A stretch of DNA of 64,000 bases from Candidatus Poribacteria bacterium (lineage in GTDB: Bacteria; Poribacteria; WGA-4E; WGA-3G), in contig OZ243938.1 in NCBI GenBank assembly GCA_965214095.1, positions 4,992,001 through 5,056,000 on the forward strand, written 5' to 3'. This document shows positions 1 through 64,000 of this stretch, in pieces. Positions within the stretch are counted from its first letter, which is position 1, and every line of letters starts with the position of its first letter. Both the position numbers and the translations under genes were made by a program. The notes under the pieces are model-generated. The model ran no database searches and had not been told where the DNA came from. It saw only the letters and a list, made by a program, of their open reading frames with translations.

Positions 1-450
1 GGGATACTCAGTGCAGGTCCCGAACGTCTGGAAGCCGTTGGACATACAGGTTTACCACAAGTGATCGCACCTGGTGCATTGGACATGGTTAACTTCGGTC
101 CTCCCGACACTGTGCCAGAGAAGTTTGACAAACGACATTTCTATCAACACAATCCAACAGTCACACTGATGCGGACAACTGCCGAAGAAACTGCAGAGTT
201 AGGAAAAATCATGGCTCAGAAACTCAATGCAGCGAAGGGACCAACAACTGTCCTCATACCAACGCAAGGTGTATCTGCTATTGATAAAAAAGGACAACCA
301 TTTGACTCACCTGAAGCACGAGACGCGTGGCGAGAAAATCTAAAAGCACACATCAACGAAAACGTTACAGTTATTGAGATGGACGCACATATCAACGATG
401 ACAAATTCGCTACCAAACTTGCAGAGACATTGTTAGACAATTTAAAATAA
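1..450 (+). CDS. Tm-1-like ATP-binding domain protein (UPF0261), 5'-truncated by window edge
   Basis: Frame is open from base 1: GILSAGPERLEAVG...PQVIAPGALDMVNFG...HNPTVTLMRTT...HIND, motifs typical of UPF0261/Tm-1. Confidence 0.85.
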   Translation, partial: GILSAGPERLEAVGHTGLPQVIAPGALDMVNFGPPDTVPEKFDKRHFYQHNPTVTLMRTTAEETAELGKIMAQKLNAAKGPTTVLIPTQGVSAIDKKGQPFDSPEARDAWRENLKAHINENVTVIEMDAHINDDKFATKLAETLLDNLK

Positions 451-460
451 GAGAATATAT

Positions 461-1351
461 ATGACAAAAACCTATAAAACACTTACGCAATCAGATGTGG
501 AGCATTTCGTTCAGAAGGGACATGTTGTCCTGAAAAACTGCTTTTCACACGAATTAGCTGCAGAGTGGCGTGCTTATGCCTTCAAACGTCTCGGTTATTC
601 CCCTGATGACCCAGAAACTTGGGAACAGCCTCGTATACATTTGTCCTCAATGAATCGTTTGTCGATTCGTGAAATTGCCCCAAGGGCATGGGATGCTATA
701 TGTGACTTACTCGGTGGTGAAGATAGGATTGCCAATACAAAACCTTCGTGGGGTGATGGTTTTATCATCAATTTCGCATTAGGGGCAGATACAGAATGGC
801 AACCCCCAGAGTCACACTACTCAGGTTGGCATAAAGATGGTGATTTCTTCAGACACTTCCTGGATAGTCCTGAACAAGGATTACTAACAATCGTTGTTTG
901 GTCAGATATTCTGCCAAAAAGCGGTGGCACGTTTGTCGCATGTGATTCGGTGCAACATGTCGCACAACATCTATATGCTCATCCAGAAGGTTTGCTACCG
1001 GGACAAGGTTTCGGTCAGTTGTATCAGAAATGTCAGGACTTTGTGGAAATTACGGGGAATGCGGGTGATGTTGTTCTCTTGCATCCGTTTATCTTACATT
1101 CTGCATCACAGAACCCATCGGGACGCGCCCGATTTATCACGAATCCACCCGTTGCACTCAAAGCACCGATGAATTTCAATCGTGACAACCCCGATGATTT
1201 CTCACCTGTGGAGTTAGCAGTCTTACGAGGGTTAGGGAAAGAACGTTTAGATTTCAAACCAGCAGCACCAAGAGAAAAATTAGTGCCGGAACGCGTAAAA
1301 CGCCAGAAGCAGATGTTGGATGAGCAGAAAAAACGACTTGCAATGGGGTAA
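461..1351 (+). CDS. Phytanoyl-CoA dioxygenase (PhyH) family Fe(II)/2OG dioxygenase
   Basis: N-terminal LTQSDVEHFVQKGHVVLKNCF, WHKDG iron motif, GNAGDVVLLHPFILHSAS..N. Confidence 0.8.
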   Translation: MTKTYKTLTQSDVEHFVQKGHVVLKNCFSHELAAEWRAYAFKRLGYSPDDPETWEQPRIHLSSMNRLSIREIAPRAWDAICDLLGGEDRIANTKPSWGDGFIINFALGADTEWQPPESHYSGWHKDGDFFRHFLDSPEQGLLTIVVWSDILPKSGGTFVACDSVQHVAQHLYAHPEGLLPGQGFGQLYQKCQDFVEITGNAGDVVLLHPFILHSASQNPSGRARFITNPPVALKAPMNFNRDNPDDFSPVELAVLRGLGKERLDFKPAAPREKLVPERVKRQKQMLDEQKKRLAMG

Positions 1352-1352
1352 C

Positions 1353-2429
1353 TTACTCATCTTTTTCAGACTCTAACTGTGCCTTCTGCCACCCATAATC
1401 CACATTACCATCATAAAACTTGTCAGGATTTTCTACTGCCCAAATCTGCTTATGGATAATCCAATTTTTAGGGTCTAATGCCAGTGCCTTTCTCCATTCC
1501 ACCATCGCTTCTGTCTTTTTCCCTATCTCTAACAAGGTCCGTCCAAGTTGAAAACGCGCATTTGCCTCAATAACTTTTGGATTTGGCGATTTATTTGGAT
1601 GTTTAGCACTACTTAGTAATGTTGCGTTATAGGTAGGATCGGATATCCATCTCTCAAGCATTTCTATTGTTTCTTTTTTTGCAACGTTAATACTAAATGG
1701 AAATTTAACCAACCGTCCTGCTTCGTCAATCATAACACCATAGGGAATTGCCTTTAGGTTGAAGAGATTCCCAAGAATATTCTGCGAATCGACAAGCGTG
1801 ATAAATTCAGCATTAGCTTTGTCATGCCAGGGACGTACGACAGACGCACCTTGGGCATCTATAGCAATGGAGACAATATTTAGTTTATCACGATGCTCTG
1901 CGTAAAACTTCTGCCATCCAGACAGTTGTCCACGGCATGCTCACCATGAACCCCAAATGTAGAGAAACGTTTTCTTTCCGCGAAAATCTTGCAAACGTTT
2001 TGGTGTACCGTCAAGATCAGACAGTGTAAATTTAGGGGTAAGTCGTTCTGGTCTAACTATCTCTAATTCGGTTTCGGAGGCTTTATATATTTCAAAACCG
2101 AACGGTTCAGTCATGTCTTCAAGTTTTGCGTAAGTTACATTGTCAATGCTGAATGCACGCTCACCCAATTGGAGTGGCACACACAATTCCGATTCTCCAC
2201 TACCACAGATGACGATCATCTCCTCCCCATCAGGTGTCTCAACCTTTAAACCTAACTGCTTACAGAGAGTTTCAATCGGAACTAACCACGTCCCATTCTT
2301 GAAAATAGGAGATGTAGAGAATGTGATTAGTTTGCTGTCAATTGAAACTTTCAGATTGCGAACAGGTGATGCATGCAATCCTGCCGCAAGGGACAGTATA
2401 ATACAAGTGGTGAGCATTAGTTTTGTCAT
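1353..2429 (-). CDS. Putative selenoprotein: signal peptide + copper-amine-oxidase-N-like domain + TlpA/Prx-like redoxin (U-x-C) + TPR-like tail, 358 aa with in-frame UGA at 1943-1941
   Basis: ORFs 1941..2429 and 1353..1733 are in the same frame; the 69 codons between them are stop-free and complete a thioredoxin fold: PKFTLSDLDG...FRGKKTFLYIWGSW-U-ACRGQLSGWQKFY...NIVSIAID...TLVDSQN...AIPYGVMIDEAGRLV. Confidence 0.85.
1906..1940 (-). promoter_or_regulatory. Candidate bacterial SECIS element
   Basis: After UGA: GCAUGCCGUGGACAA-CUGUC-UGGAU-GGCAG-AAGUU; stem CUGUC/GGCAG with loop UGGAU (G at second loop position) starting 21 nt after UGA; folded by eye. Confidence 0.55.
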
Positions 2430-2794
2430 GGTGCGCTTTTCTCCCGATGTTGTGCATCATAAGTTAAGAATTTGATTATCTGTTCAGCGGTCTTTGGGGT
2501 GAGTCCGGACCCTGGTTTTCGCATCATCTTATGCACATAGTGTCGCCATTCCTCAGCCTTAAAGTTGGAATTAATCGGACGTGCAACGGTATGGCATCTG
2601 CTGCATCTCCGAGTGAAGACAGCGTAAAGCGTTTGCATCTCCTCTGGATATTCTGAAACATCAATAAAGTTTGGTCCATCATCTGCTGGATATGTATTAG
2701 GGGCAGTCCGCGGTACGCGTAAGGCATAGTACATGCCAAAACCTACCAGAATGAGAATAACTATAACGACAACCCAAACAATAGCCTGTTGCAA
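2426..2794 (-). CDS. Membrane-anchored monoheme c-type cytochrome
   Basis: N-terminal TM helix, CSRCH heme motif, downstream KMMRKPG candidate distal Met; ATGA overlap with the selenoprotein gene. Confidence 0.8.
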   Translation of the reverse strand: MQQAIVWVVVIVILILVGFGMYYALRVPRTAPNTYPADDGPNFIDVSEYPEEMQTLYAVFTRRCSRCHTVARPINSNFKAEEWRHYVHKMMRKPGSGLTPKTAEQIIKFLTYDAQHREKSAP

Positions 2795-2964
2795 TTCTTA
2801 GTGCCTTTCAAACTCGTTACTAATAGCATTGATGAAAACCAATGAGAAAATTGCTTCACGATTACTCATCGTGTTCACTCAGAATTTGCCTAAATTCATT
2901 GGCATTTTCTACTTGAATTGCAGCGCGAAATAACAACTCAAGTCGTTGTATATCATCAAGAATA

Positions 2965-4812
2965 TCAAACGACATCTTTCACCTTCTGCACAATAGCATT
3001 GGCACTAATCCCATGCAATTCCAATAACTCCTCAGGTTTGCCAGAACGTGGTATGCCTGTAACAGCAAGTTTATGTACACGGACATCTTCAGTCGAAACA
3101 GCATCCAACACCGCATCCCCTAAACCGCCTTCAGGATAGTGGTCCTCAACGGTTATGAGGGTATTGTTTGTTTCTGCTGCAGCAGATAATAGGGTTTCCG
3201 TATCAACAGGTTTGACAGAATACAGATCAATAATACGGACATTGACACCTTCATTCGCAAGTATATCGTGTGCTTTTAATGCCTCGTGAAGTGTGACACC
3301 CGCGGTAACGATGGTCGCTTTATCCTCAGCACTCTCACGAACTACCTTACAACCACCGATAGGAAATTTATCTGTAGCATCGTAAAGCATCGTAGTTTTT
3401 GGACGGGAAGTGCGAATATAGACGATACCTTGGTGTGCAGCAGCTTCTGCTATAAGACGTTCCGCAGCGACAGCATCGCTTGGATATAACACGACAGACT
3501 CAGGGATCGCTCGGAACATGGCGATGTCTTCTAAACCCATCTGTGAAGGTCCATCTTCACCAATTGAGACACCACAATGAGAACCCGCATATTTGATATT
3601 GGCTTGTGAAATCGCAGACATACGAATTTGGTCATACGCACGCGATAGAAATGCTGCAAATGTGGAAACAAACGGAATCTTTCCACGTTTCGCCAATCCA
3701 ATTCCTGCTCCTACCAAGTTCTGCTCCGCAATGAACATTTCAAAGAATCGATCCGGAAAACGGTCCATGAACTGATCGGCATAAGTAGAGTTTTTGGTGT
3801 CTCCATCCAGCGCGACAACGTTTGGATTCGCAGCACCAAGTTTTGCCAAGCCTATGCCGTAACCACCGCGAGTTGCTACCTCTTCGTCAGCAGCGTAATC
3901 TGGTGGTTCACATGCTTTAATCTTAGTAGGTTCGCTATCTATCGGACTTGGAGCTTCTATGTCAACTGAAATATCTGTGTGTAGCGGTCCGAGTTCTTCT
4001 AATGCCTTATCAAGTTGTTCACCTTTAGCAACAGCCTTCCCGTGCCAGTTGTCTTCATTTTCAAGGAAGGATACTCCCTTACCCTTATATGTTTTTGCAA
4101 CAATCATGGTGGGTTTATCAGTTGATGTCTTCGCTCTCTCTAATGCGGATAAAATCTCATCATAATCGTGTCCATCAATACCGATTGTTTGCCATCCGAA
4201 TGCCTCAAAACGATTACAATACGTATCAATATCATGAGCATACATAGTCCGTTGGCTCTGTCCAAGAGCGTTTACATCTACAATTCCGATAAGGTTATTC
4301 AACTTGTAATGTGAGGCTAATGCAGCAGCTTCCCAAACACCACCTTCAGCGGTTTCACCATCACCGAGTAATACATAGACACGGTAATCGGATTTGTCCA
4401 AATATTTTCCGTTCAGTGCCATGCCGAGTCCAAGCGACAATCCTTGTCCGAGCGACCCAGTCGCCACCTCTGTCCAATCAAAACGTGGCGTTGGATGTCC
4501 TTCAAGAATACTATCAATCTGTCGAAGTGTTTGCAGATCATCTGTTGGGATGATACCTGCTTCAGCATAAGCAGCATAAAGTAGTGGTGCGGCATGTCCT
4601 TTTGATAAGATAAACCGGTCATTGTTCGGGTTTTGCGCGTCTGCACAGTCATAACGCATCACATGAAAAAACAGCGCAGAAACAATATCTGCTGCCGAAA
4701 GGCAGGTGGTTGGATGTCCTGAACCTGCCTCTGATGTTGATAAAATAGAGTGTATACGTAAGTTAGTTGCTTTTCTTTTAAGAAGATTCTTCAATGTGTC
4801 CACAAATTTCAA
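2965..4812 (-). CDS. tkt: Transketolase (single-chain, 615 aa)
   Basis: SGHPTT, DRFILSKGHAAP, EGHPTP, ATGSLGQG, GDGE...EG..WEA TPP motif, IAEQ, GEDGPSQM; RBS AAGGA before TTG. Confidence 0.95.
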   Translation of the reverse strand: MKFVDTLKNLLKRKATNLRIHSILSTSEAGSGHPTTCLSAADIVSALFFHVMRYDCADAQNPNNDRFILSKGHAAPLLYAAYAEAGIIPTDDLQTLRQIDSILEGHPTPRFDWTEVATGSLGQGLSLGLGMALNGKYLDKSDYRVYVLLGDGETAEGGVWEAAALASHYKLNNLIGIVDVNALGQSQRTMYAHDIDTYCNRFEAFGWQTIGIDGHDYDEILSALERAKTSTDKPTMIVAKTYKGKGVSFLENEDNWHGKAVAKGEQLDKALEELGPLHTDISVDIEAPSPIDSEPTKIKACEPPDYAADEEVATRGGYGIGLAKLGAANPNVVALDGDTKNSTYADQFMDRFPDRFFEMFIAEQNLVGAGIGLAKRGKIPFVSTFAAFLSRAYDQIRMSAISQANIKYAGSHCGVSIGEDGPSQMGLEDIAMFRAIPESVVLYPSDAVAAERLIAEAAAHQGIVYIRTSRPKTTMLYDATDKFPIGGCKVVRESAEDKATIVTAGVTLHEALKAHDILANEGVNVRIIDLYSVKPVDTETLLSAAAETNNTLITVEDHYPEGGLGDAVLDAVSTEDVRVHKLAVTGIPRSGKPEELLELHGISANAIVQKVKDVV

Positions 4813-4918
4813 TCATCCTTTCTTTTATCATATCTTCGGTGTCAAGACCCCGTTGCTTTAGCACGGGGATGTAGACACCGCTCCTATTGTGTGTCAAGAA
4901 AAAACTTGCCTTTTAATC

Positions 4919-5918
4919 GAACTCATATTGAGTAAAACATAATAATGCTATATAATAGGGAAACACAAGAGTTTATTTATGTCCTATTCTTTCACTTCAT
5001 ATATCTATAACTTATTGAAAGGTGTTGTTATGGCAGACAAGGTTCAAGAGCCCCTCAGATACAATGGTATTCCGAAGCAGGTTTCACGTAAGGATTTTAA
5101 TCGTTATATCAAACCTCATCTAAAGAAACGCATAAAAGGTCCCAAACCGAAACTGTCTTTCTATAAGATATTCAACTATATCCTCTATGTTTTACATACC
5201 GGTATTCAATGGGATCAACTCCGCACACGGCGTAATGAACTCCATTGGTCTAACGTCTATAAATGGCATAATCGTTGGTCAAAAGATGGTTCTTATGAGA
5301 AACTTTTTGAAGCATCTGTCATACATCTTCATGATAGTGATCAACTTGACACCTCTTGTTTACATGGTGATGGTTCAAACACTGTTGTAAAAAAAGGGGT
5401 GACACCATAGGGTATTCAGGTCATAAACATCAAAAAGGTGAAAAAGAGGTGGCTATCACCGACAATAAAGGTTTTATCATTGGTCCAATAACCCTCAAAC
5501 CAGTGAACCAACATGATACAACGATTTTGCCCGAGGCATTGACCGAACTCATCTCCTTCAGCAATCGGATTGGCATGGCACTTGATGGTTCCGCGCTAAC
5601 GCTGGATTCTGGTTTTGATTCCAAGGTGAATCATAAGATTATTAAAGAACAAGGACTGATCCCAGTGATCTACCCTAACAAACGAAACACTAAAGAACCT
5701 ATCGCTATCGCTCGCAAGTTCCGGTGGTTTAGAAAAGATATATACAAAGACCGGTATAAAGTAGAGCGAACTTTCGGGTGGCAAGATACTTACCGAAGAC
5801 TCGTTCTAAGTTATGATAAACTCAAAGAAACACGTTTAGGTTTTCGTAATTTAGCATATTCAATGATAAATTTTCGAGCAACTTTCAACGATGCTTAGAT
5901 GTTACTCGCTATGAGTTC
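4919..5918 (+). mobile_element. IS5-family insertion sequence, 1000 bp, nested in the IS200/IS605 element
   Basis: TIRs GAACTCATAttGAGTAA / TTACTCgcTATGAGTTC (15 of 17 match); 3-bp TSD ATC at 4916-4918 and 5919-5921; own promoter TTGAGT-17-TATAAT at 4928-4956. Confidence 0.9.
5030..5898 (+). CDS. IS5-family DDE transposase expressed by -1 frameshift at A7G (5389-5396)
   Basis: OrfA (ILYVLHTGIQWDQL...WHNRWSKDG...HGDGS) ends just after GTA AAA AAA GGG; the -1 frame continues GDTIGYSGHKHQKGEK...LDSGFDS...RYKVERTFGW. Confidence 0.85.
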
Positions 5919-5940
5919 ATCTAAAAACTAATATAATATC

Positions 5941-6273
5941 TTTAGCAATCGGCATTGGTTGTGATTGATGCTACGGCAGATAGCTAAGCAGTGAAACAAT
6001 CACGTAAAAGCTTTGCTATTCAATACTGCTAAAGTTTTCAAAACATCTGTTGCGTGTTAGGGAAAGAAGTTTCAAAACTCATCCCGTTGATATTCACACG
6101 TGAAAATGTTTCTTAAGACCTCCTTTGGAGGTGCAGTTGGGACATCAACTGTTGGAGTAGGCTTTGTCACTGGAATGCCTGTTAGGTTTTCTAAACAAGG
6201 TCGTTGATACCACAATTGCTTGTGTGATTCTTTCAAAAGAATCACCGGAGTTTTAACTCGGTGAGTATGTCAA
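5941..6273 (+). ncRNA. Structured RNA; 3' half resembles a TnpB omegaRNA (reRNA) scaffold
   Basis: Starts just after TATAAT (5932-5937); no long ORF; many stems (GTGATTG/CAATCAC, AAAGCTTT/AAAGTTTT, AAACAT/ATGTTT, GCGTGT/ACACGT, ACCTCC/GGAGGT, CAGTTG/CAACTG, GTGATTCTTT/AAAGAATCAC); ends at the IS right end. Confidence 0.55.
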
Positions 6274-6863
6274 GAGTGTTTAGCCTTCAATGTTTCTGTG
6301 CGTCGTTGCGCTGCAACTGCAAGATAGTGGTGTTTGCAGGTTTTTGCAAGAGATTCAAATGTTTTGATTGCCTTTGGAATATCATGTGTTTTGACATAAG
6401 ACTCTGCCTGCCAATAAATCGATTTGGCTAATATTTCGTTTGTCGCAGACTGTTTCCTTCTCTGCTTCTTTTCGTTTTTGATAGCATCGCCAAATTTCTC
6501 TATTGCCTGTTCATAGTCATTGTCATCATAGTAAGCGGCAATCGCTTCTGTAAATGCAAGATTGTTTTCTTCTTGTTCGTTAAAAGGTTCGATGTCAATC
6601 GTTTGTCCTAAAATAATTGAAGAGCCTTTGACCGTGCGTTCATCTTCATCATCGTATTCATCATCGTATTCGTCATCTGCTTCATCCACAGCATTCGCGG
6701 CATCTTCTTCATCGTCATCTTTATCAACAACTAACGGATCAAATTCATCCTCATCGGTAAACTCTCTGTTTTGCTCATCCTCAGAGTCGTCCGATATTTC
6801 ATCCTCAGAGTCGTCCAATATTTCATCATCAATACCATCAAGCTCTTCAAGTTTGAACTCCAT
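6270..6863 (-). CDS. Protein with very acidic low-complexity N-terminus and C-terminal TPR-like (CpoB/BamD-like) domain
   Basis: D/E-rich N-terminus with a 21-bp tandem repeat; YEQAIEKF...AKSIYWQAESY...AIKTFESL; RBS GAGGAG before ATG 6863; stop codon lies in the IS right-end TCAA. Confidence 0.75.
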   Translation of the reverse strand: MEFKLEELDGIDDEILDDSEDEISDDSEDEQNREFTDEDEFDPLVVDKDDDEEDAANAVDEADDEYDDEYDDEDERTVKGSSIILGQTIDIEPFNEQEENNLAFTEAIAAYYDDNDYEQAIEKFGDAIKNEKKQRRKQSATNEILAKSIYWQAESYVKTHDIPKAIKTFESLAKTCKHHYLAVAAQRRTETLKAKHS

Positions 6864-6999
6864 CTTACTTCTCCTCATCTGTGATAAATTCTATAGTACA
6901 GTCAAGTATAAATACTTTCCATGTTGTTTTGTCAAATAAGATTTACATATTATATCATATCAAACTTGAGGAGAGATGTCAAGAAAATCTAACGGATTG

Positions 7000-7230
7000 C
7001 AGGGTTATTTAGTTTTAAGTATTTTCCAAAATAGAGATTTACTAAAAGTTTAATACCCTAGACGGTAGGTGCGGTTTCCTAACCGCACATACCAGCTTGA
7101 GGCATTTAGCATTAAGAAAAAACGCGTTCGTAGTCGCGCAATTCATTGCGCCTCTTACATTCATCTGATCGGCACTGTCTATGAAGCACAAGCCCCAACC
7201 TTTAGGTTGCGGGTCACTATGACAAACACA
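7000..7230. repeat. Intergenic repeat mosaic: CAGGGTTATTTAGTTTT MITE end, GTAG-type REPs, IS605-like hairpin remnant
   Basis: cagggttatttagtttt; gtaggtgcggtttcctaaccgcac; gtagtcgcgcaattcattgcgcc (also at ~35040 reverse, ~40225, degenerate ~57180); aagccccaacctttaggttgcggg. Confidence 0.7.
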
Positions 7231-7284
7231 AGGCAAGGATTTCCCAATCTAATAGTGATTTTGTTCTGAAAGTATTAGTTAATG

Positions 7285-8079
7285 CTATAAAACTACTTTG
7301 ATGGATTCAGCTGTCGTGTCATTCCCTATAGTTAACCAATAATGAATCTCGTTGTTACCTTGTTCATCACTAATGGATTTTATGGCGATTTTACTTCCCT
7401 CATGGAACTCACACGCTGAAGATAGAAGCACAAACTGACGCTCCCGTTGTTCATATACGGCAATACCTGAACTTGGACATGGAAATTCGACTAGGTTTAT
7501 AGGAAATTCGTAAATCAGAATTAGTGTTGTGGCCACGGGATCTGTTGAATCAATCGCCTTTGGGTCAAAGATATGTGTTTCCTTATGGAAGAGCTTAACT
7601 TTATCGGTAAGGCCAAGCACTCGTAGCACCTCTGATGCTTCCAAATCAACAATTTTGTTAACTTTTCCGTTAGAATCGCCTTTCAAATTCTCGCCATTCT
7701 CAACCCATCCAATAACGATTTTGCGTGAAGAGTACTGACCTTCAGTGACACTCTTTCCTGTATCTACCGAGAGGAACTCAGTACCTTTAATCATTGAAGC
7801 ACATGCTTCAAGGCACATTAACAAGGATTCAGAATAGATACAGATTTGTCCATTCCGAACGCTTACAGATACATCGTTCTTTTCAAGCGGCACTGCTAAT
7901 ATGGATTCTGCTTCGGTTTTGGTCGTATATAACTGAAAAGTAGCGATCCATCCCGGATTGTCTGTTGTTTCTAGGCTAAAGCCGAAATTATGCTCCCACC
8001 GTCCATCACAACGGGATTGGAACCAATTTTCAATAGTTTTCAGATTTGCTTGCATAAACATTTCACCTTCGCCTTTCAT
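7285..8079 (-). CDS. Immunity protein Imm53-like domain fused to an unknown C-terminal domain
   Basis: IENWFQSRCDGRWEHNFGFSLETTDNPGW fits the Imm53 pattern W(Y/F)..CDG.WEH..G..(I/L).T.DNPGW. Confidence 0.7.
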   Translation of the reverse strand: MKGEGEMFMQANLKTIENWFQSRCDGRWEHNFGFSLETTDNPGWIATFQLYTTKTEAESILAVPLEKNDVSVSVRNGQICIYSESLLMCLEACASMIKGTEFLSVDTGKSVTEGQYSSRKIVIGWVENGENLKGDSNGKVNKIVDLEASEVLRVLGLTDKVKLFHKETHIFDPKAIDSTDPVATTLILIYEFPINLVEFPCPSSGIAVYEQRERQFVLLSSACEFHEGSKIAIKSISDEQGNNEIHYWLTIGNDTTAESIKVVL

Positions 8080-8129
8080 TCACCAAGCATCGCTTTAGGC
8101 GACTTTCGGTGTTAAGATTTTATCAGTGT

Positions 8130-8398
8130 CTAAACAACACTTAGCACCAACCATACACCAAGACCGAAAAGCACGAGTCCCATGCCTACCTTTACGGTTA
8201 CAAGGTGTTTCTGTCCAATACCGCCAAGCTGCATACGGGTTGTGCCCCAATAGACACATCCAAACACAACAAGCAACGGCACAATAAACATAATATTATA
8301 CAGGAGCAGATAGGAAATCGCGTGTGCACGCATACCTTCAATTCCTGCGACAAACGTCAACGTGGGCAAGTGGAGGAAGGGGGCGTGCATACCACCAC
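8130..8398 (-). pseudogene. C-terminal remnant of a CcdA/DsbD-like (cytochrome c biogenesis) membrane protein
   Basis: VCT (frameshifted) then LPTLTFV...AISYLLLYNIMFIVPLLVVF...KVGMGLVLFGLG; N-terminal part missing. Confidence 0.6.
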
Positions 8399-9196
8399 CT
8401 ATTCCACATCCTTTGCACACCGAAACCCATAAGTGGCAAGGCGATGAAATGGTTTATCATAATATAGGTAATCCGATTCAAAATGCCTTCGGAGAGACAT
8501 CCATGCGCCACCGCGAAGGATTTTCAGTGGTCCCGGTTTTGTGCCGGTCGGTTCTGCCTCCAAACGAAAATCCTTGCCTTCATAAGCATCTGAACACCAT
8601 TGCCACACATTGCCGACAAGGTCAAATACACCAACAGGACTCACATTCTTTTCTTGAGTTCCTACAGCATAAGGTGCTAAACGAGCGCGATAATCAATCG
8701 CCTCAAAATCAAATTCATCTCCCCAAGGAAAACGCTGCTTTGTGTTGCCTTGGCAAGCCAGGGTCCACTCCGCAGCAGTCGGCAACCGTGCACCCCGCCA
8801 ATTTGAGTATGCCTCCGCCTCATACCAACTTACACCAGTCACAGGCAATTTCTTACGATTTAGGTATTCCTCATGATACGTAGATGGGACCCAGAATTCA
8901 TACTTTTCAAGGAATTCGCGCCCTTCCTTTGACCAATACTTCTTTTTCTTGTACCCGCCATCCTCAATGAACTGATTATACTGTTCATAAGTTACCAAAT
9001 GTTTGGCAATATAGAAGGTGGAAACAGTGACTGTTTCCTCGGTGTCAAAGGGGTGGACGGTGCCTCCTTCTATCTTTATCATCTCAGGTTCTGTCATCTG
9101 TTGCTCCTTGTTCAGTTCATCTTGCTGTGGACCAGGAAGTTCACATGCCGTGATAATGCTGAACATCATAAATAGTGTCACTGATATATTCTTCAT
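8399..9196 (-). CDS. Lipoprotein with FGE-sulfatase (SUMF1/EgtB/PvdO) domain
   Basis: IITAC lipobox; PVTGVSWYEAEAY..W.G.RLPT.AEW; G.FDLVGNVWQW; RGGAW; GFRCA. Confidence 0.85.
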   Translation of the reverse strand: MKNISVTLFMMFSIITACELPGPQQDELNKEQQMTEPEMIKIEGGTVHPFDTEETVTVSTFYIAKHLVTYEQYNQFIEDGGYKKKKYWSKEGREFLEKYEFWVPSTYHEEYLNRKKLPVTGVSWYEAEAYSNWRGARLPTAAEWTLACQGNTKQRFPWGDEFDFEAIDYRARLAPYAVGTQEKNVSPVGVFDLVGNVWQWCSDAYEGKDFRLEAEPTGTKPGPLKILRGGAWMSLRRHFESDYLYYDKPFHRLATYGFRCAKDVE

Positions 9197-10215
9197 GGGT
9201 TCACAGCCTTGATAGGAATAGTAATCTCCGGGACATCCGGATGGGTTGTAAATATCTTGATCTCCCCCTCAACAAGTCCTGATGATGCTATGTTAGTCTT
9301 CGGAGCAATAGAAAGTTCCAGCTCATGTGAAGTTTGTGCTTCCTTTGAAAGAGATGCAGTTACTGAAAAGTTATCTGCAGATACCTTTTTCAAAGCAAAG
9401 GGGCGGCTGCCATCGGTTTTGATTTGAATCTTCTTCTGTACGCTCGGACCTGAACCATCCAAAACACCCAGAAACAAATTCTGCGGTAACACCACAATAC
9501 CACCTAACACACGCCCATGAAATTGAATAGACATCTCCAATTCCTTTGAATCGGTTCCAGGGAGTACTTCCTGTGCTTGTGCAGTAATCGTTAGTGTCTC
9601 GTTATACAAACCTACATCATTTAGCATTAAGACAACATCACATTCCATACTCTCACCTGCGGGAATGCTTTTCTTCGGTAGCGTAGCAACAATGTTTTTA
9701 TTGCTCACCGTGTGTTCGGTTATCTCAACGGTGTTTTTTAAGTTATTAGATAATTTAATCTTTTTAGAAATATCTTCTCCTTTCTCAAGTTGTCCCAATT
9801 CGATTTTTTGGGGATATGCCATAGGTGGGATAATGACTCCTGAAACTTCTAAATTCACAATTGGTTTAGCAGGATCGTCAGTAGAAACGAAGACATTCTG
9901 GCGAAAACTTCCTACGCCTCTTTCAACTACCACCCGGATTTTCCCTATATCCCCCGGAAGAATCTTATTCAAAGTGGTGTTCGTCGCAACACATCCACAA
10001 TCCGAATCTATCTTTTCAATATGCAGTGGTGCGTTGCCTTCGTTGGTAAAAGAAAAGGTCGTGGCGATCTCCGAACCAACGATAAAAGGATCTGGAAATT
10101 GATGCTCCTGGTTTGGAAAAACAACCTTCGGTTCTCTATGAGAAGTGCACCCCTGCAACAATGGAACACTACTGCACAATATTAAAAACATTAGAAATAT
10201 AGAAGTGTAATGCAT
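9193..10215 (-). CDS. DUF1573-like (Ig-fold, CGC motif) lipoprotein
   Basis: LLQGC lipobox; FSFTNEGNAPLHIEKIDSDCGC; V.TDDP; three Ig-like repeats. Confidence 0.75.
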   Translation of the reverse strand: MHYTSIFLMFLILCSSVPLLQGCTSHREPKVVFPNQEHQFPDPFIVGSEIATTFSFTNEGNAPLHIEKIDSDCGCVATNTTLNKILPGDIGKIRVVVERGVGSFRQNVFVSTDDPAKPIVNLEVSGVIIPPMAYPQKIELGQLEKGEDISKKIKLSNNLKNTVEITEHTVSNKNIVATLPKKSIPAGESMECDVVLMLNDVGLYNETLTITAQAQEVLPGTDSKELEMSIQFHGRVLGGIVVLPQNLFLGVLDGSGPSVQKKIQIKTDGSRPFALKKVSADNFSVTASLSKEAQTSHELELSIAPKTNIASSGLVEGEIKIFTTHPDVPEITIPIKAVNP

Positions 10216-10271
10216 TCAATCGATCCTTAGGCAAGTAAATATGATGTATGACTGACAACTTAGATTGCTAC

Positions 10272-11321
10272 CTACTCCTGAGTTTGCTGAGATTCTTTTC
10301 TTTTTACATCTCTGCGAAGTCTCTTGCGCATGCCTTCATCATCGGTGAGTTCTGACTCATCCCAGTCAAAGAAGTCGGTAGGAAGTCCAAGATTAAAGCC
10401 CATCTCTTTTATTGTCAATATAGTATGCGTATTCATGAATCCATCAGGACGATATTCCTTTTTTTCGCGAACTTTTGGAAAAGTAACATTTAATTCTGGA
10501 ACCCACTCAAAATCATGGGACTCTTTCAATAAAAACAACCAATATTCCTCTGTGTCTGTATGGGGCAGTTTACTCCGGAAATAAAACTCCTCTCGAAAAA
10601 TCTCGGGAAATTTGTTCTTTATTCGCACATGTAATTTAAACTTATTCTTCTTATTTGCACTAATATAGACAATGAGATAGGTAGGTTCACTAGTGTCAAC
10701 CTTCGTAAAACGAAACTCACCATTTTTTGTCTCATCTATTGGGAAACCGGGTGGAATACAGCATGCCATACTAATTTCTTGTGGAGTAGTCAGGGTTAAC
10801 CTTTCTAAATACCCTGTGTGTATATCTTTGTTAAACTGATTTGGAAGGGCTGCCCTGAAGTCTTGAGAACGATTAGAGAAAAGACCTTCTTGACGCCCAC
10901 CAACAAGAAATCGAAGATGCTTAATAGAAGGATAATTTTCAAACACATAATTCCTTTCTATCCGATATACATATTCATCCCAAGAATCACCAGGGGTTTC
11001 CTCATAGACCACTTGAAATACCATATTCCCCTCAACAAAGGCGAAATTGTCATTTGAATCTCGAAAGTTGCCATATTTTTTTTCTTTTTCAATACGGCTT
11101 AAGATTTTTTTACGGAGTCCCTCTGGATTTTGACTTTTTGGCACGTTTTCCCTCATTTGTTTTTCCCACAACGAGATTAACTTCTGCTGACCTTTACCTA
11201 CATCATCAGGATGGGTATGGTCCTTTTGATATAATATATATTGTATCTCGCCATCTTGGATGAGGGTTTGGTAGAAGTTCAAAAGTTGAAATACTGTTTT
11301 CGCATCCATTTCACTCTCCAC
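10272..11321 (-). CDS. Uncharacterized protein, LolA-fold-like C-terminus (paralog 3 of 3)
   Basis: Shares M[DE]xxTxxxLLN...IQDGE...PEIFREEFY...IKEMGFNLGLPTDFFDW with ORFs 11415 and 13032; fold call is inference from the C-terminal motif. Confidence 0.6.
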   Translation of the reverse strand: MESEMDAKTVFQLLNFYQTLIQDGEIQYILYQKDHTHPDDVGKGQQKLISLWEKQMRENVPKSQNPEGLRKKILSRIEKEKKYGNFRDSNDNFAFVEGNMVFQVVYEETPGDSWDEYVYRIERNYVFENYPSIKHLRFLVGGRQEGLFSNRSQDFRAALPNQFNKDIHTGYLERLTLTTPQEISMACCIPPGFPIDETKNGEFRFTKVDTSEPTYLIVYISANKKNKFKLHVRIKNKFPEIFREEFYFRSKLPHTDTEEYWLFLLKESHDFEWVPELNVTFPKVREKKEYRPDGFMNTHTILTIKEMGFNLGLPTDFFDWDESELTDDEGMRKRLRRDVKRKESQQTQE

Positions 11322-11414
11322 TGCTCTGATACCGAATAAGAAAATTATTATTCCTATATGGTAAGCAAGAAATTTTATAAGATATTCTTTTATAAAAAAT
11401 AACAGAAAACATCC

Positions 11415-12497
11415 TCATTCTGTCGTTTCCTTATCTGTTTCCTCTTTCTGAGTTTTATCACGAATCGGCATCTGTCTGCCTTCATCATCACTAAGGTCTG
11501 ACAAATCACAATTGAAGAAATTGTGAGGAAGCCCAAGATTAAAGTCCATCTCTTTAATCGTAATTACAGTGTGCCGCCGCATAAAACTATTAGCACCACT
11601 AAACTCCTTTTCCTCACGAACTTTCGGAACAGCTATGTTTAATCTCTCAATCTGCTCAAAATCGCTGTATGTCTTTACTAATTGTAAAAAATACCCTTCA
11701 GTATTGGCGCGCGGTGATGTACTCTTATAGTAGAACTCTTCCTTGAATACCTCAGGGAACTTGTCCTCTATACGCACATATATTTTCACCTTCAGATGTG
11801 CATCAGGACGATAATCGGTTATGACATAAATCGGCACATTGCGGGTGTCAATCTCTGTTAAATGTACCTTAGCTTGTGTTTCATCAATCGCCAAGAAAGG
11901 TGGTTGATGTGATGCCATTACTTCAATTGAATTAGAATACTCCCATTTTTCTAAAAAACCAATAAGTCTAATATTGGAAAACTGATTCGGTGCCTCACGT
12001 ATGAGCGTTTGGAAACCGTTAGAAAAGAAATGACGTAAATTGCCGCCATTAAGGAAGCGAAGATGTTTAAGAGACGGATAATCATCAAATAGGTACGCAT
12101 GTTCTATTCGATACATTAGTTGGGTCTCAAATTGTCCCTTAGATAACAAATCCTGGAACACTAGGTTGGACTCTAAAAAAAGGCAGTTCTTTTCCGATTC
12201 TCGAAACCAACCATATCTTTTTTCCTCTTCAAGATGTTTTAAAATCTCTTTTCGAAGTGCCTCTGGATTCTCACTTTTAGGCGGATTTTCGCGTAGCTGT
12301 CTTTCCCAATTATTGATCAATCTACGGTGTGCTATTCCTACTTCATCTGGATGGGTAGGATATTGTTGATATAAAAGAAATTTTATCTCACCATCTTGGA
12401 TAAGGTTCCGAGAAAAGTTCAAAAGTTGAATGAGTGTTTTTGGTTCCATTTGACTTACCTGTTCTGAATATACTCCCCTTATAAGTACACATAGCAA
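11415..12497 (-). CDS. Uncharacterized protein, LolA-fold-like C-terminus (paralog 2 of 3); probable true ATG at 12534 is out of frame by +1
   Basis: MEPKTLIQLLN...IQDGE...PEVFKEEFY...IKEMDFNLGLPHNFF. Confidence 0.6.
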   Translation of the reverse strand: MLCVLIRGVYSEQVSQMEPKTLIQLLNFSRNLIQDGEIKFLLYQQYPTHPDEVGIAHRRLINNWERQLRENPPKSENPEALRKEILKHLEEEKRYGWFRESEKNCLFLESNLVFQDLLSKGQFETQLMYRIEHAYLFDDYPSLKHLRFLNGGNLRHFFSNGFQTLIREAPNQFSNIRLIGFLEKWEYSNSIEVMASHQPPFLAIDETQAKVHLTEIDTRNVPIYVITDYRPDAHLKVKIYVRIEDKFPEVFKEEFYYKSTSPRANTEGYFLQLVKTYSDFEQIERLNIAVPKVREEKEFSGANSFMRRHTVITIKEMDFNLGLPHNFFNCDLSDLSDDEGRQMPIRDKTQKEETDKETTE

Positions 12498-12687
12498 AAA
12501 ATGATGTAAAAAAGAAGTGGCAAAGAAATCTCATAAAATGTCCCTTAAATCTAAAACACCTTGCACTGTGAGTGCTCGCGCATTTTGGAAACAATACGCG
12601 AGCACATCTCACCACTAAAACAAAACAATACTCCAACACACGCGGCATAGACGTTACTCATCTTCTTAAGGGACAAGGTTGTAGTTA

Positions 12688-13027
12688 CTATAAAGAATCC
12701 ACCACTGTATCACTACAATATTTGACTAATTTTGAAGTTGCACCATCTATGTCCCTTTCACAACTACTTGTACCATCAGCCGAAACAACTATTTTACATT
12801 TTAGGGTGCCATAATAATGGGTTAAATTCTCTTCGTAACATGTAGTCCCAGTTGATTTGACTATACAGCCCTCCGATTCTGATTCTATTTTTGATGAATG
12901 GATCGGGAAATTGTTTCTCCCGTTTTGGAAAAACGACTTTAGGATCGTGATTAGAAGTGCATCCTTGCAACAATGAAACACTGCTACATAACAAAAAAGA
13001 CATTAGAAATATAGAAAGGAAATGCAT
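12688..13027 (-). pseudogene. Chimeric remnant: 5' end of a second DUF1573-like gene joined to the 3' end of a Cys-rich small protein
   Basis: MHFLSIFLMS...LQGCTSNHDPKVVFP...QFPDPFI closely parallels the start of ORF 9193..10215, then homology stops; another frame gives GCIVKSTGTTCYEE...KCKIVVSADGTSSCERD...KYCSDTVVDSL**. Confidence 0.6.
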
Positions 13028-13031
13028 TCAT

Positions 13032-14084
13032 TTACTCCTTCACTCCAGAGGCAGAATAACCTTCCAGAGGCAGAATAACCTTATACCTCCCATCATCCGT
13101 GGAGAGATCCGTCTCGTTCCAATCAAAAAAGTCCTGAGGAAAATCAAGATTGAAGTCCCACTCCTTTATGACGGCAATCTGACGACGATACATAAACCCA
13201 TCCGGGGTAAACTGTTGCTGTTCAATCACTTTCGGCATCCTGATATTTAAGGATTCAATCTGCTCAAAATCACGATATAGTCTTACCCAACTTAAATAGA
13301 GCGTCTGATCCCCTGGATTAGACGAGTCCTTTGTCCTACCAAAATAAGACGCGCGCGATTTAAAATTTTCCTCGCGGAAAACCTCTGGTAAACCATCTAT
13401 AAGTCTAACATGAAGTATATTATATGTTTCCTTATTAAATCTGCTGATGAGATACACAGGCATCCCCACACTATCTTTTATAAGTTCCACTTCCGATTTC
13501 GCAGGATCAATAGAAATAACAGGCCCCGGTATGGTAAGCAGCACAGTGAGTTGGGGCATACAAGCATCTGCAGGTCTATCTAACTCACGACCTTGCAAAG
13601 AACCCACATGCGACTTATTACTAATATGCCCCGGAAAAAGTCCCTCAATCTGTTTAACACCATTTGAAAAATGATAGTATTGACCACCACCACCATAGAA
13701 ACGCAAAGAACCGAGAGAAGGATACTTTTCAAATTGGGAGATAACTTCCAAACGATAAATAGTTGTTCCTCTAAGGACGAGTCCACCTTGAAACACGATG
13801 TTACCTTCCACAAACAGAAACCAATCATTTGAATCTTCTAAAGCACCATACTTTTTTTGCAACTCAATCTGCTCCAAAATCGCTTTTCGAAGAGCTTCTG
13901 GATCATCATCTTTCGGTGGTTCCTCACGCAGTTGCATCTTCAAGTCTTCAAGAACTTCACGATGTGCTACACCCACTTCATCTTCCTGCATAAAATCTTG
14001 GTCATAATAGAGAAACTTCATCTCTCCATTTTGAATGTGTGTCTTAGAATAATTCAAAAGTTTTATCAATGTGTTAGATTCCAT
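13032..14084 (-). CDS. Uncharacterized protein, LolA-fold-like C-terminus (paralog 1 of 3)
   Basis: MESNTLIKLLN...IQNGE...PEVFREE...IKEWDFNLDFPQDFFDW; 19-bp tandem duplication (13044-13081) extends the C-terminus. Confidence 0.6.
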   Translation of the reverse strand: MESNTLIKLLNYSKTHIQNGEMKFLYYDQDFMQEDEVGVAHREVLEDLKMQLREEPPKDDDPEALRKAILEQIELQKKYGALEDSNDWFLFVEGNIVFQGGLVLRGTTIYRLEVISQFEKYPSLGSLRFYGGGGQYYHFSNGVKQIEGLFPGHISNKSHVGSLQGRELDRPADACMPQLTVLLTIPGPVISIDPAKSEVELIKDSVGMPVYLISRFNKETYNILHVRLIDGLPEVFREENFKSRASYFGRTKDSSNPGDQTLYLSWVRLYRDFEQIESLNIRMPKVIEQQQFTPDGFMYRRQIAVIKEWDFNLDFPQDFFDWNETDLSTDDGRYKVILPLEGYSASGVKE

Positions 14085-14133
14085 CTCAGACCCCCTGTTG
14101 GAATACCGGATAGCAAAACAATACCTTCGCCAA

Positions 14134-14748
14134 AAACAGTTGAATAAATCGGGCAAATTTCCTAAAGTTATAAAAAAACAATCAATAACTTTGAAAGGAC
14201 AATCGCCCATGCAAGTAATTATAGCACTTCTTTCAGTTCTTAATCTATCTATATCTAAAACAGCGATCCGTCAGTTATGTCAAGTTGTCCTTGCACTGCT
14301 TGCGATGACAGGACGGGTCACCATGTTAAATATCTCTCGTTGGACTTCAAAAGGAGGTAGTTACCGCACTATTCAACGCTTTTTCAATACGGTGTTGCCT
14401 TGGTCGGCAATGTGCAGGGCGTTTTTGCAAACACTTGCTTGATCCTGATAGCGTTCATATCTTAGTAGGCGACGAAGTCGTTAGAAACAAAGATGGCAAA
14501 TGCACCTATGGTTTATCGCGCTTTTTTTTCATTGCATGGGAAAAGCATTCTCGGCTTATCGTTTTTAGCCATATCCTTGGTCAGTGTCCCTCGGCGGCGT
14601 TCCTACCCGATGACTATTGAACAAATCGTTCGGTGTGAAATATCTTCAAATCCTAGTGCTTCTCCGATCCACGAAACAGCAGGCACACGTCTTATTGTTC
14701 AGTTCTGATTTAGCACTTGACGCAGAAAAAATGATAGACTATTATTCT
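14134..14748 (+). pseudogene. IS701-like (IS4 superfamily) transposase remnant with frameshifts and internal deletions
   Basis: MQVIIALL...LLAMTGRVTMLNISRW.SKGGSYRTIQRFF; LVGDEVV..K.GK.TYGL.RFF; AHVLLFSSDLALDAEKMIDYYS; flanked by 13-bp direct repeat ATACCTTCGCCAA. Confidence 0.75.
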
Positions 14749-14855
14749 ATACCTTCGCCAATAATAGACATTCTGCCAAATTGTGCGTCCAATCTATTCA
14801 GTCAGATTGCGGTCCAGCCATTTCTATTGTCAAATTAGGATCTATGATAATTAAA

Positions 14856-15153
14856 CTATAGTTTGGACAATTTCTCTCGGTTGCATACTGATATTTCTAG
14901 CATTTTCAACATTTTGTGAGTTTTCAATAGGATAATAACTTGACGAAAAAGAGTTAGAATATCTAAATGTGCAGCCCCAGCGGGGCGAAATGTGTATAGA
15001 AAAATGTGCCCCGACCAATGCAAGCCCCAGCGGGGCAGCATGCGCGTGTGGCATGCTGCATGAGGTGTATCATTGAAGAAATAGGTCCGATGACTGTGAT
15101 GCTCCTTATCCAGAGCACTGTCCAAGTCCTTAAATAAACTGTCCAAACTATAG
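14856..15153. mobile_element. MITE with TIR CTATAGTTTGGACA (IS701-like ends by inference), copy 1
   Basis: ctatagtttggacaa ... ctgtccaaactatag; two internal agccccagcggggc palindromes; second copy at 32933-33364. Confidence 0.85.
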
Positions 15154-15630
15154 TAGTTTTAAGGATTCATCCTTATTTAGGTTAACGGACTGTTAAATCA
15201 CTGAATCGGTCTCATCACTGAATATATTGATGCTTGGCTGAACCAGGATTTTCAGGATGGACAGATGGACACATCAACGGTCCGAATGCCTTTTGCCATT
15301 CCCCGGAATAAGAAGCTGAAACATCAAAGTGCCATTCAGACAATAAACGTCAAACCGGAAATAGGAACTTTGCAGAGCCAAACTCACAATCCTGGAAATC
15401 TACTAATCCTGAAAATCCTGGTTCAGACAAATAGGTGGACAAACACATAATAAATGTTTCAGACAATAAACGTCAAACTGGGAATAGGAACTTTGCAGAG
15501 CCAAACTCACAATCCTGGAAATCTACTAATCCTGAAAATCCTGGTTCAGACAAATAGGAAGACAAACACATAATAAATGTTAACGAATGTGAGAAAGTCC
15601 GACCAAAATACCGAAAACTAAATAACCCTG
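15154..15630. repeat. MITE-like unit ending AAAACTAAATAACCCTG with a 123-bp tandem duplication and aatcctg(a/c)aaatcctggttcagac motifs
   Basis: Units 15335-15457 and 15458-15580 are nearly identical; the aatcctg motif recurs at ~17940, ~25820, ~32880, ~33555, ~38180. Confidence 0.8.
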
Positions 15631-15711
15631 CTCAGTAGCAAACGATACTTGACAAAAATAACTGTATCGGGTAAAGTATCACAAATCCTGATGTTGATAC
15701 TGGAGGAGAAG

Positions 15712-16971
15712 ATGTCAGAACGTTTAGCTGTAGATGGTGGAACACCCGTCATCACAGAACCGATTCCTGGTGGGATGCATGGACCGAGTGTCATAGATGA
15801 ACGTGAGATTGACGCTGTGACAGAGGTCCTAAGAAGCGGGAAACTCTTTCGATTTGTGGAAGGTTCAAATGTCGCTGCTTTTGAGCAAGAAGCTGCAGCA
15901 CGGCTTGGTGTCAATCACGCTTTGATGGTGAATTCTGGCACATCGGCAATTATTTGTGCACTGACTGGCGTAGGCGTAGGTCCAGGCGATGAGGTGATAC
16001 TACCCGGATACACCTTTATAGCAACTGCAGCGGCAATCGTCGGTGTTGGCGCGATTCCTGTCATTGCAGAAATTGACGATTCACTCGGATTAGATCCCGC
16101 AGATGTAGAACGGAAAATTACACCACATACCAAAGCGATATTACCCGTTCACATGCAGGGGGTGCCGTGCAAACTTGAGGAACTTATTACTATTGCAAAG
16201 AAGCATGATCTCAAAGTTGTTGAAGACTGCTGTCAATGTGTCGGTGGTCAATACAACGGAAAATATGCTGGCACGTGGGGTGATGCCGGCGCATGGAGTC
16301 TCAACTACTTCAAGGTGATCACTTGTGGTGAAGGTGGGTTGGTCTTTTCGGATGATTACGACACTTATGAACGGGCAGCATTTGCTTCTGAACCGGGGTT
16401 ACCGATGTGGATGAGCGATTCTGAATGGAAGAACAAACCGTTTTCGTGCCAAACATATCGTCCAGGTGAAATATTAGGTGCAATCGCACGCGTACAACTT
16501 TCCAAACTGGACAATATTATCGGACATACACGTTTGCTCAAAAAGGCGTTTATTGCTGAACTATCGGATGAACCGAAAGGATATATCCGTCAGCACGTGG
16601 ACGATCCCAGTGGTGAGTGTGGTATTAGTGCAGCGATTATCGTGAGGGATGTCGAACTCGCAAAAAAATATACAGAAGCACTCAGATCAGAAGGACTTGG
16701 TGCTGGCACTGCTTACAACGAAGGCTTTCCTGACAGACATATTTATACCTATTGGGATTCCATTCTGGATAAACATTCACCGAATGCTGCAGGCTATCCG
16801 TGGAGTGATCCTCGTTATACAGGTAATGTTGAATATTCGCGAGATATGTGTCCTGAAACGCTTTCTATCCTCGGTCGCGCCTTACGATTCGGATTTAATG
16901 TCAATATGCAGGAGGACCATGCTAGGTTAATGGCAGCTGCTATCAATAAAGTTGATGATGCTCTTGGATAG
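15712..16971 (+). CDS. DegT/DnrJ/EryC1/StrS family PLP-dependent aminotransferase
   Basis: LAVDGG, NSGTSA, GVGPGDEVI, TFIATA, VVEDCCQ, SLNYFKVITCGEGG; RBS GGAGGAG before ATG 15712. Confidence 0.9.
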   Translation: MSERLAVDGGTPVITEPIPGGMHGPSVIDEREIDAVTEVLRSGKLFRFVEGSNVAAFEQEAAARLGVNHALMVNSGTSAIICALTGVGVGPGDEVILPGYTFIATAAAIVGVGAIPVIAEIDDSLGLDPADVERKITPHTKAILPVHMQGVPCKLEELITIAKKHDLKVVEDCCQCVGGQYNGKYAGTWGDAGAWSLNYFKVITCGEGGLVFSDDYDTYERAAFASEPGLPMWMSDSEWKNKPFSCQTYRPGEILGAIARVQLSKLDNIIGHTRLLKKAFIAELSDEPKGYIRQHVDDPSGECGISAAIIVRDVELAKKYTEALRSEGLGAGTAYNEGFPDRHIYTYWDSILDKHSPNAAGYPWSDPRYTGNVEYSRDMCPETLSILGRALRFGFNVNMQEDHARLMAAAINKVDDALG

Positions 16972-17027
16972 TGTCATCAACTATTCTCGTTCTGTTTTCC
17001 ATTGTGTGATGAAAGGATTCTCAGTTA

Positions 17028-17822
17028 ATGAAGATAACAATATTAGGTTCAGGCACTTCCACAGGTGTTCCTGAGTATAAGTGTGAATGCGAAACTTGTC
17101 AAGATTCAATGCAGGTCGGCTCAAAAAACTACCGCACGCGTTCGTCTGTCCATATTCAAAAGGATGGTAAAAATCTGCAATTTGACCTCGGTCCAAACTT
17201 TATGGATCAAATCAATCGCAACAAGATTGAATGGATAGATGCTGTCATCTTTACACACTGCCATGCAGATCATATCAGCGGAACAAACGATATTGTGATG
17301 CCGTGCAGAAAACAACAAATGGATATGCCGATCTATGGACCTGCACAAACACTCGATATTTTGCAACGAAACTACGATTATATGTTCACAAAAGAAACGT
17401 TTCAAGGCGGTGGTGTTGGACATCTGTTACCGAATGCAGTTGATGGCAGGTTTGAATTACACGGATTTGACATCACACCTATCCCTGTAGATCATGGGAA
17501 CGTTGATACGAATGGGTATCGTATAGACAACTTTGGATATATACCCGATGTAAAACAGCTGCCAGAAACATCGCAAGCGTTACTTGAAGGGATTGAGGTG
17601 TTGGTCATTGATGCGTTGAGTTTCAATCCGGGACATCCAACCCATCAATCAGTGGGACAAGCACTGGAGATTAGTGCTGTGTTGCAACCAAAAGAGACCT
17701 ATTTTACACATATTATGCATAGACTTGATCATCGGTATTTCAAGGATCAATGCGCGGAGCAGAACATTGATCTTCCTGATAATGCCTACTTAGCCTATGA
17801 TGGTCAGGTGATTGATTTGTAA
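17028..17822 (+). CDS. MBL-fold metallo-hydrolase, PhnP-like
   Basis: LGSGTSTGVP..C.C..C, THCHADHISG, H...D...H...TH metal ligands. Confidence 0.9.
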   Translation: MKITILGSGTSTGVPEYKCECETCQDSMQVGSKNYRTRSSVHIQKDGKNLQFDLGPNFMDQINRNKIEWIDAVIFTHCHADHISGTNDIVMPCRKQQMDMPIYGPAQTLDILQRNYDYMFTKETFQGGGVGHLLPNAVDGRFELHGFDITPIPVDHGNVDTNGYRIDNFGYIPDVKQLPETSQALLEGIEVLVIDALSFNPGHPTHQSVGQALEISAVLQPKETYFTHIMHRLDHRYFKDQCAEQNIDLPDNAYLAYDGQVIDL

Positions 17823-18002
17823 TGATGGCTTTTGTTGGAGGGATCTGAAACCCCGATTGTTGTTTTTACCAACATCGGTGCAGCTAATCTTATCAATAGT
17901 ACTTTGAAACTTCAGATCCATACTCCTGAAAATCTACTAATCCTGAAAATCCTGGTTCAGACAAAAGGAATTTCACTACATTGACGCTTAAGAATACGTT
18001 TC

Positions 18003-19883
18003 TTATCTACCCCAACCACCCTGTGATCTCTGTCTACGTTGTAGGATGACGCGGTCACCTTCTTTGATACCGCTCTTGACAATGACGTTTGTCTCGTTTT
18101 GCATGCCCGTTTCAATAAGGGTTTCAACACCTTTGCCTCCATTATCCAACATGACATACTTTCCTCGTATAACATTGACCTGTGCTTGAACACCATCCGC
18201 TTTCTTCTCTCCATTAATTAATAGTGATACGGTAGAAGATCCAGAGATGAGACCCCGTTGTGAACTGTCAAGTTCAATCGTGACGCTTCCATTTGCAACA
18301 TCTTTGATAGTGCCGTTGAATATCTTCTCACTCAACGTCTGCATAGCAACCGGTTTGCCAACTTTGAAGGGGGATGTGTTGCCTACCTGTGTGACAGCAG
18401 TGGCAGAAGTTTTTGAAATGACTGCATCAAGCGGTAGCAACAGAACATTCTTTTCTTCATAAGTAATGATGTCCACATCAGCACTCATACCAGGTTTGAT
18501 TCTTCCTGATGAATCAAGCACCTCTATCATAACCTCAAACGAGATAATGTTGTCTTGTTGTTGTCCACTCGGTGAGATTTCATAGACTCTACCGTCATAT
18601 TTTTGTGTTTGGAAAGCATCGATTTTGATGACAGCGGGTTGGTTGTTTTCAAGACGTTCCATATCAACTTCGTTGATGAAAGTTTTGACCACCATTTTTG
18701 AAAGATCTGCAATTGTCATGATAGGTGGACTCTGAGAAAATGCTGAACGTCCGGAGGTGACAATTTCACCTTGTTCAATATCGAGTTGTGTAACTGTGCC
18801 TGACATCGGTGCCTTAATAGTTGTCCAAGCGAGCCGTTCTTCTTGATTTTTTAAACTACTTTCTCTTCGCAGGAGGTTTGCACCAGCACTCACCTTTGAC
18901 TGTTCCGTAAGCAATTTCTCATTATCAATAGTGAGTAATAGTTCTTGTAGCTGCGTTCTTGAGTTATCCAAACGAATTTGGCTTTCCTCTTCTGCTTTCT
19001 GTCGTGTCTTTTTGAGGTGCTGAAGGTTTAATTCTTGGTATTGTAGCTGCGCTTCGCGGGTTTTTATTCCAGTTTTACGTGCTTCAATTGTGCGTTGTTG
19101 TGAAACGATGGTTTGTTTCTGTGATTCTACCCGTTTTTTGGCATTTTCATGCTGGGTATTAGAATTGGCATATCGAGTTTCAGTATCTTCTAACACCTGC
19201 TTTGAGACCAATTCCTGTTCATAGAGTGAGGTGTTGCGATCTAACTCTGATTTAGCCGAATCTAATGAAACTTTTGAAGAATTTTTTGATGTTTCGTATT
19301 CAGCGAGAGACAACTCAGCTTGTGCAAGTGAAATTTTTGCCTGTTCTAAAGAGATATTATCTTGTTCTAACAGATTTTTTGTTGATTGGATATCAGTTTC
19401 AGCGGAACTGATGCGAGTTAAGGATTCCGCTTTTGTCGTTTCAAGGTTCGCTTGTGCGATTCGGACAGCCGCCTTTCTCTGTAATTCGTCGCTATTGAGA
19501 CGTTCTTTTTTAAGTTCAATGTTCAATTCAGACTGCATAAGCTGCGCTGCAGCGGCCTTCACGTCTGCTTGGGCTTGTTTCTCTTCCTCCTGATATAATT
19601 CCGGGTCAAGACGTACTAAAATGTCGTCTTTTTCAACATAGTCGCCATCATCAACAAGCAGTTCTATGACTTCACCTTCAACGTTTGATTTGACTTCAAC
19701 GTCAAGAAGTGGCTCTAAATTCCCAGTGGCTCTGATGGTCATTTGGAAATTGCCGCGTTTGACGAGTTCTATTCTTGGTGCCTGCGCTGGCTCAGTTCCG
19801 TTTTTTCCACGACTTAGTACAACCCATCCCGCTGCAACCACAATAATAACGATAGTTGCTGCAGTAATAATAAGTTTCTTCAA
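18003..19883 (-). CDS. MacA/HlyD-type periplasmic adaptor with very long coiled coil
   Basis: N-terminal TM; ATGNLEP..VEVKS.V.GEV..L.V..GD.V.K; TTIKAPMSGTV; INEVDM; IKPGMSADVDI. Confidence 0.85.
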   Translation of the reverse strand: MKKLIITAATIVIIVVAAGWVVLSRGKNGTEPAQAPRIELVKRGNFQMTIRATGNLEPLLDVEVKSNVEGEVIELLVDDGDYVEKDDILVRLDPELYQEEEKQAQADVKAAAAQLMQSELNIELKKERLNSDELQRKAAVRIAQANLETTKAESLTRISSAETDIQSTKNLLEQDNISLEQAKISLAQAELSLAEYETSKNSSKVSLDSAKSELDRNTSLYEQELVSKQVLEDTETRYANSNTQHENAKKRVESQKQTIVSQQRTIEARKTGIKTREAQLQYQELNLQHLKKTRQKAEEESQIRLDNSRTQLQELLLTIDNEKLLTEQSKVSAGANLLRRESSLKNQEERLAWTTIKAPMSGTVTQLDIEQGEIVTSGRSAFSQSPPIMTIADLSKMVVKTFINEVDMERLENNQPAVIKIDAFQTQKYDGRVYEISPSGQQQDNIISFEVMIEVLDSSGRIKPGMSADVDIITYEEKNVLLLPLDAVISKTSATAVTQVGNTSPFKVGKPVAMQTLSEKIFNGTIKDVANGSVTIELDSSQRGLISGSSTVSLLINGEKKADGVQAQVNVIRGKYVMLDNGGKGVETLIETGMQNETNVIVKSGIKEGDRVILQRRQRSQGGWGR

Positions 19884-19982
19884 AACCTAATTCCTCCTAA
19901 AATTGTTGTATATGCAAAACCCTATAAGTTTCGTAGTGTTAGTATTAAATCTAAAGGTTCTCTGTAAGACTAAGACTGTTGG

Positions 19983-21299
19983 TTAATCGGATCGGAGTGC
20001 TTCAACAGGTGTAAGTTTTGCTGCCTTATATGCTGGATATAACCCAAAGAAAACACCGATAGCAACTGACACGAGTAATGCAATGAACATTGTTAAAAAC
20101 GAGACGACCGAGGGCCAATTACTCCCTTCCCATACGAATTTAGAGATTAACGCTGCTGTACCCTTTCCCATAAATACTCCCATAATTGATCCGAGGATCC
20201 CACCAGCGAATGTAAGGACAGAAGCTTCAATCAGGAACTGTGTGATAATGTCATTGAATGTTGCACCGAGTGCTTTCCGCAGCCCGATTTCTTTGGTACG
20301 GTCCGTTACGGAAACGAGCATGATATTCATGACCCCAATGCCTGCTACCATCAGAGCAATACCAGCAATACCACCCATTAGTAGTTTCATGACCAAACCG
20401 ACTTTATCAGCGGTTGCCAATTCCTCTTCTGCAGTCCAATAGTTATATTCTTCTCCTGTGTTATTATGCTGTCTCCCTAACACCTGTTTTGAATCGTCTA
20501 TTACGAGTGGAATTTTCTCAATGTCCTCAGCTTCCACGCGTATACGTTCAACATCTTGCCTACCTTTAAACCGTTCCTGAAGCGTTGTTATGGGTATGAT
20601 GAACCTGTCATCCCACCCTGTGGTGTCCATCGCGTCGCCTTTTTCTTCCATGACACCGATGACTTTCAGGCGCACCTCATAGAGTCCACTCATACCGCGC
20701 CAATATGATGGACGCGAAGCTTTGATCTCTTTGCCAACTGGGTCTTCATGAAGAAAAATCTCTTCAGCGATTTTTGACCCAATAACAGCAACACTGCTTG
20801 AGGATTCAACTTCTTCTGGCGTAAAGAATCTGCCATCTGATGTGTACCAGTTATATGAACGGTCGTAGCCTGCAGTTGATGCAACAATGCGTGATTCCTT
20901 TTTACGTCCTTTATAACTAACACTCCAGCCAGGCATATCATCTTCTGCGACAACATCAATAATCCCGCGTGCATTTTTCAATATCTCAAAAGCGTCTTCT
21001 GTTTCCAAATGTTCAGCACGGTTTCTACGCCATCGACTCTTACCTCTAACAGCCTGACCAGCAGCACGACTCAAAGTACCTGATTGCCTATCCCAATCAT
21101 CTTTGTAGATTTCAATAATCTTTGTACCACCTGTCCGTTCGATTTCTCTTAGCACCATAGCTCTGGAACCGTCTCCAACAGAGACCATACAGACTACAGA
21201 ACCGACCCCAACGATAATACCCAAAATCGTCAGACCAGAACGAAGCGGATTTCTTTTTAAACTGGTGATACCTAAAATAATACATTCAAAAAGGTTCAT
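19983..21299 (-). CDS. MacB-like ABC permease (no NBD), paralog 4
   Basis: RSGLTILGIIVGV; GIGVMNIMLVSVTDRTKEIGLRKALGA; YPAYKAAKLTPVEALRS. Confidence 0.9.
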   Translation of the reverse strand: MNLFECIILGITSLKRNPLRSGLTILGIIVGVGSVVCMVSVGDGSRAMVLREIERTGGTKIIEIYKDDWDRQSGTLSRAAGQAVRGKSRWRRNRAEHLETEDAFEILKNARGIIDVVAEDDMPGWSVSYKGRKKESRIVASTAGYDRSYNWYTSDGRFFTPEEVESSSSVAVIGSKIAEEIFLHEDPVGKEIKASRPSYWRGMSGLYEVRLKVIGVMEEKGDAMDTTGWDDRFIIPITTLQERFKGRQDVERIRVEAEDIEKIPLVIDDSKQVLGRQHNNTGEEYNYWTAEEELATADKVGLVMKLLMGGIAGIALMVAGIGVMNIMLVSVTDRTKEIGLRKALGATFNDIITQFLIEASVLTFAGGILGSIMGVFMGKGTAALISKFVWEGSNWPSVVSFLTMFIALLVSVAIGVFFGLYPAYKAAKLTPVEALRSD

Positions 21300-21311
21300 A
21301 TAGTTCTCCTC

Positions 21312-22613
21312 TTACTCAGTGCGTAACGCCTCTATCGGTGAAAGTGCGGAGGCTTTTAATGCTGGATACAACCCAAAAGAGACACCAATTAAAGCAGAAA
21401 ATGAGACAGATATAATAACCCACTGCATTGAGATAACGGATGGCCAATCAGGTACGATTTTAACAATATTGACTGCAAGAAGTGCCATACCTTCACCCGC
21501 AAGATAACCTAACCCAACACCTAATGCACCACCTATGATACACATCACAATAGATTCTATGAGGAACTGCATCATAATATCCAATCGTTTAGCACCGATC
21601 GCTTTACGCAAACCGATTTCCCGTGTGCGTTCACTCACTGCGACCAACATCATATTCATAATACCAATGCCACCAACAAGAAGTGAAAATCCAGCGATGC
21701 TTCCCAACGCGATCTTAATAACTTTACTGATCTTATCCAGCTGAGCCATACCTTCGCGCATATCTCGCAGGTCAAAGAAGTCATCCTGATTTTTGTGCAT
21801 CTTTCTCATAACCGCTTTCACCTCTTCAATGGCTTTCGGAACATCATCAACAGTATGTGCTTGCACCGATAGCATGACGACGTTATCGTTGCCGGTAAAC
21901 CGTTCTTGTGCTGTAGTGAGAGGAAGAAATAACATATCGTCAAGATTCCATCCAAATCGTAGACTTCTGCCGCGTGCTTCCATTGTTCCGACTACGGTGA
22001 ACCTTTCAGCCATCCGTGCTTGGTCTCTTCTTCCGTAACGGTCATAACGGTCCCCACCTTTACCAATTTTTATTTCTTTATCAATTGGGTCTTGTGTGCC
22101 GAAGAGATTTAAGGCCACCTCAGTTCCTAATACACAAACCTTTGCTTTGAGATCCATATCTTCTTCGGTGATAAAACGTCCATCTTTAACTTTCCAATCC
22201 ATCGCTTCGGGAAAAGAAGCATTGACACCATTATAGCCACTACGCGCTTCGGAGCCATCATTCGTTTGGATGAGTACGCCTCGCCATTCAGGAATGCGTG
22301 GGACGACGACCTTGACAGATGGACATTCAGCTTCAATAGCCAAAACATCATCGTACTTAAAGTGTTCATTACTGCGGTTTGGCATCCATCGGGAACCTAC
22401 ACGTTTGTGGCTGCTGCGATACATAGTGAATTGGTTGACACCACCAAGTTTTTGGGCATCCTGCAACACAATTTCCTTCGCCCCATCCCCGATTGAAATC
22501 ATCGCGAGCACTGAAGCAACACCAATGATAATTCCAAGCATCGTTAGCAAGGATCGTAGTTTGTTACTACGAATCGCTGAAAACCCAACGAAAAATCCTT
22601 CAAATATACGCAT
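21312..22613 (-). CDS. MacB-like ABC permease (no NBD), paralog 3
   Basis: RSLLTMLGIIIGV; GGIGIMNMMLVAVSERTREIGLRKAIGA. Confidence 0.9.
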   Translation of the reverse strand: MRIFEGFFVGFSAIRSNKLRSLLTMLGIIIGVASVLAMISIGDGAKEIVLQDAQKLGGVNQFTMYRSSHKRVGSRWMPNRSNEHFKYDDVLAIEAECPSVKVVVPRIPEWRGVLIQTNDGSEARSGYNGVNASFPEAMDWKVKDGRFITEEDMDLKAKVCVLGTEVALNLFGTQDPIDKEIKIGKGGDRYDRYGRRDQARMAERFTVVGTMEARGRSLRFGWNLDDMLFLPLTTAQERFTGNDNVVMLSVQAHTVDDVPKAIEEVKAVMRKMHKNQDDFFDLRDMREGMAQLDKISKVIKIALGSIAGFSLLVGGIGIMNMMLVAVSERTREIGLRKAIGAKRLDIMMQFLIESIVMCIIGGALGVGLGYLAGEGMALLAVNIVKIVPDWPSVISMQWVIISVSFSALIGVSFGLYPALKASALSPIEALRTE

Positions 22614-22840
22614 TTCTTGTCTCCAAAGACATGCAAAGATAATACACTTCTACGCTTGGTTATTTAGACAGAAATAAGCGAATAATGTTCGTGGAATTAA
22701 CAAATTATAAGTATTAAATCTGCATACTCTGTTTGCCAAGTAATACATGGTGTTGTTTAGAATGTAATTACTTTATTGACGTAATAATTGTGTAATAGGT
22801 TTATTTGAAAAGGATTGCTTTTTGAATTATGGGGTACGTT

Positions 22841-24142
22841 CTACTCTGTCCGTAACGCTTCAATGGGGGAGAGTGAGGATGCTTTGATAGCAGGATACAA
22901 ACCAAACGATATACCGATCAACGCGGAGAACGAAATTGAAATCAATACCCACTCGGTTGAGATGACTGACGGCCATTCAGGGACGACTTTTGCTATTTTA
23001 ACAGCGAGTATTGCCATGCCTTCACCAGCGAAATACCCTAAAGCCACACCTATCAATCCACCTACACTGCACATTGCAACAGCCTCAATTAGGAACTGCG
23101 TTAGAATGTGATAACTTTTAGCACCGAGTGCTTTCCGCAACCCTATTTCGCGCGTACGTTCACTAACAGCGACAAGCATCATATTCATGATGCCGATACC
23201 ACCAACAAGCAACGAGAAACCTGCAATACTACCCAGCGCAATCTTTATGACTTTACTGATTTTATCTAATTGTGCCATACCTTCGCGCATATCAAAGATT
23301 CTGATGAAGTCATCTTGGTTCTTGTGCCGCTTGCGGATAACAGCCTTTACCTCTTCAATCGCCTTGGGAACAAGATCAACAGTTTTTGCATAAACAACAA
23401 TATCCTGTATCCTATCATCGCCAGTGAACCGTTCTTGTGTGGTTGTCACGGGCATAAAGACAAGACTATCGTAACTCCAACCGAATCGGAGACTTCTGCC
23501 TCTCGGTGTCATCGTGCCAACAACCGTGAAACGTTCTGTGGATCGGTTCTTGCTTCTACGGCCATATCGGTCATACCGACCATCTCCTCTGGCGATTTTT
23601 ATCTCTTTTCCAACGGGTGATTCATCACCGAATAAATTCTTCGCGGTCTCATCACCAAGAACACAGATAGTCGCTGCATTTTCCACATCCTCATCAGTAA
23701 TAAATCGTCCTTCTTGAAGTTTCCAATCCATTGCAGTATGATAATATGCATCCACCCCGTTATAACCCGCACGTACTTCTCTGCCTCTGGAGGCTTGAAT
23801 TAACGCACCTCTCCATTCAGGTATCCTTGGTGTTACAGCGATTACTGATGGACATTCTGCAGCAATTGCTATGACATCACCATATTTCATATACTCATTG
23901 CTGCGTATTCTCACCCACTGTGTGCCTTCCCGTTTATACCAAGTGCGGTAGATAGTAAACTGGTTTGCGCCACCGAGTTTTTGAGCATCGCGTAGGACGA
24001 TTTCTTTTGCACCATCCCCGATGGCAATCATCGCAAGCACCGAGGCAACACCGATGATAATGCCAAGCATCGTCAGCAATGAACGCATCTTGTTTGAACG
24101 GATAGCATGAACCCCGATAGATAATCCCTCAAAGAGTCGCAT
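22841..24142 (-). CDS. MacB-like ABC permease (no NBD), paralog 2
   Basis: Same motifs; 433 aa like paralogs 1 and 3. Confidence 0.9.
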   Translation of the reverse strand: MRLFEGLSIGVHAIRSNKMRSLLTMLGIIIGVASVLAMIAIGDGAKEIVLRDAQKLGGANQFTIYRTWYKREGTQWVRIRSNEYMKYGDVIAIAAECPSVIAVTPRIPEWRGALIQASRGREVRAGYNGVDAYYHTAMDWKLQEGRFITDEDVENAATICVLGDETAKNLFGDESPVGKEIKIARGDGRYDRYGRRSKNRSTERFTVVGTMTPRGRSLRFGWSYDSLVFMPVTTTQERFTGDDRIQDIVVYAKTVDLVPKAIEEVKAVIRKRHKNQDDFIRIFDMREGMAQLDKISKVIKIALGSIAGFSLLVGGIGIMNMMLVAVSERTREIGLRKALGAKSYHILTQFLIEAVAMCSVGGLIGVALGYFAGEGMAILAVKIAKVVPEWPSVISTEWVLISISFSALIGISFGLYPAIKASSLSPIEALRTE

Positions 24143-24195
24143 AATGTTACCTTATAGATAATGACTTTGTTGAATTCTATGTGAACTGGTTGTAT

Positions 24196-25497
24196 CTATT
24201 CTTTTCGTAGTGCTTCTATAGGTGAGAGCATTGAGGCTTTAATCGCTGGATATAACCCAAATGATATACCGATAGCTGCGGAGAATAACACTGAAATTGC
24301 GATCCAATGTCCTGATATAACTGCAGGCCATTCTGGCACGATTTCAGCGATTCTGACGGCCAAAAATGACATACCCTCTCCCACCAACATACCAATGCAG
24401 ATTCCTATAATTCCGCCTACTGCACACATTCCAACAGATTCTATCAGGAATTGCAGCATTATGTCAAATGGTTTTGCACCGAGTGCTTTCCGTAAACCGA
24501 TTTCGCGTGTACGTTCAGTGACAGCGACTAACATCATGTTCATGATGCCGATACCACCGACAAGCAACGAGAAACCCGCAATGCTACCGAGGGCGATTTT
24601 TATCATTTTGCTTATTTTTTCAAGCTGCCGTATACCCTTTCGCATCTCATAGATTTTAACGAAATTATCTTCACCATTGTGCCGTTTTCGGATCACATCT
24701 TTTACCTCTCTGACTGCATTCGGCACATCTTCAACGGTGTTTGCGTATACAATGATTTCCTGGATACGGTCATCACCTGTAAACCGTTCCTGGGTTGTTG
24801 TAATTGGGAAAAAGACCATAGTATCAAAACTCCAACCGAATCGTAGACTTCTTCCTCTCGGCATCATTGTACCGACAACTGTGAAGCGATCAGTAATACG
24901 TCTACTACGTCTCTTTCCTCGATGGTCGTAATATCTTACTCTTCGTGCTATTTTTACCTCTTTGCCAAGTGGTGAGATATTCCCAAACAAATCAGTTGCA
25001 GCTTCATCTCCCAGCACACATATTTGTGTAGCATTCTTCACATCTTCATCTGAAATGAAACGTCCTGCTTGTAATTTCCAGTCCATTGCAGTTTTGAAGG
25101 AAGCGTCAACGCCGTTATACCCTGCGCGCGTTTCTGCACCTATTTCAGATTGGACTAACAACCCTTTCCAGTCCCGTATTCTTGGAGTAACATCATTTAC
25201 AGATGAACATTCGGATTTAATGGCAAGTACATCATCATAGTTTAGATATTCTTTTGTTCTGATACGGACGTTGTGTTTACCAAGTTTTTTAGTTGATCTA
25301 CGATAGAGAGTGAATTGATTTGCACCGCCGAGTTTTTGTGCATCTTGTAGCACGATCTCTTTGGCTCCATCGCCGATTGCGATCATTGCAAGTACGGAAG
25401 CAATTCCGATGATAATTCCAAGCATTGTCAGCAATGAACGCATTTTGTTTGCCCGTATTGCTGCAATGCCGATAGATATTCCTTCGATTAGACCCAT
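24196..25497 (-). CDS. MacB-like ABC permease (no NBD), paralog 1
   Basis: Same motifs; 433 aa. Confidence 0.9.
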   Translation of the reverse strand: MGLIEGISIGIAAIRANKMRSLLTMLGIIIGIASVLAMIAIGDGAKEIVLQDAQKLGGANQFTLYRRSTKKLGKHNVRIRTKEYLNYDDVLAIKSECSSVNDVTPRIRDWKGLLVQSEIGAETRAGYNGVDASFKTAMDWKLQAGRFISDEDVKNATQICVLGDEAATDLFGNISPLGKEVKIARRVRYYDHRGKRRSRRITDRFTVVGTMMPRGRSLRFGWSFDTMVFFPITTTQERFTGDDRIQEIIVYANTVEDVPNAVREVKDVIRKRHNGEDNFVKIYEMRKGIRQLEKISKMIKIALGSIAGFSLLVGGIGIMNMMLVAVTERTREIGLRKALGAKPFDIMLQFLIESVGMCAVGGIIGICIGMLVGEGMSFLAVRIAEIVPEWPAVISGHWIAISVLFSAAIGISFGLYPAIKASMLSPIEALRKE

Positions 25498-25916
25498 AAC
25501 ACCTTCTTATATTTATGACAAAAAATCATAAGTTAAACGTTCTTGATAAGAAATGGTTTATTTGTTATTTATGATAACCTAAGTTGCCACCTATGTAGCG
25601 CAATCTGTATGAAGATTAAGTTATTAATTGGGTAATCCTAATTTCTCAAACCCGGTAGGTGTGGTTTCCTAATCGTACCTCTTTGGGCCCATGCATAGTA
25701 GTAGGCACGCGCCGCGTGCCGTTCTTATACCATTCCTAAGAATAACCAATCATTATCAAATAGGTGTTCGAAGTTGCGTAATGCATTCCGTTGCTTATAT
25801 AATCCTGTCCATCTGCTAATCCTGAAAATCCTGGTTCAGACAAATAGGAATACAATCCCATAATAAATCTAACGTTTGTGAATTATATTGAACAAAAAAC
25901 CGAAAACTAAATAACC

Positions 25917-25953
25917 CTGATACATGGATGTCATATTGACATCCATGTATCAG
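25917..25953. repeat. Perfect 17-bp inverted repeat downstream of the giant adhesin gene (possible terminator or stabiliser)
   Basis: CTGATACATGGATGTCA-tat-TGACATCCATGTATCAG; no U-tract. Confidence 0.6.
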
Positions 25954-25986
25954 AGTACAAAACCCGCGCTACAATGCTGACAGAAT

Positions 25987-28900
25987 CTATTTCCGTATCA
26001 ACATCTTACGAGTAGCAGAATAATCTCCTGTCTTGAATGTGTAGAAATAGACACCCGCGGCAACCTTCTCACCAAGTGAATTCCTACCATCCCAGTACAT
26101 TGCACGGCTCCTACTAATATAGTTCCCCGCGGGCTTTTGACTTATAGCAATCTCCCGCACCACAACACCACGCAGATTGTAGATGGTTAATGTGACATCA
26201 GATGGTTTTGACAACTGATACGGAATCCACGTTTCAGGATTGAATGGGTTCGGATAGTTGGATAGCAGTGCAGTTTGCGTTGGAACGGCACTTAAAGCAG
26301 GTGCACCCCCAACATTTGTCACGGTGATTGTTACAGTAATGGTATCAGTTAGAACACCTTCATTTTCATTTACCTCTGTCGTAGTAGGATCATCAGCAGG
26401 ACGATCCGCGGCTGTAACTACCACTGTATATTCTGTGTCCATATCAACAGTAAATATCATAGCAGTCCTAATCTGACCCGTCGAACTCTCAATAGTAAAC
26501 TTGTCAACATCTGTTCCGCTTAATGAATATATCAGTGTGTCCTTTTGGTTGCCTTCGCTATCTTCATCCTCATCCGAAGCAGCAACAGGAGTTCCAACAC
26601 TTGAACCATTTGACATATTCTCCGCGACACTTCGAGTAGTTGTCTCACCGTCAGTAAATTCTGGTGCATCATTTACATCTGTTATACTGATTGTGACGGT
26701 TACAGAAGCCTTATTATTGCTTTCACCACTGTCTTCAGTAGCATCAACCATTACCGTATAAGAATTCTTGGTTTCAAAGTCATGGGCTGCCGTTGTTTTT
26801 ATTTGACCTGACGAATCAATAGTGAACGAGGATGAATCTGTTCCACTAAGCATATAAGTAATCATGTTATCATCTTGATCAGTTGCTGCCACTGGCTCAC
26901 CGACATTCGTAATCGCAGCACTATTTTCTGGAACAGAACGCATATCGCTTCCAGTTGGGAAGATAGGAGCATCGTTTTCATCAGTGACGTTGATAGTTAC
27001 TGATTTCGTTGCAGTAAGACTGCTGCCATCTGTGGCAGTAACTGTCACGGAATAACTACTTGTCGTTTCATGATCAAGGGCAACTTCTGTCTTGATTTGT
27101 CCAGTAGTGCTGTCAATATTAAAAGTAGCATCACCGGTAGTATCAAGACTGTATGAAGGGCTGTCCCCTGAGTCTGGATCAGTTGCGGTAACGGCAGTAC
27201 CAATATTTTGATTTGTTGCGGTGTTTTCTCCTATAGAAAACGTTAGAGTTCCTGTAGCAAACGTCGGTGCTTCATTGACATTTGTCACAGTAATTGTGAC
27301 TGGAATAGAAGCACTATTCGTGTTTGTGTCACCACTATCATCAGTGACCTTTACAGTGACGGAATAGGAATCTTTTGTCTCTTTGTCAAGAGCTGCCTTG
27401 GTTTGCAATTGTCCTGATGTGCTAACAATATTAAAGGATGACGCATCCGTCCCTTCCAATGTATATGTAAGGGTGTCCTTTTGAGTGTTATCAGTATTCT
27501 TATCCTCGTCAGTTGCCCCAACAGCATCACCTATATTCATATTCGCTGCGGTATTTTCAGCAATACTTCGCGTAGCACTTGTACCAGCGAATTTTGGTCT
27601 ATCATTGACATCGTTGACATTAATAGTTACGGTAATGGAGTCTGAGAGTTCACTATCCGTAACCCCGGAAGTACCAGTATCGGTGGCTGTAACTATAACA
27701 GTGTAACTATCCGTTGTTTCATGGTCCAGATCAGATTTTGTTTTGAGTTGACCTGAAGTAGAATCTATGTCAAAGTTGGTGGTATCACTGTGGGTATAAG
27801 TTAACGAGTCACCGTCATCAACATCCATTGCTGACACGACAGCACCAATATTTGTACCAGCCGTCACATTCTCGTTAACAGAACGAGTTGCTGTAGTAGC
27901 TGTAAACTCTGGTGCCTCGTTGACATCATTAATGTTGATAGTTACGTCAATTGTATCTGTGAGACCTGGATCACTACCGTTATCTGTAACGGTAACAGTC
28001 ACTGAAAGTGAAGCATCAGTTTCATGGTCAAGTGGTTCTTTCGTTTTTATCTGTCCGGAACTACTATCAATATCAAAAGAAGCAGCATCTGTCCCACTGA
28101 GTTCGTAGGTCAAAGTGTCAGCAGAAGGAAGCGTATCCTCATCTGTTGCAGCGACCGCAGCACCAATATTCATATTTGCAGCGGTGTTTTCGTCAATGCT
28201 GCGTGTCGTAGGTTTACTACCGGAAAATACGGGAGCATCATTGACATCGTTAACACTAATCGTCACCGTAATCGTATCAGTAAGACCTGGATCACTACCA
28301 TCATCTGTAACGGTAACATCCACAGAATAAGAACTCTTTGTTTCAAAGTTGAGTGCTGTCTTTGTCCTGATTTGCCCCGAAGTGCTCACAATATCAAATG
28401 AGGACATGTCCGTTCCACCAAGAGTATAGGTCAAAGTATCAGCAGAAGGGAGCGTATCTTCATCTGTTGCAGCGACAGCAGCACCAATAGCCGTATCGGC
28501 TGCAGTATTCTCATCAATATTCCGCGCACCAGTTTCAGTAGATGGGAACTCTGGTGCGTCATTAACATCATTAATGGTAATGTTTACTGTTATTGTATCG
28601 GTGAGTGCTGGACTTTGATTATCCGATACAGTAATCGTCACCTCATAAGCGTTCTTGGTTTCAAAGTTGAGATCTGCATTCGTTTTCAACTGACCTGAAC
28701 TTGAATCTATATCAAATGAAGCGTCATCAGTACCACCGAGTGAGTAATTTAGATTATCACCGTCAACATCCGTTGCAGATATAGGTGCACCGATGTTGAC
28801 CCCAGCATCCGTGTTTTCTGCAATCGTCCGTGAAGTACTATCACCATCATCAAAGTCTGGTGCCTCATTGACATTTGTGACTGCAATTGTAACCACAATA

Positions 28901-31900
28901 CTTTCAATGCCACCATTCCCATCAGAAACATTAACGACAACTGAATATTCTGATTGTATCTCAAAATCAAGATCAGAACTCGTTTGCAATTGTGCCGTAC
29001 CAGTATCGATACTAAATAAAGATGCATCGGGACCCGAAAGACTATAAATCAAATTGTCACCATCTGCATCCGTTGCGGAGACAGGATCACCGATGTTCAC
29101 ACCAGAACTAGTATTTTCTTCTACTGAACGGGTTGCCTCGTTGCCATCTGTGAAAACTGGATCATTGTTTGCAGGTAATTCCTCAACATCTGTAACATTG
29201 ATTGTGACGGTGATACTGTCGCTGCCACCCTCTCCATCAGATACGGAAATGACAACAGAATAAGAAGTTTTTCTTTCGAAGTCTAAAGGTTCGTTCGTTT
29301 TTAATTGACCTGTCGTACTGTCAATACTGAACGACGCTGCATCAGTACCACTCAGACTATATGTTAGAGTGTCTTCATCTTCATCAGTAGCAGAAAATGG
29401 ATCGCCGAGGTTTTCTCCGAGTGCCGTATTTTCTGCTACAGTACGAGTTGCTTCATCACCATCAGTAAATTCAGGTGCGTTGTTTGCAGATCGCTCGTCA
29501 ACGTCAGTGACATTGATAGTCACAGTGATACTATCACTACCATCTTCATCGTCAGACACTGAAACAGTAACAGAATATGAAGATTTGGTTTCGTAATCAA
29601 GTAACGTATTAGTTTTTAACTGACCAGTACTACTATCAATACTAAACGAAGACGCATCTGTACCACTAAGACTATAGGTTAACTCATCATCATCACTATC
29701 TGTAGCAGATACAGGTGTGCCTATATTTGATCCTATAGTAGCATTTTCAGCGATGGCGCGTGTGGTGCTCTCACCATCAGTGAAAACTGGGTCTGTGTTT
29801 GGTGTTATTACTACTTCCTCAAGATCAGTGACATTGATTGTAACCTCGATACTGTCTGTCAACTCACCATCAGAGACAGTTATTGTTACAGCATAAGTTG
29901 ACTTCGTTTCGAAATCAAGTGCTGCTTTCGTCTTTAATTGTCCAGTGATAGAATCAATATCAAAAACTGCTGCATCAGTCCCACCCAAACTATACATCAA
30001 TGTGTCGTTGTTAGCATCAGTTGCGGACACAACATCACCGATGTTAACACCTGCTGCGGTATTCTCTGCGATGGAACGCGAGGTGCTATCTCCTTCAGAA
30101 AAAACAGGGGCAACTTTGATGCTGTCATAGATTCCTAACGGAGACTCGTTCGTTTTTGCTAGTGCATATCCAACGTGTCCCATCGGAAGATCTGGTAGAC
30201 TCCCAATATCTACAGTTACAGCTCCTATAGTCTCAGGTGTACGAGTTACTGTAAAGTTATTACTCTCAGTTTTCGTTTTGGGTATAGTGATGGTAGTTGA
30301 GCCATCCTCTATATTACCATTTTCTATCATCAGAGGTAGTACTATGTCAAATGGTGCCCCCGTTGGTATCACTACTTTAATACCATTTTCTCCGATCTTC
30401 AAAAGTGAGATGTTTACTGGTAATGGATCTACACTGTTTTCACTTAAGTCAATGGAGTTCAACGAACCTAAACCGGAAAATATACCATTAGGCAGCTCCG
30501 TGAGATTATTTTTGCTTAGGTTAAGTATTGCAAGTGAATATAGTCCTGCAAAGTCATCTGAATGTAGCGACATGATTGACTTATCACTTAGATTCAGAGA
30601 TGTAATTAATGCTATATCCACTTCTGTAACATTGTTACAGTCCTCAACGTTCGGAACAGCAGCAGCGATACCTTCCGCAACCTGAGATGTACGATTACAT
30701 ACAACGGATTTCGTAAGAATATACCCATAGTGGTTTACAGGTATTGATGGCAATGTGCCAATATCAACAAGTGGTAAAGACATTGTGGATGTGGGAATAA
30801 CTGTAAACGTGTCGCTGTAGATATTCCCCTTTTCTATGACGACATTTGCCGTATTACCGCTTATGCTACCATTGGTTACATTAATTGGTAGTTCAATTTT
30901 GAATGGCGATGCGGTTGAGATAACTGCTTGGTACTGATTGACAGCAACCTGCTGAAGCGAAATAATCAATGGAAGGGGATCTATCAGATTCCCGCCTAAA
31001 CGAAGTGTCGTAAGTGAAGTCAATCCACTGAAAGTACCAACTGGTAGACGGGTCAGCATATTGTTAAAGAGATTGAGATTCGTCAGTCCTGATAGACCAA
31101 AGAAATCACCAGATTTCAGCTCAGTAATGCCTTTATTCCGTAAATCAAGAGCGGTTATAGCAGCAAGATGCTCAGTTGTCACATCCTCTGCATTGCTGAT
31201 GTTCGGGACTGCATTAACGATTGCATCACGGACTTGTGCTGTCCTTTCACTAACAGGGACTGACATAGAGACAATTGCAGTTTCCAGTTCATCAATTATA
31301 CTAATTACAACTGTAATTGTATCAGTTAGCATGCCATCTGAAACAGTTACAGTTAGCGGATACACACTCATCACTTCATAGTCCAATGCAGCTTTAGTCA
31401 ACAATTGGCCGGTCGCAGAGACAATATCAAAGGATGCAGCAAGAGTTCCACTCAAACTGTATGTTAAAGTATCCTCATCAGCATCGGTTGCAGTCACTGG
31501 TATTCCGATGTTCGTATTTGCGATAGTGTTCTCTGTTACTGTTCGGACAGTAATGGCACCATCGGAAAAGACGGGTGCGTTATTTTCAGGCACTTCGCTT
31601 TCATCTGGAGATTCTGGTACTGTGTTGTCTGGTGTTTCGGGAATGAGTGGTTCATCAGGTGTCTCTGGTTCAATACTAACAGCACTGATGACTTCAATCG
31701 GTAGGTCATCTGATTTTGAAAGTGTATAACCGTAATGGTTTCGCGGTAGACTTGGTAAAGATTCTATATCCACTGTAACAGCATCGGTTGTTTCAGCTGT
31801 TCTGGTGACCGTGAGTGTATTACTTTCTGTGTTTCCTTTGCTAATTGTAAGTGTTGAGGCATCTTCTGAAATACTACCGTTGGCTACCCTAATGGTTAGA

Positions 31901-32378
31901 ACATAATCAAACGTAGCACCAGTTGGTGCAACGGCTTTGACCTGATTGTCTCCAACCTTTTCAAGTGTAACTGAAATTGGAAATGGGTAATTGAGTTGCT
32001 TCCTAACCGAAGTGTTGTCAATGCAGTCAGACCTTTAAAGATGCCATCTGGTAAACTGCTGAGTTCGTTGTTGTATAAATTAAGATTCGTTAGTCCGGTC
32101 ATCCCAGAAAAATCTCCGGATTTCAAGCTTGTTATACCTTTAGCTCGAAGATTTAGACTGGTTATCGCAGCCAACCGAGTATCTGTAACATCCGCAGCAG
32201 AATTCACATCCGCTGCAGCGATTATCGCACTTTGTATCTGTGTAGTCCGTTCACTAACTGGTGTAATATCTGCAGAACATATTACACTTATGCTAAGAAT
32301 AGTGATAGACAAAAATATGGATAGGACATATCTGCATACTCCAAGTTTCATGTTCATAAACTCCCCTTTCATAAACAT
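25987..32378 (-). CDS. Giant secreted LRR + cadherin-repeat protein with C-terminal T9SS-A/FlgD-Ig-like sorting domain; split by a 1-nt frameshift at ~31989
   Basis: Signal peptide; three ERT.Q...AI + LRR + Ig modules; about 13 cadherin repeats (NxAPxF...ATDxD...LTY.L.G.DA..F.I...GQ...LD.E); tail TALLSNYPNPFNPETWIPYQL...ATRKMLIRK; frame of ORF 25987 is open and homologous up to 31988. Confidence 0.85.
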
Positions 32379-32517
32379 GTATATGATTTAATTATGTTAA
32401 GACTATTTGAGAAAGATTATACTATATTCATTGTTATATCGTAAGATGCCGTTATCCAACTATTGACAATAACTGCATCTAGATTTTCATTTTAAATACT
32501 CCTTTATCTGTTATCTG

Positions 32518-32613
32518 TATATTATGACAAAGAGTTAACTCTTTACCATTTCAATCTTCTATATTATGACAAAATACATCTTAAATTCTATATTATGACT
32601 AAAAACATCTTAA
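32518..32613. promoter_or_regulatory. Three TATATTATGAC direct repeats (two within a 29-bp tandem) upstream of the adhesin gene
   Basis: tatattatgacaaa at 32518; ttctatattatgacaaaatacatcttaa at 32557; ttctatattatgactaaaaacatcttaa at 32586. Confidence 0.4.
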
Positions 32614-32932
32614 TTGGTAACGCAACTATGAAGAAACGGTTACCTTTTTGCTGATTAATTCAGGGTCTCTTAGTTTTAAGGTTTCGTAATTATTGAGGTT
32701 AACGGACTGTTAAAACCCCGCATCGGTTCCATCACTGAATTTATTGAATATATTGATTCTTGTCTGAACCAGGATTTTCAGGATAAGAGACAGAAATATC
32801 AAAATGGCATTCAAAAAATAAACGTCCCTTTGAATAGGAGCGTTGTAGGCTCAAACTCCCAATCCTGCAAATCTACTAATCCTGCAAATCCTGGTTCAGA
32901 CAAATAGAAATACAAACCCATAATGAATCTAA

Positions 32933-33364
32933 CTATAGTTTGGACAATTTCTCTCGGTTGCATACTGATATTTCTAACATTTTCAATATTTTGTGAGTTT
33001 TCAATAGGATAAAACTTGACGAAAAAGTGTTAGAATAACCCAAGTTGCCACCTATGTAGCATAATCTGCTAGATTGTGCCTGTGAATACGCAAACTAGCA
33101 GTGGACGCTACAAAATTTCGAGAATAATGCCTTATTATTGAATAATACGGTATCCACATGTCTAAAATCTTGTAGGTAGCAACTTAGGTTAGAATATCAA
33201 AATGAGCAGCCCCAGCGGGGCGAAATGTGTATAGCACATCGTCAACAAACGATTTATAGCCCCAGCGGGGCGACAGGTGTATCATTGAAGAAATAGGTAT
33301 GATGACTGTGATTCTCCTTGTCCAGACTATTATTCAAGTCTATAAAAAACTGTCCAAACTATAA
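32933..33364. mobile_element. MITE with TIR CTATAGTTTGGACA, copy 2 (interrupted by an IS982-like MITE)
   Basis: Collinear with 14856-15153 apart from a 159-bp insertion. Confidence 0.85.
33038..33189. mobile_element. 152-bp MITE with ACCC-type (IS982-like) ends
   Basis: TIRs acccaagttgccaccta / taggtagcaacttaggt; 7-bp TSD TAGAATA; empty site visible in copy 1 (gttagaatatct, ~14953); solo end at ~25577. Confidence 0.85.
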
Positions 33365-33679
33365 TTATTGAGGGTAACTTACTGTTAAGACCCTGCATCG
33401 GTCCCATCACTGAATTTATTGAATATATTGATTCTTGTCTGAACCAGGATTTTCAGGATAAGAGACAGAAATATCAAAGTGGCATTCAAAAAATAAACGT
33501 CCCTTTGAATAGGAGCGTTGTAGGCTCAAACTCCCAATCCTGCAAATCTACTAATCCTGCAAATCCTGGTTCAGACAAATAGAAATACAAACCCATAATG
33601 AATCTAACGTTTGTGAATATTACTGATCGAAAGTCCTAAAACTAAATAACCCTGTGATTAATTGAATTAGGTAGACAAG

Positions 33680-33708
33680 AAAAAAGGCGGATGTGCAGTC
33701 CGCCTTTT
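33680..33708 (-). terminator. Intrinsic terminator (possibly bidirectional)
   Basis: AAAAAAGGCGGA-tgtgcag-TCCGCCTTTT, 28 nt after the stop of the 33736 gene. Confidence 0.8.
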
Positions 33709-33735
33709 GAGGTGAAATATAGGTGAAATATAATT

Positions 33736-34866
33736 TTATTTCGGGTAGGCTGTATCAAGAGAGAGAATTGCGTAACTGGTTGCGAGAACAGGAAGTGCTT
33801 CCATCCAACGGCTATTTTCATTCATCCAAGAACCGTTAGGTTTCTGCACCGATATTAGTTTCGCAGCAAGTTCTTTATACCAGTCGTGTGAGACACCTTT
33901 GGCATCAACTAAGGTAACTTTTCCGTATAGTCGCAAAGCTTTTGCCATCGTATGATAGTTGTAGTATAGACCTTGTGCACCCATACCGTAGTTCTCTTCT
34001 ACGGTAAAGTGCTTTTCAATCCATTGGACAGCAGCTTTGACGCGATCATCATTTTTATCAACCTTTGCGTAGATGAAACTCAACAATCCGGCATAAGTCA
34101 TGCTGGCGTATGACCTCGGACTTCCTGCTTCATCCGTTCCTGCCTTGCTTTCTCCATCTGGCGTATAGATAAACCCGCCATCGTTGCCCGACCACGGTTG
34201 ATCGTTGCTTTCACTGCGGTTTTGCGTGCGTTCAAGGAATTTTATCGCCTTATTCCAGACTTCATCATCATCGGAACCGCTCTCTTTTAGTGCTTGGATA
34301 GCAAGATTGAGGTTTGAAAGGTCATGCACTGACTCGCGACTACCGTAACCGATTCCACCGTAATAGACACTCTCTTCATCTTGGATTTGGAGGCTTTTTA
34401 AGAAACCTTGTGCTTTATTGATGACTTTCTCATATTTCTTTGGGTTTGCAGTTGATGAAAGTGCCATCACGGATATTGCGGTGTTGTAGTTCGGTAAAGC
34501 AGGTTGTTTTGCAGCATCGTATATGGCCCCGTTTGCCTGCTGCATCGCGATTAGGCGATCAATTGCTTTTTGAATAAACGGATGTTTTTCCTCTGAGTAT
34601 TTTTTCTGTGGGTGACGTAAAAAGGCAGTGATAGCGAGCGCAGTGATACCGGGGTGTCCTTCACCTGGTGCCATTTCAAACAAGCCATCTTTTCCTTGCT
34701 GCGTTTTCAACCATTCTAATCCTTTGTCAATGCTTGCGATGACGCGTTCGTTTAATGCCTCGTATTTGTTCGATTTTGCCTCGTCGTGCGAGTCCGCACT
34801 CACATGTAGGTTGATACAGACCATTGCCAATATCAACATTATTCCGAGTATGTTTTTCAGTTTCAT
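33736..34866 (-). CDS. Secreted prenyltransferase/squalene-cyclase-repeat (alpha/alpha barrel) protein
   Basis: Signal peptide MKLKNILGIMLILAMVC; QW-like repeats GLEWLKTQQGKDG, LIAMQQANG, LISVQKPNGSW; RBS GAGGAG before ATG 34866; no DxDD. Confidence 0.75.
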   Translation of the reverse strand: MKLKNILGIMLILAMVCINLHVSADSHDEAKSNKYEALNERVIASIDKGLEWLKTQQGKDGLFEMAPGEGHPGITALAITAFLRHPQKKYSEEKHPFIQKAIDRLIAMQQANGAIYDAAKQPALPNYNTAISVMALSSTANPKKYEKVINKAQGFLKSLQIQDEESVYYGGIGYGSRESVHDLSNLNLAIQALKESGSDDDEVWNKAIKFLERTQNRSESNDQPWSGNDGGFIYTPDGESKAGTDEAGSPRSYASMTYAGLLSFIYAKVDKNDDRVKAAVQWIEKHFTVEENYGMGAQGLYYNYHTMAKALRLYGKVTLVDAKGVSHDWYKELAAKLISVQKPNGSWMNENSRWMEALPVLATSYAILSLDTAYPK

Positions 34867-35112
34867 GTGTTTCTCCTCTTGATATAGTGAATATAGATGT
34901 GCAAATTGTATGCCAATTACTGATAATTGTGTAAGTGTGGTGTTACTGAGTTCTATACATCTGATGCTTGGATTATCTGTCACAATTTGGACAGTGATGT
35001 TCATAATTTGGACAATTTTCCTATAGGATGAATATCCGAGGCGCAATGAATTGCGCGACTACGAACGGTTTTCTTGCACAGTCGGGGTTGGAAACCCTTC
35101 AACAAAGGTTTA

Positions 35113-37908
35113 TCAGTATGATGAGATATCCCACAGCAGCACAGTGCCATCCAAACTTCCGCTTGCCAATGTTTTGCCATCATAACTGAACGTAACAGAG
35201 TTAATTTGAGATGCATGTCCTTTGAATTTTGCTTTTTGCGTTCCAGTTGCGATGTCCCAAAGATATACACTAAGGTCTGTAACACCTGTGACTGCGGCAA
35301 TTTTGCTACCATCCGGACTAAAGGCAACGTCCAAAATCGTTCCCCTCTCAACAGGTTTTGATCTAGTTAATGTTCCTTTTTGCTTTCTTGTGGCAACATC
35401 CCATAGATGTACTTCTTTATCAATGCCAATAGCAAGTGTGCCTTCATCTGGACTAAATGCAACACCATGTATCCATTCTTTCTTATCAGGGAATTTTGTT
35501 ATTTGAGCTGCAGTGGCAACATCCCAAAGATACATACCGTCATATCCGACACTGACAAGCATTTTTCCATCAGGACTGAAGTCTACACGTTTCACACTGT
35601 CTTGATGTCCTATGAGTGTTGCTTTTTTCTCTCCTGTTGCAACATCCCACAGAATCACTGTACCGTTTCTACAACCGCTTGCGATCATTTTTCCATCAGT
35701 ACTGAATGTTGCACTTTCTACACAATTTGAACCTTTACCTTCTGTCCTTGAATCGTGTCCCTTATATCGTGCCTTTTCCTCCCCAGTCATTGCATCAAAC
35801 AGAAATACATTTGGATGAAAACCTCCGATAACAAATGTACTTCCATCCGGGCTGAATTCAATACTTAAGGGTCTGGGAAGAGTCTTCCTGTAGACAGTCT
35901 TGTAATTATTATTCGTTTCATCCCAAGTATATAACGACCAATTATCACCACCGTGGGCAAAAGACTTTCCATCTGAACTGAACGCAACACTCCAAACTAC
36001 TCCTATATATCCAGAAATTTGTGCAGAATGTTTTCCACCGCTACTATCCCAAAGTCGAACTGTGGAATCAATGCTTCCCGATGCTATTGTATTACCATCT
36101 GGACTAAATGCAACACTTAGGACCTGTGATGTATGTCCTATAAAGGTTGCAGTGTTTTTTCCAGTTGCAATATCGTACAGAAGCAATCCTTTCCAATATC
36201 CCACTGCTATTTTTTTAGCATCTGGACTGAAAGCGAGACTGCTGAGAAATAGTGCTTCCTGGCTCCCGGCAAAGGTCAACTTTTCTTCACTTGTGCTAAC
36301 ATCCCATAGTATCACTTTACCTTTAGCATCACCACTTGCGAGGTTTTTACCATCTGGACTGAAAGTTACACTTGTAACATTACGGGCATGCCCTTCGAGT
36401 TTAGAGAGTTGGACTCCCGTTCTCACATCACATAAACAAATTAAACCGTCCCTGCCTCCGCTTGCTAAGACTACACCGTCTGGACTGATAGCAACACTTT
36501 TGACTTGGTCTGTATGTTCTTGGAGTACAAATTTGTGTGTCCCAGTACTAAGATTCCATACAATCACTATGCCATCCTCACCACCACTTACAAGGGTTTC
36601 GCCATCAGAAGTGAACGCAAGACTAAAGATTGGTCCTGTATGTCCAGTGAGGGTTGCTTCTAATGCAGTGCTGTCAACATTCCAGATATAAATGAAACCC
36701 TCCGCACCACATGCAAGGGTTTTACCGTCCGGGGTAAATGCAACAGTGTACACTGTACTTGGCTGCATAGGAAATGTTTTAATAGGGAGACCTGTTGCAA
36801 TGTCCCATAGAATTGCAGTGCCATCATTACCCCCACTTGCAAGTGTGCGTCCATCCGGACTAAATGTAACACCATTAACTGGAATCTTATGTCCCTTGAG
36901 TGCTGCCTTTGATTTTGCACCAGCAATATCCCAGAAATCGATCTTATCCTCTGTGACACTGACCAAAATGCTTCCATTTGGATTGAAAGCAATGCATTTA
37001 ACATAGTTGGGAAACCCGAATTGTCGTTCTGCTATTCTCTTGCGTGTGTTTACATCCCACAACTGCATCTCCTCATTACTCGCAAATGCAAGTGTTTCAC
37101 CATCTGGACTGAAGACTACACTGGAAACGCTCCGTGTTTTGACCTCAAGTGAGTCAATGAATGTTGTATCAAGATCGAATAACCATAATATACCACGACC
37201 TTCTTCGTTCCATCCAGCAATTGCAAGTAATTTCTTATTCGTAGGATGAAACGCAAGATCTCCTATTTTTCCTGTATATTGGGTGAGAACTTTTTTCTGT
37301 TTACCAGTATCAACATCCCAGAGATGGATGGGTCCGTTGTAATTACAACTGGCAAGTGTCTTACCATCTGAACTGAAAACGACATAATTGATTCCTTGTG
37401 TATGTCCGGTGAGAACATCCTTTTGCTTGGATTTATCAGTGTCCCATAGGATAATGTTTCCTCCCCGTGTGCTACCTGCTAATGTAGTACCATCAGGACT
37501 ATACGCAATACTCACAATATAATCCTTTTTGGTGGGGAATGTTGCTTTTTGTGTGCCATCAGCAACGTTCCATAGCACGACTTGTCCTCCGTCTGCAGAA
37601 GCAAGAGTACTACCATCCGGACTGTAAGCCATGTTTCGGATGCTTTTCTTATTTGCAGAGAGTAAAACCCGTTCTTGATGTGTATGTGCATCATATAGCC
37701 AGATGCCGATATCTGTTGCCACAGCATAAGTATTACCGTCTGGTGAATAGGCAACATTGTGGATATTACCTTTCCCGAATCGAGCTTTTGCTCCTTCGGG
37801 CAAATTCCATTGCAATGAATCTTGAGAATAAGCGTTTGGCAAACATAACGAAAAGATGAAAAGTAGTATTAGGAGATGAAAGAAATGGGGTTTCATTGGT
37901 TGCCTCAT
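35113..37908 (-). CDS. Secreted WD40-repeat protein
   Basis: Signal peptide; LPEGAKARFGKG N-cap; about 20 GH...FSPDG..LA......LWD repeats. Confidence 0.95.
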   Translation of the reverse strand: MRQPMKPHFFHLLILLFIFSLCLPNAYSQDSLQWNLPEGAKARFGKGNIHNVAYSPDGNTYAVATDIGIWLYDAHTHQERVLLSANKKSIRNMAYSPDGSTLASADGGQVVLWNVADGTQKATFPTKKDYIVSIAYSPDGTTLAGSTRGGNIILWDTDKSKQKDVLTGHTQGINYVVFSSDGKTLASCNYNGPIHLWDVDTGKQKKVLTQYTGKIGDLAFHPTNKKLLAIAGWNEEGRGILWLFDLDTTFIDSLEVKTRSVSSVVFSPDGETLAFASNEEMQLWDVNTRKRIAERQFGFPNYVKCIAFNPNGSILVSVTEDKIDFWDIAGAKSKAALKGHKIPVNGVTFSPDGRTLASGGNDGTAILWDIATGLPIKTFPMQPSTVYTVAFTPDGKTLACGAEGFIYIWNVDSTALEATLTGHTGPIFSLAFTSDGETLVSGGEDGIVIVWNLSTGTHKFVLQEHTDQVKSVAISPDGVVLASGGRDGLICLCDVRTGVQLSKLEGHARNVTSVTFSPDGKNLASGDAKGKVILWDVSTSEEKLTFAGSQEALFLSSLAFSPDAKKIAVGYWKGLLLYDIATGKNTATFIGHTSQVLSVAFSPDGNTIASGSIDSTVRLWDSSGGKHSAQISGYIGVVWSVAFSSDGKSFAHGGDNWSLYTWDETNNNYKTVYRKTLPRPLSIEFSPDGSTFVIGGFHPNVFLFDAMTGEEKARYKGHDSRTEGKGSNCVESATFSTDGKMIASGCRNGTVILWDVATGEKKATLIGHQDSVKRVDFSPDGKMLVSVGYDGMYLWDVATAAQITKFPDKKEWIHGVAFSPDEGTLAIGIDKEVHLWDVATRKQKGTLTRSKPVERGTILDVAFSPDGSKIAAVTGVTDLSVYLWDIATGTQKAKFKGHASQINSVTFSYDGKTLASGSLDGTVLLWDISSY

Positions 37909-38073
37909 TAGGTTAAAGTTGATTTGTCTAAGTTATACCATATCTATAACGTCCCATTAATTCAACAGTTTACTATAAATTCAAAATCTCATAATGAACT
38001 ATTCTCTGTTAGAAATGGTATTATCTGAGAAGTCTTATCCTGCCAATCTACTAATGTTCTGTCTACACTAATC

Positions 38074-38159
38074 TTGTAGGTCGGGTAGAGGCACGAAACC
38101 CGACATGCAGCCATTTATCATCAATAAAGTCGGGTGTCGTGCCTCTACCCGACCTACAA
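38074..38159. repeat. Inverted GTAG-REP doublet (REPIN-like hairpin)
   Basis: ttgtaggtcgggtagaggcacgaaacccgac ... gtcgggtgtcgtgcctctacccgacctacaa. Confidence 0.8.
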
Positions 38160-38242
38160 TGTCCGAATGGACACTCCACTAATCCTGCAAATCCTGGTTC
38201 AGACATTAGCGTAGCACGGAAACCTTCCAACAAGATAATTCG

Positions 38243-39325
38243 CTAAAATTGGACTGTTTGTCCAGTTTCAGCGGATTGCATTGCTGCATCATAAACCTGC
38301 ATGACTTTTCGCATCTCTTCTGGTTTAACGACTAACTCCGCGCCTTTGTTTAGCACATCGGCAATGTTTTGGTAATAGGATTTCCAAGTGCCACGCACAC
38401 TCTCAATCACAAGTTCTCGGTTTTCACCACCTACTGCTGTCCAGACTTTTGCATAGTTTGCCGGGTCTTGTTCGGCAGCATCAATATCTCCATCACGCAT
38501 AGGTCCTTCTTGTGGATCCAAGCCGTATTTGATTAACCCACCTTCGTCTCCGACGACATACCAACGCGGTTTTTCCGCTTTAGATAGATTGCCAATCTCA
38601 ATTTGATAGCGGACATCGTCTTCAAACTTTATGATGAGGTTTGCATAGTTGCCTATGTCTGTGTCCCATTTCGTGTTGTAGTGGATGTCGCAGAAGACAG
38701 ATTCCACAGGTGCTTGTCCAAACTGCAGTGCCTGATCTACGAAATGTGCGGGCCAATCGTATAGGATACCACCACTTTGACTTTTTACACCTCGCCAACC
38801 ACCGGGTGCACCGTAACGCATTATTGCAACTTGAAAGAGATAAGGTGTTCCTAACAGACCATCGGCGATAACCTTTTTGACGGTGAGGTAATCCCAATCC
38901 CATCGGCGGTTATGGAATACACTGAGCATCACGTCATTACGTTCACTTGCTTCAATCATGGCATCGGCTTCAGCGGTGTTCATCGCCATAATTTTGTCTG
39001 TGACGAGGTTTTTGCCTGCAGAAATTGCTTTGATAGCGAGTTCTTTGTGCGTATCGTGTGGAGTTGCTAAGACAACGAGATCCACATTGTCATCAGCGAT
39101 AACTTCATCAATCGTTTGATATATCTGTGCATCTGGGTATGTCTCGCGTGCTGCCTCGCGACGTTCATCATTCCGGGTTGCAATGGCATATAGGTTTAAC
39201 CCATCTGCTAAACCGACGAGATAGGTGTGAAATGCCCGTCCTGCATATCCGTAACCAACAACTGCGGTATTTATCATAAGTTCTTTTCCTGTTGGTAATA
39301 GATTATCACCAACAAATCCTTTCAT
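38243..39325 (-). CDS. Gfo/Idh/MocA family oxidoreductase (start may be ATG 39277)
   Basis: VVGYGYAG..FH; LATPHDTH; FHNRRWD.D; GGILYDW..H..DQA. Confidence 0.9.
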   Translation of the reverse strand: MKGFVGDNLLPTGKELMINTAVVGYGYAGRAFHTYLVGLADGLNLYAIATRNDERREAARETYPDAQIYQTIDEVIADDNVDLVVLATPHDTHKELAIKAISAGKNLVTDKIMAMNTAEADAMIEASERNDVMLSVFHNRRWDWDYLTVKKVIADGLLGTPYLFQVAIMRYGAPGGWRGVKSQSGGILYDWPAHFVDQALQFGQAPVESVFCDIHYNTKWDTDIGNYANLIIKFEDDVRYQIEIGNLSKAEKPRWYVVGDEGGLIKYGLDPQEGPMRDGDIDAAEQDPANYAKVWTAVGGENRELVIESVRGTWKSYYQNIADVLNKGAELVVKPEEMRKVMQVYDAAMQSAETGQTVQF

Positions 39326-40116
39326 TTTATATCGTTCAAATTCCAGTCATAATCTAAATAATGAAACTCAACATTTTCTGTTAACACAAACTCTGCATCA
39401 TCTGGTGATAGATAATCTGAGAGAAAGTCTGCAACTCCCTCATAGCCTTCTGTAAAGTCTTTTTTATACCACTTGAAGATTTTTGAAAGATAGACTCTGC
39501 GTTTATCTCGGTCTAACCTTACCTTCTCAGGGTCGGTGACAAATTTGAGTGTGACTGCATCTAATCGTTCTTCAACTGTTTCAGGTAGATAAACCGTGCT
39601 TTCAATAGGAGGACAACTAATTGATGCACACACAAGTGCGAAATGAATTCTCGGGTCAACAAATTCTTTGCGGATGATGTCGTGTTCTATATGATCAAGC
39701 GAGTATGTTTCCCCTGCTACATGAAACTTTAGACGTGAGAAAAAGCCGTTAAACAACTTCACCTTTTTCACACTCTTTATTGGATACCGGTCTATTACGC
39801 CTTTGATGATAAGGGCATTATATGCATTTATCCAAAAAGCCATTTGTGTGTTGTAGGACATTTTATCTGGTTTTGCTGTTGCTAATTGGTCTAAATACTT
39901 CTCAAATTGTTCTGGGTTTGCTTTGAGTTTTGCGTAGTCTACCCGTCCATCTTCAACGTGTTCTTGTAGAACTTGATTACATAGGTCATGAGAAAAAGGG
40001 GAGTTGGGTAGATCGGTGTTCTCACGAGAATCTACTTCAACGCGGTAGTGGTATTGAAAGATTACACTAAGTATGGATAGAAGTATTAGACTGATGATTA
40101 GAATTCGGTATTTCAT
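39322..40116 (-). CDS. DUF547 domain protein
   Basis: VDY..LK; AFWINAYNA; SLD.IEH.IIR; DPRIHFALVCASISCP; LSKIFKWY; YDWNLN. Confidence 0.85.
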   Translation of the reverse strand: MKYRILIISLILLSILSVIFQYHYRVEVDSRENTDLPNSPFSHDLCNQVLQEHVEDGRVDYAKLKANPEQFEKYLDQLATAKPDKMSYNTQMAFWINAYNALIIKGVIDRYPIKSVKKVKLFNGFFSRLKFHVAGETYSLDHIEHDIIRKEFVDPRIHFALVCASISCPPIESTVYLPETVEERLDAVTLKFVTDPEKVRLDRDKRRVYLSKIFKWYKKDFTEGYEGVADFLSDYLSPDDAEFVLTENVEFHYLDYDWNLNDIK

Positions 40117-40299
40117 TGTAGTTTGTCCTCGTTTTCATTTTAGCATATCTTTGCATTTATTGCAGGGAAAATCCATCTGATACCACTTCTAAATAAAAAC
40201 TACTCATTATCAAAACAGACGCTCGTAGTCGCGCAATTCATTGCGCCTCTTACATTCAGCAAATTGAGGATAAATCTACAAATTCCCAATGATACCTTA

Positions 40300-40510
40300 T
40301 CTATTAGAAATGGTATAATCTTTGAAACAAAGGGACAACACCTTGAAGGCAACAGCGACACTACATACAAACAAGAACTTATCAAGACATTAGAGTCAGC
40401 GTATAAAAACGCTACAGAATATGGGATGATGGAAGCTACTGATCCTAATGGCTAACCGATGTCTTTTCGCATGTTGCTCAAAGACACTTGGCGCGAGACA
40501 GTGAGGGAGT
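40300..40510 (+). pseudogene. C-terminal scrap resembling a type III restriction Res subunit (endonuclease end)
   Basis: FETKGQHLEGNSDTTYKQEL...G*PMSFRMLLKDTWRE, with an internal stop and no N-terminus. Confidence 0.45.
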
Positions 40511-40680
40511 GCTGTATTGATGCGAAGTTTGTTCCAGCGAAGAAAGGTGGTGGGTGTGTAGGTCCGACAAAATGTTGTAAAGAGACCAAACTGGTAGCGA
40601 TTACAGAAAAACGTGGTAGGTCTGTGAATATTTTAATCACAAGTGCTTCCTATCATGAAATGCGCCTTAGCAACACAGCC
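40511..40680 (+). pseudogene. IS5-family transposase fragment
   Basis: CIDAKFVPAKKGGGCVGPTK..K.TKLVAI...G......SAS.HE..L. Confidence 0.65.
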
Positions 40681-40852
40681 AGATCAGCAATAACCTCTTG
40701 TGACAACCGCATTCAACCCTCATTTTTCGCGAAGGTTTTTATTGTCATTTTTTCCAAAAACACCAAATTATAATGCAATTAATGCAAAATGTTTTTAAGG
40801 ATACTATATTTTCAACCTAACTCATAAATCGTAGACGGGCTTTCTTGCATGG

Positions 40853-40966
40853 GCACCATAGACATCAATTTAGGGGATTTACGCTATAATCTCAGACCGG
40901 TTGGTTCGGTTAGGAAACACCGAACCTACCAGCACGGGAAGGACGCTAAATTGACACCTATGGTGC
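40853..40966. mobile_element. Small MITE carrying a REP
   Basis: TIRs gcaccatagacatcaatttag / ctaaattgacacctatggtgc; internal ggttcggttaggaaacaccgaacctac. Confidence 0.65.
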
Positions 40967-41095
40967 GATATAATAACCCACTGAGCATGCCCAATCCATT
41001 TTAACCTACCAATAAATTTCATTTCAAGTCAACGAAATTCTATTTTTATCGTTTCATAATGCGTAATAAACTAATACAGGAGTTATTGCACTTAA

Positions 41096-43549
41096 ATGAA
41101 AAAACACATTTTAATATATCTATTACTGTTAACTATCACACCGTTACCAGTTTTTGCACAGACAGGCACAATTGAAGGCACAGTCTATAATCAAACAACC
41201 GGAAAACAACTAAAGAATGCAGAAGTACACATCCTTGAAACCGATGAACGTCAGAAAAGTGATGCTGAAGGTAAGGTCTGGTTCACAGGAGTTACACCCG
41301 GAACTTATGCACTCACAATCACACACCCCGATTTTACTACGCCAACAAAAACGACCGTAACAGTAACCGCAGGACATACAACACAGATAAAAATGTCACT
41401 CGGTGAAGTGCTTGAATTAGAAACAGTTGTTGTAGAAGGGGAACGGGTGCCACCAACGGTAAGCCGAAAAGACATTCGTGGGAGTGAACTGCTGCGTATT
41501 GCAGGCGCAGGTACGGATGCCCTCAAAGGATTGACGACACTTCCAAGTATCGGTATTCCAAACGATTTTTTTGGTGTGCTGTATATCCGTGGGAGTGAAC
41601 CAGGTTCTAACCTCTACTACCTTGACCGGACACCACTCGGCTATCCATTTCACTGGGGTGGGTTGCTATCAACGATTAGTTCAGAAACGATTGATACAAT
41701 TGACATCTATGCGGGTGGATATGGAGCACAATTTGGATTAGATTCGCAAGCGGTACTTGACATCCATGCACGTGATAGTATAGGTGAATTGTTTGATGGA
41801 AAGTTTAACATTAATATATGGTATTCAGAAGGTCTACTTGAAGGGAGTATCGGTGACAAGGGATATATGTCGGTTTCTGGTCGTAGGAGTTATCTTGACC
41901 TTATTGTTGGACCGTTACTTGAACAGGAATCAGGATCAGATCAGCAATTCCCATTTTTTTCCGACTATCAACTTAAATTTGCCTACTCGCTAACAGAGAA
42001 GCATCACCTAACAGTCAATGCATTCGCAGCGACAGATCACTTTCACTTTACCTCTGAAGAGTCAACTGATGAAATTGAGATTCCTGATTCAGAATTGGAT
42101 GAAAGTGAGCCCCCTGTTACAGAATCCGAGCCCTTTACATCTACAATCTTTTTCAAAAACGGTTTTAGTGGTCAAGGCATCCATCTCCGTTCAAACTTCA
42201 GTGAGAATCTCAAATCACATCTATCGCTGACACGATCACTTAATTACCTTGATATTAACTTATACGCTACAATTTCGCAAGCTACTACTTATAATGAAGA
42301 TGGCATGTTAATTGATAGTTCTACAGAATCGGCTGAATATCAATTAAAAGTGGACGTTCCGGTTTATACCCTCCGTGAAGACCTGTCATATAAATTGACA
42401 CCTACACTTCAACTTGAACCGGGATTTCTGTTTGCATTCAGTCCTGCCGATAGTACTGAACACTCCAGTTATCCTGCATTTGAAGAACTCTTTGAAGAAG
42501 ATAGAATTGAACAGGTACAACGGACGACTCCATCCGATATAGAGTATGACGAAGATGGTAAAGCTTTTCTACGGACGACGAAAACAAGTGATTATGAATT
42601 TGGACATGACTTGCAACGCACTGAAGGTTATCTCCAAGCACGATACGACGCATCCGAGATACTTTCATTTGCATTTGGACTCAGACTGGATTATCTCAAT
42701 CTGATTGATCAAGTTTCTGTTCAGCCACGTGGTAGTGTGAGTTTCAAACTGCCGATTGGTTCTAATCTGCGTTTCGCTTACGGACATTATGAACAGAGTC
42801 CGCTTCTTTCTCAGCTGCTATCGGAGAATGGAAACCCTGCATTAAAATCAAGTCTCAACCAACACTATATTATGGAGATAGAGCATGAACTCTCATCTCA
42901 AACTGAAGTCAAGTTTGCGACATATTACAAAGATGTCCGAAAGTTAATAACTGAGGATGCAGTTGACAACTATCTTAATCAAGGCTATGGATATGTTGGG
43001 GGTATAGAAGGATTTCTACGGTATAGGGTGCCAGATAAATTCTTCGGTTGGATTTCCTATGCATACACGCACGCAGAACGTAAGGACAAGCCTGATGTCT
43101 CATATCAACCGTATCTTTTTGATAACACCCACATCGTTAGCATTGTGGCGAACTATAGTTTCAGTTCAGATTTTGAAGTGGGCGCGAAATGGCAATACTT
43201 AAGTGGAACATCTGAAGCACCAATTAGCACAATTGTTCTTATTCAAGACCCTGTGACACGTGGGTTAAATCCACTGTTTGCCGATTTTGACAAAGCACTG
43301 AGCGCAAAACTTAACCCATACCATAGATTAGATTTTCGTGTTAGCAGAAAGTGGAACATTTTTGGTATGAAGGTCGGAGGCTTTCTTGAACTGTTGAATG
43401 TCTACAATCGAGAAAACACGTTTGAGTTTATTCTTGAAGAGGGTACATTTGAGATACAGGGTGAGGAAATCGAAATTGAAGAACAAGAAGTCGGTGAAAG
43501 TGGTCAAATACCACGTCTGATATATTTCGGTTTGACATTAGATTTTTGA
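41096..43549 (+). CDS. TonB-dependent receptor with N-terminal carboxypeptidase-regulatory-like domain
   Basis: Signal peptide; plug LYIRG..P..NLYYLD; IDIYAGGYGAQFG; C-terminal F. Confidence 0.9.
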   Translation: MKKHILIYLLLLTITPLPVFAQTGTIEGTVYNQTTGKQLKNAEVHILETDERQKSDAEGKVWFTGVTPGTYALTITHPDFTTPTKTTVTVTAGHTTQIKMSLGEVLELETVVVEGERVPPTVSRKDIRGSELLRIAGAGTDALKGLTTLPSIGIPNDFFGVLYIRGSEPGSNLYYLDRTPLGYPFHWGGLLSTISSETIDTIDIYAGGYGAQFGLDSQAVLDIHARDSIGELFDGKFNINIWYSEGLLEGSIGDKGYMSVSGRRSYLDLIVGPLLEQESGSDQQFPFFSDYQLKFAYSLTEKHHLTVNAFAATDHFHFTSEESTDEIEIPDSELDESEPPVTESEPFTSTIFFKNGFSGQGIHLRSNFSENLKSHLSLTRSLNYLDINLYATISQATTYNEDGMLIDSSTESAEYQLKVDVPVYTLREDLSYKLTPTLQLEPGFLFAFSPADSTEHSSYPAFEELFEEDRIEQVQRTTPSDIEYDEDGKAFLRTTKTSDYEFGHDLQRTEGYLQARYDASEILSFAFGLRLDYLNLIDQVSVQPRGSVSFKLPIGSNLRFAYGHYEQSPLLSQLLSENGNPALKSSLNQHYIMEIEHELSSQTEVKFATYYKDVRKLITEDAVDNYLNQGYGYVGGIEGFLRYRVPDKFFGWISYAYTHAERKDKPDVSYQPYLFDNTHIVSIVANYSFSSDFEVGAKWQYLSGTSEAPISTIVLIQDPVTRGLNPLFADFDKALSAKLNPYHRLDFRVSRKWNIFGMKVGGFLELLNVYNRENTFEFILEEGTFEIQGEEIEIEEQEVGESGQIPRLIYFGLTLDF

Positions 43550-43642
43550 TAGGCGCATGTTTGACAATATTTGTGGCATTTATCGCATTAGAAATTGTAT
43601 AATTCAACTATAATGACATATTGAGAATAGGAGTTACATATC

Positions 43643-45868
43643 ATGAAGGAGTTTTTCTGTCTACTGATGGTTCTGCTAATTCCAGCAGTTGCCTTTTCTA
43701 ATATAGGTGTGATCAATGGTACTGTCTATAGTCGTGAAACAGATGAACCGTTAGCAGGAGCAGAGGTACAAATCATTGGAATTGAGGGAAGCAAAACAAC
43801 CGACGAAACAGGTTCGTTCTCGTTCATGGATATACCCAAGGGAGAATATACTCTATCAATAACTTTTCCTGGTACTGAAATAGAAGAAAAGATAACTATA
43901 ATCGTTCAGGAAGGGAAAAATCTTACACCTACAATCTACATTGATGCTGTTGCGTACGATCTTGAGGGTGTAGAAATCAAAACGAAACGCGAACCGAAAC
44001 CGGTCATCAAGAGAAGTCTTCAAGCCAAGGAAATCACACGTATTCCTGGCACAGCGGGAGATGCCCTACGCGCATTGCCGGCAATTCCAGGTATCGGTGT
44101 AGCGAACGATTTTAGTGGGGCACTTTATATCCGTGGTGGTTCAGATGAGGATAATCTCTATTACTTTGACCGCGTTCCTGTTGGCTATCCTTACCATTTT
44201 GGTGGACTTGTTTCGTCATTAAGTTCCGAGATTATTGAAAGAATTGATGTTTATGCAGGTGGTTATGGTGCCGAATTTGGCGTAGATTCTCAAGCGGTGA
44301 TAGACATCTATTCTCAAAACAGCAGCCCAGAAAACCTACGTGGAAAGTTCAATCTCAACCTATTATATTCAGAAGGATTACTCCAAGGAAAAATCGGAGA
44401 AAAAGGATATTGGTATGCTGCTGGACGTAGAAGTTATATTGACCTTTTCATTGGCTCTCTATCTTTTGCAACAGGTGCAATCACTGCGTTTCCACGATTT
44501 TGGGATTACCAATTGAAAGCTGGATACGACTTGAATGAGAAACATCAACTGTTTTTTAATCTGTTCGCTTCAGGAGATAGGTTTGCCGTTCGATTAGATG
44601 GGGCAAATGTAGACGAAGATTTCAGAGGAAATACCAGTTTTGAAAGTGGATTTGAAGGTGCGGGAATACATTTCCGTTCCTCACTTACGGATAGACTTAC
44701 CTCCTATCTATCCTTTACACGTTCAAATTTCTTATTTGATGTCAACTTTGGACCTTTGATCTCGCTTAATATTGATGCCCCAAATTATACGCTCAGAGAA
44801 GACCTTACCTATGAGTTAAACGAGAAAAATCGGTTGGAAACAGGACTGATTGTCGGTCTTGAACCGGGAGAAGTTTCTGGTACTTTCACACGAATACCGG
44901 ATGAAGGTGAAATTGAGTATGATATCCGGTTTGAAGCAAAGAGGACAATAGACGAGAAAGTTCGAGGGCAACGCATAGAAAGTTACTTACAGAACAGGTA
45001 TAATGTGTTGCCATTTTTATCTGTTGTGTATGGGTTAAGAGTTGACTATTTTAACCGGATAGACGAACTTACAATACAACCACGCGGGAGTTTAAGACTT
45101 GAATTACCCAACAGTTCGGAACTCCAATTTGCTTACGGCATATATAATCAAACACCTATTCCGGCGCAACTTTCGGATAGCGTTGGTAATCCAAATTTAA
45201 AATCCAGTCAGGCGAGTCATTATATCCTTGAGCTTAAACGTGAGTTGTCTCCTGATACAGAAATCAAGATAGCTGCCTATTACAAAGATCTGATTAACTT
45301 AGTGACATCTGACGACATTGCTGTTTTTCTAAATCAAGGTGAGGGTTATGCACAAGGCACAGAAGTATTTCTAAGACATCAAAGTGGGGACAAGTTTTTC
45401 GGTTGGATATCTTATGCTTATGCACTTTCAAAACGACGTGACCGCGATGGCGAACCCTATCGTTACTATTCGTTTGATCAAACACACGTGGCTACTATTG
45501 CAGGAAGTTATAATCTGACACCGACGTGGGAATTCGGCGCGAAATGGCAGTATCGCACGGGTAATCCATATACACCTGTTGAAAGTGCAAAACGGGTGCC
45601 CGATCCAAGATTGAACGGCAAATGGATCTATCTTCCAGAATATGGAGAGACGAACTCAGGAAGATTACCACCTTATCATCGGTTGGACTTGCGGGTGAGT
45701 AAATCCTTCAGATTCAACAGTTGGGGATTTGGCATCTTTTTGGAACTACTCAACGCCTATAACCGTAAAAATCTGCTGGATTATCAATATGAAGATGATT
45801 ATTCCGATAAAAGCGCAATTAATCAATTGCCTATTATTCCTTATTTAGGCATTACAGCCGAATTCTAA
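43643..45868 (+). CDS. TonB-dependent receptor, paralog 2
   Basis: Same plug motifs; RLPPYHRLDLRV; ends AEF. Confidence 0.9.
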   Translation: MKEFFCLLMVLLIPAVAFSNIGVINGTVYSRETDEPLAGAEVQIIGIEGSKTTDETGSFSFMDIPKGEYTLSITFPGTEIEEKITIIVQEGKNLTPTIYIDAVAYDLEGVEIKTKREPKPVIKRSLQAKEITRIPGTAGDALRALPAIPGIGVANDFSGALYIRGGSDEDNLYYFDRVPVGYPYHFGGLVSSLSSEIIERIDVYAGGYGAEFGVDSQAVIDIYSQNSSPENLRGKFNLNLLYSEGLLQGKIGEKGYWYAAGRRSYIDLFIGSLSFATGAITAFPRFWDYQLKAGYDLNEKHQLFFNLFASGDRFAVRLDGANVDEDFRGNTSFESGFEGAGIHFRSSLTDRLTSYLSFTRSNFLFDVNFGPLISLNIDAPNYTLREDLTYELNEKNRLETGLIVGLEPGEVSGTFTRIPDEGEIEYDIRFEAKRTIDEKVRGQRIESYLQNRYNVLPFLSVVYGLRVDYFNRIDELTIQPRGSLRLELPNSSELQFAYGIYNQTPIPAQLSDSVGNPNLKSSQASHYILELKRELSPDTEIKIAAYYKDLINLVTSDDIAVFLNQGEGYAQGTEVFLRHQSGDKFFGWISYAYALSKRRDRDGEPYRYYSFDQTHVATIAGSYNLTPTWEFGAKWQYRTGNPYTPVESAKRVPDPRLNGKWIYLPEYGETNSGRLPPYHRLDLRVSKSFRFNSWGFGIFLELLNAYNRKNLLDYQYEDDYSDKSAINQLPIIPYLGITAEF

Positions 45869-47967
45869 TGTATTTTCTTGAGACTAAAACAGTGAAATTA
45901 AGCCTCATCTTATTACTTCTTATTCTTCCAATCACTGTTTTAGCACAAGAAGATGACCCAGTACAAGATGAAATATCGGAAGATATTATCACACTCCCAC
46001 CTGTAGTCAAGATAGAAGAGCGGATTGAAAGGAAACAACGGCACACACTTGGCGGCAAATCAATTACAAGTGCTGTAGGAAGTGGTGGTGATCCGCTGCG
46101 CGCCTTAAATCAACTCCCCAGTGTCGGCACACTCAATGATTTTGTAGGTATCCTATCCGTACGTGGTGGCGACCCTGAAGATAATATCTACTATTTTGAT
46201 CGGTTGCCTTTAGGATATCCCTATCATCTATACGGCATCGTCTCCACAGTGAATGCTGATGTGCTACAAAAAATAGATGTATATCCTGGTGGATACGGTG
46301 TGCAGTATGGTGCCGACTCTCAAGCAGTGATTGATATACATTCGCGCGGTAATACTGATAAACGTGTAGCTGGAAAACTCAATCTGAATCCTGTCTACTC
46401 TCAATCGTTTCTTGAAGGGAGTATAGGAGGAAACCGTGGATATTGGTATGTATTTGGTCGTCGGAGTTTTATGGGACCACTTTTTGAACTATTACCGATA
46501 TTGCTGGAGGTTGATGATGATCTGGTTACAGAAGTGCCAAGATTCTGGAGTTATCAAGGAAAGGTAGTCTACCAATTAAGTAAGTACAATAGATTGGTTG
46601 TGAATGCTATTGCAGCAGACGATTCTGCCAAATTTCGTTTTACTGAAGATGAGGTCTCTGATAGCGATCTACGAGGTCCACTGAATTCAGAAAACCCTTT
46701 TGATTCCCAAGGCATCCATTTCCATTCTGAAAAAGAAGAGACATTCAGTTCCGTTGTTTCTCTAACACGGTCATTTTCGCGCACACAACTTGAATATGGC
46801 GATGGCTACTTCTATAAAGATTCGGATAGTGTGTATTCGCTCCGAGGGGATCTTCAGTATTGGGTAGAATTTCCGAAGACACTCATAGAATCAGGTTTTG
46901 ATATTGCCAGTGTGCCATCAAATCTTACAAGTATTGGTGCACGACCACTTGAAGAAGGTGATTGGGATTTTGACTTCAGGTTGAAACAGGATGGCGAAAA
47001 GGTGCATACCACATCGTCTCAAGTCTTGCATCGGCTTGAAGGATATTTGCAAGGAACGCAAGATCTGTTTTCAGCTCGTTATGTTGACTTATTTGGCACC
47101 GTAGGGTTGCGGACAACCTACTATAACCTGATTGATAGTTTTTATATTCAACCACGCGGTCAATTCGGCTTAACTCTCGGTCCTGATAATACAAGTGCTT
47201 ACGGATTATCGCTTCTACCTGTTGACCTCCGTTTTATGTATGGTAAATATGTTCAGAACCCGCAACTTTATCAAGTTGTTTTTGGCAATGACAATCCGGA
47301 TATTGCACCGAGCCATGCCACACATTATGTTGTTGCAATAGAGAAAAGATTGACTGCTGAAACGAGGATTGAGGTTGCAGGATATTACAAAAATCTACAG
47401 GACATGATTACCTTCAACCTTGCTGAAAAACGTTATGAAAATCAGCGGACAGGTTCTGTGAGAGGCATTGAATTCTCGTTGGAACACGAAATAGGGGATG
47501 TGTTTCGCGGATGGTTGGCGTATTCCTATACTTTGTCAAGAAGACGTGATTCCCATAAAGAAAAAGAAAGAGATTTTATGTATAGTACCCCGCACGTTAT
47601 GTCTGTTGGGTTGAACTACACATATTCTACTTTGGAATTCGGTGCTAATTGGCAATACAAAAGCGGTATATTATATGCACCCTTGGCAGACAGAGAACGT
47701 TATACAAACCCCTTTACCAAAAATGAGACATGGATTCCTGTCTATGGCGAACTACAACGCGCAGAAGCCTATCACCGTTTAGATCTGCGTATTCATTGGT
47801 CTGTCTTGAGAATAAATAGATTCAAGTGCGGATTTACAGCAGAAATCTGGAATGCATATAATCGCACAAACATTCTTCAAGTGCGTTATAATGCTAACTA
47901 TACGAAAGAGGTCCCTGTTGCACAACTACCCTTGATTCCCTTCCTTGCGTTTACAGTGGAATACTGA
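45868..47967 (+). CDS. TonB-dependent receptor, paralog 3 (lacks the N-terminal extension)
   Basis: LSVRGGDPEDNIYYFD; YHRLDLR; ends VEY. Confidence 0.9.
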   Translation: MYFLETKTVKLSLILLLLILPITVLAQEDDPVQDEISEDIITLPPVVKIEERIERKQRHTLGGKSITSAVGSGGDPLRALNQLPSVGTLNDFVGILSVRGGDPEDNIYYFDRLPLGYPYHLYGIVSTVNADVLQKIDVYPGGYGVQYGADSQAVIDIHSRGNTDKRVAGKLNLNPVYSQSFLEGSIGGNRGYWYVFGRRSFMGPLFELLPILLEVDDDLVTEVPRFWSYQGKVVYQLSKYNRLVVNAIAADDSAKFRFTEDEVSDSDLRGPLNSENPFDSQGIHFHSEKEETFSSVVSLTRSFSRTQLEYGDGYFYKDSDSVYSLRGDLQYWVEFPKTLIESGFDIASVPSNLTSIGARPLEEGDWDFDFRLKQDGEKVHTTSSQVLHRLEGYLQGTQDLFSARYVDLFGTVGLRTTYYNLIDSFYIQPRGQFGLTLGPDNTSAYGLSLLPVDLRFMYGKYVQNPQLYQVVFGNDNPDIAPSHATHYVVAIEKRLTAETRIEVAGYYKNLQDMITFNLAEKRYENQRTGSVRGIEFSLEHEIGDVFRGWLAYSYTLSRRRDSHKEKERDFMYSTPHVMSVGLNYTYSTLEFGANWQYKSGILYAPLADRERYTNPFTKNETWIPVYGELQRAEAYHRLDLRIHWSVLRINRFKCGFTAEIWNAYNRTNILQVRYNANYTKEVPVAQLPLIPFLAFTVEY

Positions 47968-48058
47968 TATTCTACCAACTCATTTTCTATAATCCAATTT
48001 CCCACCAATTGCGTCATATACTTTATAAAGACTCTCTATATTCAAGGAGGCAGCGCAT

Positions 48059-50290
48059 TTGGTCAAATCTTTATTTTCTTTCCAACATTTTTTAATTATC
48101 AGAACTTTCCTTTTTCTCTCCATTTATTCCTTACTTTCTATTTCTATTGTATTTGCCGAATCAACGGACTACCAGATTAAAGCATACCGCACTTATGAGA
48201 GTGTTGAAATTGACGGTGAACTCAACGAAGCGGATTGGCAGAAAGCAGATGCTATCAAACAGTTTGTGCAAATAGAACCTTTTGAAGGTGAAAGCAGTTC
48301 TGAACCGATGGAGGTACGGATTCTTTACGACGATGAGAATATCTATATCGGATTTATCTGTTATGATTCACAGATGTCAAAACTGATTGCCAATGAGATG
48401 CGTAGAGATGCGCGCGACATACACGAAAATGACAATGTCTTTATTTTGATGGATACATACAACGATAAACGGAGTGGTTTCTTCTTCCGTGCTAACGCAT
48501 TAGGAGCCATACAGGATAGGGTGATAACGAATAACGGAGATACGCTCAACAATGACTGGGATGCTGTTGTGGCATGTAAGTCCAAAATCCATGAGACATC
48601 ATGGACGACTGAGTTGAGCATTCCATTTAGCCAGTTACGTTTCAAAAAAAGCGACCCAATGCAGTGGGGTCTTAATGTGGGACGCGAGTTGATACGGAAT
48701 CAAGAGGAATCCGTATGGGCTCCTGTGCCTGCCTCCTACGGTGGTTTAGCCAAGTATCGAACTACAAACTTGGGGACACTTGTCGGTTTAGATGGTATTT
48801 CTCCCGCACGGAATATAGAATTATTGCCTTATGTCCTACCCGGCATAACACAGAATACCGATGATAATGCCGTGTATGAGACGACTCGTCAATTCAAACT
48901 CGGATTTGATGCGAAGTATGCTATTACACCAAACCTTATCAGCGATATTACCTATAACACAGATTTTGCACAGGTTGAAGCAGATCAGGAACAGGTTAAC
49001 CTAACACGTTTCAATCTCTTTTTTCCCGAAAAACGCACCTTCTTTTTGGAAGGTGCAGGACTTTTTGATTTTGGCATACCGAGGCAGAGTTTTCGTCGTC
49101 CACCCCCAATGCTTCTGTTTTACAGTAGACGTATTGGGTTGGAAGAAGGTAACGCCATTCCGATTATCTTCGGTGGTAAAGCAAGCGGCAAGGTGGGTTC
49201 TTATGGTATCGGATTTTTGAATGTGCTTACCGATGAATTCTATACGGAAGTGGATGATGAAGATCCGATTGATATACCCTACAACAATTATTCTGTCCTG
49301 CGTATAACAAAAGATGGTGCTGCGGGGTCACGGTTCGGTTTTATTGCAGTGAACAAGGATGAAGTTGGAGACTACAACCGCGCAGGTGGATTTGATTTTG
49401 AGTTTCGTCCGAACGATAGTATTGATGTACGGGGTATGTGGGCACGAACATTTACACCTAATATGTCGGGACGGAATAATGCTTGGTATTTAGGGACAAA
49501 ATGGCGAAATGATGTCTTTAGATTCGGCGCGTCATACACGGATATTGACGAAGATTTTGATCCTGCTGTCGGTTTTGTCAGAGACCCAGGTGTTCGGAAT
49601 ATGAGAGCTGATCTTCGGTGGGCACCCCGACCAAATAAATACGGAATTCGTGAAATGTGGTCAGGACCTGAAGTCAATTACATCCTCACTCAAGAAAATG
49701 AATTAGACCGTTGGAATCTCTCATACACACATTGGACATCGTTCACAACTAACGATTCAATCATGATTAATGTAAGAAGTAGATTTGAACGGCTTGATGA
49801 AGATTTTGAAATTCGTGAGGATGTGATTATCCCAATTGGAGAATACCGATTCAGCACAATCGGAGGACGTTTTTCAACGAGCGATAGTCGAATAGTCAGT
49901 TCCACAGTTGGTTTTGAATTAGGGAATTTTTATAATGGACAAATTCGTAAATTTTTTGTTGATGGAAATCTAAAACCGAATGGACAGATCAGTATAAATG
50001 TGGACTACGAATTTAATCGCGTCAATCTACCCAATAATTCTTTTGATGCGAACCTTTTTTCTGGTAGATTCAACTATTCCTTTTCAACCACACTGTTTGC
50101 CAAGTTATTTGCACAGTGGAATACTGAAGCACAAGTTATTTCAACCAACCTTCTGATTAACTATATCTATCGTCCGGGGAGTGATTTCTATTTTGTTTTC
50201 AATCAATCTTATGACACAGACCCGGCTACGAAGGCAGTGCTACGGAGTTCTACGGTAGTGGCAAAAATGACGTTTTGGTGGAATCCTTAG
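48059..50290 (+). CDS. CBM9-like + DUF5916 outer-membrane protein
   Basis: IDGELNEADW; DWDAV...WTTE..IPFSQLRF; NTDFAQVEAD...NLTRFNLFFPEKR.FFLEG. Confidence 0.85.
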   Translation: MVKSLFSFQHFLIIRTFLFLSIYSLLSISIVFAESTDYQIKAYRTYESVEIDGELNEADWQKADAIKQFVQIEPFEGESSSEPMEVRILYDDENIYIGFICYDSQMSKLIANEMRRDARDIHENDNVFILMDTYNDKRSGFFFRANALGAIQDRVITNNGDTLNNDWDAVVACKSKIHETSWTTELSIPFSQLRFKKSDPMQWGLNVGRELIRNQEESVWAPVPASYGGLAKYRTTNLGTLVGLDGISPARNIELLPYVLPGITQNTDDNAVYETTRQFKLGFDAKYAITPNLISDITYNTDFAQVEADQEQVNLTRFNLFFPEKRTFFLEGAGLFDFGIPRQSFRRPPPMLLFYSRRIGLEEGNAIPIIFGGKASGKVGSYGIGFLNVLTDEFYTEVDDEDPIDIPYNNYSVLRITKDGAAGSRFGFIAVNKDEVGDYNRAGGFDFEFRPNDSIDVRGMWARTFTPNMSGRNNAWYLGTKWRNDVFRFGASYTDIDEDFDPAVGFVRDPGVRNMRADLRWAPRPNKYGIREMWSGPEVNYILTQENELDRWNLSYTHWTSFTTNDSIMINVRSRFERLDEDFEIREDVIIPIGEYRFSTIGGRFSTSDSRIVSSTVGFELGNFYNGQIRKFFVDGNLKPNGQISINVDYEFNRVNLPNNSFDANLFSGRFNYSFSTTLFAKLFAQWNTEAQVISTNLLINYIYRPGSDFYFVFNQSYDTDPATKAVLRSSTVVAKMTFWWNP

Positions 50291-50306
50291 TAAGAAAATT
50301 AAATAG

Positions 50307-50335
50307 TTGACATATCAATTTATTAATGATATAAT
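50307..50335 (+). promoter_or_regulatory. Consensus sigma70 promoter upstream of tonB
   Basis: TTGACA-17 bp-TATAAT with extended -10 TGn. Confidence 0.75.
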
Positions 50336-50427
50336 TGTATCTTAAACAGAATTATGATATAATTCCATGTGAAAAGCTTATTTCCAATAACGATTGATTT
50401 TACGAACTATCTCATAAACTCCGGTAA

Positions 50428-51435
50428 GTGTGTTCGTTGAAAGCGCGCTATCGACATCACGAGATAACTGTAAGGAGAAAAGAGATGAGTAGAAGTTCCG
50501 ATATCGTATCACAAATCCACAAACGCAGAGCTGATCGGAAAAAACCAAAAGTCAACGCGAAGTTGAAAACGGTCAGCATTGCTGAGAGTCAGGCAAGTGG
50601 ACTTGCAACTGCAAGCGAGAATAAACCACCGCCGATTACTCTTCAGAAAACAGGCGGCCGAAACTCTGCTGCGTTAACATTTTCTATTGGATTGCATGTC
50701 CTGATAGCAGTTGTTTTAGGGATTATTGTTATCAAGGATCAAGTAGCAACGGGGACAGAAGAGTTAGCAGCAGCTTTAATCCCTCAAGATCTACCGCAGA
50801 AAAAACGGGTTATTGCCACGAATCGTCCAAAAGTAACATTTAAAGCACAAGATAATGTTGTTGAGACACCAATTAAACGTGCAGTCCCAACAAATCCAAG
50901 AATCCCGAATCCATTGGGAGGTCCCACACTTCCCAGTGCTCCTGACGCAACTTTCGCTCCTGTTGGACCTTCGTTGAATGAAGGGCCTAAACTTATAGGA
51001 CCTTCTACTGGATTGAGACGACCGATTCAACCCACACAAACTAATGTAAAACCTACATTGGATAGACCAACCTCACAGGGTGGTCCAATTATTGACCTTG
51101 ATATCCCAGAATCCGCTGATGGACCCACCTTAAAAGTACCTGAAATTACCGTGACAGAACAAGGAATGACTGCCCCGAGACCCAAAAACCAAGTGAAACC
51201 AACCTATCCTAAAAATGCCAGACGCGCACAGAAGGAAGGGAAAGTCGTGCTACAGGCAACTATCGGATTAGATGGGATTCCGAAAGATATTGTTGCTTTA
51301 ACTACACTCGGTTTCGGTTTTGAACAGGCTGCAATTGCTGCGTTGAAAAAGACAAGATATTTTCCAGCAGAGAAAAACGGGAAAAAAGTTGAAGGCAGGT
51401 TCAATATTCCTTTTGAATTCGAATTAGAAGACTAA
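50428..51435 (+). CDS. tonB: Energy transducer TonB (likely start ATG 50485)
   Basis: TM with SIGLH motif, Pro-rich linker, C-terminal YP..AR....EGKV.L...I...G...F..AA..A. Confidence 0.85.
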   Translation: MCSLKARYRHHEITVRRKEMSRSSDIVSQIHKRRADRKKPKVNAKLKTVSIAESQASGLATASENKPPPITLQKTGGRNSAALTFSIGLHVLIAVVLGIIVIKDQVATGTEELAAALIPQDLPQKKRVIATNRPKVTFKAQDNVVETPIKRAVPTNPRIPNPLGGPTLPSAPDATFAPVGPSLNEGPKLIGPSTGLRRPIQPTQTNVKPTLDRPTSQGGPIIDLDIPESADGPTLKVPEITVTEQGMTAPRPKNQVKPTYPKNARRAQKEGKVVLQATIGLDGIPKDIVALTTLGFGFEQAAIAALKKTRYFPAEKNGKKVEGRFNIPFEFELED

Positions 51436-51439
51436 GGTC

Positions 51440-52237
51440 TTATTGAATTTTCAACATACCTTTCGCAGCAAAATTGCGTACTAAACTAACAACAGATTGC
51501 TGGGCAGTCTCACTTATTTGCCTCTGTTCAAAAGTGAGCTGCTCAGTTGCTGTTTCTATCATTTCCACTTTTTCTGATGACATATTATCAAAAAATCTAT
51601 CCTGAATTTCAGTAGACGTATTGTACAAAGCAAGTGCTAAGGTGTTTGTCTCTAATACTTGTAGCAGCGTTATGATCGCATCATCAGGTAAATACACAAT
51701 GTCATCAAAGGTGAACAAACTATCAGAGATTGTGTCAACTAAGTGCGGTTGATTTTTCTCCAAGGCTTCCATCAGTTGATTCTGACGTTCCATATCAACT
51801 TTTGCAAGAAATTTCGCAACGTTTTTTGCCCTGTTTCCGAAGAATAATGTAGTTTCCAGTGAGTCTTTCATTTTCGTGATAAAGTCAGTCCATATCTGTT
51901 CTGCTTGCTGTGTGTCTACCATCTCCGTGACTGCTAATTGTTCTGCAATACGAAGTTGTTTCTGAAAGGGAAACTGCGCGAACATTTGTTGTGCATAAGC
52001 AGTAAGTGTACCTTCCGGTTCCTCTTTAGATGAATCACCCCTAACCAATGTCCTCCGTATTTCTTCAGAATTATCTGTCACTCCTTTGTTCGTAGCAACA
52101 TCAAGCAGCAATAAAAACACTGCGATGTCTGTATCTTCTGCCTCCTCAAACGCTCTCATCACCACAGGCATCGGTGTCTTTTCAAATATGTCAGTCAGTT
52201 CTTGAAGAGAATCTTCATTTAAGAAGGATGCGGTCAT
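51440..52237 (-). CDS. FliG middle/C-terminal-domain-like protein
   Basis: LFTFDDI..L.D..I..LL......LALAL.......DRFF.NMS......AQQ..V..VR.....G resembles FliG_C; ATGA overlap with purM. Confidence 0.7.
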   Translation of the reverse strand: MTASFLNEDSLQELTDIFEKTPMPVVMRAFEEAEDTDIAVFLLLLDVATNKGVTDNSEEIRRTLVRGDSSKEEPEGTLTAYAQQMFAQFPFQKQLRIAEQLAVTEMVDTQQAEQIWTDFITKMKDSLETTLFFGNRAKNVAKFLAKVDMERQNQLMEALEKNQPHLVDTISDSLFTFDDIVYLPDDAIITLLQVLETNTLALALYNTSTEIQDRFFDNMSSEKVEMIETATEQLTFEQRQISETAQQSVVSLVRNFAAKGMLKIQ

Positions 52238-53265
52238 AACACAACTCCTTTGTTCCCTGAAACAATCTCTCCCAATACAAACGCAGACTCATCCGATCCA
52301 TTGAGTGATTTCAGGACTGCTGAAACTGAATCGGGGGCAATCACTATGACAATGCCGATTCCCATATTGAAAACTCTATACATTTCTTCTTCCTCAACAT
52401 TACCTTCTCGTTGGAGTAGGTTGAATATTGCAGGGACCTCCCAACTTTGCTTATGGATACTGGCTTGACATCCATCAGGTAAAATCCGTACTATGTTACC
52501 GGGCAATCCGCCACCAGTGATATGTGCTATTCCTTTAACTTCACACACCTCACGAAGTTTTAAGACAGATTTGACATAACTCTTATGTGGTCTTAGCAGT
52601 TCTTCTCCGACGGTTGTTGAGATTTCAGGGAGATATGTATCAACATCATATTTGCATCGATCAAACAGGATTTTACGTGCCAGAGAATATCCATTTGTAT
52701 GCAAACCAGATGATTTTAGTGCGATTATTTTGTCTCCCGGTGAAATATTCTCTCCCGTTATTAAAGCGTCTCTTTCCACAACACCTACGATTGTTCCAAC
52801 TAAATCGTATTCTCCCGGTGTATATAAGCCGCTAAGCTCTGCTGTTTCTCCGCTGATTAAAGCACATCCTATATCTTGACATCCGGATGTAAGTCCAATC
52901 ATCAACTGCTCAATTACCTCAGGTTCCATTTTACCGATGCCGATGTAATCTAAAAAGAAAAGCGGTTCAGCACCTTGAACGACAATATCATTGCCGCAAT
53001 GTGCGACAATATCGTACCCGACGGTATCGTGCTTATCAGCCTTAAATGCCACCATCAACTTCGTGCCGACACTGTCTGTGCTCGAGACAAGAATAGGATG
53101 CTGATATGAACCCAATGCAAACAAACCACCGAAAGTTCCGACATCACTCAGGACTTCCGGTCTATAGGTAGATGTCACTAATCCTTTTATCCGCTGCATT
53201 GCTTTTGATTCTGCCTCAAATGAAACACCAGCATCTGCATAATTTAAAGGTTTATTGTTTTCCAT
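52234..53265 (-). CDS. purM: Phosphoribosylformylglycinamidine cyclo-ligase
   Basis: YADAGV, FGGLF, STDSVGTKL, GAEPLFFLDY, GETAE, SSGLHTNGYSL, AHITGGG, FNMGIG. Confidence 0.97.
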   Translation of the reverse strand: MENNKPLNYADAGVSFEAESKAMQRIKGLVTSTYRPEVLSDVGTFGGLFALGSYQHPILVSSTDSVGTKLMVAFKADKHDTVGYDIVAHCGNDIVVQGAEPLFFLDYIGIGKMEPEVIEQLMIGLTSGCQDIGCALISGETAELSGLYTPGEYDLVGTIVGVVERDALITGENISPGDKIIALKSSGLHTNGYSLARKILFDRCKYDVDTYLPEISTTVGEELLRPHKSYVKSVLKLREVCEVKGIAHITGGGLPGNIVRILPDGCQASIHKQSWEVPAIFNLLQREGNVEEEEMYRVFNMGIGIVIVIAPDSVSAVLKSLNGSDESAFVLGEIVSGNKGVVL

Positions 53266-53686
53266 CCAACAGTCCTTTATTTTCGGCCTTTTTAGTATTA
53301 ATTTGTTGAACGTTAGGATGTTGTTCTTGTTGTGATTTTCTGTTTCGTTGAATAAGTCCTTTGAGTAGACTAATCAGCAGAAAGAAACCTGTTATACAAA
53401 TTGCCCAAAGCATTCCATAGTATTTTGCATCGTCTTCCATCATTTCTGGGTTCAACTTTTGTAATATACCTGGTAGAATCCAATTCAGAACCATACCCAG
53501 CACAGAGAATATCAGGACAAGTTTTAACGTTGACATACCTTGTGTTGTGCTCAACTGATTCCGCGTCCTCTTGCTTAGACTTGGTTTATCCTGTAATCTT
53601 CTGTTTCGTAACTTCTGCTCTCTTCTCACAGAATCCTTCCACTGTTCTTGTTTTGATTTTGGTGGATCTGGTGGTACATACATCAT
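53252..53686 (-). CDS. Hypothetical two-TM membrane protein
   Basis: Two hydrophobic helices; RBS AAGGA before ATG 53686. Confidence 0.65.
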   Translation of the reverse strand: MMYVPPDPPKSKQEQWKDSVRREQKLRNRRLQDKPSLSKRTRNQLSTTQGMSTLKLVLIFSVLGMVLNWILPGILQKLNPEMMEDDAKYYGMLWAICITGFFLLISLLKGLIQRNRKSQQEQHPNVQQINTKKAENKGLLDGKQ

Positions 53687-53820
53687 AGCGTTTTCCTTAT
53701 CCTCGGTGAGTAGTTTTGTGAGGTGGGTAACATCTTTCTCACCCGATGACTGCAATCAACTGAAGTGCCAACGTACTTACAAAGCCAAAGCGTACTCCTG
53801 ATTTTGTAAAACAGGTATAG

Positions 53821-55227
53821 TTAATCCGCGATTAATGGCAATTGTCGCGGTATACCATCGTTTGCAGTAATACGATATTTCCCATCAAAACAGGCAGTGC
53901 AAAAGTCATTCGGTTTGTTCATAGACTGTAGCATGCCTTCAATACTAACATAACCTAAACTATCCGCACGAATGTATTTTCGTATTTCATCAATAGAATG
54001 TTTACTTGCAATGAGTTCTGCACGCGTCGGTGTATCAACCCCATAGAAACAAGGAAATTTATTCGGTGGAGAGGCAATTCGGAGATGCACTGCAGTTGCA
54101 CCACCTTGCCGCACAATTTTGACGAGTTTACGACTATTTGTCCCTCGCATAATTGAATCGTCTACCATGACAACGCGTTTCCCTTTAAGAACTTCGCGAA
54201 TCGGATTCAATTTGACCTTTACCATGAGTTCTCGTATGTCTTGTGTCGGATTCATAAACGAGCGACCAACAAAGGCGTTTCTTGATAAGCCGAGGTCAAA
54301 AGGAATACCAGACTCTTCTGCATAACCAAGAGCAGCGATCGTTGCAGAATCAGGGACAGGGATTACTACATCTGCTTTTACAGGATGTTCCCGTGCAAGT
54401 TGACGTCCAAACTCACGGCGTGTACTATGTACACCTTGACCAAACATCATGCCATCCGGACGTGCAAGATAAATATATTCAAATATGCATTGAGATAATC
54501 TTGGTCGTTTCGGAGAGAAACGGAAAGATTCCACGCCGAGATGTTTTGAACGTAATGCTACTAATTCGCCTGGTTCGACTTCACGTATCGGTTCAGCTTC
54601 AATGACATCAAGTGCCCCTGTTTCAGAGGCTAAAACATACGCCTCTCCGAGTTTTCCAATCCACAACGGACGGAAACCGTGTGGGTCACGTGCCCCCATC
54701 AGTGTTGTCTTATCCAACACAACAAAGGAATACGCACCCTCAACTGCTCGGAACGCATCAAACATTTTATCTTCTAAATTAGCTTGACGTGATAATGCAA
54801 TCAGATGGAAAACGACTTCCGTATCTAAACTGGTACTAAAGATAGATCCACTATTTTCGAGATGGTTTCGTATGTTTTGTGCGTTGATTAAGTTGCCGTT
54901 GTGTCCAAGGGCAAGGATTCCCTGTTTGTAATTCCTGACTAAAGGCTGTGCATTTTCAAGCGTACTTTCACCGGCAGTTGAATATCTGTTGTGTCCGATG
55001 GCAATATGCCCTTTTAGTTCTCCTAAAATATCAGTGTTAAAAACAGCATCAACCAAACCCATTCCATGATGGGATGTAAATCTTTCACCATCAGAAGCGA
55101 CAATCCCACTGCTCTCTTGGCCGCGATGTTGAAGAGCACGCAATCCGAGATAGGTTAATTCAACTGCTCTCGGGTGTCCAAAGACACCGAAAACACCGCA
55201 TTCATCCTTCGGTTTATCATACTGCAT
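53821..55227 (-). CDS. purF: Amidophosphoribosyltransferase (propeptide, Fe-S type)
   Basis: ECGVFG, LQHRGQES, GHNRYST, HNGNL, VDDSIMRG, CFYGVD, CTACFDG. Confidence 0.97.
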   Translation of the reverse strand: MQYDKPKDECGVFGVFGHPRAVELTYLGLRALQHRGQESSGIVASDGERFTSHHGMGLVDAVFNTDILGELKGHIAIGHNRYSTAGESTLENAQPLVRNYKQGILALGHNGNLINAQNIRNHLENSGSIFSTSLDTEVVFHLIALSRQANLEDKMFDAFRAVEGAYSFVVLDKTTLMGARDPHGFRPLWIGKLGEAYVLASETGALDVIEAEPIREVEPGELVALRSKHLGVESFRFSPKRPRLSQCIFEYIYLARPDGMMFGQGVHSTRREFGRQLAREHPVKADVVIPVPDSATIAALGYAEESGIPFDLGLSRNAFVGRSFMNPTQDIRELMVKVKLNPIREVLKGKRVVMVDDSIMRGTNSRKLVKIVRQGGATAVHLRIASPPNKFPCFYGVDTPTRAELIASKHSIDEIRKYIRADSLGYVSIEGMLQSMNKPNDFCTACFDGKYRITANDGIPRQLPLIAD

Positions 55228-55346
55228 AGGTCAGCGATACCTCCGGTATGTGCGTGAACCCAAGTAATTCACAGGGCAATACCTCAGTTAATGAAAACCT
55301 TCGTAATACTAATAAGTAGAACGAGACTTTGTGAAACATTAGATTC

Positions 55347-55892
55347 TTATGTCTCTTGTGCGTTGACTTCTATTTTATCAATGTCAGCTAATCTATATCC
55401 CAAAATAGCACCTATCGGGATAGCCAAAACATATAACATCAACACTGGGAGTCCGAGCATTAACCATACTCTAATAGGTAGCGACAAAAGGAAAGCAATA
55501 GTTTGAAAAATTGGAAGAATTATGGTAAGAATTATATTTTGTGTGCCAAAAATTTCCCAAGGCACATTTCGGAGTGCAAGTAACCCAACGATTGCGGGTG
55601 CACCCAAGAATGCTCCAGAACAGACAGGTTTGAAAGGAATACTATATCCGAAATACCGTCCAACATGACGGGTCCCTTCAGTCACACAAACTATGATTAG
55701 ACCGTAGGATAGCGATATTGAGATTAGCAAGAGCAGTCCTACCCAAAACCCGTGTGTAATCCTGTCATTGATGAGTATTTGCCAGATCAATTTGTTAAAA
55801 ATAAGAAAATATACAATACAACCGATTAGCGTTATAAAAACACCAACAGCGATTTGTATTAGCGTTAACAGGATACTATCTTTTTGGGACAT
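55347..55892 (-). CDS. Hypothetical multi-pass membrane protein
   Basis: About five hydrophobic segments. Confidence 0.65.
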   Translation of the reverse strand: MSQKDSILLTLIQIAVGVFITLIGCIVYFLIFNKLIWQILINDRITHGFWVGLLLLISISLSYGLIIVCVTEGTRHVGRYFGYSIPFKPVCSGAFLGAPAIVGLLALRNVPWEIFGTQNIILTIILPIFQTIAFLLSLPIRVWLMLGLPVLMLYVLAIPIGAILGYRLADIDKIEVNAQET

Positions 55893-55972
55893 CTCATTTC
55901 CTGATTCCTAAAGTTAATATGAATTAAGTATAGCATGATGTCATAAATATGTCAAGATTTTTAAAGAGATTC

Positions 55973-56192
55973 CATGGTTATTTAGTTTTCGGTTTTTCTT
56001 GTCCTTTTTTCACAAATGCTAAATGCCCAAGCCGGTAGGTGCGGTTTCCTAACCGCACCGAATTTGTGAGAAGACCTATTATGAAAGGCGTTTGATAACA
56101 ATCCGGTGCGGTTTGGAAACCGCACTACCGTCAGGGAAATTTGCGCGTATGTGAAAGAAAATACAAGAAAAACCGAAAACTAAATAACCCGG
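55973..56192. mobile_element. MITE of the GGTTATTTAGTTTT family carrying an inverted REP doublet
   Basis: 27-bp perfect TIR ggttatttagttttcggtttttcttgt / acaagaaaaaccgaaaactaaataacc; internal cggtaggtgcggtttcctaaccgcaccg ... cggtgcggtttggaaaccgcactaccg. Confidence 0.85.
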
Positions 56193-56310
56193 AAAATTAT
56201 ATTGCATAGATGAGATTCTTAATGATAGTATAATAAAGTATGTCAACATTCATAGATGGAATAGCGTTGTACACTAATATAAATAAATATTTCTAAACTG
56301 GAGAATATAA

Positions 56311-57114
56311 ATGTTAAAAAGATTAAAAGAAATCACAGCACTATTTCTGTGTGTAATCCTCGTAGTAACGCTATTCGGGTGTTATATTGATGTGGACGAT
56401 GATGACGAAACAGATCGTGAACCTCCCGCGATTCCTCGCGGTGTCAGAACAATCACAGGTGATGGGTACGTTATAGTTGAGTGGTATCCAAATGGTGAAT
56501 TTGATTTGGATGGTTACACTGTTTGGCGTAGTGAAAATAACAACGACTTTGACTCAATTGCTGAACTTTCGGTTGACTCAACCGTCTACACCGACAGAAA
56601 CGTGCGAAACGGTAGAACGTATTACTATGCCGTTTCTGCTATTGATAACGATGGCAACGAAAGTGAACTCAGTCCAGAAAATGCGTGGGATACACCTCGT
56701 CCTGAAGGCAGAAATATCATATTAGATGATTACGTTCTCGAACCTGAGCGGAGCGGCTTTGACTTTTCAAATCCACGTAGAGGTGCTATCCCTTGGGACG
56801 ATAGATCAGCGGATGTCTATTTTGGGTTAGATGAGGAAGTTTTTGTCAGATATCTTTATTCAGATAACGAAACAGTGATGCAGGATTTGGGGTATCACGA
56901 AAACTTTGATGGCGTTGATGTCGTGCCAGAATACGGATACACAACACTGTTTGTGGAACTCGTTGAGGGGCACATCTATGCACTATATACGCCGGATGGG
57001 AACTTCGCTAAAATCCATATTCGCAGACTTACAGATGACGATGTGGAATTTGATTGGGCATATCAAACTGATCCTGAAAATATACAATTAGCTCCAGCAC
57101 AACCCAATAAGTGA
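56311..57114 (+). CDS. Lipoprotein with fibronectin type III domain
   Basis: LFGC lipobox; PPAIP.G...W...GY.VWRS...YTD..V.NG.TYYYAVSA.D..GNES. Confidence 0.8.
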   Translation: MLKRLKEITALFLCVILVVTLFGCYIDVDDDDETDREPPAIPRGVRTITGDGYVIVEWYPNGEFDLDGYTVWRSENNNDFDSIAELSVDSTVYTDRNVRNGRTYYYAVSAIDNDGNESELSPENAWDTPRPEGRNIILDDYVLEPERSGFDFSNPRRGAIPWDDRSADVYFGLDEEVFVRYLYSDNETVMQDLGYHENFDGVDVVPEYGYTTLFVELVEGHIYALYTPDGNFAKIHIRRLTDDDVEFDWAYQTDPENIQLAPAQPNK

Positions 57115-57323
57115 AAATTACATTAACTGAAACGAGGCTTTATACTGCCATCATCATCTAATAGTCTGGTTTGTCATCTCGCAATTCATTGCGTCTCTTA
57201 CATTCAACGGAGAAAGAGGCATCATGAGTTGCACTCCTACAAACCAACTTTTTTTACAGTAAGGCATTTAATGTCTGTATAGCCTCAAGCGAAAAACTTT
57301 TCCACACTTCGAAATTAGTCTTG

Positions 57324-57352
57324 TTGATTTATCACACGCAATTATGTATAAT
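57324..57352 (+). promoter_or_regulatory. sigma70-type promoter with ~155-nt leader
   Basis: TTGATT-17 bp-TATAAT. Confidence 0.65.
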
Positions 57353-57513
57353 ATACAGATAGATTAACGGTGAGAGCATTTATTAGAGTAAAAGTGGAGA
57401 GTTTGCCTTATCATCAGTACGATAAGATTGGATTGTTCTGGGAATCTTGATACTTTTCGTATTGAGCAGTTGTCTATACCGTCATTATTCTATTAGATGA
57501 GAAAGGAGAGATA

Positions 57514-58122
57514 GTGAATAAATATATTATACTTCTGTTTTTTGTCTTCTGTACTGTTGTACTTCCGCAATTGGAAGCGTTGTCAGCAGAGCAAAATCCG
57601 ACAGATACGAAGCCAATTTCAAGGTTTCAGGGATCGCGCCCCTCGCAAGATGTTGATATAGAACCTGTTTATCCACTCTACCGTCAACATTCCACACAAT
57701 ATTATTCCATGCGTAGTTCTCGAAAAGCATCACTATTATCGGCATCTATGCCTGGTTTGGGACAGGCGTATGCAGACAGTTATTTAAAAGCAACACTGTT
57801 TCTGACTGCTGAAATAGGTGTCTTTGCATTGGCGAGTTATAATATTGCACGTGCCTTACATTATCGAAGTCATGACACATTCAGGACAGGCTTTTTAGAT
57901 GAGCGGACAAACACTTTCTTAGACAAAGACCAAGTCCGTTCAAGAATGACTGACCACAGTATACGTGGCACACTTTTCCTAATCACAGGCATCGGATTGC
58001 ACGTATGGAATATCGTTGATGCTTCAAAAACTGCAATAGAATATAATAATCGAAGAATTTCCGTTCAAATGCAACAAACTAATCATAACATGCACGCCCT
58101 CATTTTTACGCATCGGTTCTAA
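57514..58122 (+). CDS. DUF5683-like membrane protein
   Basis: KASLLSA.MPGLGQ.Y; W NIVDA motif. Confidence 0.65.
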   Translation: MNKYIILLFFVFCTVVLPQLEALSAEQNPTDTKPISRFQGSRPSQDVDIEPVYPLYRQHSTQYYSMRSSRKASLLSASMPGLGQAYADSYLKATLFLTAEIGVFALASYNIARALHYRSHDTFRTGFLDERTNTFLDKDQVRSRMTDHSIRGTLFLITGIGLHVWNIVDASKTAIEYNNRRISVQMQQTNHNMHALIFTHRF

Positions 58123-58160
58123 GCGTGCAGTTATTCAGATGATTTTTCTTCGGTTTTTCT

Positions 58161-59036
58161 GTGCAGTTAGTTTCTATATTAGAAGTCTATGGAGTTGATA
58201 GTGTGAATTATGTCAAGTGCTTGTCACTCATTATTTTGTTATTAGGAGTAAGTTTCCCACTATCTCAAGTTGCATCGGATGAATTGGAATCCTCCGAAAG
58301 CACTGCTAACGACCCTGCACAATTAGAAATTCCGCTTGCAAATGTTGAGAATGTAGCTGCACAACCGTTAATAGTTGGAGAGAAAATAACATATAACATC
58401 AAAGTTTCTTGGATTCCGGTAACCGCTGGCAAACGCGTGGACCATATAGAGAAGAGAATACCGTTAGACAGGAAAAGTGCATACCATATTACCTCAGAAG
58501 CAAAAACAAGTTCTGTAGCTGCAAGAATATATCGGTTTCAAAACCGTCAATCCACTTTTCTGGACACAAAAAGTTTCTACCCGATTAGTTTCAGGAATCA
58601 ACTTCAGGATAAAAAATATACTGCTAAAGTTGAGATCAATTTTAAGGATGGGAAAGCAGATTATGAAAAAATCTCACAGAAGAAACCGACTGAACCGGAA
58701 AAAAGTGATAAAAAAGAATTAGAAGTTCCAGTGGGAACACAAGATGAACTTTCTATGATCTATTTCCTGCGTAGTAAAAAATTGGAACCAGGTAAAACTT
58801 ATTTCTTTCCATTGATTATCAAATCAAAGGTTGTGAAAGCTACCATCAGTGTAGAACGCGGAGAAGTGATAAAGGTAAAAGGTTTAGGGCGCGTTAAAAC
58901 ACTTGTGGTGACCACTTCACACGGGTATCGTCTTTGGTTAACAGATAACCGTCGACATATCCCTGTCAGAATTGAAGCTAATGTAAAAATGGGTAAGATG
59001 AAAGCCAACTTAGAGAAGATTGAATTTGTAAAATAA
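58161..59036 (+). CDS. DUF3108-like secreted protein (start may be GTG 58203)
   Basis: GEKITYNI...AG; QDELSMIYFLR; LWLTDN..HIPVRI. Confidence 0.7.
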   Translation: MQLVSILEVYGVDSVNYVKCLSLIILLLGVSFPLSQVASDELESSESTANDPAQLEIPLANVENVAAQPLIVGEKITYNIKVSWIPVTAGKRVDHIEKRIPLDRKSAYHITSEAKTSSVAARIYRFQNRQSTFLDTKSFYPISFRNQLQDKKYTAKVEINFKDGKADYEKISQKKPTEPEKSDKKELEVPVGTQDELSMIYFLRSKKLEPGKTYFFPLIIKSKVVKATISVERGEVIKVKGLGRVKTLVVTTSHGYRLWLTDNRRHIPVRIEANVKMGKMKANLEKIEFVK

Positions 59037-59065
59037 AACATTCTTCGGTAGGTGTCTTTCTTCTT

Positions 59066-59290
59066 TATAGTAGATTTTTGAATTATGGTGAAGCATAGAA
59101 TTATATCTACACTTTCTATCAACGGTAGGCGAGGTTTCCTAACCTCGCTAAAGCAATGTGTAGAATTATTTCAATAATTTACCATAATATAGTGAATTAT
59201 AAATATAAGTTCACACTTTCGCCCCACGGTAGGCGAGGTTTCCTAACCTCGCCGAGGCAGAGTGTTCAAGTAATTTCAAAATCTACTATA
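59066..59290. repeat. MITE-like unit with two GTAG-REPs
   Basis: Ends tatagtagattttt / aaaatctactata; two copies of cggtaggcgaggtttcctaacctcgc. Confidence 0.7.
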
Positions 59291-59369
59291 TATATTTTGG
59301 ATAAGTAGAGGGAACTCCGATTCCTGATTATCACTGATTTAAGTCCTACCGAACGATAAGGAACAGTTT

Positions 59370-62300
59370 GTGTTAGAGTCTTTACGAAGAACGAAGAGTT
59401 ATAAAAATGTTGTTGAATGCCTGAAGCACGGTGCAAACCCTCCGTCGCTAATAGGGATGCGTAACGCATCAACTTCCTATTTCCTCGCAACTATAATTGA
59501 CGATGTGCCGGATAAATCTTTTCTCGTCGTGTTTCCCTCACATCGTGAGGCGGAACAAGCGTTAGAAGAAGTGCGCGCATTTCGTAACCACAACATTGAA
59601 CAAGATACAGAGCAGGGAAATCGCCAAGACAATCTATACCTATTCCCTTCTTGGCAAAATACACTTTTTGAAGGCATTTCTCCAACAAATAATATATCTG
59701 TTGATCGGATGCGATGCCTGCATGACCTGATTACGAAAAATGGCAAACCTATCTCTGAAAACACATCAGAGACAACACAAAATGGTGTGGTCTTTACTAC
59801 TGTTCGAGCGTTATCTTACAAATTGCCACCGCGCGACACGTTAACTTCTGCTTGTCGCAGACTTGAAATCGGTGATGAAGTAGAGTACCATGATCTGATA
59901 ACTTTCCTGAATCGTAGTGGGTACCGACAAGTTGAGTTGGTGGAAGTGAAAGGGGAATTTGCACATAGAGGGGATATAATAGATGTTTTTCCTCTCACAT
60001 CCGACACACCTGTTCGCCTTGATTTCTTTGGTGATGAACTTGATGAAATTCGCCTGTTTGATGCAACATCACAAGTTACAATTGAACATGATGACTCTGT
60101 TGTGGTTACACCTATGTCTGAAGTATGTCTGGCTGACATCTCAATTTCACATTGGAAATCACAAACAGAAAGACTGATGAAGACATCACCAAATACACCG
60201 GATTATATCAACTCAATACGGGAGATGACACGGGGATTAGAAGACTTTATTACAAGGAGACAAACGAATAATCCAAATATCGTTGATGAGATTCCGCAGG
60301 ATATTGACGGTGTTGAAGCATTTTTACCAATGTTGTTTCCTGAAACTGGCATGCTGTCTGATTATTTACCAGACGAAACAGTGGTCTTGATGGTGGAACC
60401 GCGTTGGCAAATGCATGAAGCAGAACAGATACGTGAACAATTGCAGGAGATATACGAAAGAAGGATGGCAGAAGGAAAACTAATGCCGACTCTTGATAAT
60501 ATACTCGTGCCAACTGAAACGATTGAAACTGAATTAGGTCAATATCCAAACATACCGGTCTCTTTAGCAACTGCTGCATCCGATGAAAATACTGAAAATG
60601 GACCTGCTAATGTCAATCAAGAGGAGGATGATTTAGAACCGTATTTTGACTTTAAGCCACTCGGACTCGGTAGAGGCAACTATCAGATGGTAATTGATTA
60701 CATCAATAGATGGATAAATAAAGACTACCTTGTCAATGTTTTTTGTGAGACACGGCAACAAGCCAAACGCGTATTAGAGATGTTGATTGAACGAGAACTG
60801 CCGTCTGAGAAATTATCCGTATCTGTTGGTTTTATCTCTGAAGGCTTCATCAGCGATTCACTCAAACTTGTTTTCATCTCTGAAAATGAGATATTTGGCA
60901 ATCCGCAGAAACGGGTTGCTTCTCGAAAACGACACAAGAGTGGTGCACCAATATTAAGTCTAATTGACATGCAAGTTGGCGACCATGTTGTCCATATTTC
61001 TCACGGGATAGCGGTTTACGAAGGTATACGCCGCATGGATATTGATGGACAATCACAAGATTTCTTGATCCTTAAATATAGGGAAGAAGATAGGCTGTAT
61101 GTACCAACCTACCAAGTAGACATTGTGCAGAAGTATATTGGGAACAAAGATGAGTCCTACGAACCACGAATAGACCATCTCGGTGGAAAATCTTGGCAAA
61201 ACAAAAAACAACGTGCAAAAGCTGCTGTGGAGGAGATGGCAGAGGAATTACTTAAACTTTATGCGGCACGACAAGCAAATGAAGGATATAGTTTTCCGAC
61301 AGAAGTGCCGTGGGAAAGCGAATTTGAGGCTCTCTTTCCATTCCAAGAAACAGACGATCAACTCCAAGCTATTGAAGACGTTAAGGCAGATATGGAGATT
61401 GATAAACCCATGGATCGACTTGTCTGTGGTGATGTTGGATATGGTAAAACAGAGGTGGCATTACGTGCTGCGTTCAAAGCTGTTATGGCAGAAAAACAGG
61501 TCGCGCTCCTTGTTCCGACAACCATTTTGGCACTTCAGCATTACGACACTTTTGAAAAAAGATTCAAACCGTTTCCGATACAAGTTGAGATGCTGAATCG
61601 TTTTCGTAGCAGGAAGGAGATACAATCGGTCAAGAAGAAACTTACAGAAGGCACAGTTGACATTGTAATCGGCACGCACTCCTTGCTTTCTGATAGTGTT
61701 ACTTTTGACAATCTCGGTTTACTAATCGTTGATGAAGAACATCGCTTTGGTGTGAAACATAAAGAGAAAATCAAACAATTTAAAGAGACAGTAGATGTGT
61801 TAACACTAACAGCGACCCCAATTCCACGTACCTTACACATGTCACTTGTCGGTATTAGAGACTTTAGTATTATAAACACACCACCCGCTAATCGGTTACC
61901 GATTCAGACACAGGTGATGCCGTATAACACAAAAGTGATCCGTGATGCTATAATGAACGAGTTGTCGCGAGATGGACAGGTTTTCTTTGTCCACAACCGA
62001 GTTCAAGATATCGCTGTTATTGCTAAAAATATACAAGAACTCGCACCACATGCACGGGTTGCTATTGCACACGGACAGATGCCGGAACGTGAACTGGAAA
62101 ACGTGATGTTGGAATTTGTGCGACACAAACACGATATCTTGGTCTGTACGATGATTATTGAATCTGGCTTGGACATCCCAAATGTGAATACCATCATGAT
62201 CAATCGGGCTGATGCTTTCGGTTTAGCACAGTTGTATCAACTCCGGGGTCGCGTTGGACGTGCTGATGAGCAAGCCTATGGATACCTATTTTATCCACCA

Positions 62301-62972
62301 GACAAATCCATGACTGAACGCGCACAGAAACGTCTACAAGTTATTGAGGAATTTACTGACCTCGGTTCAGGATTTAAAATTGCTCTGAGAGACTTGGAGA
62401 TCCGTGGCGCGGGAAATATACTTGGTTCACAACAACATGGACATATTACGAATGTTGGATATGAACTCTATTGTAAACTCCTTGATGATGCAGTACGTAG
62501 GTTAAAAGGTGAAAAGGTAGAGGAAGAAATTGAGACTAACATCAATTTACCGATTGAAGCATTTCTACCTGATGACTACATTCCAGACAGCCGACAGAAA
62601 ATTTCTATCTATAAAAAAATATCTGCTCTGAAAAATGAAACACAGAAGGATGACCTGACCAAAGAACTCAAAGACCGATATGGGGACCTGCCGGAACCCG
62701 TTGAGATGTTATTGGAAATTACAACCATTAAACAACTATCACAAAAGTTAGGAATATCAGCAATTGTTGCTGGTGGAAATCGCATTAAAGTGACATTTGA
62801 TGAAAGAAATCCGAAGATTGATGTGACTCAGTTGGTAGAAGCAATTCATGAAAACCCACAACTTGAATTACGTCCACCTGCCCAACTTTTGATTAGTATT
62901 GAAGAGATAACTGGCAAAGAATTATTAACCGAATTGCAACAAATATTGACTATGTTTGTTGTTTCTGACTAA
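59370..62972 (+). CDS. mfd: Transcription-repair coupling factor
   Basis: UvrB-like N-terminus (GEFA.RG.IID), CarD/RID (GDHVVH..HG), GDVGYGKT, DEEHRFG, TATPIPRT, QLRGRVGR, TRCF C-terminus. Confidence 0.97.
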   Translation: MLESLRRTKSYKNVVECLKHGANPPSLIGMRNASTSYFLATIIDDVPDKSFLVVFPSHREAEQALEEVRAFRNHNIEQDTEQGNRQDNLYLFPSWQNTLFEGISPTNNISVDRMRCLHDLITKNGKPISENTSETTQNGVVFTTVRALSYKLPPRDTLTSACRRLEIGDEVEYHDLITFLNRSGYRQVELVEVKGEFAHRGDIIDVFPLTSDTPVRLDFFGDELDEIRLFDATSQVTIEHDDSVVVTPMSEVCLADISISHWKSQTERLMKTSPNTPDYINSIREMTRGLEDFITRRQTNNPNIVDEIPQDIDGVEAFLPMLFPETGMLSDYLPDETVVLMVEPRWQMHEAEQIREQLQEIYERRMAEGKLMPTLDNILVPTETIETELGQYPNIPVSLATAASDENTENGPANVNQEEDDLEPYFDFKPLGLGRGNYQMVIDYINRWINKDYLVNVFCETRQQAKRVLEMLIERELPSEKLSVSVGFISEGFISDSLKLVFISENEIFGNPQKRVASRKRHKSGAPILSLIDMQVGDHVVHISHGIAVYEGIRRMDIDGQSQDFLILKYREEDRLYVPTYQVDIVQKYIGNKDESYEPRIDHLGGKSWQNKKQRAKAAVEEMAEELLKLYAARQANEGYSFPTEVPWESEFEALFPFQETDDQLQAIEDVKADMEIDKPMDRLVCGDVGYGKTEVALRAAFKAVMAEKQVALLVPTTILALQHYDTFEKRFKPFPIQVEMLNRFRSRKEIQSVKKKLTEGTVDIVIGTHSLLSDSVTFDNLGLLIVDEEHRFGVKHKEKIKQFKETVDVLTLTATPIPRTLHMSLVGIRDFSIINTPPANRLPIQTQVMPYNTKVIRDAIMNELSRDGQVFFVHNRVQDIAVIAKNIQELAPHARVAIAHGQMPERELENVMLEFVRHKHDILVCTMIIESGLDIPNVNTIMINRADAFGLAQLYQLRGRVGRADEQAYGYLFYPPDKSMTERAQKRLQVIEEFTDLGSGFKIALRDLEIRGAGNILGSQQHGHITNVGYELYCKLLDDAVRRLKGEKVEEEIETNINLPIEAFLPDDYIPDSRQKISIYKKISALKNETQKDDLTKELKDRYGDLPEPVEMLLEITTIKQLSQKLGISAIVAGGNRIKVTFDERNPKIDVTQLVEAIHENPQLELRPPAQLLISIEEITGKELLTELQQILTMFVVSD

Positions 62973-63029
62973 AATATAGGTATATACAAGGCAATATAGC
63001 CTGATTATTACTGAAAGGAGATTTTTAAA

Positions 63030-64000
63030 GTGAAAAAAATATTTTTTGTTGTTACTGCAGTTGTAGCAACCTGCCTTCTCACCTGGTCTTTTGTCCGTTC
63101 AGACAACCACGGGGTTTCCGAAGAAGAAGTGGACAAAAGTCAAATAATATTGGCAGAGATGAAGTGGAACGGAGAACTAATACAGATTTCTCTTGATGAA
63201 CTTGACGCAGCAATTGCAGAATTACCATCCTATCGTCAGCGAAATTATGCCGATAAGGAAGGAAAAGCAGAATTTTTAGAAGATTACATTGACAAAAAAC
63301 TCAAATTGCTTCAAGCAACTGAACACGGTTTCGATAAACTTCAAGACCACCTTGATAAGTTAGAGGACTATACGCATCAACTCATGGTTGAAAAACTTAC
63401 GGAAGTGGAAGTTGATGCAAAGGTTTCATATACCGAGGAAGACTTGAAAGCATACTATGAGGAAAACAAGGCTAATTATGTTGAAGCCGCAAAGGTGCGT
63501 GCAATATGTATTCCCCTTGATGATGAAGACTTGGCGAATGAAACATTAGACGAGATATTAGCTGGGACAGATATCGTTGAGATGGCTGTGAAACTCACGG
63601 AACAAGATAAGTTCGCAAATGGTCCTGGTAAAAGCGAAGAGGAGCCGGGCAATACAGGTTTCTTCAGTCAATCTGCTTCTCCGAGTTGGTCTGAATTCAT
63701 TGAAGCTGCCTTTGAGATGGAAATCGGTGAAATGACGGATACAGTATTTGAAACCGATGTTAATGACGAAACTTTTTATCTCATTTTCCGCAAAGAGGAA
63801 CACCAATCGGAACGGCAAAAGGAATTAGATGAGGTGCTGTCTGATGTAAGACGGAAAGTTGAACGGGCGGCAAAACGGGCACGGATCATTGAATGGGTAG
63901 AAGAAATCTCACAACAGGGAAAACTGAAACTGTATCCAGAAAACATCCCCACGCCTGAACCCGAAATACCCGAAGAAGAATCAGAGACACCCGATAAGTA
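63030..64000 (+). CDS. PrsA/SurA-like parvulin PPIase/chaperone (absent from the ORF track; runs to window edge)
   Basis: RBS AAAGGAG, GTG start, signal peptide MKKIFFVVTAVV; LKAYYEENK..Y...KVRA..I; GNTGFF...EFIEAAFEMEIGE; window ends GAT AAG TA, probably the stop. Confidence 0.85.
   Translation, partial: MKKIFFVVTAVVATCLLTWSFVRSDNHGVSEEEVDKSQIILAEMKWNGELIQISLDELDAAIAELPSYRQRNYADKEGKAEFLEDYIDKKLKLLQATEHGFDKLQDHLDKLEDYTHQLMVEKLTEVEVDAKVSYTEEDLKAYYEENKANYVEAAKVRAICIPLDDEDLANETLDEILAGTDIVEMAVKLTEQDKFANGPGKSEEEPGNTGFFSQSASPSWSEFIEAAFEMEIGEMTDTVFETDVNDETFYLIFRKEEHQSERQKELDEVLSDVRRKVERAAKRARIIEWVEEISQQGKLKLYPENIPTPEPEIPEEESETPDK

Follow-up and report, generated by a model that had tools for sequence, protein, structure and literature searches.

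A conserved in-frame UGA points to an exported U-x-C selenoprotein of Candidatus Poribacteria, coupled to a small cytochrome c and split by gene callers

Introduction

The window, a 64-kb stretch of Candidatus Poribacteria DNA, carries on its minus strand two open reading frames (translation table 11) that raise the question of whether they are two genes or one. The first (2429..1941) encodes 162 amino acids that end in IWGSW directly before a TGA, and the second (1733..1353) encodes 126. A reading of the sequence alone had proposed that both belong to one exported selenoprotein with a U-x-C redox motif, in which the TGA specifies selenocysteine (Sec), and that this gene is translationally coupled to a c-type cytochrome. 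The features of the locus are collected in Table 1.

Table 1. Positions of the features at the locus within the window.
Feature	Position	Strand	Remarks
Transketolase gene	2965..4812	(-)	Directly upstream on the same strand; NCBIfam NF004559, 917 bits
Cytochrome c gene, 122 aa	2426..2794	(-)	TTG start, TGA stop; N-terminal hydrophobic anchor/signal segment and small haem domain
CSRCH haem-binding motif, residues 64-68	2591..2605	(-)	CS[RK]CH conserved in orthologues; only CxxCH of the cytochrome
ATGA overlap	2426..2429	(-)	Cytochrome stop TGA and selenoprotein start ATG, 4 nt in common
Full candidate selenoprotein CDS	1353..2429	(-)	358 codons plus TAA stop (1355..1353); unites the two called ORFs
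Putative signal peptide, residues ~1-21	2367..2429	(-)	MTKLMLTTCIILSLAAGLHA followed by S; predicted by reading the sequence
N-terminal beta-rich domain, Cu_amine_oxidN1-like, residues ~24-125	2055..2360	(-)	Pfam PF07833 (25.0 bits, cut-off 24.2); strands in the model
Thioredoxin-fold redoxin domain, ResA/TlpA-like, residues ~131-246	1692..2039	(-)	Pfam AhpC-TSA and Redoxin, Foldseek
UGA, putative Sec codon 163	1941..1943	(-)	Motif IWGSW-U-A-C-R; modelled between strand 153-159 and helix 164-179
Cys165, likely resolving cysteine of U-x-C	1935..1937	(-)	Cys in 78/78 orthologues, TGT and TGC both in use
Candidate SECIS element	1902..1933	(-)	Alignment of 80 sequences; constrained arms; fits published bacterial constraints
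C-terminal helical domain, residues ~284-357	1359..1580	(-)	One TPR-like helix pair and the highly conserved NWIIHKQIWAVE(N/H)PDKFY segment

Gene structure and conservation of the UGA

Both called ORFs lie in a common frame, and readthrough of the TGA yields a protein of 358 residues whose sole in-frame TGA is codon 163, as the sequence-only reading had stated. Orthologues of this protein align over residues 1-358 with identities of 55-86%. The 69 codons between the called ORFs (164-232) fall within a Pfam AhpC-TSA/Redoxin match that covers residues 131-241 and spans the TGA, and thus complete the fold, again in agreement with the earlier reading. The proposal that the TGA takes the place of the leading Cys in the redoxin motif is borne out by more distant homologues: of 45 representative hits across the site, 20 display W-x-S-W-C-x-C. 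Some relatives carry S/D-x-S instead, and CxxC relatives align only with one inserted residue. The middle residue of the motif varies among the orthologues, with U-G-C in 60/78 and U-A-C, the form of the window, in the rest.

Codon 163 is TGA in all 79 gene copies, which come from 78 of the 79 related loci (Poribacteria MAGs and one Armatimonadia), as well as in the window itself. These loci span 41-86% protein identity, and a Cys or Trp codon (TGG, TGC or TGT) occupies the site in 0/79 copies; the TGA is thus not a one-off change in a gene whose relatives carry TGG or TGC. The mean pairwise differences in the 69 unannotated codons are 0.135, 0.085 and 0.468 at codon positions 1, 2 and 3, respectively (78 sequences), and the mean pairwise protein identity is 76% downstream of the TGA versus 62% upstream. 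On these comparisons, the part of the protein downstream of the TGA is under purifying selection. TGA also acts as an ordinary stop codon, for the cytochrome of the operon in 75 of 76 scored copies and for nine orthologues of the candidate selenoprotein, which argues for a local recoding at codon 163 rather than an altered genetic code.

The suspicion that standard gene callers split the gene was confirmed. The best 150 representative clusters include 80 C-terminal pieces beginning just past the UGA and three N-terminal pieces ending exactly at residue 162, which amounts to 83 fragments broken at this codon. A search for proteins of near-full length among 5.8 billion entries returned one close homologue (P0002) and one unrelated CxxC redoxin. 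P0002, the only near-full-length homologue in the database, was first taken as a Sec-less readthrough form. This assignment was rejected: the entry tracks the alternative frame of the window in two places, around the site and close to the C-terminus, and is therefore a frameshifted readthrough call that is uninformative on residue 163.

An alternative in which the TGA is a genuine stop, and the region consists of two distinct genes, is a pseudogene or contains a sequencing error, would agree with these gene calls and with the window hairpin described below, which lacks significant stability when taken by itself (z = -0.83 over 67 nt). Against this explanation stand the retention of the TGA across the related loci and the strong coding periodicity and purifying selection downstream of it. 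Moreover, a stop would cut the thioredoxin fold at its active site, and the second called ORF begins only 69 codons on, within the fold. On the comparative data this explanation is already contradicted, and we give it next to no weight.

A scan of the window found eight same-frame ORF pairs parted by a TGA, with support for the pair at 1943..1941 only. The pair parted at 11417..11415 was considered as a recoded gene and rejected, as it looks like two adjacent genes. A DUF1573/OS_HP2 gene was likewise rejected as a further recoded case; it carries C-G-C and is a Cys form.

The hairpin downstream of the UGA

The candidate SECIS element consists of a lower stem (1933..1929 with 1906..1902), an internal loop, an upper stem CUG[C/U]C(N)/(N)GGCAG (1925..1911) and an apical loop N-G-G-N-U (1920..1916). 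In the window, the hairpin CUGUC-UGGAU-GGCAG begins 15 nt past the UGA and its apical loop 20 nt past it, and the alignment of 80 sequences shows a stem of 5-6 bp closed by the N-G-G-N-U loop. The minimum free energy (MFE) of the 48-nt segment is -7.5 kcal/mol or lower in 80/80 sequences, and the MFE structure includes the stem in 72/80. Stem, loop, spacing and MFE agree with the constraints that the published bacterial SECIS model sets out.

The SECIS-like hairpin of the sequence-only reading is upheld by pairing and by codon usage. Paired positions make up 97.4% of the alignment cells, versus 37-58% when the partners are slid. Leu169 (CTG) and Gln173 (CAG), whose codons form the two arms, are synonymously invariant in 78/78 sequences; of 150 conserved degenerate columns, no others apart from the TGA show zero entropy. 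CTG accounts for 299 of the 2386 Leu codons in the gene set. The hairpin of the window by itself has an unremarkable z-score, so the support for a SECIS element stems from the comparison with relatives. Its stem contains a G-U pair, and its 48-nt MFE fold favours another pairing. Compensatory change is nearly absent, with 0 pairs in RNAalifold and one pair (2 cells) in the two-helix structure; the support is consequently one of invariance, and no covariation is claimed. Rfam gave 0 matches across the window at gathering thresholds. The comparison across relatives fits a bacterial SECIS element under RNA-level constraint 3' of the UGA.

Selenocysteine machinery

A published supplementary COG table lists two SelA, one SelB and one SelD for Ca. 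Poribacteria WGA-3G. This genome, with its reported Sec machinery, is the source of one of the related loci (L030) and hence possesses an orthologue. The 64-kb window contains no selA, selB or selD, and ARAGORN detected no tRNA-Sec in the window (0 tRNAs) or in the 60 of the 79 loci that were scanned, which yielded only a tRNA-Ala. Our literature search on Poribacteria selenoproteins returned a single report, which describes Sec-type hydrogenases from Poribacteria and Armatimonadota. The protein described here would be the second selenoprotein family in evidence for Sec use by Poribacteria.

The UGA could conceivably be recoded as a residue other than Sec, for example as Cys by a tRNA-ReC-type (selC*) with the same hairpin and SelB, or by near-cognate readthrough, and Cys is functional at the site in homologues. 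None of the 79 copies has switched to TGC or TGT, an easy route if Cys sufficed, and SelA and SelD are listed for the WGA-3G genome in the COG table, which makes such recoding very improbable. With a probability of roughly 0.8, we infer that positions 2429..1353 of the minus strand are one uninterrupted gene whose product is an exported selenoprotein. The comparisons establish the gene structure, the conservation of the UGA, the constraint on the RNA, the fold and the cytochrome coupling; Sec insertion, export and redox chemistry are predictions.

Predicted structure of the readthrough protein

The AlphaFold2 model of the readthrough protein has a pLDDT of 92.7 and a pTM of 0.87, with pLDDT values below 50 at residues 1-9 and 17-19 in the signal-peptide region. 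The architecture given in the sequence-only reading is retained, and comprises a putative signal peptide, a domain resembling the amine-oxidase N-terminal family, a redoxin and a helical, TPR-like tail. The N-terminal domain contains a Cys pair, C75 (2207..2205) and C83 (2183..2181), that is retained in 47 of the 49 aligned sequences covering the domain, distant Cys-form homologues included.

The redoxin domain matches Pfam AhpC-TSA with 47.7 bits (cut-off 26) and Redoxin with 41.1 bits (cut-off 26.6). The top Foldseek matches are structures of ResA, TlpA, DsbE and Etrx, with target TM values of 0.78-0.85 over about 137 residues. The conserved Pro229 lies in an A-I-P-Y-G segment, at the position where the ResA/CcmG/TlpA folds presumably have their cis-proline. 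The C-terminal domain is modelled as four helices (residues 284-301, 305-318, 323-333 and 345-357) with near-invariant residues A308, A315, P320, N322, Q328 and P335 (86 sequences); its TPR_2 score of 21.4 bits is under the cut-off of 27.

The upstream cytochrome and gene context

The cytochrome and candidate selenoprotein genes share a 4-nt overlap (ATGA, once GTGA) in 76/80 copies, among them locus L063. Both the ATGA coupling and the synteny with a cytochrome of a single CxxCH motif, as proposed from the sequence, extend to nearly all of the orthologous copies. The upstream cytochrome is absent in L066, L072 and L078, the three most divergent orthologues, which suggests that the core function of the selenoprotein is independent of the cytochrome.

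C64, C67, H68 and M90 are invariant in 32 cytochrome orthologues, and M90 is probably the distal haem ligand. All Pfam matches of the cytochrome are under cut-off, the best being Dehyd-heme_bind (PF09098; 21.5 versus 25.2), with Cytochrome_CBB3 (PF13442) at 17.8 versus 27, and a search with NCBIfam profiles gave no match. The best PDB profile match is the dihaem subunit of quinohemoprotein amine dehydrogenase (1jju_A, E = 1e-4). The family comprises 231 database clusters, in which all names given read 'hypothetical protein [Candidatus Poribacteria]', and it appears to be confined to Poribacteria.

The transketolase gene lies upstream in the same orientation in 73 of the 79 loci. A consensus scan of the gap between transketolase and cytochrome revealed neither a terminator-like nor a promoter-like site, and the transketolase is possibly on the same transcript as the other two genes. 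An NCBIfam profile search of the window detected no CcdA/DsbD or ResBC/Ccm genes nearby.

Proposed mechanism and alternative functions

In the mechanism that we propose, the ribosome would end the cytochrome at the UGA (2428..2426), restart at the overlapping AUG and, about 490 nt on, reach the second UGA at codon 163. This codon would be read as Sec with the help of the SECIS hairpin, located 7-41 nt downstream, to which SelB carrying Sec-tRNA would be recruited. The product would be exported via its signal peptide as a protein with a beta-rich N-terminal domain that holds the Cys pair, a ResA/TlpA thioredoxin fold with Sec163 and Cys165, and a helical tail. Sec163 may then attack a disulfide or mixed disulfide of an exported client protein, and Cys165 would resolve the intermediate to an intramolecular selenylsulfide, with subsequent recycling of the enzyme by a membrane reductant pathway. 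The prime client candidate is the co-translated apocytochrome, whose CSRCH cysteines need reduction before haem attachment, and the enzyme would thereby play a role like that of ResA or CcmG. The assignment of the cytochrome as a client rather than an electron partner is tentative, and we hold it at somewhat less than even odds.

Against the client role stand the three orthologues that have no upstream cytochrome and the gene context, in which CcdA/DsbD and ResBC/Ccm were not found nearby. A further observation that runs counter to it comes from C-x-C redox proteins, namely a CGC variant of thioredoxin, Bacillus subtilis YphP and CsgC. The potentials given for them in PMC3173608 (-130 to -200 mV) suit isomerases and oxidases better than ResA-type reductants, and are not transferable to a selenylsulfide without measurement.

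Oxidising, isomerase-like potentials of this kind would favour a function in which the redoxin acts as a thiol/selenol dehydrogenase or oxidase and the cytochrome serves it as a dedicated electron acceptor, not as a client. Substrate thiols would reduce the selenylsulfide, ferric haem would re-oxidise the selenolate/thiol in single-electron steps, and the anchored cytochrome would pass the electrons to the respiratory chain. That a periplasmic redox enzyme is translationally coupled to a small cytochrome c of its own in nearly all copies is consistent with this electron-partner role, as is a cytochrome family that is apparently restricted to Poribacteria and has no other name or context on record. 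Electrons would also run thermodynamically downhill from a thiol or selenol to a haem c of the His/Met type, and uphill in the reverse direction. However, no thioredoxin-fold enzyme free of flavin and metal is known to us that has a cytochrome as its physiological acceptor, and the orthologues devoid of the cytochrome argue against such a partnership, which we consider somewhat unlikely.

The pair might further constitute a flavin-free thiol:cytochrome c oxidoreductase, a long shot in our estimation, in which U-x-C takes two electrons from exported thiols, either protein cysteines or small sulfur compounds. The selenol, which tolerates one-electron chemistry, would hand these electrons one at a time to the anchored cytochrome c, from which they would enter the respiratory chain. 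If true, the pair would be the bacterial equivalent of the mitochondrial disulfide relay, which works with a CPC motif and terminates at cytochrome c, and would provide a chemical reason why Sec has not been swapped for Cys in the Poribacteria orthologues.

A peroxidase function is decidedly unlikely. Here, Sec163 would reduce hydroperoxides in the manner of glutathione peroxidases or peroxiredoxins and Cys165 would resolve the selenenic acid, protecting the envelope in oxygenated sponge tissue. AhpC/TSA is the best Pfam family of the protein, and the model places Sec163 at the N-terminus of helix alpha-1, which we take to be the Sec position of glutathione peroxidases. The GOS study also filed the family as 'Prx-like'. 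Nevertheless, the structural neighbours are oxidoreductases of the ResA/TlpA type and not peroxiredoxins, a reductant partner is not evident, and the S/D-x-S relatives fit a binding or exchange scaffold better. The peroxidatic signature of peroxiredoxins (AhpC/TSA proper), PxxxTxxC, is moreover missing around the site, where LYIWGSWUACR contains no T-x-x-C.

Under the preferred reading as an exported selenoprotein, virtually all public predictions split or truncate the gene, and splitting at the UGA would cause metaproteomes and pangenomes of sponge symbionts to miss a conserved exported redox enzyme. The coupling to an otherwise orphan cytochrome c, together with a Sec codon that never gives way to Cys, offers a testable handle on the function of the family and on its need for selenium.

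Comparison with known systems

The cytochrome has in common with the haem domain of the quinohemoprotein amine dehydrogenase alpha subunit (1jju_A; PF09098) the elements CxxCH, E-W, V-x-(K/R)-M-M-R and G-x-x-L, in this order. It differs from that subunit in its single haem motif, its length of only 122 residues, its N-terminal hydrophobic segment, its surroundings, which show no dehydrogenase context, and its PF09098 score below cut-off.

The candidate selenoprotein resembles the ResA/CcmG/TlpA reductases of cytochrome c and CuA maturation. Its nearest solved structures (1su9, 1st9, 2f9s, 3c71, 1jfu and 4txo; target TM 0.6-0.85) belong to this group, it is predicted to be extracytoplasmic like these proteins, and it has a genetic link to a c-type cytochrome. 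By contrast, the C-x-x-C active-site motif of the group is absent and replaced by U-A-C, with Sec instead of Cys in first place and one residue between the redox residues, and there are extra N- and C-terminal domains. Neither the ResA model (NF002854; 63.1 bits, cut-off 170) nor the TlpA model (NF047696; 35.2 bits, cut-off 230) is reached. The single residue between the redox pair is a feature of the C-x-C proteins treated in PMC3173608, of which YphP and the thioredoxin variant also have a thioredoxin fold. These proteins differ from the selenoprotein in being all-Cys, and mostly cytoplasmic or of another fold (Ig-like in CsgC).

The closest known relatives are UGC-type selenoproteins, of which the sequence-only reading was aware. 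The family has been catalogued since 2008 as 'Prx-like (UGC-containing)' in GOS Table 2, and is the same as the 'UGC-containing TlpA family' of a 2026 review; the entries in these two sources give no architecture, host or gene context. Our literature searches found no Poribacteria and no cytochrome partner for the UGC-type/WAxxUGC family, and nothing on the function of TlpA-type selenoproteins. The window protein has in common with the family a thioredoxin fold that matches pfam00578, a U-x-C motif that follows W-x-x-W and has Sec in first place, numerous Cys homologues and a candidate bacterial SECIS element directly 3' of the UGA. It departs from the label in having U-A-C rather than U-G-C. 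We counted U-x-C as equivalent to U-G-C since the middle residue varies in the Cys homologues too, and because it varies freely U-A-C is a trivial variant.

The best NCBIfam match is NF041054, 'ResA-like WAxxUGC motif-containing protein' (WAxxUGC_long, equivalog, 354 positions). With 141.7 bits, the window protein falls short of the cut-off of 300; L066, L072 and L078 reach 158-181 bits and the true members P0066, P0112 and P0146 reach 440-515. Similar length, a three-part layout and the N-terminal Cys pair are common to these members and the window protein. The latter departs from the model in that its best stretch aligns only to model positions 48-209 and in having W-G-S-W-U-A-C in place of W-A-x-x-U-G-C. 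The three-part architecture also occurs in Cys-form members of the UGC-type family, so that the unfamiliarity ascribed to the motif and the architecture in the sequence-only reading was overrated. With the UGC-type TlpA/Prx-like family in print and an NCBIfam model available, the window protein is a new divergent member and not a new kind. By sequence comparison, it is part of a divergent Poribacteria branch of the UGC-containing TlpA/Prx-like selenoproteins, whose lineage-specific traits are a site free of Cys in every related locus and the coupling to the cytochrome.

Gene structure and conservation of the in-frame UGA

The two redoxin fragments called downstream of the cytochrome ORF lie in the same frame, and reading through the TGA that separates them yields a protein of 358 residues in which this is the single in-frame TGA. 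Residues 131–242 match the Pfam families AhpC-TSA (47.7 bits) and Redoxin (41.1 bits), a region that spans the TGA and 69 uncalled codons. Residues 30–78 match Cu_amine_oxidN1 (25.0 bits against a cut-off of 24.2), and sub-threshold TPR matches occur at residues 289–326. The TGA stop of the cytochrome overlaps the ATG of the redoxin gene in the sequence ATGA. The sequence-only reading had described these ORFs, the TGA, the domains and the overlap correctly in every particular when set against the ORF listing, the read-through translation and Pfam; this observation is confirmed, and the interpretation offered with it, an exported selenoprotein coupled to a c-type cytochrome, is supported.

Features of the locus and of other genes in the window
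Feature	Position	Strand	Length	Details
Cytochrome ORF	2794..2426	-	122 aa	standard ORF listing
N-terminal called ORF	2429..1941	-	162 aa	ends ...IWGSW, then TGA
C-terminal called ORF	1733..1353	-	126 aa	standard ORF listing
In-frame TGA, codon 163	1943..1941	-		W-G-S-W-U-A-C-R
Cys pair C75/C83	2181..2207	-		C-x4-7-C on beta hairpin
IS5-family transposase, two ORFs	4979..5898	+	143 + 149 aa	NF033580 positions 11-90, 132-256
ORF with Imm53 (immunity protein 53) domain	7285..8079	-		
FGE-sulfatase / EgtB-SenA-like gene	8399..9196	-		
Lipoprotein-like DUF1573 / 'OS_HP2 family (seleno)protein'	9193..10215	-		D-S-D-C-G-C
Four tandem MacB/FtsX-type permease paralogues	18003..25497	-	433-438 aa each	
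Tandem-95 repeat protein	25987..31773	-	1928 aa	T9SS type A C-terminal sorting domain

Scanning the species-representative genome collection once yielded 79 related loci (by title, 74 Candidatus or uncultured Poribacteria, four 'uncultured bacterium' and one Armatimonadia), with protein identities to the window of 41% to 86%. The homologous codon is TGA in 78 of them, or 79 copies, as locus L023 has two; in the one locus that differs, L075, the N-terminal half of the gene is gone and the site with it. TGC, TGT or TGG was found at this codon in none of the copies. The search for relatives with Cys or TGA, proposed from the sequence alone, was answered in favor of TGA, and the rival possibility of a one-off nonsense change or sequencing error is contradicted. 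In the 78 full-length sequences used for codon statistics (L074 and L079, truncated or frameshifted, were left out), differences over the 69 codons after the TGA amount to 0.135, 0.085 and 0.468 at codon positions 1, 2 and 3, and mean pairwise protein identity is 76% downstream of the TGA (80% for the 69 codons) versus 62% upstream. The conservation of the TGA, the codon-position pattern and the higher downstream identity together argue that translation continues past the UGA. General reassignment of UGA is excluded, because 75 of the 76 cytochrome copies scored in this operon, and nine of the redoxin orthologues themselves, end in UGA.

A conserved hairpin follows the UGA

The element CUG[C/U]C-N-G-G-N-U-GGCAG starts 15 nt after the UGA in all 80 sequences. 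Section 5 of a review of bacterial SECIS elements (PMC13188914) gives a loop of 3–9 nt, an upper stem of 4–16 bp, a G within the first two loop positions (typically N1-G-[G/U]-N-N2), a UGA-to-loop distance of 16–37 nt and a minimum free energy of -7.5 kcal/mol or lower. The hairpin here has a stem of 5–6 bp, the loop N-G-G-N-U and a spacing of 20 nt; over 48 nt, the energy is no higher than -7.5 kcal/mol in 80/80 sequences, and the structure includes the stem in 72/80. When a possible lower stem is added, 97.4% of cells pair versus 37–58% with the partners slid, the two-stem structure having been derived from the very sequences scored. Compensatory change in the hairpin is confined to one pair. 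Codon entropy is zero at three and only three of the 150 degenerate columns that are conserved: the TGA, Leu169 and Gln173. Although these genes use CTG for only 299 of their 2386 Leu codons, Leu169 is CTG in 78/78 sequences; Gln173 is CAG in 78/78. These two codons form the arms of the stem, and codons 165–173 are the center of the lowest synonymous variability in the gene. We regard this synonymous-site invariance as decisive evidence for a putative recoding signal. The SECIS-like hairpin noticed in the sequence-only reading is borne out by its invariant arm codons and by dimensions within the published constraints. Comparison of the loci shows one gene with a conserved coding UGA and an RNA element under selection.

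Neither a tRNA nor an Rfam family at gathering score was found within the 64-kb window, no sel gene among its 42 scanned ORFs, and no tRNA-Sec in the 60 of the 79 related loci scanned. The supplementary COG table (file 2) of PMC5649159 lists SelA 2, SelB 1 and SelD 1 for 'Ca_Poribacteria_WGA3G', and locus L030, from Candidatus Poribacteria bacterium WGA-3G, holds the TGA orthologue and its cytochrome. SelA and SelB occur together in most sponge-symbiont bins (PMC5649159), and for Poribacteria and Armatimonadota, PMC13582414 reports group 4 hydrogenases of the Sec type.

Predicted structure, cytochrome partner and redox role

An AlphaFold2 model built from an 86-sequence alignment (pLDDT 92.7, pTM 0.87) places residue 163 between strand 153–159 and helix 164–179, the canonical active-site position of the thioredoxin fold. 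Foldseek against the PDB returned first ResA (1su9, 1st9, 2f9s, 3c71) and next DsbE, Etrx, StoA and TlpA, with target TM values of 0.6–0.85 over about 137 residues; the matches appear to cover the modeled redoxin domain alone (131–156 columns each among the hits listed). Comparison shows that the fold resembles ResA and carries U-x-C at its active site. In the N-terminal domain, the C75/C83 pair, which could serve as a structural disulfide or as a further redox center, is present in 47 of the 49 aligned sequences covering that domain, distant Cys-form homologues among them.

The cytochrome ORF is hydrophobic at its N-terminus and contains a single CSRCH motif; in 32 orthologues C64, C67, H68 and M90 do not vary. 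Among solved structures, its best match is quinohemoprotein amine dehydrogenase, through the dihaem domain (1jju_A, E = 1e-4). The database holds 231 clusters of it, nearly all of about 122 aa, and the named ones are all 'hypothetical protein [Candidatus Poribacteria bacterium]'. The 4-nt overlap with an upstream CxxCH ORF recurs in 76 of 80 copies (75 by automated scoring and L063 by inspection), in agreement with the coupling first noticed in the window, and comparison thus shows a conserved two-gene unit with a cytochrome c. The most divergent orthologues, L066, L072 and L078, are without the upstream cytochrome. A transketolase gene is found upstream, in the same orientation, in 73/79 loci, and a consensus scan found no terminator-like site in window 1200..3100. 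Two loci are natural 'knock-outs': L001:5300-6000 has an inserted ORF with no more than the final ~18 cytochrome codons behind it, the selenoprotein being intact, and L075:5000-6700 has an intact cytochrome beside the truncated selenoprotein gene. One Poribacteria chromosome-scale contig carries tandem cytochrome–selenoprotein pairs about 3.7 kb apart (L023:2279-3358 and L023:6001-7080), both with the TGA and the ATGA overlap.

By analogy with known thioredoxin-fold enzymes, Sec163 would be the attacking nucleophile and Cys165 would resolve the intermediate, giving a selenylsulfide. The redoxin would keep the cysteines of exported clients reduced, or reduce them again, as ResA and CcmG do, and the obvious candidate client would be the CSRCH of the co-translated apocytochrome. 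Within the redox-enzyme reading, we tentatively favor this role (probability about 0.4), because the nearest structures and the family names are those of cytochrome-maturation reductases and the gene is tightly joined to that of a cytochrome. The same linkage would be expected if the cytochrome were the electron acceptor and no client, the main rival, which we consider unlikely; electrons run downhill from a selenol to haem c. C-x-C motifs are moreover comparatively oxidizing, with -130 to -200 mV given for Cys versions in PMC3173608. A peroxidase, as the Pfam family AhpC-TSA suggests, is more improbable still, since neither the motif nor the structural neighbors point to it. The cytochrome partner provides a functional lead for a selenoprotein family hitherto without one.

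Other genes in the window

The split transposase lies just beyond the transketolase gene and is absent from 79/79 related loci. The Imm53 ORF hints at a polymorphic-toxin immunity gene. The DUF1573 protein (NF041425, 85.9 bits against a cut-off of 100; PF07610, 88.9 bits) carries the Cys form of another UGC/UxC Sec-motif family listed in the literature, and the last 4 nt of its gene overlap the start of the FGE-sulfatase gene. The permease array adjoins a 626-aa HlyD/RND-adaptor-like gene, and the tandem-95 repeat protein is partly similar to a myxosortase-dependent M36 metallopeptidase.

Relation to known selenoprotein families

Searched exhaustively with HMMER, 1.84 billion cluster representatives yielded 16,584 hits, the best 150 of which were classed by local BLAST. 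Eighty are C-terminal pieces with their first residues aligned at query positions 165–234, four are N-terminal pieces (three ending exactly at residue 162 and one at residue 141), 45 span the site, eight are TPR-only or otherwise partial, and 13 have no BLAST hit. The site-spanning hits comprise 20 with W-x-S-W-C-x-C, 10 ordinary multi-domain CxxC proteins, 13 S/D/C/L-x-S/C variants, one with Trp at the Sec position (P0048) and one frameshifted call (P0002). S or D replaces Sec/Cys, and often S the second Cys (W-A-S-W-S-G-S-R, for example), in the family members P0018, P0021, P0023, P0024, P0033, P0037, P0059, P0086, P0104 and P0118. Such variants are apparently redox-dead, with the rest of the scaffold retained. 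The gene split at the Sec UGA is a systematic annotation error that the present analysis corrects.

Judged by sequence, the lineage-specific features are the gene's presence in all the loci returned, predominantly Poribacteria and with the recoding site intact in all but L075, the lack of a Cys orthologue among them, and its predicted translational coupling to an orphan cytochrome. The literature searched holds no report of this distribution, absence or coupling; the family could be listed for Poribacteria in the supplementary data of PMC13582414 or of the ISME J 2016 study. The novelty claimed for the protein itself is modest. Table 2 of the GOS study (PMC2398784) lists 'Prx-like (UGC-containing)' (pfam00578, motif UGC) with 46 selenoproteins and 855 Cys homologues, and the three-part architecture is a family trait, no Poribacteria invention, since true members of NF041054 ('ResA-like WAxxUGC motif-containing protein') share the N-terminal Cys pair. 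This is the top NCBIfam model for the window protein, which at 141.7 bits falls below the equivalog cut-off of 300; the Cys-form relatives P0066, P0112 and P0146 score 440–515, P0033, P0130 and P0111 score 300–321, and the Poribacteria-type L066, L072 and L078 score 158–181. The window protein is related to the UGC-containing TlpA/Prx-like selenoproteins, would work alike and has the descriptive features of that group, and is best called a divergent addition to an already described selenoprotein family.
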